In this document: positions 1 to 64,000 of the stretch, in pieces | Numbering within the stretch: the first letter of the stretch is position 1 | Layout of the letters: each line of letters begins with the position of its first letter | From: Myxococcales bacterium | GTDB lineage: Bacteria > Myxococcota_A > Polyangia > Haliangiales > Haliangiaceae | NCBI GenBank assembly: GCA_016794545.1 | Contig: JAEUJX010000275.1 | Location: forward strand, 571-64,570 | DNA length: 64,000 bases | Direction: 5' to 3' | Program-made: the position numbers and the translations under genes | Notes under the pieces: generated by a model | Told to the model about the DNA's origin: nothing | What the model saw: only the letters and a program-made list of their open reading frames with translations | The model's database searches: none

Positions 1-585
1 GGCGCCGGCACCTCCCAGGGGCTCGCTCCCGGCACCTACGACCTGGACTTCGAGCTCGGCGGCGTCGGCGGCGACCCGCAGACCGGCATCCTCGCGACCT
101 CGCCCAAGGTGATGGGCGTCCAGATCCCGTCGGGCAACAACGTCCCGCTCACGCCGATCACGTTCACGGTCAACGCGACCGGCGGCATCAAGCTGAACCT
201 CACCGTCCCCAGCAAGCCGGGCGGTAACTGCGCCACCACCGCGATGAACGGTGCTGGCATCACCGGCATGACGCTCGTCCTCCAGCACCAGGGCACCGGC
301 ACGTGCGAGCCCGTGCAGTTCACCTACGCGGCCAACGCGACCCGGCCCGGCGGCACGTACACCGTGAACTGCGCGTCCCCGGTGGTCGCGCCGTGCATCG
401 AGAACGACCAGCAGCTCACGGCGAGCGGCGTTGCCTCGGGCAACTACCAGCTCCACATCCGCGGCAAGGTGGCGGCGGCGGACTGCTTCACGAACGACGA
501 CACGCTCCCGGTCTACCCGCTGGGGCGGGATGTGACGCGGACTCTGAACTTCGCAGCCGCACCTGCGGGCACGCCCGGCTGCTGA
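1..585 (+). CDS. hypothetical secreted/surface protein, C-terminal fragment (5' end outside window)
   Basis: Frame 1 is open from nt 1 to the TGA at 583-585. The listed ORF 109..585 is only the part after the first in-frame GTG. The sequence is Thr/Gly/Asn/Cys-rich and no family is recognised. Confidence 0.45.
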   Translation, partial: GAGTSQGLAPGTYDLDFELGGVGGDPQTGILATSPKVMGVQIPSGNNVPLTPITFTVNATGGIKLNLTVPSKPGGNCATTAMNGAGITGMTLVLQHQGTGTCEPVQFTYAANATRPGGTYTVNCASPVVAPCIENDQQLTASGVASGNYQLHIRGKVAAADCFTNDDTLPVYPLGRDVTRTLNFAAAPAGTPGC

Positions 586-604
586 GGGCTGCTATGTTCC
601 GGCG

Positions 605-2419
605 GTGACGACCGTCGATCATTACAAGCCGAACCTCCGCGACACGTTCTTCCAGCTCTTCGAGGTGCTGGAGATCCAGAAGACCAGCCTCGGGAAGGGG
701 CCGTTCTCGGCGATGGACGAGGACACCGCGCGCGCGTCGCTCGAGGGCTTCCTCGAGGTGATGCAGAGCGCGTGGGCACCGGCGTTCGCGCCGGGCGACC
801 GCGAGGGGGCGGTGTTCGATGGCAAGGGCAACGTGAAGCTGCCGGCCGGCTACAAGAAGGCGCTCGACGCGTACTTCAGCGGCGGCTGGAACAAGCTCGA
901 GCTACCCGAGAGCCTCGGCGGCTACGGCGCCCCGCCGACGGTGCAGTGGTCGGCGTTCGAGCTGATGGCCGGCGCGAACCCGAGCGTCTGCTTCTACGTG
1001 CTCGGCAACGTGATGGTCCGGATCATCGATCAGTTCGGCACCGACGCGCAGAAGAAGCGCTACGTCCAGAACATGCTCGACGGCCACTGGGGCGCCACGA
1101 TGGTGCTGACCGAGCCCGGCGCGGGCAGCGACGTCGGCGCCGGCACCACGAAGGCCACGCACGTCGCCGGCGACGAGTACCACCTCGAGGGCGTCAAGCG
1201 GTTCATCACGAACGGCGACTTCGACCATCCGGCGAACATCGTGCACATGGTGCTCGCACGGCCCGAGGGCGCGGGGCCCGGCACGAAGGGGCTCTCGCTG
1301 TTCATCGTGCCGAAGTTCTGGGTCGAGGCCGACGGCTCGATCGGCGCGCGCAACGGCGCCGTCGTGACCCAGGTGGAGCACAAGATGGGCATCAAGGGCT
1401 CGGCGACATGCGAGCTCACGCTCGGCGACGGCGCGCCCTGCCGCGGCCTGCTCCTCGGCGAGGTGCACCAGGGCATCGCGCAGATGTTCCACGTCATCGA
1501 GTACGCCCGCATGGGCGTCGGCACGAAGTCGATGGCGACGCTGTCGACGGCCTACCTGAACGCGCTCGAGTACACGCGCGTGCGCAAGCAGGGCGCCGAC
1601 CTCGCGAAGCAGATGGACAAGGCCGCGCCGCGCGTCGAGATCATCCGCCACCCCGACGTGCGGCGGATGCTGATGCTCCAGAAGGCGTTCGCCGAGGGCC
1701 TGCGCGCCGTCGTGCTGTGGACGGCGAGCATCCAGGATCAGGTCGCGATCTCCGGCGGCCACGGCAACGAGAGCTCGCGCCAGCTCGACGCGCTCAACGA
1801 CCTCATGCTGCCGCTCATCAAGGGCTACGGCTCCGAGAAGGTCTACGAGCTGCTCGCGGTCTCCCTGCAGTGCTTCGGCGGCTCGGGCTACTGCGAGGAC
1901 TATCCGATCGAGCAGTACATCCGCGATCAGAAGATCGACTCGCTGTACGAGGGCACCACGCACATCCAGGCGCTCGATCTGTTCTTCCGCAAGATCGGCC
2001 GCGACCGCGGCGCGACGCTGACCGCGCTCGTCGGTCAGATCGCGAAGACGGCCGCGGGCCTGCCGGCCGAGCTCGGGGTCGAGAAGGCGGCGCTCGAGGC
2101 CGCGATCGGCGACGTGCAGGGGATCATGGGCGCGATGATGGGCAAGCTCGGCCAGAGCGTCTATCACGTCGGGTTCCAGGGGAACCGGATCCTGTTCGCG
2201 CTCGCCGAGCTCGTGATCGGCTGGCGGCTCGCGGTGAGCGCGCAGGTCGCGCACGGCAAGGTGGGCAGCGCGACCGGCGAGGACAAGGCGTTCTACCGGG
2301 GCAAGCTCGCGGCGGCGCGGTTCTACGCGAAGAACGTCCTGCCGGGCCTCGCGCTGACCCGGAAGCTGATCGAGGCCGGCGACCTCGAGCTGATGGAGCT
2401 GCCGGACGACAGCTGGTGA
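605..2419 (+). CDS. large acyl-CoA dehydrogenase (FadE-like, with C-terminal helical extension)
   Basis: 604-aa ORF with ACAD-type motifs (LPESLGGYG, TEPGAGSDVG, RFITNGD, LYEGTTHIQALD) and a long C-terminal extension. It has high GC3 and a GTG start. Confidence 0.85.
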   Translation: MTTVDHYKPNLRDTFFQLFEVLEIQKTSLGKGPFSAMDEDTARASLEGFLEVMQSAWAPAFAPGDREGAVFDGKGNVKLPAGYKKALDAYFSGGWNKLELPESLGGYGAPPTVQWSAFELMAGANPSVCFYVLGNVMVRIIDQFGTDAQKKRYVQNMLDGHWGATMVLTEPGAGSDVGAGTTKATHVAGDEYHLEGVKRFITNGDFDHPANIVHMVLARPEGAGPGTKGLSLFIVPKFWVEADGSIGARNGAVVTQVEHKMGIKGSATCELTLGDGAPCRGLLLGEVHQGIAQMFHVIEYARMGVGTKSMATLSTAYLNALEYTRVRKQGADLAKQMDKAAPRVEIIRHPDVRRMLMLQKAFAEGLRAVVLWTASIQDQVAISGGHGNESSRQLDALNDLMLPLIKGYGSEKVYELLAVSLQCFGGSGYCEDYPIEQYIRDQKIDSLYEGTTHIQALDLFFRKIGRDRGATLTALVGQIAKTAAGLPAELGVEKAALEAAIGDVQGIMGAMMGKLGQSVYHVGFQGNRILFALAELVIGWRLAVSAQVAHGKVGSATGEDKAFYRGKLAAARFYAKNVLPGLALTRKLIEAGDLELMELPDDSW

Positions 2420-4605
2420 CGACGCACAAGCGCATCTGCCCGCTGTGCGAGGCGTGCTGCGGGCTCGAGCTCGAGCTCGAGGGCCCCGCCGGCGCGGAGT
2501 CGGTCGTCGCGATCCGCGGCGACGAGACCGACGTGTTCTCGCAGGGCTACATCTGCCCGAAGGGCGCCGCGCTCGGCGAGCTGCACGCCGATCCGGATCG
2601 GCTGCGCGCGCCGCTCGTGAAGCGCGATGGCGCGTTCGTCGAGGTCACGTGGGACGAGGCGTTCGCGGAGATCGCGAGGCGCCTGCCGCCGATCCTCGGC
2701 GAGCGCGGCGGAAGCGCGGTCGCGATGATCCTCGGCAACCCGAGCGCGCACAAGGCGGGCCTGCTCCTCTACGGCGCCCGGCTGACCCGTGCGATCGGCA
2801 CGCAGAACATCTTCTCGGCCTCGACGCTCGACCAGATGCCGAAGCAGCTGTCGTCGGGCTGGATGTTCGGCCACTGGCTGTCCGTCGCGGTGCCCGACAT
2901 CGAGCGCACGCAGCTGCTCGTGATCCTCGGCGCGAACCCGATGGCCTCGAACGGCAGCATGTGGACCGTGCCCGACTTCAAGGGCAAGGCGAAGGCGCTG
3001 AAGGATCGCGGCGGCAAGATCGTCGTGATCGATCCGCGCGCGACCGAGACCGCGAAGCTCGCCGACCAGCACCTCGCGATCCGGCCGGGCGGCGACGCGT
3101 TCCTGCTGCTCGCGATCGTTCACGCGTTGTTCGCCGAGAACCTCGTGAAGCTCGGGCGCCTCGCCGAGCACGCGGCCGGCGTCGACGAGCTGCGGGCGGT
3201 CTCCGAGCCGGTCCCGCCGGAGCGCGTCGCCGCACGCTGCGGGATCGATGCGGCGGCGATCCGCGCGCTCGCGCGCGAGCTCGCGACCACCGAGCGCGCC
3301 GTGCTCTACGGCCGCATCGGCACGTGCACGCAGGAGTACGGCACGCTCGCGTCGTGGCTGGTCGATGTCGTCAACGCGCTGACCGGCCACCTCGACGAGC
3401 CGGGCGGCGCGATGTTCCCGAAGGCGGCGGCGTTCGCCGCGAACACGACGGGCGCGCCGGGGAAGGGGAAGGGCATCACCGTCGGGCGCCGGCGCAGCCG
3501 CGTCTCTGGTGCCCCCGAGGTGTTCGGCGAGTTGCCGATGACCTGCCTCGCCGAGGAGATCGAGACGCCGGGCGACGGCCAGGTGAGAGCCGCGATCGTG
3601 ATCGCGGCGAACCCTGTGCTGTCCGCACCCAACGGCCCGCGGATCGCGGCGGCGCTCGCGAACCTGGATTTCCTGGTCTCGTTCGACATCTACCTGAACG
3701 AGACGTCGCGCCTCGCGCACGTGATCCTGCCGGCGTTCAGCTCGCTCGCCGAGCCGCACTTCGACGTCGCGTTCCCGCAGCTCGCGTGCCGCAACACCGC
3801 GCGCTACAGCCCCGCGCTCGTCGCGCCGCCCGCCGGCCATCCGCCGGAGTGGCAGCAGCTGCTGCGCATGTACGCGATCGTGACCGGCAAGGGGGCGGAT
3901 GCGGACCTGATGGCGCTCGACGACGAGCTCGCCGCGGCCGACGTCGCGCGCGTCGCCGGCCCGATGGCGCCGATGATCCTCCAGCAGGTCGCGCCCGCGC
4001 GCGGGCCCGATCGGCTGCTCGACCTCGCGCTGCGCGCCGGGCCGTATCGCCTGACGCTGGCGCAGCTGCGCGAGGCACCGGCCGGCGTCGACCTCGGCGA
4101 GCTCGCACCGCGCATCCCCGAGCTGCTGCGCACGCCGTCGGGCAAGGTCGAGCTCGCGCCGCCACCGCTCGTCGCGGATGTCGCACGCGCGCTCGCGGAC
4201 CTCGATCGCCCCGCGCCGCCGCTCGTGATCATCGGGCGTCGCCACCTGCGCTCGAACAACTCGTGGATGCACAACCTGCCGACGCTCACCGCCGGCAAGT
4301 TCCGCGGCGCGCTGCTCGTGCACCCGGCCGACGCCGCGCGCACGGGCGTCACCGATGGTGGTCGCGCCCGGGTCTCGCGCGGCGGTCGCACGATCGATGT
4401 CGACGTCGCGGTCACCACCGACGTCGCGCCCGGCGTGTGCTCGCTGCCGCACGGCTGGGGGCACGATCAGCCGGGCACGCGGCTCACGGTCGCGTCGCAG
4501 CGCCCGGGCGCGAACCTGAACGCGATCCTCGATGACTCGCTCCGCGATCCACTCTCCGGCAACGCCGTGCTCGGCGGGGTCGCGGTGGAGCTCGCTCCGC
4601 TGTGA
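2416..4605 (+). CDS. molybdopterin-dependent oxidoreductase (MopB superfamily, formate-dehydrogenase-like)
   Basis: Start placed at GTG 2416, which overlaps the upstream TGA (GTGA). The N-terminus has a 4Fe-4S Cys cluster (CPLCEACCG...ICPKG), followed by the molybdopterin oxidoreductase body and a C-terminal dinucleotide-binding-like barrel. The 772-2415 part of the listed ORF is an Arg-rich shadow of the ACAD gene. Confidence 0.8.
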
Positions 4606-5129
4606 TGCCCGGCCCGGACGCGGCGCGCATTCGCGTCGTCCGCGGCGACATCACCAAGCTCGCCGTCGACGCGATCGTCAACGCGGCGAACACCTCGCTC
4701 CTCGGCGGAGGTGGCGTCGACGGTGCGATCCACCGCGCGGCCGGGCCCGGGCTCCTGGAGGAGTGCCGCCGGCTCGGCGGTTGCGAGACCGGCGATGCGA
4801 AGCTGACCAGCGGGTACGACCTGCCCGCGGCGTACGTCATCCACACGCCGGGTCCCGTCTATCACGACGGCACGCGCGGCGAGCCGGCGCTGCTCGCGTC
4901 GTGCTACCGGCGCTGCCTCGAGATCGCGCGCGAGCACGGCGTCGAGACGATCGCGTTCCCGGCGATCTCGACGGGCATCTTCGGCTATCCGCTCGACGAG
5001 GCCGCCGACATCGCGGTCACCACGATCGCGGCCGAGCTCCGCGCGCACGAGCTCCCGCGCGAGGTCGTCCTGTGCACGTTCAGCCAGGAGGCGACGAACG
5101 CGATCCTCGATCGGCTCGCGCGCAAATGA
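4602..5129 (+). CDS. ymdB: macro-domain protein, O-acetyl-ADP-ribose deacetylase (YmdB-like)
   Basis: 175 aa that align almost end to end with E. coli YmdB ([47 protein letters not shown]). The GTGATG start region overlaps the upstream TGA. Confidence 0.85.
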
Positions 5130-5569
5130 GGATCGCGGCCGCCGTGCTCGTGCTCGCCGCCTGCGGATCGCGGCGCGCTGCCGACGATCAGAAAGCGCTG
5201 CGCACCGAGGCGCAGGTCGAGCTCAACAAGCTCGCGAAGAGCCTCAAGGCCCACTGGGTCGAGGCGGGGAGATTCCCGATCGGAACGGCGGCGCCGCTTC
5301 CCGCAGACCCGTGCTGCAAGGGCAAGCATGGGCGGTGCGGCGTGACGTCCGCGTGGCACGCCGATCCGGTGTGGAAGGCTTTGCGGTTCGACGTCCTCGA
5401 TGCCGGCCACCTGCAGTTCGCGTACGAGAGCGACGGCACGACCGCGACCGCGAGAGCGATCGCCGACCTCGACTGCGACGGCACCACGATCACGTTCACG
5501 CTGCGCGTGTCGGTGCAGGACGGCACGCCCCGTGCGGTGCTCGATCAGCCGCCGCTCGATGCCGACTGA
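5126..5569 (+). CDS. hypothetical lipoprotein (pilin-like DLDCDG motif)
   Basis: Internal ATG at 5126 overlaps the macro-domain stop (ATGA). It gives a lipoprotein signal, [13 protein letters not shown]. The product is 147 aa; the upstream part of listed ORF 4532..5569 is an Arg-rich shadow. Confidence 0.55.
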
Positions 5570-5575
5570 CGGGCG

Positions 5576-6034
5576 TCAGGGCTTGATCCACGCGAAGTCG
5601 CAGATCGGCTCGCCCGTGAGGTCGTTGTAGAAGCAGCACTCGATGTACTCGCGGCCCTCGGGCCAGCTGCGCGTGACGTCCTTGTAGCAGCCGACCCACG
5701 GATCGAGCCACTTCGCGAAGATCGCGTCGCTCGCCGACACATCGGTGCAACCCTCCAGCGTGCTGGCAATGCACTTCGCCCCCGCCGTGGTCACGGCTCC
5801 GAGCGCGGCTTTGTAGAGCGGCGGGTTCGACGTCTCGCACCGCTCGACATCGGACCATCGCGTGAACGTCGACTTCGTCGCGAGGCACTTCGACTTCGTG
5901 ACGAGCGCGGAGCTCTCGAGCTCCTCCTCCTCGGGCACCTCGTCGATCGCACAGGCGCCGGTGACGGCGGCAAGGCCGAGCGCGAGGACAACGGTTGCGA
6001 GCGAACGGTGAGCTGGGACCGGGTTCTTCATCAT
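5576..6034 (-). CDS. hypothetical Cys-rich lipoprotein
   Basis: Start moved to the ATGATG at 6034, giving the signal and lipobox MMKNPVPAHRSLATVVLALGLAAVTGAC. The mature part has about 10 Cys. No family is recognised. Confidence 0.55.
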   Translation of the reverse strand: MMKNPVPAHRSLATVVLALGLAAVTGACAIDEVPEEEELESSALVTKSKCLATKSTFTRWSDVERCETSNPPLYKAALGAVTTAGAKCIASTLEGCTDVSASDAIFAKWLDPWVGCYKDVTRSWPEGREYIECCFYNDLTGEPICDFAWIKP

Positions 6035-6640
6035 GGCGCTCGCTTCAGCAAGTACGAGGCCATCGCCTCGCCACGCGGCGCCACGACTTGCGCGCCGCAC
6101 AGACCGATCGAACGGACGATCAGACCGGTCGTTTCGAGCGATGCGCTCGTGCCATGGGCTTCGCGATCGCGTTGGTCTCACCGGAGGCCCCAACAATGCG
6201 CGAGCTCATCCTCGCGACCCAGGCCCAGCAGCGGTTGCGTGCAGCTATCTTGGTGCACTCCCCCTGAAGACTGAGTAGGAACTGCCGTGCTTTGAGGCTT
6301 CGCACGTGCCACGACGTGCCATCCCGGCAGAACGCTTCTTGGCGATCTCGGCGATGGATCGGGACACGGGGTGCCGTGCGAAGCCGGAGGCGACAGCGCA
6401 GGTGGCGTCGACGGCGCGTGGACGCTGTTCGCAGCAGCTCCGCCGTACCGACGGGCACAAGCCCCCGCATGGGAACCACCGATCAGCGCCGCTTGCGTCG
6501 ATCACGCAGATCCTCGGCGAGCCGGCAATGCACGCGCTCCCGTGCTCCGTCCTTCGCCCTCCTTGGCCCCCCCGTTCTCCGAAGACCTGGTTTCGGTTCG
6601 CGGACCCGGGTCGGCAGGTCATGGGATGCGTTCTAGCGCG

Positions 6641-6988
6641 TCACTGCTTCTTGCCGAGCTTCGCGTAGACGTCCTTGTCGAAGCCGACCGTGACCTGCTT
6701 GCCGTCGATCAGGATCGGGCGGCGCAGGAGGTTCATGTCCTTCGCCGCGGCCGCCGCGAACTCGGCGGCGGAGGGCGGCTTGGCGGACCAGCCCTTCGCC
6801 TTCGCGATCTCGTGCCGCGTGTTGAGCACCGCGGCGACCGATCCGGCGGCGGCGACGAGCGCCTTCACCGTGGCCTCGGACAGGCCGGTCTTCGCGTAAT
6901 CGATCTCCTCGAACTCGAGCCCGCTGTCGCGCAAGGAACTCCTCGCGTTCCGGCAGCTCGTTCAGGTCTTCTTCAGGTAGAGCTTCAC
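6641..6988 (-). CDS. ArsC/Spx/YffB-family thioredoxin-fold protein with in-frame TGA at the catalytic Cys position (candidate selenoprotein)
   Basis: Listed ORFs 6962..7492(-) and 6641..6934(-) share one frame and are separated only by the TGA at 6962-6964. Read through, the product is VKLYLKKT-[TGA]-TSCRNARSSLRDSGLEFEEIDY...LNTR...RRPILIDGKQVTVGF, about 115 aa. It aligns with E. coli YffB ([20 protein letters not shown]...LNTR...KRPLL...LGF), with the TGA falling on the first Cys of CxxC. The GTG start at 6988 lies 10 nt after the upstream TAA. Confidence 0.6.
6923..6957 (-). promoter_or_regulatory. SECIS-like hairpin 3' of the in-frame UGA
   Basis: The mRNA after the UGA reads ACGAGCUGCCGGAACGCGAGGAGUUCCUUGCGCGACAGC. 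A 17-nt hairpin, GGAAC-GCGAGGA-GUUCC (6951..6935), begins 10 nt after the UGA. It can be extended by a lower stem, GCUG/CAGC. Folded by eye only. Confidence 0.35.
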
Positions 6989-6998
6989 CCGAGCGAGG

Positions 6999-8150
6999 TT
7001 ACATGAAGTTGCGCGTGTGGAGCGCGGACAGCGCGGCCGCCTGGTCGGGAGCGAAGCCGAGCCGGACGAGGCGCTGGCGGCGGCCGTCGTCCATGTCGCG
7101 CTGGAGCTCGACGACCGCAGTGTGGCCGGCGCGCAGCCGCGCGGGCTCCCAGCCGCCGGCGGCGAGCAGGAGGAGCGCGTCGAACACCTCGGCATTGAGG
7201 CCGGCGGTGTGGGCGAGCGCGGTGTGGCGGCGCTCGATCGCGGCCGCGAGGCGCTCGCGGAGGGCAGGGTCCTCCGCGACGTGGCGCTGGAGGTGCGCGA
7301 GGCCGAACGCGACGTGGCGGGCCTCGTCCTGCGCGGCGAGGCGGGCGACCTCGCGCGTGCAGAGGTCGGGGCCGTGCCGGTGCAGGAACCACAGCAGCGA
7401 GAGGAACGAGCCCTCGCCGAGGACGGAGAGCAGAAACGAGGCGATCGCGAAGTCCGGTTCGTCGAACAGCGTCGCGAGCGACGCCTGGCCACCGGCGCTC
7501 GACAGGCCGAGCACGTCGCGGCGGAGGCGCGCGCGGCGCGTGAACACCTCGACGTGGCGCGCCTCGTCGGCGGTCTGGATCGCGAGCAGCTGCATGATCT
7601 CCCGGAAGTGCGGGTGCAGCCGGCCGAGGAACCGCGCGGGCACGAGGAGCGCGGCGGTCTCGTTCTCGATCAGGTAGGTCATCACCTGCACGACCGCGTC
7701 CTCGACCTCGGCGGGGTGATCCGCGGGCGCGTCCCACGGGATCGCCGTCGCCGGATCCCACTGCGCGGCGGAGGCCTGCGCGTAGAGGCGCGCGGCCTCG
7801 TCGGCCCACACCTCGGCGCGCGTCGCGAGGGGCAGGTCGAGCGCGGGTGCGCCGCGCTCGACGAGCGCCCCGCGGGCGGCGAGGCCCCAGTGCGCGGGCG
7901 CGACGGCCTCGGGCGCGGCCGCGCGGCCCGCCCGCTCGGCGGTGCGCCAGCGATCGGGGCCGCGCACGAGCACGAACCCGCCGTCGCGCGCCGTGCACGT
8001 GTGGCCCTGCGCGCGCGCCCACGCCGGGACGTCGATCACCAGCGTCGACGCCGTGCCGCGCACGACGACCTCCGGGGCCTCGGCGAGCGCGCGCTTCACG
8101 AGGAGGTGTGCGCCCTCGTCGAGTCCGAGATCGCCGAGGTCGAGGTTCAT
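6999..8150 (-). CDS. ferritin-like diiron protein with N-terminal Cys-less TusA-like domain
   Basis: ATG at 8150 overlaps the upstream stop (ATGA). Two ExxH-type diiron motifs are present (ADEARHVEVF, QDEARHVAFG) plus ENETAAL and LGEGSF helices. The first ~70 aa resemble TusA/SirA but carry DEGA in place of CPxP. The product is 383 aa. Confidence 0.6.
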   Translation of the reverse strand: MNLDLGDLGLDEGAHLLVKRALAEAPEVVVRGTASTLVIDVPAWARAQGHTCTARDGGFVLVRGPDRWRTAERAGRAAAPEAVAPAHWGLAARGALVERGAPALDLPLATRAEVWADEAARLYAQASAAQWDPATAIPWDAPADHPAEVEDAVVQVMTYLIENETAALLVPARFLGRLHPHFREIMQLLAIQTADEARHVEVFTRRARLRRDVLGLSSAGGQASLATLFDEPDFAIASFLLSVLGEGSFLSLLWFLHRHGPDLCTREVARLAAQDEARHVAFGLAHLQRHVAEDPALRERLAAAIERRHTALAHTAGLNAEVFDALLLLAAGGWEPARLRAGHTAVVELQRDMDDGRRQRLVRLGFAPDQAAALSALHTRNFM

Positions 8151-8980
8151 GCGACCGACTTCAGCCACGGCTCGATCGTGCCGAACCGATCGATCGCGCG
8201 CTCGAGGAGCGCGTAGCCGCTGGTGCGCCCGGGCTTCCAGACCTTCAGGCCCTCCATGTCGAGCAGCGGCCGCACGCGCTCGTCGTCGTACGACATGCCG
8301 AGCAGGAGCTCGCGGAACTTCGCCGTCGCCGGCGGGCCGCCGTCGAGCACCGTGAAGTTGCAGTGGTCGTAGGGCGCGGTCTGGAGCACCACGCGCACCG
8401 CCGGCGGCACGAACAGCGCCTCGCGGATGAACGCGAGGCGGTTGCCGTCGATGATGCACGCCGCGTCGACCGTGCCGGCGAGCAGCGCCTTCACCGCGTC
8501 GCGCTCGCCGCCCACGTGATCGCCGTGCTTGCCGACCATCACCTCGTGGCGCACCACGTGACCTTCGACCCCCGCCTCCGCGAGCGCGACCAGCGGGATC
8601 AGCGTGGCCTGCGGCGAGTCGGAGGCGCCCACGCCGATCCGCTTGCCCCGGAGGTCGGCGAGCTCGCGGATCGGGCCGTCGGACCGGACGAGCACGACGC
8701 TCGTCAGATCGCAGTCGGTGTCGCGCATCGCGATCGCGGTGGCGGTACGGCCGGCCTGCTTCGCGGCGCGCTCGGCCTCGAGCCACGCGAGCGGCGAGTT
8801 CCACGCGCAGTCGATGTCACCGCGCAGGTGGGCCTCGACCTGCTTCTCGTAGTTCGAGTAGAGGACGAAGTCGAACGGGAGGCCGTGGCTGTCGAAGTAC
8901 GTCTTGAAGCCCTCCCAGATCGGGACGACCTTCGCGTCGTACGCGACGGCACCGAGGACGAATGGCTTGCTCGTCGTCAT
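8147..8980 (-). CDS. PhnD/SsuA-like periplasmic-binding-fold protein without signal peptide
   Basis: 277 aa from ATG 8980. The sequence pattern resembles phosphonate/phosphite-type substrate-binding proteins (FVLGAV...YSNYEKQVEAL..GDIDCAW, GKRIGVGASDSPQATLIP). The N-terminus has no hydrophobic leader. Confidence 0.5.
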   Translation of the reverse strand: MTTSKPFVLGAVAYDAKVVPIWEGFKTYFDSHGLPFDFVLYSNYEKQVEAHLRGDIDCAWNSPLAWLEAERAAKQAGRTATAIAMRDTDCDLTSVVLVRSDGPIRELADLRGKRIGVGASDSPQATLIPLVALAEAGVEGHVVRHEVMVGKHGDHVGGERDAVKALLAGTVDAACIIDGNRLAFIREALFVPPAVRVVLQTAPYDHCNFTVLDGGPPATAKFRELLLGMSYDDERVRPLLDMEGLKVWKPGRTSGYALLERAIDRFGTIEPWLKSVA

Positions 8981-8982
8981 GG

Positions 8983-10068
8983 CTAGAACAGCGGCAGGCC
9001 GCAGACGGCCTTCCCGATGAAGTCGTAGAGCACGTCGGTGGTCGGGCCCATCACCTGGGCGGCGCGCGCGTCGCGGAACACGCGCTCGACGCCGACCTCC
9101 TTGCGGAACGCCGCGCCGCCGCACACGCGCATCGCGGTGTCGGTGACCTCGGCGGCGGCCTCGCCGGCCGCGGCCTTGCTCTGCAGCACGCGCAGCATGG
9201 TGTCCGCGCGGTTCGCGCCCATCGCGGCGAGCGTGTCGCCGATCAGGGCCTTCGTCGCATCGGTCGCGATGCGCATGCGCGCGATGTACGCGCGCACCGT
9301 CGGCAGCTCGGCGAGCGCGTTGCCCGCGTGCTCGAACTTCGTGCCGCCCGCGTGCGCGGCCGTCCGCGTGGTCGCGGCCTCCATGAGGCCCGCCGACACC
9401 GACGCGACGAGCACGTTGAACCACGGCAGCACGGTGCCCATCATCAGGCCGAACCCGCCGCCGTCCTCGCCGAGCATCGCGCTCGCGCGGATGCGCGTCG
9501 ACTCGGCGACCACCGGCACGGAGTCATTGCCGCGCAGGCCGATGCCGTCGAACAGCGCGTCGGAGATCCGCAGGCCCGGCGCGGTGCGCGGGACGAGCCA
9601 CAGCGTGCTCGCCTCGGCGCCCGCCATCGGCCTCGACGACCACACGTACGAGTCGGCGTGGTGCGCCGACGTCACCCAGCTCTTCTTCGCGGTGAGGAGG
9701 ACGTCATCGCCGTCCTGCTTCGCGGTGCCGAGCGGCGCCCAGAAGTGGCTGCGCGATCCGGCCTCCGAGAACGCGAGGGTCGTGAGGTGCGTGCCGGCGG
9801 CGATCTGCGCCTTGACCTCCGCGGACCCGTGCTTCTCGAGCACCGCCGACGCGCAGTAGTGCATGCAGACGACCATCGCGGTCGAGCCGCACTCGCGCGC
9901 CAGGCGCTCGACGATCACATGCGCGTCGGGCAGGGACACGAAGCCGAACAGGCGGGCGGCGCGCAGGGAGTCGACGGTCTTCGTGGGGAAGGCGCCGCGA
10001 TCGACCTCGGCGGCGTTGGCCGCGGCGATGGCGGCGATGGATTCGAGCTTCTCGAGACTGACAGACAT
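8983..10068 (-). CDS. acyl-CoA dehydrogenase-fold flavoprotein
   Basis: 361 aa from ATG 10068, with GGAG 6 nt upstream. The sequence is ACAD-like in its middle and C-terminal parts (LAFSEAGSRSHFW, KSWVTSA, RVCGGAAFRKEVGVERVFRDARAAQV). The stop lies 2 nt before the next gene's start. Confidence 0.7.
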   Translation of the reverse strand: MSVSLEKLESIAAIAAANAAEVDRGAFPTKTVDSLRAARLFGFVSLPDAHVIVERLARECGSTAMVVCMHYCASAVLEKHGSAEVKAQIAAGTHLTTLAFSEAGSRSHFWAPLGTAKQDGDDVLLTAKKSWVTSAHHADSYVWSSRPMAGAEASTLWLVPRTAPGLRISDALFDGIGLRGNDSVPVVAESTRIRASAMLGEDGGGFGLMMGTVLPWFNVLVASVSAGLMEAATTRTAAHAGGTKFEHAGNALAELPTVRAYIARMRIATDATKALIGDTLAAMGANRADTMLRVLQSKAAAGEAAAEVTDTAMRVCGGAAFRKEVGVERVFRDARAAQVMGPTTDVLYDFIGKAVCGLPLF

Positions 10069-10210
10069 GGAACTCCGAGCGCGGGCGCGCCCGGAGGGGC
10101 TCACCCGACGAGGCTTGGCCCGAGTACCCCGGACCGTGGTTGAGCTCAAAGGCGGAACATGGCGCGGACCATACCGCAGGGCCGCGGCGGCGCATTCCTG
10201 GCGCGCACGT

Positions 10211-11671
10211 TTATCGCGGGTCGAGCCGCCACGCGCCCGGCGCCGGCAAGGCGGTGGCCGTCGCCCGCGATGCCTCGGCGATCGCGGGACCATCGACCGG
10301 CCGCCGCGGCGCACTCGCGGCGTACCAGACCGTGCCGGGCACGAGCTCGACCGGCTCGGCGGCGGTCCGGATCTTTCGCGCCCCGCAGCCCGCGTACCAC
10401 ATGAGCTGCGGCGTCGCGCGCGCGATCACGGTGCACGGCCGCCCCGCCGCGTCCGCGCGGATCGCCCGCGCGGCGGCGACCAGCGGTGCGAGGCCGCGCG
10501 CGATCCGGCGCTCGAGCGGCACCATCGTCGTGACCATCACGGCGCAGCCGAGCACGCACGCGATCGCGGCCGCACAGCGCGCACGGGGCCACGCGGTCGC
10601 GCGCTCGATCGCGGCGACGCCGAGCACGCACGCGAGGCTCATCGCGAGGAAGATCATCCGCGTGCTCGCGTGACTCACCATGCCGATCGCCACGATCTGC
10701 CCGACAGCGACGAGCGCGAGGAACCGGATCACGCGCCGCTCGGGCGCCGGCGGGCGCACCGCGCTCGCGAGGCCGAGCACCAGCACCGGCGGGAGCAGCA
10801 CGCCGTACTTCCGGAACGGGTTGCTCGCCACGAAGTGCCACAGGCCATCGCCGAGGTACTTCCGCGGCGCGAGCTCCGAGGCGGCCGCGAGGATCCCGGC
10901 GACCTCGCCCGTGCGCGCGATCGAGTACGCCGCGAACGGAGCCAGCAGCACGGCGAGCGCGCCGGCCGTCGCGAGCACCGGCCCCGGCCGCGCGCGCACC
11001 GCCCCCGGCCACACCGCGATCGCGCCGGCGCCGATGATCGCGATCACCGGCGCGCTGCCGTATCGCAGGTACAGCGCCGCGGCGAGCAGCGGCGCGGCCC
11101 ACACGAGCCGATAGCGCGGCCCGCCGTCGCGCGGCAGCTCGTCGACGATCACGACGATCGCGCCGACCAGGCACGCGGTCGAGGGGATGTCGTTCAGGAG
11201 CTCCGGCGCTCGAAGCACGACCTGGTGCGAGGTCGCCAGCAGCGCGGGCGCACCGGCCGCGGTCCACGGCCCGAAGCGCCGCCCGAGTGCCGCGACGGCC
11301 ACGAGCAGCAACGGGCTCGCGAGCGCGCTCGGCAGGCGCACCGCGAGGTCGCTGTCGCCGAGCAGCGCCCCGATCCGGCCGAGCAGCACGAGGCCGACCG
11401 GCCGGTAGACCCAGTCGTCGCCCGCGCCGCGCGCGAGCAGCGCGTACGCCGCCTCGTCGCCGGTCAACGGCGCTCCGGCGGCGAGACCGAGCACGACACA
11501 CGCGGACCAGGAGACGAGCGCGGTGATCCACAACGCGCGTGGGGTGCACGGCACCGTGGTGCATCGAGCAAGGCACGTTCCAGGGCCCGCGCTGCGCGGC
11601 GTGGTCCGCGGGCGCACGCACGGCGTCCGCGAGCGCGGTGCACCGCGCGCCGCACGCGAAGCCGTCGTCAT
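10211..11671 (-). CDS. GT-C fold glycosyltransferase (family 39/ArnT-PMT-like) integral membrane protein
   Basis: Polytopic hydrophobic ORF with a DExxY motif in the first loop (LTGDEAAYALL). The start is uncertain: ATG 11671 gives a 48-aa Arg-rich tail, with alternatives at GTG 11554 and TTG 11533. Confidence 0.55.
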   Translation of the reverse strand: MTTASRAARGAPRSRTPCVRPRTTPRSAGPGTCLARCTTVPCTPRALWITALVSWSACVVLGLAAGAPLTGDEAAYALLARGAGDDWVYRPVGLVLLGRIGALLGDSDLAVRLPSALASPLLLVAVAALGRRFGPWTAAGAPALLATSHQVVLRAPELLNDIPSTACLVGAIVVIVDELPRDGGPRYRLVWAAPLLAAALYLRYGSAPVIAIIGAGAIAVWPGAVRARPGPVLATAGALAVLLAPFAAYSIARTGEVAGILAAASELAPRKYLGDGLWHFVASNPFRKYGVLLPPVLVLGLASAVRPPAPERRVIRFLALVAVGQIVAIGMVSHASTRMIFLAMSLACVLGVAAIERATAWPRARCAAAIACVLGCAVMVTTMVPLERRIARGLAPLVAAARAIRADAAGRPCTVIARATPQLMWYAGCGARKIRTAAEPVELVPGTVWYAASAPRRPVDGPAIAEASRATATALPAPGAWRLDPR

Positions 11672-11908
11672 GTTGGCCGCGCCTCGGCGCCTGCGTCGGC
11701 GCTCCGACGACGATCGCGGATCGCCGCGAGCTCACGTGCCGGGCCCCGGCGATTGGCCGCACCGGCCGACCGCGCCGCGTTCGCGATGCGATGCCGCAGC
11801 CGTCCGCGATTGCCGCCTCGGTGGATTTTCGAGGCGGCGTGACAGCGGCGTCGTGCGCCGTGCGATCCGCACATCACGTGGCAGCGTGCGATCGACCGGG
11901 CCGGGTAC

Positions 11909-12643
11909 GTGCGACGCGCTGCGGATCATGTATCGTGGGTCGCCGTGACCGGTCTCGTTCTGTCGTGCGAGCACGCCTCGTGGCAGCTGCCACCCGATGT
12001 CGACCTCGGCGTCGATCAGGACGTGCGCTCGTCGCAGGCCGGCTGGGATCACGGTGCGTTCGAGATCGCCGAGCAGCTCGGCGAGGCGCTTGGTCTCCCG
12101 GTGCACGCGGGCGCGTTCACCCGGATGTTCGTCGATCTCAACCGACCCGCCGATCACGCCGACGTCATCCCGCGCAACAGCTACGGCGCGATCGTCCCCG
12201 GCAACGCGCATCTCTCGCCGGGCGACCGCGCGGCGCGGCTCGCGCTGTTCCACACGCCGTACTGGGACGCGGTGCGCCGCGACGTGGCGGCGCGGCTGCG
12301 CGATCGTGGCAGCGTGCTGCACTTCTCGTCGCACACCTTCGATCCGTCGCTCGATCCGGCGGCGCGCACGTTCGATGTCGGCGTGCTGTACGACGCGTCG
12401 CACGCGTTCGAGTCCGAGCTCGCCGAGCGGCTGATGTTCCAGCTGCGCTCGGCCGGCCTCGACGTGCGCGCGAACCAGCCGTACTCCGGCACCGGGCCGG
12501 CGATCTGCACGACCTTGCGCGCCGAGCTCGCGGGGCAGCGCTACGCGGGCATCGAGCTCGAGACCTCGCACGCCGTGACGTTCACCGCCGGCGGCTGCGC
12601 GCGGATCGCCAGGGCGGTGCTGCCGTTCCTCGAGCGGCTCTGA
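11909..12643 (+). CDS. N-formylglutamate amidohydrolase family protein
   Basis: FGase-like pattern: LSCEHAS, VDLNR, the HT/SH motif HFSSHTF, and GIELE. The start is either GTG 11909 or GTG 11945. Confidence 0.65.
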   Translation: MRRAADHVSWVAVTGLVLSCEHASWQLPPDVDLGVDQDVRSSQAGWDHGAFEIAEQLGEALGLPVHAGAFTRMFVDLNRPADHADVIPRNSYGAIVPGNAHLSPGDRAARLALFHTPYWDAVRRDVAARLRDRGSVLHFSSHTFDPSLDPAARTFDVGVLYDASHAFESELAERLMFQLRSAGLDVRANQPYSGTGPAICTTLRAELAGQRYAGIELETSHAVTFTAGGCARIARAVLPFLERL

Positions 12644-12665
12644 TGAGCGACCTCGTCCGCAGGAC

Positions 12666-12688
12666 AACCGGGAGCCGCGCGGCCGGTT
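12666..12688. terminator. hairpin between convergent genes (possible bidirectional terminator)
   Basis: Stem AACCGG (12666-12671) pairs with CCGGTT (12683-12688) around an 11-nt loop, between the stops at 12643 and 12701. There is no T-tract. Confidence 0.2.
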
Positions 12689-12700
12689 CTCGAGCGGGTG

Positions 12701-13528
12701 TCAGCGTCGCAGGGCGTCGAGGAACGCGAGCACGCGCTGCCACGCCGCGCCGGCGCTGGTCTCGTCGTAGACCGGGTTCGACGGGTTCGCGAAGGCGTGC
12801 TCGGCGTTGTAGATCTGGATCTCCGCGCGAACGCCGGCCTGCTCCAGGCCGGCGTGGAACGCGGTGACCTTCTCGACCGGGATCCCCGCGTCGCGACTGC
12901 CGAAGATGCCGAGCACGCGCGCCTTGATCGCGCGGAGCTTCGCGGGATCGGTCTCGAGCTGGCCGTAGTAGATGATCGCGCCGTCGAGGTCGGCGTTCGC
13001 GATCGCGGTCTGCAGCGACCAGCCGCCGCCGAAGCACCAGCCGATCACCGCCTTCTTCGGCGCCAGGATCCGCGGATCGGTGGCGAGGAAGTCGAGGCCG
13101 GCGCGGATCGTGGCGGCGGCCTTCGTGTCGTCGACGGCCTTCATCGCGGCCATCGCGGTGTCGCGATCGCTCGCGACCACGCCGCCGTAGAGATCGACCG
13201 CGAGCGCCGCCCAGCCCGCGCTCGCGAGGCGGTCGGCCCAGTGCTTGACGTTGCTGTTGAGCCCCCACCACTCGTGGATCACGACGATCGCGGGGAACGG
13301 GCCGGCGCCCTTCGGCAGCGCCAGGTAGGCCTTCGTGCCCGCGAGGTCGAGGTCCTGGCCATCGAGCTTCTCGGGGCCCGCGGTCGGCGGCGCGTGCAGC
13401 GCCTTGAACTCGGCCTCGGTCAGCGCGCCCGTCGACGACGGGCGCACCGGATCGGGGGTCGCGGGAGCGGGCTTGGTCGACGACGAGCACGCGGCGGCGA
13501 GGAGCAGCGGGAGGAGGAAGCGGCGCAT
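12701..13528 (-). CDS. dienelactone hydrolase family lipoprotein
   Basis: Signal and lipobox MRRFLLPLLLAAAC. DLH pattern: VVIHEWWGLN, IGWCFGG (nucleophile elbow), and EHAF near the C-terminus. Confidence 0.8.
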   Translation of the reverse strand: MRRFLLPLLLAAACSSSTKPAPATPDPVRPSSTGALTEAEFKALHAPPTAGPEKLDGQDLDLAGTKAYLALPKGAGPFPAIVVIHEWWGLNSNVKHWADRLASAGWAALAVDLYGGVVASDRDTAMAAMKAVDDTKAAATIRAGLDFLATDPRILAPKKAVIGWCFGGGWSLQTAIANADLDGAIIYYGQLETDPAKLRAIKARVLGIFGSRDAGIPVEKVTAFHAGLEQAGVRAEIQIYNAEHAFANPSNPVYDETSAGAAWQRVLAFLDALRR

Positions 13529-13547
13529 GCCGCGCTTGTACCGCGGA

Positions 13548-14228
13548 TCAGCGCGGCTCGGTCCGGCCCGGCACGAGCGCGGCCGCCAGCAGCGCCGCGA
13601 CGGTCACCGATCCCGCATGCATCACGCCCGTGTGGAGCGGGTCCGTGATGGGACAGTGAAAATGGAGCAGGAGGCCGCCGAGGCTGCCCCCGCCCGCGCC
13701 CAGGCAGGCCGCGATCCAGCGCGCGCCCGTCGGCACCGCGCCGCGCAGGTAGATCGCGCCGAGCACGACCGGCACGATCGACGTGGCCAGGCCGAGCTCG
13801 AGGCACCAGTGGCCGTGGAGGAAGCGCTCCGCGCCGAGCTGGATGCTCGACGGCCCCGACGGATGGATCAGCATCCCCATCGCGATGAACGCGATGGCCG
13901 ACGCCACCGCCGCCACCGCGGCGGTGCGGCGACGCACGATCATCGTGCCCTTCTCCGGCACGAGCGCCAGGTAGCTCGGCACGACGAAGCCGAGGAACCA
14001 CGCAAGCCCGCCGCCGACCATCCAGCCCATCGGCAGCTCGCCGGCATCGGCGCGCACCGAGAGGATCGCGAGCAGCGCCGCGGCATAGACCATCGACGAG
14101 ATGCACACGATCGCGAGCTGGCGCATCGGGCGGCGCGTCTCGACCGGGACGAGCCTGCCGAGCTCGGCCTCGAGCTCGGCGCCCATCGGCGGCGGCGTGA
14201 ACGGCGGCAGCTTCAGCTCGTCGCTCAC
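13548..14228 (-). CDS. membrane anti-sigma factor, NrsF/DUF1109-like
   Basis: 226-aa protein with about six predicted TM segments, overlapping the ECF sigma stop by 4 nt. It has His/Cys motifs (HGHWC, HFHCP). The family call is by resemblance only. Confidence 0.5.
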
Positions 14229-14758
14229 GCCCGGCCCTCCAGCTTCTTGCGCAGGGCCTCGTACCCGCGGTGCGCGCGCACCTTCATCGCGCCGACGGTG
14301 GTGCCGGCGATCGCCGCGGCCTCCGCGACGCTCTTGCCCTCGAGCTTGGTCAGGACGACCGCCTCTCGCTGCTGCTCCGGGAGCTCCGACAGGGCGTCGA
14401 GCGCGGCCGCGAGCAGCTCGGGATCCGGCCCCGGGTCGTCGGGCACGGCGGCGACATCCGGGAGGTCGTCATCGGCGACGCCGACCTTCGCGCGCTTCCC
14501 GGCCCGCACGTCGTCGAGGAACGTGCGGTGCGCGATCGCGTAGATCCAGGGCAGCGGGTCGGCCCCACGGACATAGGCGGCGCGCGCCCGATGGACCTTC
14601 AGGAAGGTCTGCTGGAGGAGGTCGTCCGCGACCGACTTGCTGCGGGCCATCTTCACGAGATACCCGTACAGGCGGGGTGCGACGGCGGCGTAGAGCTCGC
14701 GGAACGCGCTCGCATCGCCGTCGCAGTACCTCGTCATGAGCTCCCGGGGATCGGCCAT
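14225..14758 (-). CDS. ECF-type RNA polymerase sigma-70 factor
   Basis: Region 2 ([25 protein letters not shown]) and region 4 ([40 protein letters not shown]) are present. Confidence 0.85.
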
Positions 14759-14774
14759 TCCCGCCGATGCCGGG

Positions 14775-14802
14775 TATACGCCGAACCGGGGGCCCGGTTA
14801 CA
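14775..14802 (-). promoter_or_regulatory. candidate ECF-type promoter upstream of the sigma gene
   Basis: On the minus strand the sequence reads TGTAAC-N16-CGTATA, ending 16 nt before the ATG at 14758. It resembles the B. subtilis SigW-type consensus TGAAAC-N16-CGTATA. Confidence 0.3.
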
Positions 14803-14865
14803 GGGCGCGATCTCTTTGATCGCGCGGGCTTGCGTCGGGCCGTATTCCTGCCCGATAACCCGCGC

Positions 14866-15030
14866 ATGGCACCCGGTCGTCGCACGAAGCGCAAGCTGAA
14901 GAATCGCCCCAAGTTCAAGATCAAGCGCCGCCTCAAGGACCGGCGCATGAAGGCGAAGAAGAACGCGGCGCACAAGCGCGGTCTCGCGCGCAGCCGCGCC
15001 CGCCGCAAGAACCGCGGCAAGAAGCGCTAA
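14866..15030 (+). CDS. small hyper-basic protein (54 aa)
   Basis: An ATG at 14866 within listed ORF 14767..15030 gives MAPGRRTKRKLKNRPKFKIKRRLKDRRMKAKKNAAHKRGLARSRARRKNRGKKR. Codons are G/C-ending (AAG/CGC). Coding status is unproven. Confidence 0.35.
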   Translation: MAPGRRTKRKLKNRPKFKIKRRLKDRRMKAKKNAAHKRGLARSRARRKNRGKKR

Positions 15031-15052
15031 GGCGCGCAAGAGCGCTCGCCGC

Positions 15053-15694
15053 TCAGGCGAGCGACCACGCGATGAACAGCTGCGCCGCGTAGTAGGCGGG
15101 CAGGCCCCACGCCTTGTTCGCGAACGTCGCCGCGACGAACCTGTCGCGCGCGACCGCGAGGTCCGACGCGAAGAACAGCACCGCGCCGACGATCATCCGC
15201 GTGCGCGCCGGCTCCGGCAGCGCCTCGGTGCGCCACGCGGACAGCGCGAACGCGACCATCGTCGCGATCGTGAGCACGTAGAAGATGACCGGCACCTTCA
15301 TCGCGCCGAGCTTGGGCCACAGGAGCCACAGCACGACGCCGCCGGCGGCGTAGGGCGCGACCACGAGGGGCCCGGCGCCCGCGAACCACTCTCCCGCCGG
15401 CATGAGCGACGCGAACGCGGCGACGTAGCCGAGGTGGCCGATCAGGAACAGCGTGAGCCCGGCGAGGAACGCCTTGTTGCTCCGCCCGAGCAGTGCGACG
15501 TCGCCGCCAGCACCGAACACGAGCCCGACGAGCACGAGCAGCGCGTAGCGGTCGCCGTCGTAGAGCAGCGCGCCGAGCGCGACGAACGCCGCGGACGCGG
15601 TGGACTTCGCCACCATCCGCAGCGTCCGGAGGCGCGCGTACTCGGCCGCGACCAGCACCGCGCACGCCCACGCGCAGACCAGGGTGAGGATCAT
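15053..15694 (-). CDS. YhhN-family lysoplasmalogenase-like membrane protein
   Basis: 213 aa with about 8 TM segments and YhhN-like motifs (FGAGGDVAL, FLIGHLGY, LFFASDL). The start overlaps the upstream stop (ATGA at 15691-15694). Confidence 0.7.
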   Translation of the reverse strand: MILTLVCAWACAVLVAAEYARLRTLRMVAKSTASAAFVALGALLYDGDRYALLVLVGLVFGAGGDVALLGRSNKAFLAGLTLFLIGHLGYVAAFASLMPAGEWFAGAGPLVVAPYAAGGVVLWLLWPKLGAMKVPVIFYVLTIATMVAFALSAWRTEALPEPARTRMIVGAVLFFASDLAVARDRFVAATFANKAWGLPAYYAAQLFIAWSLA

Positions 15695-16959
15695 CGCGCG
15701 AGCGCCTCCACGACGAGCTCGAGCCTATCCTGGCCCCAGAACAGCTGCTCGCCGTTGACGACGAACGTCGGGACGCCGAACACGCCCGCGGCCACGGCGC
15801 GCGCGGTGGTCTCGGCGAGCCGCTCCTTGAGCGCGGGCTCCTTGGTGCGAAGGGCCCAGTCGCCCGGCAGGCCCGCGGCCTCGACGACCCCGCGGAGCAC
15901 GTCGCGATCCTCGAGGTCCTTGCCCTCGGCCCACATCGCGCGCCCGAGCAGGATCGCGAGCTTCACGCCCGCGTCGAACCCGCGGTCACTCGCCAGCAGG
16001 CACAGGCGCTGCGCGTCGACGGTGCGCTGCGGAAACTTCGCCGGGAACGACAGCGGCTCTCCCCACCAGCGCGCCCATCGAGCCATCTCGGCGAGCACGT
16101 AGCGCTGCTTGGGCCCCGGCATCGCGTGCATCGGAACGTCGACCTGTCCGATCTGCCGGAACAGCGCCCCGAGCAGGATCGGGTGGAGCCGCGGCGTCAC
16201 GCCGGTCGCGCACGCGAGCGCGGGCAGCTGCGTGAGCCCGAGATACGCGAACGGGCTCGCGACATCGACGTAGACGTCGAGCGTCGCGCCCGGCCGCGCG
16301 GGTGGCGCCTCGAGGAGCGGTCGCGGTCCGCCCGGCGGGGGACCGGCGTCGGGGTCCCAGCCGGCGAGCGCGGCGGTCACCCACTCGATCCGGTCCTGCC
16401 CCCACAGGAGCAGCGGGCCCTGGGGGCGGCGCAGCACCCACGCGGGCGCGCCGAACACGCCGAGCGCGATCGCCTCGTCGGTGCGCGCGCGGAGCTCGTC
16501 CTTGATCGCGGGATCGTCCGCGCGCTCGAGTGCAGCGGCGACCTCGGCCGCGCCGAACCCGGCTCCCTCCAGCGCGCGCGCGATCACCGCGTCCGAGGTG
16601 ATGTCCTCGGCGCGCTGCCAGTAGGCGGCGTAGATGGCGTGGATCGCGTCCGGCCAGCGGGAGTGAGGGAGGGCGAGCAGGGTCCTGAGCGCCCGCACCG
16701 TCCGCATCGGGTGCGCCGCGGGTAGCTGGAATGGCACCCCGAAGTGAGCGGCCCACCGGTGCATGTCGGCCTGGTTGTGTGCGGCTTTTTGCGGGGACAG
16801 GGTCGCCATCGGGCCGTCACCGGCGCCGATCCCCCTGAACACGCCGCCGAGGAGCATCGGCTTCCAGACGACGTCCATCCGTGACGCCAGTCTCGAGGCG
16901 AGGTAGGCGTACGGGCACGAGAAGTCGAACCAGAGCTCGAGCACTCCAGACAGGGTCAT
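15691..16959 (-). CDS. tandem DsbA-like 2-hydroxychromene-2-carboxylate isomerase domains
   Basis: 422 aa from ATG 16959. It contains two copies of the HCCA-isomerase/DsbA pattern (FDFSCPYAYL...GVFGAPAW...WGQDR and VDVASPFAYL...GVFGVPTF...WGQDR). The rest of listed ORF 15691..18672 is antisense shadow. Confidence 0.75.
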   Translation of the reverse strand: MTLSGVLELWFDFSCPYAYLASRLASRMDVVWKPMLLGGVFRGIGAGDGPMATLSPQKAAHNQADMHRWAAHFGVPFQLPAAHPMRTVRALRTLLALPHSRWPDAIHAIYAAYWQRAEDITSDAVIARALEGAGFGAAEVAAALERADDPAIKDELRARTDEAIALGVFGAPAWVLRRPQGPLLLWGQDRIEWVTAALAGWDPDAGPPPGGPRPLLEAPPARPGATLDVYVDVASPFAYLGLTQLPALACATGVTPRLHPILLGALFRQIGQVDVPMHAMPGPKQRYVLAEMARWARWWGEPLSFPAKFPQRTVDAQRLCLLASDRGFDAGVKLAILLGRAMWAEGKDLEDRDVLRGVVEAAGLPGDWALRTKEPALKERLAETTARAVAAGVFGVPTFVVNGEQLFWGQDRLELVVEALAR

Positions 16960-17031
16960 ACCCGATGTCCGCCCGTGTGGGAGGGGGCAGATCTGACTTG
17001 GGACTTTCCCCCTTGGGCCCGCAACGCTACT

Positions 17032-17322
17032 ATGGACGCGTCGGACATGGCCAAGCTGGTCGACGGGTTCAAAGACGGCAAGCCGGACCTCGGTCGTCGC
17101 ACGTTCCTCGTTCCCGAGAATCATGCCGAGGTCCTCGCGCTGCTCTATCACGAGCAGACCGGCATCGTCGGCGGCCTCCCCGTCGGCCCCGTGACCACGG
17201 ACCCGTTCGGGGCCCATGGCATTCGCATGTATCCGGATCAGGACCCGGTGGTGCTGGAAGAGACGCGGCGCTACTTCGAGAAGCTCGCGGAACGCTTCTC
17301 GAATGATCTTCCCAAGGCATAA
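17032..17322 (+). CDS. hypothetical protein (96 aa)
   Basis: ATG at 17032 within listed ORF 16975..17322. GC3 is high and no family is recognised. Confidence 0.4.
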   Translation: MDASDMAKLVDGFKDGKPDLGRRTFLVPENHAEVLALLYHEQTGIVGGLPVGPVTTDPFGAHGIRMYPDQDPVVLEETRRYFEKLAERFSNDLPKA

Positions 17323-17373
17323 GGCGCGGGCGTTCGCGGAGTTTTCTGGTAGGGTGCGGCCAGTTCTGGTTTC

Positions 17374-18687
17374 GTGAACGGTTTGGTTCGATACGTAGTG
17401 GCAGGGGTTGTCGGGGTGGGTTCGTTGTCTGCGCTGGCGTGTAGCGGCAAGCAGACGCCGCAGACCGCGTGCGCGAAGGACGTGGACTGCCGCGATCCGC
17501 GGATCTGCGAGCGCGGCGTGTGCGTCGACCCGCGGCCGCTCGCGACCGCTCCCGGCAGCGCGGCACCGCCCCCCGGCGGGGCGGCGGATGCGTCGACCGC
17601 GAAGGGGTCGGTGCCCGGATCGCCGCCGTTCGCGATGTTCGGCGGCGATGCGCGCCACACCGGTCGCCGCGGCGGCCCGGCGCCGCTGCGTTCGCCGAAG
17701 GAAGCGTGGAAGGCGTCCGTCGGGGGTCCTGTCGCGGGCTCGCCGACGATCGGACCCGACGGGACGATCTACGTCGCGTCCCACGAGGGTGGGCTCTACG
17801 CGTTCACGCCCGCGGGTGTGCAGAAGTGGCGGTTCGCGATGGGCGACCGGTCGTGGAGCACCCCGGCGGTCGCCGAGGACGGCACGATCTACGTCGGCAG
17901 CGACGACGATCACCTCTACGCGGTGACCAGCGACGGCAAGCAGAAGTGGAAGCTGCGCCTCGGCGCGTGTGACCCGAAGGGCTTCGGCCCCGAGTCGTCG
18001 CGCTGCGATGTCGACGGTGGGCCGACGATCGGCCCCGACGGCACGATCTACGTCGGCGGCGACGGCATCCACGCCGTGTGGCCCGACGGCACCCTCCGCT
18101 GGAAGCTCGCGACGCCGGAGCACGTGGCGTCGACGCCCGCGCTCGGCGCCGACGGCACCGTGTACGCCGGCTGCCAGGACGACGCGCTCTACGCGGTCGG
18201 CGCCGACGGCACCAAGAAGTGGGAGGTCCGGACCGGCGGCGACGTCGACGCGGCTCCGACGATCGCGGCGAACGGGACGATCTACGTCGGCAGCGACGAC
18301 GCCGCGCTGTACGCGATCGATCCGCAGGGCAAGGTCCTGTGGAAGACGCTGACCGGGGACGACATCCGCGGGGGCGCCGCGCTCGGTGCGGACGGGACCA
18401 TCTACGTCGGCAGTCTCGACGGGCGGCTCTACGCGCTGACGCCCGACGGCAAGGTGCGGTGGCGCGTCGCCGCCGCCGACAAGATCGCCGCCACGCCGGG
18501 CGTCGCGACCAACCACATCATCCTCGTCGGCGCCGAGGACGAACATCTCTACGCGATCGGGCCGGACGGCACGCTCCTGTGGCTGCTCGCGCTCGCGGGA
18601 GACGTCGACTCGACGCCCGCGATCGCGCGCGACGGGACCATCTACGTCGCCGGCGACGACGCTCAACTTCACGCTTTTCGTCAGTAA
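17374..18687 (+). CDS. PQQ-like beta-propeller repeat lipoprotein (BamB-like fold)
   Basis: Lipobox LSALAC, then about 8 repeats of the pattern DGTIYVGS.D..LYA..PDG..KW. Confidence 0.75.
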   Translation: MNGLVRYVVAGVVGVGSLSALACSGKQTPQTACAKDVDCRDPRICERGVCVDPRPLATAPGSAAPPPGGAADASTAKGSVPGSPPFAMFGGDARHTGRRGGPAPLRSPKEAWKASVGGPVAGSPTIGPDGTIYVASHEGGLYAFTPAGVQKWRFAMGDRSWSTPAVAEDGTIYVGSDDDHLYAVTSDGKQKWKLRLGACDPKGFGPESSRCDVDGGPTIGPDGTIYVGGDGIHAVWPDGTLRWKLATPEHVASTPALGADGTVYAGCQDDALYAVGADGTKKWEVRTGGDVDAAPTIAANGTIYVGSDDAALYAIDPQGKVLWKTLTGDDIRGGAALGADGTIYVGSLDGRLYALTPDGKVRWRVAAADKIAATPGVATNHIILVGAEDEHLYAIGPDGTLLWLLALAGDVDSTPAIARDGTIYVAGDDAQLHAFRQ

Positions 18688-18699
18688 GGAATCAGTTCA

Positions 18700-21480
<2,781 letters not shown>

Positions 21481-21498
21481 CATGGTCGCGCAGCTGGT

Positions 21499-21951
21499 AT
21501 GCTGCGCACCGTGGCCGAGCTGCGCAACGTCATCGTGTTCACGATCGGCGGCGTGCGCTACGCGCTCGAGCTTCGCTGGGTGCGCGAGGTCGTCAGCCTC
21601 GGGTTCGTGACCGGGGTGCCGACGGCGCCGGCGGCGCTCTCGGGCGTGTGCAACCTGCACGGCACGATCCTGCCGGTGCTCGACGTCGCGGCGCTGCTCG
21701 GTCACCCGCCGGGGGCCGGCGCGCGCCAGGGCGATGGCGCGCTCGTGCTCGAGCTCGAGGGCACCGTGTGTGCCCTGCGTGTCGATCAGATCGACCACGT
21801 CGCTTCGCTCGTCGAGTCGGCGGGCGCGATCGTCGACGCGCGGGGCCGTCCGCTGACGCTGCTCGATCCGGCGGTGCTGGTGCGGCGCGCCACGGAGCTG
21901 ATCACGACGGCGGCGGCGGTGAGCGTGGCCCCCGCGGTCCCGGCGTCATGA
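21499..21951 (+). CDS. cheW: CheW-like coupling protein
   Basis: 150 aa with the CheW pattern (IVFTIGGVRYALEL..V.EV, G..NLHGTILPVLD). The stop overlaps the cheA start (ATGA). Confidence 0.8.
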   Translation: MLRTVAELRNVIVFTIGGVRYALELRWVREVVSLGFVTGVPTAPAALSGVCNLHGTILPVLDVAALLGHPPGAGARQGDGALVLELEGTVCALRVDQIDHVASLVESAGAIVDARGRPLTLLDPAVLVRRATELITTAAAVSVAPAVPAS

Positions 21952-24116
21952 GCGAGGGCGAGCTCGACTTCGACGCGGACGAGCTGGCGATGCTGCGCCA
22001 GCTGTTCAAGGCCGAGGCGCAGGATGCGCTCGAGACCGTCACGACGCGGGTGCTCGCCGGTGGCACCGCGAAGCCGACGCCCGACGCGCTGACCGAGATG
22101 ATGCGCGTGACGCACACCCTGAAGGGCGCGGCGGGCACCGTCGGCCTGAACGCGATGGTCGACCTCTCGCACCGGCTCGAGAGCGCGCTCGCCGCGATCG
22201 GCCGCGAGCCGAGCCCGTGGCGGCCGCACACGGCCGATCTGCTGGTCGAGGTGACCGATGCGCTGCGCGCGTACCTCGAGGTCGCGGGCGAGCCAGGGAG
22301 CGAGACCGCCGTCGAGACGATCCGGGATCAGATCGACCAGATCGTGCGCCCGGAGCGGCGGTCGCAGTCGCTGCCGCCGCCGTTCGTCGAGCCGCCGCCG
22401 GAGACCGTGCTCGAGCCTCCGTCGGATGCGGGTCCGGCCCCCGAACCGAAGGCGTATCTGCGCGTCGAGCCGGAGCGGATCGAAGATCTGATGTCGAGCG
22501 CGGGCGAGCTCCTGTTCGATCGCACGCGCATCGAGCGCCGCGTCCAGCTGCTGCGCACGCTCGCGCGCGACCTCGCGCGCACGCGGCAGAGCCTGCACGA
22601 CACGCTCGACGCTCCGGCGCAGCTCGACCGCACGTCCGTTGCCCACGCCGAGGGCGAGCTCGCGAGCCAGGCCGCGCTGCTGTCCCAGACCACCGCGGCG
22701 CTGCTCGACGAGATCGAGGCGCTGCGCCGCACGATCGGCGAGCTCCAGAAGGGCCTCACGCGGATCCGCATGGAGTCCGCCCGAAACTTGTTCTTGCACG
22801 CCGCTCGCACGCTGCGCGCGCTGCGCCGCGCCACCGGCGTGCACGTCGAGCTGCGCACGCTCGGCGAGGACACCGAGTTCGACAAGGCGGTGGCCGAGCA
22901 GCTCGTCGATCCGATCACGCAGCTGCTCCGCAACGCCGTCGCGCACGGCGTCGAGCCGCCCGAGGAGCGTGCGGCGCGCGGCAAGCCGGCGACCGCGACG
23001 CTGACGATCCGCGCGCGCCAGGACGGCAACCTCCTCGTGCTCGAGGTCTCCGACGACGGCCGCGGCATCGACACGTCTGCGCTGCGCGATCGCCTGGTCG
23101 CCACCGGCCGGTGGAGCCAGACGCGCGCGCAGCTCGCGAACGACTCCGAGATCCTCGATGCGCTGCTCGGCACCGGCGTGTCGAGCCGCGGCGATGCCGA
23201 CGAGCTCGCGGGCCGTGGCATCGGTATCGGCCTCGTGCGCGAGACCGTGTCGAAGCTGGGCGGCGAGGTCAAGGTCTCGTCGGTGCAGGGCAGGGGCACG
23301 ACGTTCTCGCTCCGGCTGCCGCTGTCGACGGCGCTCGCGCAGGCGATGCTGTTCAAGGTCGGCGGGCAGGTCTACGCGATCCCGAACGTGCACGTCGTCG
23401 ACACGATCACGGTCGAGCCCGCGGCGACGGTCGCGCAGGTGCGGCACGAGCAGGTGCCCGTGCTACGCCTCGAGAACCTCCTCGGCTCGACGACCGGCCT
23501 CGACCGCCGGCCCGGCGTGGTGGTGTCGTTCGCCGGCAAGAGCCTCGTGTGCTCCGTCGACAAGCTCGTCGGTCCGCGCGAGATCATCATCAAGCCGCTC
23601 GGCCCCTTGCTCGCGCCGCTCCAGCTCTACGCGGGCGCGACGATCAGCGGCAGCGGCAAGGTGCAGCTGATCCTCGATCCGGCGCAGCTCGTGCGCCGCG
23701 CGTACCCCGACGCGCCGAGCGAGGTGATGTCCGCCGGCGATTCGGCGCCGGTCGTGCTCGCCGGCCGCGCGCTCGTCGTCGACGATTCGCGCGCGATCCG
23801 CGAGGCGATGACCAGCATGCTCGGGCGCGAGGGCTGGATCGTCGACGTCGCCGAGGACGGGGCCCGCGCGCTCCAGATGACCCGCCAGCTCCGCTACGAC
23901 CTCGTGGTCACCGACCTCGAGATGCCGGAGCTCGGCGGGTTCGATCTGATCGCGCGCCTGCGCAAGGACGAGCGGTTCGCATCGACGCCGATCGTGATCA
24001 TCACGTCGCGCGCGAACCCCGAGCACCGGCGGCGCGCCCGCGATCTGGGCGTCCTCGCGCTCGTCGCCAAGCCGATCACGCGCCGCAAGCTGCTCGAGGC
24101 GCTCGCGGCGCGCTGA
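21948..24116 (+). CDS. cheA: hybrid CheA histidine kinase with C-terminal receiver (CheA-REC)
   Basis: 722 aa from ATG 21948. Domains: HPt (MRVTHTLKGAAG), HATPase (NAVAHGVE, DDGRGID, GRGIGIGL), a CheW-like P5 domain, and a REC domain (VVDDS...DLVVTDLEMPE...KP). Confidence 0.85.
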   Translation: MSEGELDFDADELAMLRQLFKAEAQDALETVTTRVLAGGTAKPTPDALTEMMRVTHTLKGAAGTVGLNAMVDLSHRLESALAAIGREPSPWRPHTADLLVEVTDALRAYLEVAGEPGSETAVETIRDQIDQIVRPERRSQSLPPPFVEPPPETVLEPPSDAGPAPEPKAYLRVEPERIEDLMSSAGELLFDRTRIERRVQLLRTLARDLARTRQSLHDTLDAPAQLDRTSVAHAEGELASQAALLSQTTAALLDEIEALRRTIGELQKGLTRIRMESARNLFLHAARTLRALRRATGVHVELRTLGEDTEFDKAVAEQLVDPITQLLRNAVAHGVEPPEERAARGKPATATLTIRARQDGNLLVLEVSDDGRGIDTSALRDRLVATGRWSQTRAQLANDSEILDALLGTGVSSRGDADELAGRGIGIGLVRETVSKLGGEVKVSSVQGRGTTFSLRLPLSTALAQAMLFKVGGQVYAIPNVHVVDTITVEPAATVAQVRHEQVPVLRLENLLGSTTGLDRRPGVVVSFAGKSLVCSVDKLVGPREIIIKPLGPLLAPLQLYAGATISGSGKVQLILDPAQLVRRAYPDAPSEVMSAGDSAPVVLAGRALVVDDSRAIREAMTSMLGREGWIVDVAEDGARALQMTRQLRYDLVVTDLEMPELGGFDLIARLRKDERFASTPIVIITSRANPEHRRRARDLGVLALVAKPITRRKLLEALAAR

Positions 24117-24123
24117 CGCGCGG

Positions 24124-27100
24124 CTACGGCGGTGCCGTGCCGAACGTCTGCGCGGCGACGCCCCAGTCGGCCTTGGCATCGGTGTCGACCGACGTGAGGC
24201 GCTGCACCGACGGGGACCCCGGCGTCCCGCCGGTGACCGTGCTCCAGTCGACGGAGACGTCGTTCGCGGTCGGCGGGGAGAGCGGATCGTCGGTGCAGGG
24301 CGTGGCTCCGCAGCTCGGGGTCCACTCTCCCGCGGTGATCAGCGTCTGGAGCTGGCCGAGGAAGGTCATCGACGAACCGATGATGTTGGTGAACGCCGCG
24401 GCATCCTGGTAGCCCCCACCGGGGGCGAAGACCGACAGCGTCACCCGCGTGGAGGCGATGCCGGCCGCCCCGCCACGGACGTCCCACGCTCCGCCGTAGC
24501 ACGTACTATCGGTGCAGTCGGAGGGCGTGACGAGCTCCGTGGTCGTGGTGGCGTCCGGGGTCAGGTGAACGACGACGACCTGGCCCGCGCTGACCGTGAC
24601 GTCGGGGAGCGTGGCGCGCAGCGTGGTGCCCTCGCGGATCGTGATGTCGCGCATCGTGCCGCCGGCCACCACCACGAGCTCGATGAGGTCGCGGCTGCTG
24701 GTCTGCGCCGGCGCGACCTCGGTGAGCAGGAGGATCGCGATCAGATCGCACGCGGTGTCGGCGCCCGCGGGATCGTCGCCGGCGACGTTGCCCTGACCGG
24801 CGGGGCACGCGACGCAGCTGTTCGCCACCACGTGCTCGTTGGCCGCGCACGGTCCGGGGTTGAAGATGCCGAACGTTCCGGGGGCGACCTCCCAGTCGGC
24901 CTTCGTGTTGGTGTCGACCGTCGAGCCGCGCTGCACCGAGGCAGAGCCGGGCGCGGTCCCGAGGCCTCTCCAGTCGACCGAGACCCCGTTCGCGCTCGGC
25001 GTGGTCGTCGTGTCATCGCAGCGGACGCCGCCGCAGTCGAACGGCAGCCACTGGCCCGCGGCCTGCACCACCGCGAGCTCGTCGGGGTAGGCCCCCGGCG
25101 TGTTTCCGGCGTTGAAGTTGCTGAACGCCGCGGCGTCCTGCGTGTTGCCGACGGCATCCGCGACCGAGAGCACCTTGCGCGAGTAGGTGATGCCGGTCGT
25201 GCCGCCGTTGACGTCCCAGGCTCCGGCGTAACACGTGGAATCGGCGCAGCTGGTCTGCGTGGCCAGCTCGGTCGTCGCTCCGACCACCGGGTTCAGGTGA
25301 ACGACGACGAGCTGACCGGCGCTGACCATCACGTCGGGGAGGGTGGCGAGCACGACGCCGTCCTCCCGGAGCGTGAGGTCGCGCATGGTGCCGCCCGCGA
25401 CCACGACCAGCTCGACCAGGTCGCGACTGCTGGTCTGGGCCGGCGCGACCTCCGAGATCCGCAGGATCGCCGACACATCACACGTGGTGTCCCCGCCCGC
25501 CGGGTTGTCGCCGGGGAGGTTGCTCTGACCGGCGGGACACGCGACACAGCCGTTCGCGACCACCCGCTCGTTGGCCAGACACGGCCCGGGGTTGAAGACG
25601 CCGAGCGTGCCCGGCACGACACCCCAGTCGGCCTTCGCGTCGGTGTCGATCAGGGACCTGCGCTGGACCGAGGCGGCGCCGGGCACGGTGCCGGCGCCCC
25701 TCCAGTCGGCCGATACGTCGTTCGCGCTCGGCGTGGACGCGTCGGTGCACAGCGTCACGCCGCACGTGGAGGGCTGCCACGCGCCGGCGAGCTGGACATC
25801 CTGGAGCTCGCCGGCATACGCCGCCGGCGACGTGCCGAGGTCACTGAACGCCGCGGCATCCTGGATCCGCCGGTACGAGTCGACGACGGCGATCACGTGG
25901 CGCGTGTACGTGATGCCCGTGGCACCGCCGGCGACGTCCCAGGCTCCGCCGTAACACGCGGCATCGGTGCACGCGGCCGGCGAGGTCAGCTCCGTGGTCA
26001 CGCCGGGACCGGGGGTCAGGTGCACGACGACGATCGCTCCCGCGCTGACCGTGATGTCGGGGAGCGTGGCGAGCGGGATGCCGGCCTGGTCGATCGTGAA
26101 GCTGCGGATCGTGCCGCCGGTGAGCGCCACCAGCTCGACGAAGTCGCGGCCGCCGCTCTGGTTGGGCGCGACCTCGGTGAGTCGCAGCACCGCGTCCACG
26201 TCGCACGCGGTGTCCGGCCCGCTCGGAGCGTCGCCCGCGGCGTTGCTCTCGCCCGTCGGACACGGGACACAGGTGTTCGCGTCCACGCGCTCGTTGAGCC
26301 CGCACAGCCCGGGATTCGCGACGCCGATCGTCCCGGGCAGCACCCTCCAGTCCACCTTCGTGTCGGTGTCGATGCTGGAGTCGCGCTGCACCGACGCGTT
26401 CCCCGGCCCGGTGCCGGCGCCTCTCCAGTCGACCGACACGTCGTTCGCGCTCGGGCTCGTCGCGTCGGTGCACGGCGCACCGCCGCAGCTCGGGGGCAGC
26501 CAGTCGCCGGAGGTCTGCACCGCCTGGACCTGCGCGGGGTACGTGCTCGGCGAGGTGCCGAGGTCGCTGAACGCCGCGACGTCCTGGTTGTCTCCGTACG
26601 GATCGACGACCGCGAGCACGCGCCGCGAGTACGTGATCGCGGTGGTGCCGGCGTTGACGTCCCAGGCTCCTACGTAGCAGGCCGCGTCGGCACACGCGGT
26701 CTGGGTGGTCAGCTCCGTCGTCACGCCGGTCGGCGGATTGAAGTGGACGACGACGAGATCGCCGGTGTTGACGACGAGCTCGGGGAGCACGGTGAGCGGG
26801 ACACCGTCCTGCGCGATCGCGATGCCGCCGAGCGTGCCGTTCGCGAGGACCTGGAGCTCGACGAGGTCGCGGCCTCCGGTCTGGTTCGGTGACACCTCCG
26901 AGAGCCGGAGGATCGCGAACGGCGCGCACGCGGTGTCGGGGCCGGTCGCGTCGTCGCCCGAGGCGTTGCTCTCGCCCGCGGGACACGCGACGCAGGCGTT
27001 CAGCTGCACGCGCTCGTTGACGCCGCACAGGATGACATCGCACGCGGTGTCGGCTCCCGAGGCGTCGTCGCCGGCGGTGTTCGTGGTGCCCGGGCCGCAT

Positions 27101-28488
27101 GCGACGCAGGCGTTGCCGACCACGTGCTGGTCGACGGCGCACAGCGTGGCATCGCACGTGGTGTCGGGGCCCGCGGCATTGTCGCCGGCGGCGTTCGTGG
27201 TACCCGCCGGGCACGCGACGCACGCGTTGCTCGCGACGCGCTGGTTCGCGGGACACAGGGTGGCGTCGCACGTGGTGTTCGCCCCCGACGCGTCGTCACC
27301 GGCGGCGTTCGTCGTTCCCGCCGGGCACGTCACGCACGCGTTCGCGACGACGTGCTGGTTCGCGGGACACAGCGTGGCATCGCACGTGGTGTTCGCCCCG
27401 GTCGCGTCGTCGCCGGCGGCGTTCGTCGAGCCGGGCGGGCAGGCGACACAGGCGTTCGCGAGGACGCGCTGGTCGGTGGCACACAGCGTGGCATCGCACG
27501 AGGTGTTCGCGCCGGAGGCGTCGTCACCGGCGGCGTTCGTCGAGCCGGGCGGGCAGGCGACGCAGGCGTTCGCGAGCACGCGTTGATCCGCCGCGCACAG
27601 CCAGGGCTCGCACGTCGTGTCCGCGCCCGAGGCGTCGTCGCCGGCGGCGTTGGTGGTGCCCGGCGGGCACGCGACGCAGGCGTTGCCGACCACCCGCTGA
27701 TCGAGCGCGCACAGGACGGCATCGCAGGTGGTGTCGGCGCCGGTCGCATCGTCGCCGGCGGCGTTCGCGGTGCCCGGCGCGCAGGCGACGCAGGCGTTCG
27801 CGACCACGCGCTGGTTCGCGGGGCACAGCGTCGGATCGCAGGTGGTGTCGGGGCCCGACGCGTTGTCGCCGGCGGCGTTCGTGGAGCCCGGCGCGCAGGC
27901 GACGCAGGCGTTCGCGACCACGCGCTGGTTCGCGGGGCACAGCGTGGGATCGCACGCGGTGTCCGCGCCGCTCGCGTCGTCACCGGCGGCATTCGTGGAG
28001 CCCGCTCCGCAGGCGACGCAGGCGTGCGCCGCGACGCGCTGGTTCAGGGCGCACAGGGTGGCGTCGCACGTGGTGTCCGTGCCGGCGGCGTCGTCACCCG
28101 CGGCATTCGTGGAGCCCGCAGGACACGCGACGCACGCGTGCGCGGCGACGCGCTGATCCGCACCACACACGGTGCCGTCGCACGTCGTGTCGGCGCCCGA
28201 GGCGTCGTCGCCGGCCGCGTTCGTCGAGCCCGGTGCGCACGCGGCGCAGGCGTGCGCGACGACGTGCTGGTCGAGTGCGCACTTCACCGCGTCGCAGCTG
28301 GTGTCGGCACCGCCGGGGTCGTCGCCGGCCGCGTTCGTGGTGCCGGCCGCGCACGGTACGCAGGCTCCCCCCTGCACGCGCTGGTCGGCGCGGCACGGCT
28401 CGAGCGGGGTGGTCCCGCCATCGTCGCCGCAGGCCGCGACCGACAAACCGAGTGACACCATCACACCCAGGACACGGCCAACGCGCAT
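24124..28488 (-). CDS. giant repeat lipoprotein: 16 Myxococcus-type Cys-rich repeats + 4 lamin-tail-domain-like modules
   Basis: Lipobox LGLSVAAC. Residues 32-525 are 13 tandem 38-aa repeats (C..NQRV.ANACVACP.G.TNAAGDDASG.DTTCD). They are followed by four ~241-aa modules, each starting (I/V)L(R/L)(L/I)(S/T)EV(A/S)P.Q...RD.(V/I)EL, and the junctions between successive modules each carry one more Cys repeat (three in all). Confidence 0.8.
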   Translation of the reverse strand: MRVGRVLGVMVSLGLSVAACGDDGGTTPLEPCRADQRVQGGACVPCAAGTTNAAGDDPGGADTSCDAVKCALDQHVVAHACAACAPGSTNAAGDDASGADTTCDGTVCGADQRVAAHACVACPAGSTNAAGDDAAGTDTTCDATLCALNQRVAAHACVACGAGSTNAAGDDASGADTACDPTLCPANQRVVANACVACAPGSTNAAGDNASGPDTTCDPTLCPANQRVVANACVACAPGTANAAGDDATGADTTCDAVLCALDQRVVGNACVACPPGTTNAAGDDASGADTTCEPWLCAADQRVLANACVACPPGSTNAAGDDASGANTSCDATLCATDQRVLANACVACPPGSTNAAGDDATGANTTCDATLCPANQHVVANACVTCPAGTTNAAGDDASGANTTCDATLCPANQRVASNACVACPAGTTNAAGDNAAGPDTTCDATLCAVDQHVVGNACVACGPGTTNTAGDDASGADTACDVILCGVNERVQLNACVACPAGESNASGDDATGPDTACAPFAILRLSEVSPNQTGGRDLVELQVLANGTLGGIAIAQDGVPLTVLPELVVNTGDLVVVHFNPPTGVTTELTTQTACADAACYVGAWDVNAGTTAITYSRRVLAVVDPYGDNQDVAAFSDLGTSPSTYPAQVQAVQTSGDWLPPSCGGAPCTDATSPSANDVSVDWRGAGTGPGNASVQRDSSIDTDTKVDWRVLPGTIGVANPGLCGLNERVDANTCVPCPTGESNAAGDAPSGPDTACDVDAVLRLTEVAPNQSGGRDFVELVALTGGTIRSFTIDQAGIPLATLPDITVSAGAIVVVHLTPGPGVTTELTSPAACTDAACYGGAWDVAGGATGITYTRHVIAVVDSYRRIQDAAAFSDLGTSPAAYAGELQDVQLAGAWQPSTCGVTLCTDASTPSANDVSADWRGAGTVPGAASVQRRSLIDTDAKADWGVVPGTLGVFNPGPCLANERVVANGCVACPAGQSNLPGDNPAGGDTTCDVSAILRISEVAPAQTSSRDLVELVVVAGGTMRDLTLREDGVVLATLPDVMVSAGQLVVVHLNPVVGATTELATQTSCADSTCYAGAWDVNGGTTGITYSRKVLSVADAVGNTQDAAAFSNFNAGNTPGAYPDELAVVQAAGQWLPFDCGGVRCDDTTTTPSANGVSVDWRGLGTAPGSASVQRGSTVDTNTKADWEVAPGTFGIFNPGPCAANEHVVANSCVACPAGQGNVAGDDPAGADTACDLIAILLLTEVAPAQTSSRDLIELVVVAGGTMRDITIREGTTLRATLPDVTVSAGQVVVVHLTPDATTTTELVTPSDCTDSTCYGGAWDVRGGAAGIASTRVTLSVFAPGGGYQDAAAFTNIIGSSMTFLGQLQTLITAGEWTPSCGATPCTDDPLSPPTANDVSVDWSTVTGGTPGSPSVQRLTSVDTDAKADWGVAAQTFGTAPP
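24127..26913. repeat. four ~725-bp coding repeats (LTD-like module + one Cys repeat)
   Basis: Protein period is 241/240/244 aa, with module starts at residues 526, 767, 1007 and 1251. The copies have diverged but align throughout. Confidence 0.75.
26914..28395. repeat. 13 tandem ~114-bp coding repeats
   Basis: DNA encoding the 38-aa Cys-rich units. The copies are strongly similar at nucleotide level, as seen in the recurring gcgttcgcgaccacgcgctggttcgcggggcacagcg-type strings. Confidence 0.85.
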
Positions 28489-28569
28489 GCACCGATGCTC
28501 TCAGCCCCGGGCGCGCGCTGACAAGGCGAACGGGGCCCCACCGGACGCAGAGCTCGCGCTCCGGGACGG

Positions 28570-29778
<1,209 letters not shown>

Positions 29779-29907
29779 CCAGCTCCAATTCTTACATGTT
29801 CCGAGGGCCTGGCAATAGGGGTGAGGGCGGCTCGGGGGTGCGACCGTGAAGTACACGTTACGAACGGCTTGACCCGGGAGCGCGGCGCAGCGCATCACTG
29901 GCCTGGC

Positions 29908-30588
29908 GTGCGTGCCGTCGTGATCTGTGGCGACCCCGACACCGCCCTGGAGCCGGGATCGGTTTCCGCGATTCTCGCGGAGCTGGGGTGCCGGGTCACC
30001 CTCGGGCGGTTCGACCTCGGTGGCCTCGATCTCGACGAGCTGGCGGACAAGCCACCGGCGGTCGTGGTGGTCGAGGCGGGCGACGACGTGCCGCGCGCGC
30101 AGAAGACCATCAAGCGCCTGCGCGACGAGGGTCCTCTGATCGAGGTGCCGATCCTGCTCGCGGTGACGGTGGCGCGGCTGCCGTCACTGGACTTCTCGAT
30201 CGGCTTCGACGACTTCGTCCTGATGCCGCTCGTGCCGGCCGAGCTCTACGGGCGGATGCGGCAGCTCGACTGGAAGACGGCGACGTTCGGCTCCGACGAG
30301 GTGCTGAAGATCGATGACCTCGTGATCGACATCGCCGGCTACGAGGTCCGGATCGCCGGCCGTCGCATCGAGCTCACGCACCAGGAGTTCGAGCTCCTGC
30401 GGTTCCTCGCGCAGCACCGCGGCCGCGTGTTCACGCGCGAGGCGCTGCTCGAGCGCGCGTGGGGCTATCGCTACGCCGGTGGCACGCGCACGGTCGACAT
30501 CCACGTGCGCCGGGTGCGCTCGAAGCTCGGCGACATGGGGTCCGTGATCGAGACCGTCCGTAACGTCGGCTACAAGATGCGGGGTTAG
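29908..30588 (+). CDS. OmpR/PhoB-family winged-helix regulator with degenerate receiver domain
   Basis: The C-terminus is a typical trans_reg_C domain ([32 protein letters not shown]...[14 protein letters not shown]...VRNVGYKM). The N-terminal ~115 aa are REC-like, but the acidic pocket and phospho-acceptor positions are not recognisable (VVVVEAGDD). The GTG start at 29908 is tentative. Confidence 0.65.
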
Positions 30589-30605
30589 GGTAGAGTCAAG
30601 AGACC

Positions 30606-32336
30606 GTGGCGGGGCGAGCCTCGATCGTTGGCGCTGCCGTGACGCACGTGGGGAACGTGCGCGAGCACAACGAGGATGCGTTCTTCTTCGACCAGGACCT
30701 GGGGCTGTTCCTGGTGTGCGACGGAATGGGCGGGCACGCGGCGGGGGAGGTCGCCAGCGCGATCGCGATCAAGACGATCCGCGAGCGGTGGTCGCACTCG
30801 GACACCGCCGAGGTCGCGGACGTGTGGCTGGATCGCGGCACCGCGATCGCGAAGAAGCAGCTCATCGCGTCGCTGCGCGAGGGCGTGATCGCCGCGCACA
30901 ACGCGATCCTCGCCGAGGGCGTGCGCGACCCGACCAAGCAGGGCATGGGGACCACGCTCGTCGGCGCGATCGTGGTGGGCAACGAGCTGGTGTTCGCGCA
31001 CTGCGGGGACTCGCGCGCGTACATCGTGCGCGACGGCATCGCGATGCAGCTGACCGAGGACCACACGCTGCTCCAGCGGCTGCTCGCCGCCGGCATCGAC
31101 GTCGACGTGACGGGTGACGGCGCGCGGTTCCGGAGCATGTTGACCAACGCGCTCGGGATCGGGACCGAGTGCAAGGTCTCGACGTTCGTCGTGCCGCTCG
31201 CCGATGGCGACCGGTTCATGCTGTGCAGCGACGGCATCAGCGAGTACGTGCCGGAGAACGAGGTCGGCGAGGTGCTGGTGAAGCAGCCCAGCCCGGCGCG
31301 CGCCGCCCAGAAGCTCGTCGACCTCGCGCTCGAGCGCGGCGGCGGCGACAACGCGACCGCGATCGTGGTGCGCGTGCTCGAGGCCGGCGAGACCCCCGTG
31401 CCGGCGGAGCAGCGCCGCCGCGATGACCTGTCGATCAGCCTGTGCGAGATCTGGAGCGAGAAGGTCACGCCGCAGCAGCGGCTGCGTGCGCTGCGCATCG
31501 CGATCCCGCGCGATCACGCGCCCGGCGAGGTACTGCCCGCGCACACGCTCGGCGATCGCGTCGCGTGGATCGTCGTCGAGGGCGAGGTCCAGTACGAGGG
31601 AGAGCCGTGCGGGCCCGGCGCGTTCCTCTATCCCGAGTCGCTGATCGGCGGCAGCAAGATCCCCGACAAGGAGGGGCTCGCGGTCGCGAAGACCGAGGTG
31701 CGCGGCGTCGCGATCAGGAGCGACGACTTCCGCGAGCTGTGCGAGGACGACAGCGAGCTCGGCGAGGCGCTGCTCGACCGCCTCGGACAGATCATCGCGG
31801 CGAAGAAGCCGCGCTCGGTGCGACCCACGCTCGAGGTCGATCCGCACGGCAAGACGATCGCGCAGGCGCCGACCGATCCGACCATGCAGGCGCTCGGCAA
31901 CGCGACGACCGATCCGAACATGAAGGTCGTCTCGGCAGCGGCATCGGATCCGAGCCTATCGACGAGCGCGATCGGGCGCGCCGCGACGCTGCCGCCCCCG
32001 GTCGCCGTGCCGTCGTCGCGGACCGTCGAGACCGTGGTCTCGCTCGGGCGCGCCGCGACCCCGCCCGTGGGTGTCCCGACCACGTTCCCGCGGGCGCCCA
32101 GCGAGCCCGAGATCGTCATCGAGATGCAGGCCGACGAGCCCGATGACGGCGTGCCATCGGCGGCCGAGGACGAGCCCGTGATCACGATGACACGCGGCGA
32201 GGAGCCGGAGCCTCCGCGGGCGCCCGAGCCGCCGCGTGCTCCGCCCGAGCCGCCGCCGCCGATCCGTGCGGCGACGAGCGAGCCGATCAAGCCCCTCGCG
32301 CGCTCCAAGCGCGCGAGCGAGGGTTGGGACGACTGA
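30606..32336 (+). CDS. PP2C-family Ser/Thr phosphatase fused to a cNMP-binding-like domain and Pro-rich tail
   Basis: PP2C motifs are present (REHNEDAF, VCDGMGGHAAGEVAS, GTTLVG, CSDGI, GGGDNATAIVV). A beta-roll-like segment follows (VAWIVVEGEVQYEGEPCGPGAFLYPESLIGG), then PEPPRAPEPPRAPPEPPPP. Confidence 0.75.
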   Translation: MAGRASIVGAAVTHVGNVREHNEDAFFFDQDLGLFLVCDGMGGHAAGEVASAIAIKTIRERWSHSDTAEVADVWLDRGTAIAKKQLIASLREGVIAAHNAILAEGVRDPTKQGMGTTLVGAIVVGNELVFAHCGDSRAYIVRDGIAMQLTEDHTLLQRLLAAGIDVDVTGDGARFRSMLTNALGIGTECKVSTFVVPLADGDRFMLCSDGISEYVPENEVGEVLVKQPSPARAAQKLVDLALERGGGDNATAIVVRVLEAGETPVPAEQRRRDDLSISLCEIWSEKVTPQQRLRALRIAIPRDHAPGEVLPAHTLGDRVAWIVVEGEVQYEGEPCGPGAFLYPESLIGGSKIPDKEGLAVAKTEVRGVAIRSDDFRELCEDDSELGEALLDRLGQIIAAKKPRSVRPTLEVDPHGKTIAQAPTDPTMQALGNATTDPNMKVVSAAASDPSLSTSAIGRAATLPPPVAVPSSRTVETVVSLGRAATPPVGVPTTFPRAPSEPEIVIEMQADEPDDGVPSAAEDEPVITMTRGEEPEPPRAPEPPRAPPEPPPPIRAATSEPIKPLARSKRASEGWDD

Positions 32337-32354
32337 GATACCGACTGACGCGAC

Positions 32355-33164
32355 TCAGCGCTGGTAGTCGAGCAGGTCCATCGAGATGTCCCCGAGCTCG
32401 GTCGCCGCGGTGACCTTCAGCGGGACCCGGTCGGCGTCGTCGGACAGCCAGACCTTGAACGTGCGGGCCGGCTTCGTGCCGTCGATCGTCATGTCGTTGC
32501 GCGCGCGGTACGACTTGCCGTCGAACACGACCGCGCGGCGATTGCCGAGCGCGGAGCCGATGCTCTCCTCGCCTGCGTAGGTCAGATCGATCCGCCACAG
32601 CCGGCGGCCGCCGACCACGTACACGGTGCGCGTCTCGCCCTTCTTGCCCTTCCAGCCGCGCAGCTGCGCCATCGCGGTGTGCGCGTCGTGAACGGGCGCG
32701 CCGCGGAAGTCGAGCGTGACCGCCTTGGCGATCGGATCACCGGTGCGCTGGTACTTCACGACCGCCGTCGAGCCCTTGAACGTCGCGGTCGCCGAGATCT
32801 GCTTGTCGCCGTGGATGACGAGGGTCTCGAGCGTGAGCGGGCGGCCGGACTCCAGGTCGATCGTCGTCGTCGCGTCGTCGGAGATCTTCTTGATCAGCGC
32901 GGCCGCGCCGGCGGTCGCGGCGTGCGAGCGCACGACGATCGCCTTCTTGCCGTCGACCTCGCCGATCTCGCCGACTGCGAGCTGCGCCTCGCCGGCGAGC
33001 ACGCCGGCGAGCCGCACCTCGAACGCCATGGCCTCGCCGGGGTTGAGCCCGAGCTCGTGGCGCGTCGGCGGGGCCGCGGCGGGCCCCGCGGAGGTGCCGG
33101 TCATCGCCTCGGCGCCCGCGCAGCCGGCGGCGGCAGCGAGCACGAGCGTGGCGAGGAGGCGCAT
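32355..33164 (-). CDS. DUF3108-like lipoprotein
   Basis: ATG at 33164 gives MRLLATLVLAAAAGC. The body is beta-rich and shows the DUF3108-type pattern (F.V...G..AGEA.L.V). Assigned by resemblance. Confidence 0.55.
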   Translation of the reverse strand: MRLLATLVLAAAAGCAGAEAMTGTSAGPAAAPPTRHELGLNPGEAMAFEVRLAGVLAGEAQLAVGEIGEVDGKKAIVVRSHAATAGAAALIKKISDDATTTIDLESGRPLTLETLVIHGDKQISATATFKGSTAVVKYQRTGDPIAKAVTLDFRGAPVHDAHTAMAQLRGWKGKKGETRTVYVVGGRRLWRIDLTYAGEESIGSALGNRRAVVFDGKSYRARNDMTIDGTKPARTFKVWLSDDADRVPLKVTAATELGDISMDLLDYQR

Positions 33165-33346
33165 TCCTATTGGATGAACGACTCCGCCCGCCGTGGCAAG
33201 CACTCGTGCTGGCCCCCGTGGGAGGAGTCACGACATCCGAATAACGGAGGTGCTGGCTCGTCGAATGCCTGCCGCCTCGCGGGCTCGGCGAACGTTCTCG
33301 CCTCGCGGGCTCGGCGAACCCCCGGCGCGAACGGTACGCTGGCGTC

Positions 33347-34291
33347 GTGCTCGCCCTGACGTTAGGTGACCCGGCCGGTATCGGTCCCGAGATCGTCGCC
33401 GCTGCGCTCGCCGCGGCGCCCGGCTCGCTGCTGGGACAGCTCGTGGTGTTCGGCGACCGTGGCCCGCTCGAGCGCGGTGCCCGCGCGATGGGGGTCGCGC
33501 TCCCGCACGGCCTCGACATCCGCGGCGAGGGCACCGGCGAGGCCGCGATCGCCGGCGACCCCGACGAGCGCTCGGGCGCCGCGCAGGTCGGCTACCTGGA
33601 GGCCGCCGTCGCCGCCGCGGCGCGCAAGGAGGTCGACGGCATCGTCACCGCGCCGATCTCGAAGACCTGGGCGAAGCGCGCCGGCTTCGCGTTCCCCGGC
33701 CATACCGAGATGCTCGCCGAGCGCCTCGGCGCGAAGCACGTCGTCATGCTGTTCGCCGGCCCGCGGCTCAAGGTCGCGCTCGCGACGGTGCACGTGCCGC
33801 TCGCGCAGGTCGCGCGGACGCTGACCACGGCCTCGCTGCGCGCGACGATCGAGCTGGTGGCGGAGTCGATGGGCCGTGACTTCGGCATCGCCGCGCCGCG
33901 GATCGGCGTCGTGGGGCTCAACCCGCACGCGGGCGAGGGCGGCCTGCTCGGCGAGGAGGACCTCGCGATCATCGCCCCGGCGCTCGCCCCGCTGCCGCCG
34001 GCGGTGCTGCGCGGCCCGCTCGTCCCCGACGCGGCGTTCCGCGACGCCGCGCAGGGCGCGTACGACGTGCTCGTCGCGCAGTACCACGACCAGGGCTTGA
34101 TCCCGGTCAAGCTCGTCGACTTCGACGAGGCGGTGAACACGACGCTCGGCCTGCCGATCGTCCGCACGTCACCGGATCACGGCACCGCCTACGACATCGC
34201 CGGCAAGGGCGTCGCGCGCTTCGTCTCGATGCAGCGCTCGCTCGAGCTCGCGGCGCAGATGGTCGTGCGCCGCGCGGCGGCTCAGCGATAG
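33347..34291 (+). CDS. pdxA: 4-hydroxythreonine-4-phosphate dehydrogenase
   Basis: PdxA motifs are present: GDPAGIGPEI, TAPISK, PGHTEMLA, LNPHAGEGG, YHDQGLIP, RTSPDHGTA. Confidence 0.9.
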   Translation: MLALTLGDPAGIGPEIVAAALAAAPGSLLGQLVVFGDRGPLERGARAMGVALPHGLDIRGEGTGEAAIAGDPDERSGAAQVGYLEAAVAAAARKEVDGIVTAPISKTWAKRAGFAFPGHTEMLAERLGAKHVVMLFAGPRLKVALATVHVPLAQVARTLTTASLRATIELVAESMGRDFGIAAPRIGVVGLNPHAGEGGLLGEEDLAIIAPALAPLPPAVLRGPLVPDAAFRDAAQGAYDVLVAQYHDQGLIPVKLVDFDEAVNTTLGLPIVRTSPDHGTAYDIAGKGVARFVSMQRSLELAAQMVVRRAAAQR

Positions 34292-34601
34292 ATCTGCCCT
34301 GATCGCTCGATTCGTTCGCGATACCGGCCGGTGTCGTCGAGCAGGGTCGCGCGCCGCGCAGCCTCGAAGCGGGCGACGTCCGCGTCGATGTAGCCCGTGA
34401 TCGTCCCCTCGGCGATCGCGAGCTCGTCCTCGATCGCCTGCTCGCGCGCCGACGGCTCCCGCGCGCTCTGCACGAGCGCAGAGGCGTCGTGCTGGACGCG
34501 CGCGCAGCTCGGCTTCGGCGCGATCGCGAGGCACAACGCCACGAGGAAGCCCAGCGCGAGGCTCGCGAGGGTCCACGACCGTATCGAGACGTGCTCCAGC
34601 A

Positions 34602-34602
<1 letters not shown>
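34282..34602 (-). CDS. small membrane-anchored hypothetical protein (106 aa)
   Basis: ATG 34602 shares 1 nt with the crp-family stop (TGATG). It has one N-terminal TM segment (WTLASLALGFLVALCLAIA). No family is recognised. Confidence 0.45.
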
Positions 34603-35291
<689 letters not shown>

Positions 35292-35350
35292 GAGATAAGT
35301 GTAGCAGGGATCGCAAATCGTCGGCGCGCGTTGTCGGCATTACAAAGGCC

Positions 35351-37627
35351 TCACGGGATCGTGAGATCGGCGGGACCGGGCTCGGAAGCCGCCTGAATTC
35401 GCACCGTTGCGTCGCGCCAGGCCGGACTACGCGACATCCGATCCGCAAGCGGCGCCACGACGTGATCCTCGATCGTTCGGCGCAGCGGGCGCGCGCCGAG
35501 CTTCGGATCGTGGCCGAGGATCGCGAGGCGCGCGCGGGCCGCGGGCGACATCTCGAGCCGGAGGTTGCGCGCGACGAGGCCGGGCCGCGCCCGGAGCTTG
35601 TCGAGCTCGAGGTCGACGATGCGCTCGAGCGCAAAGGCCGGCAGCGGGCGGAATGCGAGGATCGAGTCGATGCGGCCGATCAGCTCGGGCCGGAAGAACG
35701 CGCGGATCGCGGCGCCGTGATCGACCGACGGCTCCTGCGACGCGAAGCCGGCGGGCTTCGGATCCGCGGCGCCGAGGTTCGTGGTCATGACGATGAGCGA
35801 CATGCGGAAGTCGACGAGTCGGCCGAGCGCGTCGGTGAGGCGGCCGTCGCCGACGATGCCGAGCAGCAGATCGAACGCGGCGGCATCCGCCTTCTCGATC
35901 TCGTCGAACAGCACGACCGACAGCGGCTGGCGGCGGATCCGATCGGCGAGCGACGTCCCCGACGGAGACGGCGTGATGAGGCGCGCGATCGCGGCGCCGG
36001 TGACGAGCTCGCTCATGTCGACGCGCACGAGGCGCTCGGCATCGCCGAACAGATAACGCGCGAGCTGCTTCGCGAGCTCGGTCTTGCCGACGCCGGTCGG
36101 GCCCGCGAACAGCAGCGTGCCGACGGGGCGCTGCGGATCGTCGAGGCCGGCCTTGAGCCGCGCGATCACGCGCGCCGCGACCTCGCACGCGTGGTCCTGA
36201 CCGACGACGCCCTTCGCGAGCGCGGCCGCGATCGCCTTCGTATCGAGCGCCCGCTCCGGCGACAGCAGGTCGACGGGGAGGCCGGACCACGCGCCGAACG
36301 CCTCGGTGACCTCGCCGAGCGAGAGCGGCTCCTTCTTCGCCGGCCGCGTCGCGAGGTAGTCCATGAACGCGAGCGCCTTGCCGGGAAACGCGGTGTCGCG
36401 CCGGAACGCGGCGAGGAGCTCGACCAGACGGCGCGAGGCGTCGTGCGTGACCGCGACGGGCGGGGAGAGGCGCTGGCCATACGGCTCGAGGAGCGCGATG
36501 GTCTGCGCGGACGTCGCCTCCGGCATCCGCACGACGCGCATCGCGTCGACGAGCGCGGGCGCCTTCTGGCGCGCCCTCACGAGCTCGGCCTCGTCGCACT
36601 CGGCGATCAGCGTGAGCTCGTCGGCGATCACGCCGGGCGCGAGCAGGTCCGCGATGGACGCTCCGTCGGCCGCGGGCGTCAGGATGTCGGCGAGGCGATC
36701 GACGTAGAGCAGGTCGGAGGAGTCGCTCATCTCGCCGGCGATCGCGAGACAGCGCTGCTGCCACATGCCGAGGTAGACCATGCCCGCGACGATCCGATCC
36801 GCGCTCGTCGCCCACAGCCGCGCCCGGACGCCGCCGCCGCGCCCGCGCTCGAGCAGCCCGCGCGCGAGGCGGCGCACGAACGCGGTCTTGCCGCTGCCGC
36901 GCGGCCCGACGAGCAGCAGGCTCGGCAGCTTCGGATCCTCGAGGAGCTTCGCGTGCGCGTCGAACACCGGATCGACGCCGACGGTGGCGCGCAGCCGTCC
37001 CGCACGCGCGAGGCCGACCCAGTCCTCGGCGACCTCCTCGAGCGTCGGCTTCGGATCGTCGGCGTCGTCGTTCTCGTTCTTCTGCTTGCCCGCGGCCTCG
37101 ATCGGGCTCCACTCGACGATCTCCTCGTCGACCTCTCGCCGCACGTCGTAGAGCGCCGCGGTGGCGTCGCCGACGAGCGCGGCGAACACGAGCGAGCGGA
37201 TCGTGTCGGGCACCGCACCGAGGTCCTCGGTGACGAACGAGTAATCGAACCGCGGCACGAGCACGCGGTAGAGCGGGGCGCCCTCGAGCTTCGCCGCCGC
37301 ATAGCCGAGCCGGATCGGCACCGTGGATCTGGCGATCACGTAGCCGCGCGGATCGGGACGGCCGGGATGGATCTCGACGTCGATGCGCCGCAGCTCGAGC
37401 TGCTCGCTCCACAGGTAGCGATCCGCCGCGTCGTCCTCGACGAGCAGCGCCGCTTGCGGCGCGAGGCGCTGGAGCGCGGTCTCGAGATCCTCGGCCATCG
37501 CGGCGGGCGGCGGCGTGTCGAACATCACGCGATGGCGGCGCAGCAGCACCGCCGAGACGAGGCCGCCGTGGTGGCGCGTGACGAACACGCGGAAGCTCGG
37601 CCTGGCCGTCACGGCGTACGACTCCAC
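35351..37627 (-). CDS. ClpA-like double-AAA+ ATPase paralog 3 (novel N-domain, no C-extension)
   Basis: D1 has Walker A GPRGSGKT, degenerate Walker B LLYVDRLA and the FPGKALAF small-domain motif. D2 has GPTGVGKTELA, VVLFDEIEKA and GARPLRR. The likely real start is GTG 37612, forming a GTGA overlap with the upstream stop; the listed start at 37627 is also GTG. Confidence 0.8.
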   Translation of the reverse strand: MESYAVTARPSFRVFVTRHHGGLVSAVLLRRHRVMFDTPPPAAMAEDLETALQRLAPQAALLVEDDAADRYLWSEQLELRRIDVEIHPGRPDPRGYVIARSTVPIRLGYAAAKLEGAPLYRVLVPRFDYSFVTEDLGAVPDTIRSLVFAALVGDATAALYDVRREVDEEIVEWSPIEAAGKQKNENDDADDPKPTLEEVAEDWVGLARAGRLRATVGVDPVFDAHAKLLEDPKLPSLLLVGPRGSGKTAFVRRLARGLLERGRGGGVRARLWATSADRIVAGMVYLGMWQQRCLAIAGEMSDSSDLLYVDRLADILTPAADGASIADLLAPGVIADELTLIAECDEAELVRARQKAPALVDAMRVVRMPEATSAQTIALLEPYGQRLSPPVAVTHDASRRLVELLAAFRRDTAFPGKALAFMDYLATRPAKKEPLSLGEVTEAFGAWSGLPVDLLSPERALDTKAIAAALAKGVVGQDHACEVAARVIARLKAGLDDPQRPVGTLLFAGPTGVGKTELAKQLARYLFGDAERLVRVDMSELVTGAAIARLITPSPSGTSLADRIRRQPLSVVLFDEIEKADAAAFDLLLGIVGDGRLTDALGRLVDFRMSLIVMTTNLGAADPKPAGFASQEPSVDHGAAIRAFFRPELIGRIDSILAFRPLPAFALERIVDLELDKLRARPGLVARNLRLEMSPAARARLAILGHDPKLGARPLRRTIEDHVVAPLADRMSRSPAWRDATVRIQAASEPGPADLTIP

Positions 37628-40600
37628 GCGAGGTGCCAGGCGCGCCGGATCGCGTGCCGGAGGTCGCGCGCGGTCCCGTGGTCGACCCAGCCCGTCGAGA
37701 AGTCCTCGATCTCGACGCCGTACGACTCGCCGGGGCGCAGCGGCGGCCGGTACGTCAGCGTACGCGTCACGGGCAGAAGGACGTCGGGGTTCGGCGGCAG
37801 CGCGCCGCCGTGCTCGAGCACGCGCTCGAGCTCCCTGCGCCCGGAGGCCCGCGCGCGCAGCACCTGTTCGCCGGTCAGCGGTGCGCCGCCGGTGATCTCG
37901 ACGCGCACCACGTCCGGCTCCGCGGCGGCGGCGCGCACCATCCAGGTGCCGTGCTCGCCCTCGAGCGCGGCGCGCACGAACAGGCCGCGCAGCACGAACG
38001 CCGCGTCGCGGCGGGTCGGGGCGAGGCGCTCGAAGTCATAGGTCGCGGGCAGCGCGATCGGCTTCCCCTCCGTCGCGATCCAGACGTGATCGTCGAGCCA
38101 TCCGGGCAGCGCGAGCGCGTGCACCACGATCCCGAGCCCGCCGGCGTCCGCGGTCTGCCCGACCCGCGACACGCTGACCGTCACCGCGTGCGCGTCGGGA
38201 TCGAGCAGCTCCGGCAGCGCGCGCTCGATCAGGAGCGCCTCCGCGATGCCGGCGAGCAGCGTGTCCCGGCTCGCGGTCGGGCGGGTCGGCTTCGCGTGGC
38301 GCCGCAGCCGCAAGCCGTCGTCGTCGTGTTCGTCGTCATCGGCCCCGGGGCGGCGCGAGGCGCGGACGCCCAGCAACTCGCCGAGCGCGGCGACGCGCTG
38401 CTCGAGCTCGTCGACGTAGTAGCGCAGCTCTCCGGTCGCGTCCGCCTTCGCGCGCGCGAGGATCGCGGACTCCCGCACGCGCGCGAGCGCCGCACCCGCC
38501 ACCGCGATCGGCGGCTCGAGGGCGGCCGTCGCGAGGTCGAGCGCGCCCGCGAGGACGTACGTGCCGGGCAGGGGCGCGCGCTCGAGCAGCGGCTCGAGCG
38601 ATGCCTGGATCTGCCCGGCGTCCTCGGCGAGGCGGATGATCCGCAGGCGCGCGGGCGCCGCCGTCGCGAGCAGGTCGGTGAGCGCGCCGCCGATCCTGTC
38701 CTCGAGCCAGCGCTTCACCGTGCGCGCGCCATAGCGCGGATCGAACGCGTCGGCGACCGCGCGCCGCCGCACCGCCGCGCCGGCGTACACGAACGTGTTG
38801 CGCTCGCGCAGGCCGCGCCGGGACAGGAGCTTCGCCAGCTCCTTGTCGACGACCTTCGCCGCGACCTCCGGCGTCAGCGGCTCGAACGGAACGACCTGGT
38901 CGATGCGGTTGAACAGCTCGATCGGGAAGAACTCGCGCACGGCCTTCGCGACGTCGGCGAGGATCCGGTCGCGCACGTCGCCGAAGCCGATCGGCGCCGC
39001 GTTCTTGCTGCCGAGGTTCGACGTCATGATCACGACGGCGCTCGCGAAGCTCGCCACCTCGCCGTTCGCATCGGTCAGCCGGCCCTCGTCGAACAGCTGG
39101 AGCAGCAGGTGCAGGGCCTGCGGGTGCGCCTTCTCGATCTCGTCGAGCAGCACGACGCAGAACGGCTGGGCCCGGACGCGCGACGTGAGCAGGCCCTCGG
39201 GGTTCCAGCGGTCGCCGATCAGGCGCGCGACGGCATCGGGGCCCGACAGCTCGCCCATGTCGAGGCGCAGCAGGCGCTCGCCGCCGCCGTACAGGTACTC
39301 GGCGATCGCGGTCGCGAGCTCGGTCTTGCCCGTGCCGGTGGGCCCGGTGAACAGCATCACGTTGACCGGCCGGTGTGGGTCGGCGAGGCCGGAGCGCACG
39401 CGCAGGATCACGTCGGTCGCGGCGCGCACCGCGGCGGGCTGGCCGATGACGCGCGTCGCGAACGACGCCTCGACCTCCGCGGGATCGAGCGGCTCGTCGA
39501 GCGAGAGCAGCGCCGGCGAGAGTCCGGTCGTGCGCGCGAGATGGTCGAGCACGTCGTTCGGGCCGACCTCCCCGCCGTGCTTGATCTCGGCGACGCGCCG
39601 CACGATCTCGATCGCGACGCCGGGCCGCGCGCGCCACGGGAACAGGGCGGCACCGAGCTCGAGCGCGGTGCGCGGCGCGAACGGGTGGAGCGCGACCTTC
39701 TGCGTGATCTCGAGGCCGCGGATCTCGTGGAGCAGCAGGCTCGCGGTCTCGGCCGGCGACGCCGCGGGCACCACGACCGGCGCGAGCGCTTCCGCGAGAC
39801 CGGGCGCGTCGCGCTCCAGCCGCGCGTGCTGCTCCGGCGTCAGCTCGGCGATCACCGCGAGGTCGCCGCGCCGCACGGGCCCGCGGAAGAAGTCGGCGAA
39901 GCTGCGCTCGCTCTGGCGTGACTGGCCGAGCCGCCCGAACAGGTGGAGGTCCTCGATCCACAGGATCCCCTTGTGCTTGCGCGCGTCGTCGAGGACGGCC
40001 AGGCAGCGCTCCTCCCACTGGCCGAGGTAGCTCATGCCCGCGATCAGCCGCTTGCCGGTGAGCCGCCACACGTGGTGGCACTTGTCGAGGTTCCTGTGGA
40101 TCGGGAAGCCGTCCTCGACGAGCCGGTCGTGCACCCACTGCCGGATCAGCGACGTCTTGCCGGAGCCCGGGGGGCCGATCACGGCGACCGAGCGCGGGCG
40201 CGCCCCCGACAGCAGGTACGACAGCCGCTCGCGGTACGGCGACCGCGGCACGCCGAGCTTGATGCTGCCGGCCGACAGCCAGCGCGTCTCGTCGACGCCG
40301 AGCTGTTGCAGGACGTTCTCCGGCCGCGGCGGGGCGGCGCCGGCGCGCGGATCCTTCTTGCGCGACGGCAGCATGTCGAGCAGCGAGTGCGCCTCGGTCG
40401 AGAACGCGATCGGGATCAGCCGGTCCTTGCCGTCGGACAGCAGCTCCTCCACGTCCTCGTCGTCGAAGTCGGCCCACGCCTGCTGCAGCACCTTCGGCGC
40501 GAGCTCCATCACGTCCTCGTGCGTGTCGGCGACCAGCCACGCGCGCGTGCTGTACGGGTGATACGCGACGAGCTTCTGGGTGTGCTCGCTGACCCAGCGC

Positions 40601-40884
40601 GGCTCGACGATCATCGGTGCCGCGCCGTGGATCCGGCCGGTGTCGGTCTTGTAGTCGATCGGCACGCGCAGCAGCTCCGTGCCGACCGGCAGCTGGAACA
40701 GCTCGTGCGTGAGCGGCGGCGCGGTGCGCAGCACGACGCGCAGCCGATCGATCATCCGCTCGCGCAGCCGCACCTCGCCCTGGCCCGACACCGCTGCCGG
40801 ATACGCCGCGGGCGTGAGCGCTTTCCAGTGCTCCTCGCCGTCGCCGCGCGACAGGTACACGCCGACCGTCAGATCGATCCTCAC
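37609..40884 (-). CDS. ClpA-like double-AAA+ ATPase paralog 2 (novel N-domain, ~380-aa C-extension)
   Basis: Start at GTG 40884 overlaps the upstream TGA (GTGA); the product is 1091 aa. D1 has GPPGSGKT and an inverted Walker B, ILWIEDLH. D2 has GPTGTGKTELA, VVLLDEIEKAH, a PIGFGD loop and GARTVKR. Confidence 0.8.
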   Translation of the reverse strand: MRIDLTVGVYLSRGDGEEHWKALTPAAYPAAVSGQGEVRLRERMIDRLRVVLRTAPPLTHELFQLPVGTELLRVPIDYKTDTGRIHGAAPMIVEPRWVSEHTQKLVAYHPYSTRAWLVADTHEDVMELAPKVLQQAWADFDDEDVEELLSDGKDRLIPIAFSTEAHSLLDMLPSRKKDPRAGAAPPRPENVLQQLGVDETRWLSAGSIKLGVPRSPYRERLSYLLSGARPRSVAVIGPPGSGKTSLIRQWVHDRLVEDGFPIHRNLDKCHHVWRLTGKRLIAGMSYLGQWEERCLAVLDDARKHKGILWIEDLHLFGRLGQSRQSERSFADFFRGPVRRGDLAVIAELTPEQHARLERDAPGLAEALAPVVVPAASPAETASLLLHEIRGLEITQKVALHPFAPRTALELGAALFPWRARPGVAIEIVRRVAEIKHGGEVGPNDVLDHLARTTGLSPALLSLDEPLDPAEVEASFATRVIGQPAAVRAATDVILRVRSGLADPHRPVNVMLFTGPTGTGKTELATAIAEYLYGGGERLLRLDMGELSGPDAVARLIGDRWNPEGLLTSRVRAQPFCVVLLDEIEKAHPQALHLLLQLFDEGRLTDANGEVASFASAVVIMTSNLGSKNAAPIGFGDVRDRILADVAKAVREFFPIELFNRIDQVVPFEPLTPEVAAKVVDKELAKLLSRRGLRERNTFVYAGAAVRRRAVADAFDPRYGARTVKRWLEDRIGGALTDLLATAAPARLRIIRLAEDAGQIQASLEPLLERAPLPGTYVLAGALDLATAALEPPIAVAGAALARVRESAILARAKADATGELRYYVDELEQRVAALGELLGVRASRRPGADDDEHDDDGLRLRRHAKPTRPTASRDTLLAGIAEALLIERALPELLDPDAHAVTVSVSRVGQTADAGGLGIVVHALALPGWLDDHVWIATEGKPIALPATYDFERLAPTRRDAAFVLRGLFVRAALEGEHGTWMVRAAAAEPDVVRVEITGGAPLTGEQVLRARASGRRELERVLEHGGALPPNPDVLLPVTRTLTYRPPLRPGESYGVEIEDFSTGWVDHGTARDLRHAIRRAWHLAWSRTP

Positions 40885-50600: not shown

Positions 50601-50938
50601 GCTGGGGCACCGCGCGCGAGGGCGCGATCGTCGTCACCGCGGGCGACCCGCTCGACGCGCTGATCGTCGTCGAGGACGGCGAGCTCGAGCTCGGCGACCG
50701 CAGGATCGTCAAGGGCGAGGTCGTGGACGAGCTCGCGTGCTTCGCGCCGACCACCGTCTCCGCCGACCTCCGCGCCACGAAGCCGTCGCGCCTGATCCGC
50801 CTAGAGCGCGTCGACCTCGAGGAGCTGGTCGACGACGTGCCCGGCCTCGCCGCCGCCGTGTGCCGCGGCCTCGGCGAGCGGGCGCGCAGGGCGGAGGACT
50901 CCGGCTACAAGTCGCCGCTGTCGTCGCGCGCGCCCTGA
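47630..50938 (+). CDS. fusion protein: MFS/TLC-like transporter + HEAT-like helical repeats + C-terminal cyclic-nucleotide-binding domain
   Basis: The first ~430 aa contain about 12 TM segments. About 500 aa of Ala/Leu/Arg-rich helical repeats follow. The C-terminus is a cNMP beta-roll (VPLLASLSTRQLADVAERA...GAIVVTAGDPLDALIVVEDGELEL). Confidence 0.6.
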   Translation: MTAVATGARLVGGGLLRAEERALLVSAGGVFALASAGAAMTAASADAMFLSELGPGHLGEAVAVSSALLAVVLAIVGGLADRLERRRVLASLAMISGLVIAGLAALSLVAPTPAAVLTLIGGKQLAAGTDLAFWVVIAERLDARRSQRLLPVLAATGGAGATLGALLVVPLAEAGGARGVLVCGAVLLVLASVGAMRLPQTRRVGTAPVKVGGLITRSWRDGARAVRRHPLARHLAIVVACAGVFGSLAYFALGVEVAARGGSTGELAALLGAVRGGGQLVTLVVQLVIASRIIRGLGTGNALLLAPLVALLSGLGLVIAPILAVAIATQVSAKVMDAGIETPAEKLAQTLLPTAVRGRVSGFLDGTAKRAGAMLGGLIAALFAGTPGAFYAITAIAAAVWLLAATRTARALPSLAVEHVQQVGDADAAVDDRALAVLRKELAGPNPERAAEVLARLHERGRIDAIGPLVTAAVQKNRGPVWRSAIAVLDMPAETHGPALAEAVVGAGPRTRELALRALGLAGGVPAATIEDWKADRDPAIALTAEVAALRLARDKAGVLALLGDSVRDTGVTSRVAIDELAVEIARGLAARDDAHALEAARHLTRALRRKRGDIASRTFAYAALTRVVDWAAERRDAELSLLRSDLLELARERVDAGATPIAPDHQLSSLMRTPDAQADEAPEIAAALRLYGALLDGADAVEPDDLRRVARALGEADDDVRAAAEAALTALGPAAAGELISTAAWGRRRARDRAAALLAELPVTAGAIDRLIDAELDALDATHAAIAVLDQPGDALLARRLDERLHEIAHTVLLLVAARGRSRAVARAAVAWRHARGGQERARTLAVIQAALPRALVTRLVEAVDDLTVADRRAMLERADIAPPSRDDVITTELAGRDRLARGIVLDMLSASGRSAHRATIAGAARAEALSISPAELLRRVTDALTEPAPASEGEPDMPSRVETLIALGRVPLLASLSTRQLADVAERARWGTAREGAIVVTAGDPLDALIVVEDGELELGDRRIVKGEVVDELACFAPTTVSADLRATKPSRLIRLERVDLEELVDDVPGLAAAVCRGLGERARRAEDSGYKSPLSSRAP

Positions 50939-50947
50939 ACGTCACTG

Positions 50948-51406
50948 CTATGGCGGCGCGAGGTCGCGCGCGCAGATCTGCATCTGCTCGGTCGTGGTCG
51001 CCTTCGCGAAGCACTGCAAGGTCTCGGGCTTCCACTTGTCGCGCGTGCAGGCCTCGGCGGCGCGGCGGACGATCTTGGTCTTGTCCTGCTCGAGCGCGGC
51101 CTTCTGCGCGGGGTCCTTGGCCTCGGACAGCATGACGTCGGCGAGGTGGGTGCCCATGTCGAGGCACGGCTGCGTCGGCTCCGGCGGCGCGTCGGGCGGC
51201 GCGGCCACACCGGCGTCGACCGCGGCGCCGGGCGGCGGGCCCGGTGGCGTGCCCGGCGGCGGCGTGTTCGGCGGCGGCGTGTTCGGCGGCGGGTTCGCCG
51301 GGGCCGCTGCGGTGTTCGTCGGTTGCGCGGGCGCGGACTTCTTCGGCGGAGGCTCGTGCTCGCAGGCGGCCGCGAGCAGCACGAGGGAGAGCATCAGGCT
51401 ACGCAC
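50948..51406 (-). CDS. Pro-rich lipoprotein with C-terminal 4-Cys helical domain
   Basis: Lipobox LVLLAAAC and the linker PPPNTPPPNTPPPGTPPGPPPG. No family is recognised. Confidence 0.5.
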   Translation of the reverse strand: MRSLMLSLVLLAAACEHEPPPKKSAPAQPTNTAAAPANPPPNTPPPNTPPPGTPPGPPPGAAVDAGVAAPPDAPPEPTQPCLDMGTHLADVMLSEAKDPAQKAALEQDKTKIVRRAAEACTRDKWKPETLQCFAKATTTEQMQICARDLAPP

Positions 51407-51420
51407 GGCCGTACTCTACG

Positions 51421-53328
51421 CTACCGGCCGACGAACGGCCGTGCCTGGACGATCCAGACTTGCTCGCCCTCGAGCACCCACTCGACGTCGAGCGGCTGGC
51501 CGTGCGTGAACACCGGCGCGAACGCCTGGACCTGCTGGGCCAGGGCCTTGGCGCGCGCTTCGGTCAGGATCACGCCCTCGCCGGGCGGCACCGGGACCTC
51601 GCGGATGCCTCCGTTCGCGTCGAACTTCAGCATCACGGGGTCATCGGACCGGGAGATGATCTTCGTGCCGTCGTTGCTCGGGTCGTAGATGATCTGCTCG
51701 GGGACCTTCTGGCCCTCGACGACCTTCATGCCGAGCCCGAACTTCGCGTTGATCGTGAAGCTGCGGTCGTCGGTGGTGTCCCACAGGTTCTTGGTCACGA
51801 GCACGCCGGCGGCCGTCGCGTTGACGCCCACCTGGATCAGCACCCCGCCGTAGACCTGGCGGTGATCGATGCCGAACGCCTCGCGCTCGTCGACGGCGCG
51901 CAGCGTCCACACGCTCGCCCACACGCCCTTCAGCGCCTGACCGATCTCCTTCTTGCCGACGACGTTCGGGAACGTGTCGTAGAGGCCGGCGCCGTTGAAG
52001 CCCGGGAGGTCCTCGGCGTTCGTCGAGCTGCGCACGAACACGCCGCGGCCGCCGAGCTTGAGGCGCACGCGGCGGTAGATGAGATCGAGCGAGGCCTGAT
52101 CGATCGGCGCGTCGATGATCGCCTTGCGCATCTGCTCGAGCGCGGCCTTGCGCCACGCCGCGTCCTTCCACTGCGGGTCGGCGAGCATCGCGTCGATCCG
52201 CTTGTCGAGCCCGTTCTGCCGGAGGTGCTGCACGTAGTAGAAGAAGCCGACCCCGAAGCCCGGCGGCACGCGCACGCCCTCGAGGTTCGCGGTGACGATC
52301 TCGCCGAGGTTCGCGGACTTCACGCCGTAGATGTTCGCGTCCTTCGCGCGCATCCGCGTGAGCATCGCGAGGCGCGGGTTGTCGAGGATCGCCTTGGGCA
52401 TCTCGACGTGCTTCGCCGCGGCGATCTTGCTCGCGGCCTCCTCGATCTCCTTCGGCGTCGCCTCGCGCATCAGCATCGAGGTGTCGTTGACCTCGTAGTA
52501 GACCATCTTGCCGTCGAGCTTCCCGTACTTGTCCCGGGCCTTCTTGTCGCCGGCGTTCGGGATCCCCCACGCGTTCGCGCGGAGGTTCACGTGCGAGAGC
52601 GGCGTCGAGAACGTGGTCGCGAGGATGCCGGAGACCGGCGTGATGTCCGGGTAGCTCTCCTGGAGCAGCACGATGTCGTGGCGGTCGAACGTGAGCGCCT
52701 CGTACGGCGTGCCCACGGGCACGACCTTGAGCTTTCCGACCGCCTTGCCCTTGTTGAACGCCTGGTACGTCGCGCTCTTGTAGAGCTCGTCGTTGGTGAC
52801 GATCTTGACGCCCTTCTTCTTCACGTCGCCCGCGACGATGATCTGCATCGGCGAGTCGGGGCGGAACGGCAGCTCCTTCTTGAAGAACGCCTCCTCGAGC
52901 CGCTTCTTCGCCCGGACCACGTCGTCGGGGCCGATCTTGTCGCCCTCCCAGAACGCGAAGCTCCAGCGGTCGACCTTGATGTGGTGCGTCAGGTACCCGA
53001 GGATGAACTTCGGTTTGATCCGCTCGTAGTTCTTGTTGTACTCGCGGATGTTGTCGGCGGTCCACGCCTTCTTCAGCAGCACGCCGAGCACGAAGTCCGC
53101 GTGGATGTTGAAGAGGTTGACGTCGAAGAAGTAGATGTCGTTGGTCTTCAGGTCGATGATGAACTTCCCGAGCTCGTCGGTCGCGACGATCTTCGAGTAG
53201 CGCTTCCACGTCGCCTCGTCGGGAACGGACTTCACCCAGGCGCGCTGCTCGCCCGCGTGAACCGGGCGTCCGATCGCGCACAGCGTCACCGCGATCGCGA
53301 CGGCGAGGACCCACGCTCGGTGCTTCAT
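51421..53328 (-). CDS. PEP/pyruvate-binding (PPDK_N ATP-grasp) protein with preceding phospho-His swivel-like domain and signal peptide
   Basis: Signal MKHRAWVLAVAIAVTLCAIGRPVHA. A mobile-domain-like motif (GILATTFSTPLSHVNLRANAWGIPN) is followed by PPDK_N-type sequence (IYGVKSANLGE, RSSTNAEDLPGFNGAGLYDT, VWASVW). The composition is Lys/Asn/Ile/Tyr-rich, unlike the neighbouring genes. Confidence 0.7.
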   Translation of the reverse strand: MKHRAWVLAVAIAVTLCAIGRPVHAGEQRAWVKSVPDEATWKRYSKIVATDELGKFIIDLKTNDIYFFDVNLFNIHADFVLGVLLKKAWTADNIREYNKNYERIKPKFILGYLTHHIKVDRWSFAFWEGDKIGPDDVVRAKKRLEEAFFKKELPFRPDSPMQIIVAGDVKKKGVKIVTNDELYKSATYQAFNKGKAVGKLKVVPVGTPYEALTFDRHDIVLLQESYPDITPVSGILATTFSTPLSHVNLRANAWGIPNAGDKKARDKYGKLDGKMVYYEVNDTSMLMREATPKEIEEAASKIAAAKHVEMPKAILDNPRLAMLTRMRAKDANIYGVKSANLGEIVTANLEGVRVPPGFGVGFFYYVQHLRQNGLDKRIDAMLADPQWKDAAWRKAALEQMRKAIIDAPIDQASLDLIYRRVRLKLGGRGVFVRSSTNAEDLPGFNGAGLYDTFPNVVGKKEIGQALKGVWASVWTLRAVDEREAFGIDHRQVYGGVLIQVGVNATAAGVLVTKNLWDTTDDRSFTINAKFGLGMKVVEGQKVPEQIIYDPSNDGTKIISRSDDPVMLKFDANGGIREVPVPPGEGVILTEARAKALAQQVQAFAPVFTHGQPLDVEWVLEGEQVWIVQARPFVGR

Positions 53329-53356
53329 GCCTCCTTATAACGCGTATAGTCCGCGC

Positions 53357-54658
53357 GTGGTCTCGCCAGGCTCTTCCGACAAGGGCGCGCGTGCCGCCAA
53401 CCTGGCGGTGCTCGTCGCGGCGCTCGGGTACTTCGTCGACATCTACGACCTCATCCTGTTCGGCATGGTCCGCACGCCGAGCCTCAAGGCGCTCGGCCTG
53501 TCCGGCGACGCGCTGACGACCGAGGGCGTGTACCTGCTCAACATGCAGATGGGCGGCATGCTCATCGGCGGTGTGTTCTGGGGCGTGCTCGGCGACAAAC
53601 GCGGGCGGCTCTCGGTGCTGTTCGGCTCGATCGCGATGTACTCGGTCGCGAACCTCGTCAACGGCGCCGTCGACTCGATCGAGGCGTATGCGTGGTGCCG
53701 CCTGATCGCCGGCATCGGCCTCGCGGGCGAGCTCGGCGCCGGCATCACGCTGGTCAGCGAGCTGATGGGCCGCCACAACCGCGGCGTCGGGACCACGCTG
53801 GTCGCGGCGCTCGGCGTGTCGGGCGGCGTGGTCGCCGGCCTGATCGGCGGCGCGTTCCCCGGCATCGGCGTCGACTGGCGAACCGCCTACTACATCGGCG
53901 GCGCCATGGGCCTCGCGCTGCTCGCGCTGCGGATCGGCGTCGTCGAGAGCGGCATGTTCCACTCGACGGTCCAGAAGAAGTCCGTGTCGCGCGGCAACTT
54001 CTTCCAGCTGTTCACGAGCTGGAAGCGGTTCAAGCGCTATCTCGCGATCATCCTGGTCGGCGTTCCGGTCTGGTACGTCATCGGCATCATGTTCGTGTTC
54101 TCGCGCGAGCTCGGCGCCGCGATGGGGCTCGATCCCGCACCGAACCCGGCGACCGCGCTGTTCTTCTGCTACGCCGGCTGCGCCGTCGGCGGCATGGCGT
54201 GTGGCCTGCTCAGCCAGCACCTGAAGTCGCGCAAGAAGGCGCTCGCGATCTTCCTCGGCGCCACAGCATTGTCGATGGTGCTGTACTTCACGATCGGCGG
54301 ATCCTCCGCCACCGTGTTCTACGTGATCAGCGCGTACGGCGGCTTCGCCTCCGGCTACTGGTCGGTGTTCGTGTCGACCGCCGCCGAGCTGTTCGGGACG
54401 AACCTGCGCGCGACCGTGACGACGACCGTGCCGAACTTCGTGCGCGGCTCCGCCGTGCTCGTGACCACCGCCTTCACCCTGCTGACGCCCAGCCTGGGCA
54501 TGGTCGGCTCCGCGATCGCCGTCGGCAGCGGCACGCTCGTCGTCGCGGTCGCCGGCCTCGCCACGCTGCCCGAGACGTTCGCGTGCGACCTCGACTTCCA
54601 CGAGGAGGACGAGGAGCCGCCGAAGCCCGATCTGCCGCGCGCTAGCGTGGAAGCGTGA
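53357..54658 (+). CDS. MFS transporter
   Basis: About 12 TM segments and the MFS signature GVLGDKRGR. Start moved to GTG 53357, because ATG 53327 overlaps the start codon of the divergent gene. Confidence 0.8.
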   Translation: MVSPGSSDKGARAANLAVLVAALGYFVDIYDLILFGMVRTPSLKALGLSGDALTTEGVYLLNMQMGGMLIGGVFWGVLGDKRGRLSVLFGSIAMYSVANLVNGAVDSIEAYAWCRLIAGIGLAGELGAGITLVSELMGRHNRGVGTTLVAALGVSGGVVAGLIGGAFPGIGVDWRTAYYIGGAMGLALLALRIGVVESGMFHSTVQKKSVSRGNFFQLFTSWKRFKRYLAIILVGVPVWYVIGIMFVFSRELGAAMGLDPAPNPATALFFCYAGCAVGGMACGLLSQHLKSRKKALAIFLGATALSMVLYFTIGGSSATVFYVISAYGGFASGYWSVFVSTAAELFGTNLRATVTTTVPNFVRGSAVLVTTAFTLLTPSLGMVGSAIAVGSGTLVVAVAGLATLPETFACDLDFHEEDEEPPKPDLPRASVEA

Positions 54659-55166
54659 TGTTCGGGATGCGCCCCTTCGCGAGCGCACCATCGCCGTTCG
54701 GGATGAACGCCATCGAGCTCATCGTGTTCGCGCCGGTGTAGCGGAAGATGAACTGATCGCCCTCCTGGAAGTCGATCGCCGGCGCCTCCTGATCGATCTC
54801 GTAGGGCTGCGCGTCGTAGACCCCGCCGGGCAGCGGCTCGAAGTGGTGCATCCACGTCGCCAGGGTGACGTCGGTCGAGCCGCGCCGGTGGATCAGATCG
54901 AAGGTGACGTCGACCGCCCGGATGATGATCGCGTCGCAGATCACGCGGTACGTGCCGGCGGGCACGTCGGCCTTCAGCGAGTACGGAGCTTCGAGGGATC
55001 CACCGGACCCCACACCGGGTGCTCAATACGGGCGCGGCTCGGAGTCGACCAGCTTCACGCGGAGCTCGCTGCCGTCGAGCGCGAGCCACAGGGTCTCGGG
55101 GTTCCCCGGATCGGAGGGGCAGGCCGCGAGCAGGAGCACGGCGGCGAGGAGGAGCGGGGCGCGCAC
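54642..55166 (-). pseudogene. lipoprotein gene interrupted by an in-frame TGA (pseudogene or recoding)
   Basis: GTG 55166 lies 2 nt after the upstream TAG and gives VRAPLLLAAVLLLAAC...SEPRPY, then a TGA at 55023-55025. The same frame continues as APGVGSGGSLEAPYSLK... to 54642, which is the listed ORF 54642..55013. The downstream part has no signal peptide of its own. Confidence 0.45.
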
Positions 55167-55168
55167 CG

Positions 55169-55810
55169 CTACTTCTTCCCCGGTGAGGGCGCCGGGGGCG
55201 CGGTGAACACGGCGATGAAGTGGGTCGGCACGGGGGTCGACTCTGATTGGAGCACGAGGCCTGCCTTCCGGGCAGCCTCCATCGACCGGGGGCGGTGGTG
55301 GATCCGGTTGGAGATCACGATCCGGCCACCCGGCTTCAGCGCCTCGGTCGCGTCCTTGAGCCACGCGACCTCGTCCGAGAAGTAGTGATCGACTTCTGCC
55401 AGCAGGATCGCGTCGTACGCCCCGGCCTCGAGCCCCGGGGTCTCCGCGCCGACCACCCGGCGCTCCACCACGTCGGCCAGGCCCTGGGCCGCGAGCCGCG
55501 ACTGGAGCAGCTCGAGCACCGCGCCATCGATATCGGTGGCGACCACCGTGCCGTTGGGGGCCACCGCGCGAGCGAGGTGCACGGTCAGCAGGCCGGTGCC
55601 GGCGCCGATGTCGGCCACCCGCGAGCCCGGCTTGATCCCGAGCGCTTCCACGACCTTCTCCGGCTTGCGCTCGCTGTCGAACCGCTGCTGCTCGCGGGCG
55701 GTGTCGGCCGAGCCGCTGACCGCGCCGGTGCCACCCTCGCCGCCGCCGTTGTCCTTCTTGCCGCCGCATGCTGCGACGAGCAGCAACAGGCAGAGGGCAG
55801 CGTGGCGCAT
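55169..55810 (-). CDS. class I SAM-dependent methyltransferase with lipoprotein signal
   Basis: Lipobox LLLLVAAC, SAM motif I VADIGAGTGLLT, and the post-I acidic residue in VATDID. Confidence 0.8.
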   Translation of the reverse strand: MRHAALCLLLLVAACGGKKDNGGGEGGTGAVSGSADTAREQQRFDSERKPEKVVEALGIKPGSRVADIGAGTGLLTVHLARAVAPNGTVVATDIDGAVLELLQSRLAAQGLADVVERRVVGAETPGLEAGAYDAILLAEVDHYFSDEVAWLKDATEALKPGGRIVISNRIHHRPRSMEAARKAGLVLQSESTPVPTHFIAVFTAPPAPSPGKK

Positions 55811-55887
55811 CGCGGTTAGCCTACCAGACGTACGAAAGGGTCGCCGGATTCGACCGGCGACCCCGCTTCATACTACGTCACGTTGAC

Positions 55888-57276
55888 TCAGATCTCTTTC
55901 GGGAGACCGAAGTTGCCCGAGATGGTGAGGCCGTTGGCGAACTGCGAGATCGCGCGCTCGTCGCGCTTCGCGATCGCGTAGGCGATCGAGGCCATCGCGA
56001 ACCGCGCGGTGTTCGCGCCGTTGTACTGGACCGCCTCGCCCCTCGCGTCGAAGCCACGGACCGTGCCGTTGCGATCGATGCTGCCGAAGTTGCCGCTCCG
56101 CAGGTGACCCGCGCTGTACACGTAGACGCGGTTGGTGTTGCCCGGCGTGCCATCCGGCCAGCCGCCGCGCTGCAGCGGGTTCTTCGTGGTGTCGCCGTGG
56201 ATCGTGATGACCGTGTCATCGGCGAGCGCCTTCAGCGTGTTGTCGTCCACGGTGTCGGTCAGGTCCTTCATGAACCCGTCGAACACGCCCTTGAGCTGCG
56301 CGGGCACCGTGTTGACGTCGCCGGAGTCGAACGCGCCGTGCGGATCGTCGCGCATGGCGGGGAGGGTGACCGAGTTGGTCAGGCCCATCTTGAACGCCTT
56401 GACGGTGACGATCAGCGCGCGGCCGATGTTCGCGACGTTCTGGCGGGTGCCGGCGCCGATGCCGTAGCGCGTCAGGTCCGCCGGCGTGATCGCGAGCTGC
56501 GCCGCCAGGTTCTTGCCGAGGAACTGCGCTGCGCCCTGCGCCGTGGTGTAGGCGATCTTCGTCGTCGAGCGGTTCGCCGCGCGGTTCAGCTGGATGAACG
56601 CGTCGTAGTGCGCCTTGTAGAGATCCGCATCGGCCGAGACCGAGAGCAGACCGCCCGCGCGCGACGCGGCCGAGTTGAACAGACCGACGATGCCATCGCC
56701 GTTGTTGACGTTCGCGGGCCGCGCGCTGCCGGCCGCGGTGCCGAAGTCGACGTCGCCGATGGTCACCGCGGGGATGACCGACGGGTTCGCCGACTGGAGC
56801 GCGCTCGCGACCGCGAAGATGTTCGCGCCGTTGAGGCCGACGACCGACTGCGGCTGGTTGGTGTGCGTCTCGTTCGAGCCGCAGGTGAAGCACGTGACCT
56901 GACGGCCGGCGGGCAGGTTTGCCCACGGCGTGTCGGGGCCGATCGCGAGCGGCTTCGCGGTGCCGGGGACCAGCATCGCCTGGCCGGGCTTGTGCCAGGC
57001 GAAGTTGTTGTTGCCGGCCATCGCGATGTCGACCTGCGGCCAGAGCAGCTGGAACCAGGCGAGACCGCCGTTGCCGGCGACGATGTGCACCGAGCGCGTG
57101 AACGCGTTGTCGGCGGCGGCGAACGCGACGCCCTTGCCGGCGGTGCCTTCGAGGATGTCGAACACCTTCGAGCGCGAGACGCCGAGGGCGGCACCCGCGG
57201 CGACGCTCCACTTGATCAGGGCGCGGCGCGTGATCTGACGCTTCTCGTCACGCACGCTCGTATGAGACTTGGCCAT
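55888..57276 (-). CDS. DUF1501-like (sulfatase-fold) protein with twin-arginine signal
   Basis: ATG 57276 has AAGGA upstream. The Tat motif is TRRALIKWSVAAGAALG. The body resembles DUF1501 partners of PSCyt/PSD-type proteins. The product is 462 aa. Confidence 0.6.
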   Translation of the reverse strand: MAKSHTSVRDEKRQITRRALIKWSVAAGAALGVSRSKVFDILEGTAGKGVAFAAADNAFTRSVHIVAGNGGLAWFQLLWPQVDIAMAGNNNFAWHKPGQAMLVPGTAKPLAIGPDTPWANLPAGRQVTCFTCGSNETHTNQPQSVVGLNGANIFAVASALQSANPSVIPAVTIGDVDFGTAAGSARPANVNNGDGIVGLFNSAASRAGGLLSVSADADLYKAHYDAFIQLNRAANRSTTKIAYTTAQGAAQFLGKNLAAQLAITPADLTRYGIGAGTRQNVANIGRALIVTVKAFKMGLTNSVTLPAMRDDPHGAFDSGDVNTVPAQLKGVFDGFMKDLTDTVDDNTLKALADDTVITIHGDTTKNPLQRGGWPDGTPGNTNRVYVYSAGHLRSGNFGSIDRNGTVRGFDARGEAVQYNGANTARFAMASIAYAIAKRDERAISQFANGLTISGNFGLPKEI

Positions 57277-57289
57277 GGTCGTGGGTCCT

Positions 57290-57979
57290 TTACTCGCAGG
57301 TGTAGGCCGCGGCGAGGAGCGCCGCGACGGCAAGGCGCTTGCCGGTGTCGACCGACGAGGCGCGCTGGATGGTGATGTTGCAGAGGTCGAGGTGCGCGGC
57401 CGTCGCCGGCACGCCGAGGAGGCACGTGATGCCGCTCGCCTCGCACTGGTTCTGGGCGTTGAACAGGGCCGCCGGAGCGCCGGTCGGTCCGCCGACCTTG
57501 CAGCGGTTCAGGTTGCCGATGTTCGCGATGATCTCCGGCGCCGCGGCGGCGAAGATGTCGAACTCGCGCGACGCGCCCGAGGTCGAGATGCCGATGTTCT
57601 CGCGGATGCGGTTCGCGTAGTTCGGCGCGCCCATCGCGTTGTCACCGCTGTTGTAGAGGCCCGCGGCGGTCAGCGCGCCGGCGGTTCCGACACCGACGTT
57701 CGCGACGCCGAGCGAGGTCAGCACGCGACCGAGGGTCTCGTAGCGGACCTTCGAGCACGAGTGCACCTTCGAGGTGTACTTGGGCGGCCCTTCCTTCTGG
57801 AGCCGGTCGAGCAGCTCCCACGGGGAGATGCCGTCGTTCATGTGATCGAACGTGGACTCGGGGTCGCCGGAGGTCGAGCCCGGCGGGGGCGTGTTGCCCG
57901 TGTCCACGGTGTCGTCGGTGCACGCCGCTGCGGCGAGTCCGAGGGAGGCGACCAGGAGGGTGTAGTTGATGCTCTTCAT
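57290..57979 (-). CDS. hypothetical lipoprotein (229 aa)
   Basis: ATG 57979 gives MKSINYTLLVASLGLAAAAC. The protein has 7 Cys and no family is recognised. Confidence 0.55.
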   Translation of the reverse strand: MKSINYTLLVASLGLAAAACTDDTVDTGNTPPPGSTSGDPESTFDHMNDGISPWELLDRLQKEGPPKYTSKVHSCSKVRYETLGRVLTSLGVANVGVGTAGALTAAGLYNSGDNAMGAPNYANRIRENIGISTSGASREFDIFAAAAPEIIANIGNLNRCKVGGPTGAPAALFNAQNQCEASGITCLLGVPATAAHLDLCNITIQRASSVDTGKRLAVAALLAAAYTCE

Positions 57980-57990
57980 GGGTCGGCTCC

Positions 57991-59157
57991 TCAGAACTTC
58001 ACGAAGTCGTCGCTGGTGTAGACCGAGTAGATCAGATCCTTCAGCTTGAACCCGTTCGCGATGAACTTGTCGAGCTGCTCCTGGATCGTCTCCTTCGGCA
58101 CTTCCTGCAGGGTGTCCACGATGTCGGTCTTGCCGAGCGCCCAGTTCCAGACGCGGGCGACGCCGCACTTCTGGACCGAGACGTCCGCGGCCATCGCGGC
58201 GCCGAGGGCCGGCAGGTCCGCGGTCGCGACGCCGAAGCGCCACGCCGTGGTCTCGCCGGGAGGCAGGTAGTCGCTCAGCTGCGCCATCGGCGCGCCGTCG
58301 AGCGGCGTCGGCACGCTGATCGCCGTGCGGTAGACACCGTTCATGTCGTAGTTCGCGAACAGCGGCGCGATGTGGTTCAGCGACTGGTGGCAGTTCGCGC
58401 AGATGACGGCCGACACGTCCTGGAAGTTCACGCGGCCGGTCTGGAGGCCGGAGATCGAGGCGAACGGCCACACGCCGATGTACGGGGCGGCGCCGCCGAC
58501 ATCCTGCGGCGTGCCGGAGAGCTCGACGGGGAACTTGGTGCAGTCGAACGTCTCCTGCACCCAGCGCACGCGCCGGAACGCGAAGTTGCCGAAGTAGTGC
58601 TTCATCGCGCCGGGGTTCGTGATGACGCCGGCCTGCGGGCCGGTGCCCGCGCAGTTCGCCGCGGTGATCGTCGTGCCGCCCGCGCCGACCGTCGGACAGT
58701 TGCCCGTGGTCGCCGTGAACAGCTCGAGGTAGCTGCGGTTCTCGACGGCGAGCTGCGCCGCGAACGCCGGAGCGGCGTCCATCTCGGCGGTCTCGCCCAT
58801 CTTGAACGTGTCGCGCCAGAACATGAGCATCTGGCGCGTGAACGCCGGGCGGCTCATGTACTCGGCGATGCGCGCGTCATACGCCGCCTTCTTCGCCGGC
58901 AGGTCGACGGCGTTCTGGATCTCGAGGATCTCGTCCATCGTCGGCAGGTCGCCGACGAGGCGCAGGGCCGCGGTCTTCAACGCCGCGTTGTAGTCGTACT
59001 CGCGGGTGCCGAGGAGCTGGTCCCACTCATCTCCGGCGGAGCCGGAGCCGGAGCCAGAGCCCGAGCCGTCGTCGTCGCCCGTTCCCGGGTCGTCGCTGGT
59101 GCACGCTGGGACCGCGAACGACGTCGCGGCCACGAGCAAGATGCTGATCCTCTTCAT
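57991..59157 (-). CDS. DUF1588/DUF1592-like lipoprotein with one CxxCH motif
   Basis: Lipobox FAVPAC, a (GS)n linker, and a haem-c-type motif ICANCHQSLNH. The family call is by resemblance. Confidence 0.55.
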   Translation of the reverse strand: MKRISILLVAATSFAVPACTSDDPGTGDDDGSGSGSGSGSAGDEWDQLLGTREYDYNAALKTAALRLVGDLPTMDEILEIQNAVDLPAKKAAYDARIAEYMSRPAFTRQMLMFWRDTFKMGETAEMDAAPAFAAQLAVENRSYLELFTATTGNCPTVGAGGTTITAANCAGTGPQAGVITNPGAMKHYFGNFAFRRVRWVQETFDCTKFPVELSGTPQDVGGAAPYIGVWPFASISGLQTGRVNFQDVSAVICANCHQSLNHIAPLFANYDMNGVYRTAISVPTPLDGAPMAQLSDYLPPGETTAWRFGVATADLPALGAAMAADVSVQKCGVARVWNWALGKTDIVDTLQEVPKETIQEQLDKFIANGFKLKDLIYSVYTSDDFVKF

Positions 59158-59166
59158 CGGGGCTCC

Positions 59167-60351
59167 TTAGGGGGCAACTTTCTCGGCATTGATCCACACG
59201 TTCACGCCGTTCTTGAACGCCGTGAGCTGTGCTGCGGTGAGGCGGAAGGGGTGGTTCTGGTTCGCGGGGTCGACCGCGAGGTAGATGCCGCTCTGGTCGA
59301 TCGTCGTCGTGTTGATGCGCGTGCGGATCTGGTTGCACGCGGTCTGGATCGTCGCGTCGGTCTGCGAGTCGACGCCGGTGATGTTCATCGCGGAGCTCGC
59401 GTTGCCGTTCTGACCGGCGTGACAACCGCGGCAGCTCTGCGCCGCGCCGGCGACCGGGTTCGAGAACAGCGCCTGCGCGTTGGTCTTGAACGACGCGAGC
59501 GCCTTGCAGCCGCCGCCGTTATCGCCGCCACCGCCGCCGCCACCCATCCCGTTGTCGGGCTGGTAGGCCTTCAGCACCTTGAAGTGGATCGAGATCTTGT
59601 CGGTGGCCGTGAACCCGATGAACGCCGCGGTGCCGCCACCGATCATCGTGGTCGCGTTCGCCATCGAATTGATCTTCACGTTGAAGAACCGATCGATCGT
59701 GTCGAACGTCGGCTCCTCCGCGCCGGCCGGGTAGCTCACGAACAGCGGGTGCTCGAGGTACACGCCGTCCGGGCCGCCGATGATGGACAGCTGGTTCAGG
59801 TAGAGGCCCGACCCCAGCGCCTGCGCCACGAAGTGCAGCTTCGCGCCCGCCAGACCGAGGACCGAGAGGTCGACATCGTTGACCGGGCAGGTCGGCGCCG
59901 GCGGCGTGCCGCTCGTGCAGATGGCCGGAATGAAGGGCTCGATCTCGACCGCGGGGGTCTCCCCCTCAGGGGCCGGCTGCGCGTCCTTCTCGGCCTTGAT
60001 CCACTCGAGGAGGGCCGAGGCCTCCGACGCGAGCAGGGCGGGGCCGTCGTGGACACCCTTGGTCAGGAGGCGCGAGCTCGCGGGAGCATCCAGGTTCACG
60101 ACCGCCGGGGTGAACGCGAGGACCGTGTCGCGCATCGGCAGGTCGCCTTCGCCGGCGAGGAACTCGATCGCCGGGCGCGATCCGTTGTGGCAGGCGACGC
60201 AATTGGTCGAAAGGACAGGGGCCGCGCCGTTGATCCACGCCTCGCGCGCTGCGACCTCTTCCTTGGTCAGACCCGAGTTGCCGTCATCGATGAGCCCGGT
60301 GCAGCCAACGAGCGCGATCATCGCGACCGCACCGACCGAAAGGCGGACCAT
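59167..60351 (-). CDS. lipoprotein with two CxxCH haem-c motifs (PSCyt-like)
   Basis: ATG 60351 gives MVRLSVGAVAMIALVGC; ATG 60381 is an alternative start. Motifs CVACH and CRGCH are present, along with a G7 linker. Confidence 0.6.
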   Translation of the reverse strand: MVRLSVGAVAMIALVGCTGLIDDGNSGLTKEEVAAREAWINGAAPVLSTNCVACHNGSRPAIEFLAGEGDLPMRDTVLAFTPAVVNLDAPASSRLLTKGVHDGPALLASEASALLEWIKAEKDAQPAPEGETPAVEIEPFIPAICTSGTPPAPTCPVNDVDLSVLGLAGAKLHFVAQALGSGLYLNQLSIIGGPDGVYLEHPLFVSYPAGAEEPTFDTIDRFFNVKINSMANATTMIGGGTAAFIGFTATDKISIHFKVLKAYQPDNGMGGGGGGGDNGGGCKALASFKTNAQALFSNPVAGAAQSCRGCHAGQNGNASSAMNITGVDSQTDATIQTACNQIRTRINTTTIDQSGIYLAVDPANQNHPFRLTAAQLTAFKNGVNVWINAEKVAP

Positions 60352-60584
60352 GTTGAGCTCGCGGACCAGGGTCGCCAGCATCGCCTTGCGCGAGCCGAGC
60401 CCGGTGCGGGGGGACTGAAGACGAGGACCAGCGAGCATGGTTCCCCACTGTACAGCAACGGGTATGCCGCCCGGGATCCTCCATCTCGATCTCACTCATC
60501 TTCGTGATCTCGTTACGAATCTGTGTGTTCTGCACACATTGCGCATGAGGTTCTACACCCCAGGTGGGGACGATTGTCCGTAGC

Positions 60585-60624
60585 GCGCAACTAGTTGGAA
60601 CAACTCGTCCCGATTGCGCAACTA
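60585..60624. promoter_or_regulatory. candidate operator: two GCGCAACTA direct repeats plus perfect palindrome CAACTAGTTG
   Basis: GCGCAACTA occurs at 60585-60593 and 60616-60624, 31 bp apart. The palindrome CAACTAGTTG lies at 60588-60597. All sit in a locally AT-richer stretch upstream of the haem-c gene array. Confidence 0.25.
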
Positions 60625-60693
60625 TCAGTGGTTAGGTGTAGGGAAACGACAGTCCTAGTGGCTCCTGCCCTTGGCCCCTGCAGGGGTCGGGAG

Positions 60694-61578
60694 TCACTGG
60701 TGCGGCAGGGCGCGCTGGAGCTGGGTCGCGGTCTGCGTCGACCCGTCGTGGCTCCACCCCGGCGGCATGAACACGTAGCCGAGCTTCGCGCCGAGCGTCG
60801 GCGCGGCGGCGACGTCGCGGCCGATCGCGGCGAGCTCGTGAAAGCCGATCCGCAGCGGGTTGTACGTGTCGATGTCCGTCGTGAGGCCGTAGATGACCTT
60901 CTCGCGCTCGGGCGCGAACGTCCCGAACAGGCGGTCCCAGATGATGAAGATGCCGCCGTGGTTCTTGTCGAGGTACGGGACGTTCTTGCCGTGGTGCACG
61001 CGGTGATGCGACGGCGTGTTCAGCACCCACTCGAGCGGGCCGAGCTTGTCGATCGCCTCGGTGTGCAGCCAGAACTGGTAGAGCAACGACCACGCCTGCG
61101 CCGTCAGCACCATCCACGGCGGAAAGCCGATCAGCGGCAGCGGCGCCCAGAAGATCGGGCCGGTCAGCGGCGTCAGCACCGCCTGCCGGAGCGCCGTCGA
61201 CAGGTTGTAGTAGCGGCTCGAGTGGTGGTTGACGTGGCAGGCCCACAGCAGGCGCACCTCGTGGTGCATGCGATGGAACCAGTAGTAGGAGTGGTCCTCG
61301 AGCACGAGGAGCAGCACCCACGCCCAGCCGCCTGTCGCCTCGACGATGTCGACGACGCGGTGCTCGTAGAGGATCGCGAAGAACGGGATCGAGAGGAACT
61401 TCGCACCCGCCGCGACCGCGACATTGATCAGCCCCATCGAGAGCGAGGCGAGCGTGTCCTTCGTGTAGTAGCCGCGGATGTCCTCGCGGCCGGCGCGCTG
61501 CGCTCGGCGCGACCACGCGAGCTCGAGCAGCAGCAGCGCGATGAACGCGGGGATGGAATACAGAACGAGGTTCGACAC
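60694..61578 (-). CDS. fatty acid hydroxylase/sterol desaturase superfamily membrane protein
   Basis: His boxes are present: HRMHH, HVNHH and HHRVHH. The N-terminus is hydrophobic. Confidence 0.8.
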   Translation of the reverse strand: MSNLVLYSIPAFIALLLLELAWSRRAQRAGREDIRGYYTKDTLASLSMGLINVAVAAGAKFLSIPFFAILYEHRVVDIVEATGGWAWVLLLVLEDHSYYWFHRMHHEVRLLWACHVNHHSSRYYNLSTALRQAVLTPLTGPIFWAPLPLIGFPPWMVLTAQAWSLLYQFWLHTEAIDKLGPLEWVLNTPSHHRVHHGKNVPYLDKNHGGIFIIWDRLFGTFAPEREKVIYGLTTDIDTYNPLRIGFHELAAIGRDVAAAPTLGAKLGYVFMPPGWSHDGSTQTATQLQRALPHQ

Positions 61579-61611
61579 CCGAGACCCTTTCGCAGGCTAG
61601 CACGCCGCGCG

Positions 61612-63363
61612 ATGCTGCCCGCCATGGCTCACGGCGGAGACCTCATCGCAGACGTGCTCGCACGGCACGGCGCTTCACACCTGTTCGCGCTGTGCGGCGG
61701 ACATATCTCGCCGATCCTCACGGGGTGCCAGAACAAGGGCATCCGCGTCGTCGACGTCCGCGACGAGGCGAACGCGGTGTTCGCGGCCGACGCGGTCGCG
61801 CGCATGACCGGCAACATCGGCGTCGCCGCCGTGACGGCGGGTCCCGGCGTGACGAACATGGCCACCGCGCTGAAGAACGCCGAGATGGCGCAGACACCGA
61901 TGATCGTGTTCGGCGGCTCCACCGCGACGCTGCTCAAGGGCCGCGGTGCGCTGCAGGACATCGATCAGCTCTCGATCATGAAGCCGATGACGAAGTGGGC
62001 GACGATGGTCAAGACCGTGCCCGCACTCGCGCCGACCGTGGAGCGCGCGTGTCAGGTCGCGATGGAGGGCGTGCCCGGCCCGGTGTTCATCGAGGTGCCC
62101 GTCGATCTGCTCTACCCCGAGGAGATCGTCCGCACCTGGTACGAGAAGGAAGCCGGGATGGGCAAGGCGAAGGGCATCGGCGCGAAGGCGCTGGAGCTCT
62201 ACATCAAGGGCCACCTCTACCGACAGTTCCGCGCGCCCGTGCTGCCCGACGTGCACCTTCCCGATCTCTCGCTCGGCAAGCTCGGCAACGACGCCGCGCT
62301 CGACAAGGCGGCCGCCGCGTTCCGCGCCGCGCAGAAGCCGGTGATCGTCGTCGGCAGTCAGACCATGGTCGGCGTGAAGGACCCGGGCCGGCTCGCGCGC
62401 GCGCTCGGCATGCTCGGCGCGCCGGTGTACCTCGCCGGCACCGCGCGCGGTCTGCTCGGCCGCACGCACGAGCTGCAGCTCCGCCACAACCGTGGCGCGG
62501 CGCTCAAGGAAGCCGACTGCGTGGTCGTGTGCGGCTTCCCGTTCGACTTCCGCCTCGGCTACGGCCGCGGCATCAGCAAGAAGGCCACGCTGATCGCGGC
62601 GAACCTGTCGCCGACCGAGCTGAAGAAGAACCGCCGGCCGGAGATCGCCGTCGAGATGCACGCCGGGGACTTCCTCGTCGCGTTGTCGGACCGCGTGTCG
62701 TCGGCTGGTGATTCGTGGCGCGGCTGGGTCGAGCAGCTGCGCGCGTCCGATGCGAAGCGCGACACCGAGATCGCGAAGAAGGCGCAACCCGCCGGCGAGC
62801 TCGTCGATCCGCTGCACTTCTTCCTCCGCATGGAGGAGGCGATGGCCGACGATGCGGTGCTCGTGGTCGACGGCGGCGACTTCGTCGCGACGGCGAGCTA
62901 CATCGTGCGGCCGCGCGCGCCGCTGTCGTGGCTCGATCCCGGCGTGTTCGGCACGCTCGGTGTCGGCGGTGGCTACGCGCTCGGCGCCGCGATGGTGCGG
63001 CCGGGCCGCGAGGTGTGGCTGATCTGGGGCGATGGCTCCTCGGCGTACTCGCTGTCGGAGTTCGACTCGTACGTGCGCCACGGTGTCGCGCCGATCGCCG
63101 TGATCGGCAACGACGCGTCGTGGGCCCAGATCGCGCGCGAGCAGGTCGAGATCCTCGGCACCACGCTCGGCTGCGATCTGCGCCGGACCGACTACCACAA
63201 GGTCGCCGAGGGCTACGGCGGCGTCGGCCTCGTGCTCACCGATCCGAACCGCGTCGACTCGACGCTCGCCGAGGCGAAGGCGATCGCGAAGGGCGGCCGG
63301 CCGGTCTGCATCAACGTCCACCTGCGCAAGACCGACTTCCGCAAGGGCTCGATCTCGATCTAG
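61612..63363 (+). CDS. thiamine-pyrophosphate enzyme (acetolactate synthase/oxalyl-CoA decarboxylase-like)
   Basis: TPP_N domain ([17 protein letters not shown]), a central domain, and the TPP-binding motif GDGSSAYS...NN-type ([31 protein letters not shown]). The start is ATG 61612 or ATG 61627. The 5' part of listed ORF 60595..63363 is shadow. Confidence 0.85.
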
Positions 63364-64000
63364 ATGCTCCGCCTCGCCCCCGTCATCGCCGTCGTCGTCG
63401 CCACCGCTCTGCCGGCACGCGCGGATGTCCGCGCGTTCACGCGCACGTACGAGTACGGCACGCAGCCAGAGGGGAAGACCGCGGTCGAGCTCTGGCACAC
63501 GCAGGGCAAGCGAGCCTTCGAGGGCGCCCTCGAGATCGAGCACGGTCTCACCGAGCACTGGGACGCGGGGCTCGTCACCGTGGTCTCGCAGGTCGCCGCG
63601 GACGATCCGGCCGCGGCCGAGGCGCTCCACCTCGCCTCGGTGCGGCTCGAGTCGCGCTACCGGTTCGCGGATCGCGCCGAGTGGCCGGTCGATCTCCAGC
63701 TCATGCTCGTCGCGGGCAAGGCGTTCGGTCGCTCCGACTACGCCGCGGGCGGCCGCGTGATCGCCGCGCGCGACTTCGACCGGATCACCGTCGCGGCGAA
63801 CGCGACCATCGACGTGCTCGCCGGTGCCGCGCGCGAGGACACCGAGGTCGTGCTCGGCTGGGCCGCGGGCGCGACGTACAGCGCTCACGCGAAGGTGCGT
63901 CTCGGCGCCGAGACCTGGGGCCAGGCGGTGGTCGAGGGCGACCTCTCGGCCGTGGCGGGCCCGACGCTCGGGCTGTCGCCGACGTCGACGTTCTGGATCA
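63364..64000 (+). CDS. hypothetical secreted protein, N-terminal fragment (3' end outside window)
   Basis: An ATG immediately follows the TAG at 63361-63363. The signal peptide is MLRLAPVIAVVVATALPARA. I translated the frame by hand and it stays open, with high GC3, to the window edge. It is not in the ORF track because no stop is reached. Confidence 0.45.
   Translation, partial: MLRLAPVIAVVVATALPARADVRAFTRTYEYGTQPEGKTAVELWHTQGKRAFEGALEIEHGLTEHWDAGLVTVVSQVAADDPAAAEALHLASVRLESRYRFADRAEWPVDLQLMLVAGKAFGRSDYAAGGRVIAARDFDRITVAANATIDVLAGAAREDTEVVLGWAAGATYSAHAKVRLGAETWGQAVVEGDLSAVAGPTLGLSPTSTFWI

Follow-up and report, generated by a model that had tools for sequence, protein, structure and literature searches.

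How does a bacterial gene come to carry a stop codon exactly where its protein family keeps the first residue of its redox motif, and is that codon read as a stop at all? The question is raised by a locus on the minus strand of a 64,000-nucleotide stretch of DNA from a Myxococcales bacterium, referred to here as the window. Positions 6641-6988 of the window form a single frame of 115 codons with an internal TGA at 6962-6964. Read on the minus strand from 6988 to 6641, the frame gives VKLYLKKT*TSCRNARSSLRDSGLEFEEIDY...LNTRHEIAK...NLLRRPILIDGKQVTVGFDKDVYAKLGKKQ*; it begins VKLYLKKT*TSCRNAR, and its C-terminal end is GKKQ*. A mechanical list of open reading frames (ORFs) presents it instead as a 97-aa ORF that begins at a TTG (6641-6934) and a seemingly unrelated frame upstream, which the TGA closes. 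The initial annotation had proposed that the two are one frame split by the TGA, that the TGA falls on the first Cys of an N-terminal CxxC motif (giving UxxC), and that the gene encodes a selenoprotein. The single-frame translation agrees with the first of these claims, and the others are taken up below with the evidence that bears on them. The features of the locus are collected in Table 1.

Table 1. Features of the predicted selenoprotein gene (window positions) and the evidence for each
Feature	Position	Strand	Evidence
Full coding sequence of the predicted 115-residue ArsC/Spx-fold selenoprotein, M/V-KLYLKKT-U-TSC-RNA...GKKQ	6641..6988	-	Single frame; Pfam ArsC; collinear orthologs
GTG start, 8 codons 5' of the UGA	6986..6988	-	Homologous ATG/GTG in relatives
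TAA of the upstream gene, 10 nt before the GTG start	6999-7001	-	
UGA, predicted selenocysteine, residue 9, N-terminal position of UxxC	6962..6964	-	TGA/Cys pattern; homolog and Spx alignment
Cys12 codon TGC, presumed resolving cysteine of UxxC	6953..6955	-	Conservation in Sec-type genes
Predicted SECIS-type hairpin, 15 nt after the UGA, within the N-A-R-S-S-L-R codons	6930..6947	-	Covariation
TTG, gene callers' start of the 97-aa ORF; Leu codon in the hairpin 3' arm	6932..6934	-	
True stop codon TGA, no hairpin context	6641..6643	-	

The window has a G+C content of 72%. Ordinary genes in it end most often in TGA, so a genome-wide reassignment of TGA is ruled out. Only one other in-frame TGA in the window matched the pattern (27584-27586, plus strand), and it was set aside as part of a shadow frame antisense to a 1,440-aa gene, g22.

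The role of the codon becomes visible when the gene is compared with its relatives. The DNA of 80 species-level genomes was examined, mostly from Myxococcota and mostly labelled Kofleriaceae, Haliangiales, Nannocystaceae, Polyangiaceae or plain Myxococcales/Deltaproteobacteria; some are metagenome-assembled genomes (MAGs) labelled Acidobacteriota or Planctomycetota, and a few of the labels are implausible. Alignment with Cys-containing orthologs had been suggested at the outset as a check on the selenoprotein reading. The codon at the UGA position is TGA in 64/80 of these loci (the Sec-type genes) and TGC or TGT in 16/80 (the Cys-type genes), and TAA or TAG occurs in 0/80. At their genuine ends, these 64 Sec-type genes use a mixture of stops: 34 TGA, 26 TAG and 4 TAA. 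A TGA-only pattern at a codon aligned with Cys is far beyond chance. Full-length homologs read K-[SK]-T-C-T-S-C-R-[DN]-A, and the TGA of the window takes the place of the first Cys of their CxxC; it also aligns with Cys10 of Spx, so that U9-T-S-C12 corresponds to C10-T-S-C13 of that protein. This places the codon where the initial annotation had put it. The second cysteine, Cys12, is kept in 63/64 of the Sec-type genes, with TGC and TGT interchanging. On a midpoint-rooted NJ tree, most loci carry selenocysteine (Sec), which is also the state reconstructed at the root, and there are at least five switches between Sec and Cys.

One could suspect a more trivial origin. TGA is one substitution away from TGC or TGT, and the window comes from a metagenome-assembled genome; a pseudogene, or an error of sequencing or assembly at an ordinary Cys codon, would look similar in a single sequence. 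However, the gene is base-for-base identical in six independent metagenome assemblies, which rules out a sequencing error, and the TGA is common to 64 species-level genomes and to the nearest relatives of the window gene. Constraint at the protein level is also seen on both sides of the codon, with dN/dS below 1. Such an origin is effectively refuted, and there is hardly any chance left that it accounts for the TGA.

The protein that results from reading through the codon belongs to a recognizable family. When the joined product was searched with Cys substituted for the internal stop, it matched the Pfam ArsC family (PF03960) at 48.9 bits, against a cut-off of 24. Among curated models, TIGR01617 (Spx/MgsR) ranks first with 63.9 bits, below its cut-off of 75.05. 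Other curated models score lower and also stay under their cut-offs: 48.5 bits against 123 for Spx proper (NF002459), 33.8 against 106 for true ArsC (TIGR00014), 33.1 against 121 for the YffB-type reductase model and 38.5 against 85 for NF041106, the “ArsC family (seleno)protein.” Nine diverse Sec-type relatives behave alike, with 27-40 bits for NF041106, and L067 is the only one of them to pass the cut-off of TIGR01617 (78.5 bits). The closest solved structures by sequence are those of Spx (3L78, E = 9e-11, and 1Z3E; B. subtilis/S. mutans), a redox-switch regulator that binds the C-terminal domain of the RNA polymerase alpha subunit (alpha-CTD). The motif C-T-S-C-R-x-A-R is identical in Spx and lies at the same position, with TGA for the first Cys in the window, and the R-R-P-I and T-R motifs are shared as well.

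For the structure, the AlphaFold model of P0009 was used, the closest full-length Cys homolog, which is 68% identical and has the same N-terminus. This model (pLDDT 95.9) places the Cys/Sec position in the loop between strand beta1 (residues 2-5) and helix alpha1 (10-21). In Foldseek, its best superposition is with Spx (TM 0.83), followed by YffB and ArsC, with E. coli ArsC a weaker structural match (TM 0.70). Together with the PF03960 match, these fold matches bear out the ArsC/Spx/YffB-family motifs that had been noticed in the bare sequence. Orthologs are collinear with the window protein across residues 1-115.

Databases show the gene in another form. A protein search returned 591 homologs, and the best 120 clusters were examined. 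Full-length proteins make up 28 of these 120 (110-128 aa, 90-99% coverage), and the other 92 are truncated calls of 93-108 aa that cover 78-84% of the query. The truncated calls go by the names “hypothetical protein” or “arsenate reductase-like”; one of them, from a MAG labelled “Myxococcales bacterium,” is 99% identical. Among the best 120 clusters, P0001, which is the database counterpart of the gene and carries the locus tag JNL83_14515, and about 90 others start at or near the TTG at 6932-6934. That automated annotation would truncate the gene had been predicted, and this is what most of the clusters show.

Could the truncated call be the real gene? All of the database entries call it so, which would make the 97-aa ORF from the TTG at 6934 the coding sequence and the 27 codons upstream an untranslated leader. 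Its product, however, would be an odd protein: judged from the structural model of the homolog, with beta1 at residues 2-5 and CxxC upstream of the TTG, it has neither the first strand nor any of the redox motif, as the initial annotation had supposed. The Cys-type homologs are translated straight through the region, variation upstream of the TTG is synonymous only, and the TTG itself is conserved because it lies within the 3' arm of the hairpin described below. It is therefore scarcely believable that translation is confined to the shorter ORF.

The codons 5' of the UGA evolve instead like translated sequence. An ATG (59 genes) or GTG (5 genes) lies 8-14 codons upstream of the TGA in 64/64 Sec-type genes. 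The Lys at codon -3 is written AAG or AAA and the Thr at codon -1 ACG, ACT or ACC, with variation almost only at the third position. In the three nearest relatives with fetched DNA, L087-L089, which come from separate assemblies and have 88% amino acid identity, everything is kept: the GTG, the TGA, the hairpin and a peptide VKLYLKKT that is identical despite synonymous changes in its codons. Over the whole gene, third-position differences prevail among the nearest relatives (e.g., 19 versus 6 and 5). Against more distant relatives, dN/dS is 0.35-0.52, a moderately low range that fits constraint and is not decisive, and these values are probably inflated by GC3 bias. No Shine-Dalgarno enrichment was seen at the proposed start, with 13/64 Sec-type genes compared to a background of 14%. 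With 10 nt between the stop of the upstream gene and this start, the two genes may be translationally coupled.

If the UGA is to be decoded as Sec, a signal for this would be expected in the mRNA. The initial annotation had drawn a hairpin with a 5-bp stem (GGAAC/GUUCC) and a 7-nt loop, beginning 10 nt after the UGA. This hairpin can indeed be drawn in the window, but it is not conserved: when 54 distinct Sec-type sequences were checked, its second pair was broken in 50 of the 54 relatives, and the nearest relatives have CGA or CGT for the CGG of the window, which destroys it. It was dropped in favor of a 7-bp stem with an AGUU tetraloop, CGCGAGG-AGUU-CCUUGCG, with which it overlaps and is mutually exclusive. 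The redrawn hairpin has its 5' arm at 6941-6947, its tetraloop at 6937-6940 and its 3' arm at 6930-6936, all on the minus strand, and the distance from the UGA is corrected accordingly to the 15 nt given in the table.

The evidence for the redrawn stem comes mainly from covariation. Standard pairs fill 92.3% of its cells, and compensatory double changes are found at 3/7 pairs in 22 cells (C-G to U-A, A-U to C-G and G-C to A-U). None of 500 shuffles did as well (0/500), and registers slid along the alignment reached at most 71% paired. RNAalifold, with no structure supplied, returns the same 6930-6947 hairpin. In isolation, the hairpin has a folding energy of -10.9 kcal/mol, makes up 95% of the ensemble and has a z-score of -3.8. 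The RNA folding proposed for this region has thus yielded a conserved hairpin that is both ensemble-dominant and covarying. Within the stem and loop, third codon positions (codons +8 and +9) vary unusually little, and the residues “ARSSLR” are common to the Sec-type genes and vary in the Cys-type genes. These two features point to a constraint on the RNA that is added to that on the protein. The TGA that the relatives share comes with a covarying stem and with constraint on both flanks.

Two broader measures gave nothing. Sec-type and Cys-type genes cannot be told apart by the folding energy of the segment (-13.1 versus -12.3 kcal/mol, p = 0.37), because all of the sequences are GC-rich. What sets the Sec-type genes apart is a shared hairpin at a fixed position, with G-U in its loop. 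A search of Rfam, at gathering and at permissive thresholds, returned no match to a SECIS family, only a chance match to flpD (E = 3.8).

The natural standard for such an element is the SECIS of E. coli fdhF. The fdhF sequence used in the comparison agrees fully (100%) with fdhF in over 5,400 E. coli genomes. In fdhF, the UGA is followed by 11 nt and then by GGUUGCA-GGUC-UGCACC. The window element resembles it in being a hairpin that lies within the coding region shortly 3' of the UGA and carries G-U at positions 2-3 of its tetraloop. It differs in its spacer, which is 14 nt against 11 nt and thus one codon longer, and in its loop, AGUU against GGUC. The stem in the window consists of seven perfect pairs without a bulged U, unlike that of fdhF; the acidobacterial versions of the hairpin carry a one-base bulge. 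Nannocystaceae relatives come closer still, since their CGUACGA-GGUC-UCGUACG has the GGUC tetraloop of fdhF, likewise closed by A-U. The G and U stand at the loop positions reported to be critical in published work on fdhF and SelB. By this analogy, the hairpin at 6930-6947 is presumed to recruit SelB.

Insertion of Sec also depends on dedicated machinery, and here the window itself has little to offer. No tRNA was found in the 64 kb by ARAGORN, and selA, selB and selD account for 0 of the 47 window genes annotated with Pfam. A rough tblastn search of 890 kb with E. coli SelD and SelB probes returned nothing, although a sample of that size carries no weight for a genome of several Mb. Downstream structures can stimulate read-through of stop codons, and one could take these searches to mean that the UGA is read through without Sec, either by near-cognate suppression or by insertion of Cys or Trp under stimulation by the hairpin, to give CxxC or WxxC. 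Such a mechanism would not account for a UGA that sits exactly where relatives encode Cys, nor for a hairpin that looks like a SECIS in its G-U loop, its fdhF spacing plus one codon and the GGUC of its relatives. The interchanges of Sec and Cys on the tree are the classic pattern of selenoproteins. Moreover, at locus L040, from a related Myxococcales MAG, another UxxC candidate lies roughly 2 kb away from the ArsC-like gene. This is a SelL-related AhpC/TSA_2 protein with the motif HFG-U-LFC, and it belongs to a family with known Sec members (118.6 bits for NF040769, cut-off 120). Its UGA is followed after 18 nt by a hairpin of the same type, with 7 bp and an AGUU loop. Read-through without Sec is thus very improbable. 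Within the Myxococcota, Anaeromyxobacter is a documented user of Sec, with 11 selenoproteins (PMC1794560).

The selenoprotein reading that was first proposed can now draw on the pairing of Sec with Cys, a codon that is TGA and no other stop, conservation on both sides of it, start codons upstream and a covarying stem-loop. It is highly likely that the locus is an intact selenoprotein gene in which the downstream hairpin directs the decoding of the UGA as Sec, with a product of the ArsC/Spx fold that is probably an oxidoreductase. The UGA is conserved and paired with Cys, sequence on both sides of it is coding, the hairpin covaries, and the fold is that of a known family. For SelB binding, Sec insertion in the source organism, the catalytic cycle and the substrate, we infer the following course of events. 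Translation would begin at the GTG at 6988. At the UGA, the ribosome would put in selenocysteine rather than terminate, because the mRNA just downstream folds into the AGUU hairpin and this would recruit SelB-GTP-Sec-tRNA(Sec), as the fdhF SECIS does in E. coli. The product would be a protein of 115 residues with a thioredoxin-like ArsC/Spx fold and U9-T-S-C12 at the junction of beta1 and alpha1. The selenolate of U9 would then attack an oxidized substrate or an oxidant, a selenenylsulfide would form between U9 and C12, and a thioredoxin- or glutaredoxin-type system would reduce the pair again.

The likeness to Spx suggests another use for the same gene and the same Sec decoding. In this case, the protein would be a redox-switch regulator that binds RNA polymerase, and the U9-C12 selenenylsulfide would be its sensor rather than a step of catalysis. 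TIGR01617 is always the best curated model, and one relative passes its cut-off; the nearest solved structures are of Spx, alone and with the alpha-CTD of RNA polymerase; the C-T-S-C-R-x-A-R motif is the same as in the Spx redox switch; and the gene stands alone, without a conserved enzymatic partner. On the other hand, the window protein scores under TIGR01617 and far under Spx itself. It ends at residue 115, aligned to residues 3-110 of the 131 of Spx, and is missing the roughly 20-residue C-terminal tail that serves regulated proteolysis; the Spx helix in contact with the alpha-CTD, ...TEDGTDEII..., is not conserved and reads ...AAAGSVAAVL... instead. Sec in place of Cys10 is a further difference; a UxxC in which Sec is the attacking residue is typically a feature of catalysts. 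The phylum differs too, and Spx-type regulators are not known to have been characterized outside the Firmicutes. A role of this kind is therefore unlikely, and thiol-disulfide-type oxidoreductase chemistry is the most likely function. The full claim, that Myxococcota and Acidobacteriota have a Sec-containing Spx-type regulator whose binding to RNA polymerase is controlled by a U9-C12 selenenylsulfide switch, is quite improbable. If it were true, selenoproteins would for the first time include a transcription factor, and Spx-type regulation would extend beyond the Firmicutes. No relevant paper came up in a full-text literature search that combined Spx with selenocysteine.

The surroundings of the gene do not settle its function either. 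Leaving aside an antisense artefact, no neighbor is conserved in more than 9/80 loci, and no ars genes were seen near the locus. In the window and its close relatives, the gene follows a tight trio that encodes an acyl-CoA dehydrogenase-like protein, a PhnD/NMT1-like binding protein and a ferritin-like di-iron protein. This di-iron/ACAD cluster is linked to the gene only in close relatives, and the neighborhood was dropped as a functional clue. In Cys-type Haliangiales loci, the same three-gene cluster is found downstream of the gene instead. The association is an interesting one, though shallow.

Selenoproteins of the ArsC type have been reported before. A Sec-containing “arsenate reductase” (ArsC 1) with a UxxS motif was described from the Sargasso Sea in 2005 (PMC1088965), and “ArsC-like” or “distant ArsC homolog” selenoproteins from Desulfotalea and Desulfuromonas in 2006 (PMC1794560). 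With these, the window protein shares the ArsC superfamily and Sec at the position of the N-terminal catalytic Cys; it has UxxC where the ArsC (TIGR00014) type has UxxS. The GOS marine metagenome (2008) added two ArsC families, one of which, “Arsenate reductase 2,” was assigned to cd03032 and has UxxC, with 42 Sec and 238 Cys sequences (PMC2398784). The domain cd03032 is the ArsC_Spx subfamily (PMC8755942). Compared by description, this family and that of the window have in common an ArsC superfamily placement nearest Spx, UxxC and many Cys homologs, and both have been predicted by bioinformatics only. For the window protein, TIGR01617, its best NCBIfam match, is the nearest proxy for cd03032. 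A UxxC selenoprotein of the Spx subfamily is thus an already known kind, since the GOS family and the earlier ArsC-type selenoproteins have been published. The GOS family is marine, whereas the clade of the window consists mainly of Myxococcota and Acidobacteriota MAGs and has Sec in the majority (64/80).

NCBIfam has a model for proteins of this sort, NF041106, the “ArsC family (seleno)protein” or “arsenate reductase-like protein, UxxC” (PMC13188914, PMC9312934). The ArsC fold, UxxC and a length of about 107-115 residues are shared with it. By the NCBI criterion, the window protein nevertheless falls into a different subfamily, and because its scores stay below the cut-off of the model, PGAP-type annotation does not rescue the gene. 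What is new here is a large non-marine clade in which Sec is dominant, with a predicted SECIS backed by covariation, that current models and annotation miss.

The finding adds a large clade, mostly from soil and freshwater, to a kind of selenoprotein whose earlier descriptions came from marine metagenomes and from a small number of anaerobic Deltaproteobacteria. In at least 64 species-level genomes, and in about three-quarters of the best 120 database clusters, the gene is kept as a fragment of 93-108 aa without its active site. NF041106 does not reach this clade; with a new model that takes in the present SECIS, hundreds of entries would be put right. The predicted SECIS itself is a clean, covariation-supported example for lineages that have no curated RNA model. 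It also raises a question that can be tested: whether a Spx-like fold that bears Sec is an enzyme or a redox sensor.

The selenoprotein gene of the window, an ArsC-like gene, has three closely packed same-strand genes directly upstream (6999-10104, reverse strand), which encode an acyl-CoA dehydrogenase-like protein, a PhnD/NMT1-like binding protein and a ferritin-like di-iron protein. The linkage of this trio to the ArsC-like gene is kept in about 8-11 close relatives. It persists in inverted order in three Haliangiales loci (L054, L059 and L062), where the selenocysteine is replaced by cysteine (Cys-type).

Selenocysteine is common in the molybdopterin oxidoreductase class. The window encodes one such enzyme, and its reading frame is unbroken, with no in-frame TGA in the gene. 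Further along, the reverse-strand genes for an ECF sigma factor, an NrsF-type anti-sigma factor, a YhhN-family protein and a DSBA-like protein (13548-16944) form a possible envelope redox-stress module, and the synteny of this group is kept in several relatives.

Two other regions of the window deserve mention. Three consecutive large paralogous AAA+ genes, encoding proteins of 758, 1091 and 1127 aa, overlap at their ends, and each combines AAA_16, AAA_2 and ClpB_D2-small domains; a CAAX-protease-like gene comes next. There is also an unusual fusion of 1,102 aa that joins an MFS transporter (residues 31-376) to a C-terminal cyclic-nucleotide-binding domain (residues 996-1068).

Features in the window and at related loci
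Feature	Location	Strand	Remark
Molybdopterin oxidoreductase	window 2416-4605	+	729 aa; N-terminal Fe4S4 domain
Ferritin-like di-iron protein	window 6999-8150	-	weak AurF match (21.8 bits, below cut-off)
PhnD/NMT1-like binding protein	window 8147-8980	-	
Acyl-CoA dehydrogenase-like	window 8983-10104	-	
NrsF-type anti-sigma factor	window 13548-14228	-	
ECF sigma factor	window 14225-14758	-	
YhhN-family membrane protein	window 15053-15694	-	
DSBA-like protein	window 15691-16944	-	417 aa; two DSBA-like stretches
AAA+ paralogues (three)	window 35351-44264	-	
CAAX-protease-like	window 44261-45010		
MFS/cyclic-nucleotide-binding fusion	window 47630-50938	+	
Candidate selenoprotein	L040:2583-3116	-	in-frame UGA at 2982-2984
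U-T-T-A member	L063:1511-1561		labelled Alphaproteobacteria
C-T-T-A member	L066:1693-1743		

At L040, a locus from a related Myxococcales MAG, a selenocysteine-type ArsC-like gene lies about 2 kb away from a second selenoprotein candidate. The candidate is of the AhpC/TSA_2 type, a "SelL-related redox protein" that scores 118.6 bits with NF040769 against a cut-off of 120. The motif around its UGA reads ...VRHFG-U-LFC-REQ..., and 18 nt 3' of the UGA comes a hairpin with a 7-bp stem, GUGGUGC-AGUU-GCACCGC, which folds at -15.4 kcal/mol (z = -4.2). This is the sole locus where the candidate is seen.

For four loci with a member of this family (L058, L073, L078 and L079), the taxon in the record title looks implausible given the sequence. 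The titles assign these MAGs to "Bifidobacterium breve," "Klebsiella sp.," "Heliomicrobium sp." and "Heliobacteriaceae," and their genes group with uncultured-proteobacterium, Nannocystaceae-like or acidobacterial versions; the assemblies are probably mis-binned or mislabelled.

The resolving cysteine is absent from two members of the family, the U-T-T-A protein of L063, whose hairpin differs (8 bp, CGGGC loop), and the C-T-T-A protein of L066. A single selenocysteine or cysteine would imply a monothiol mechanism for these two proteins.
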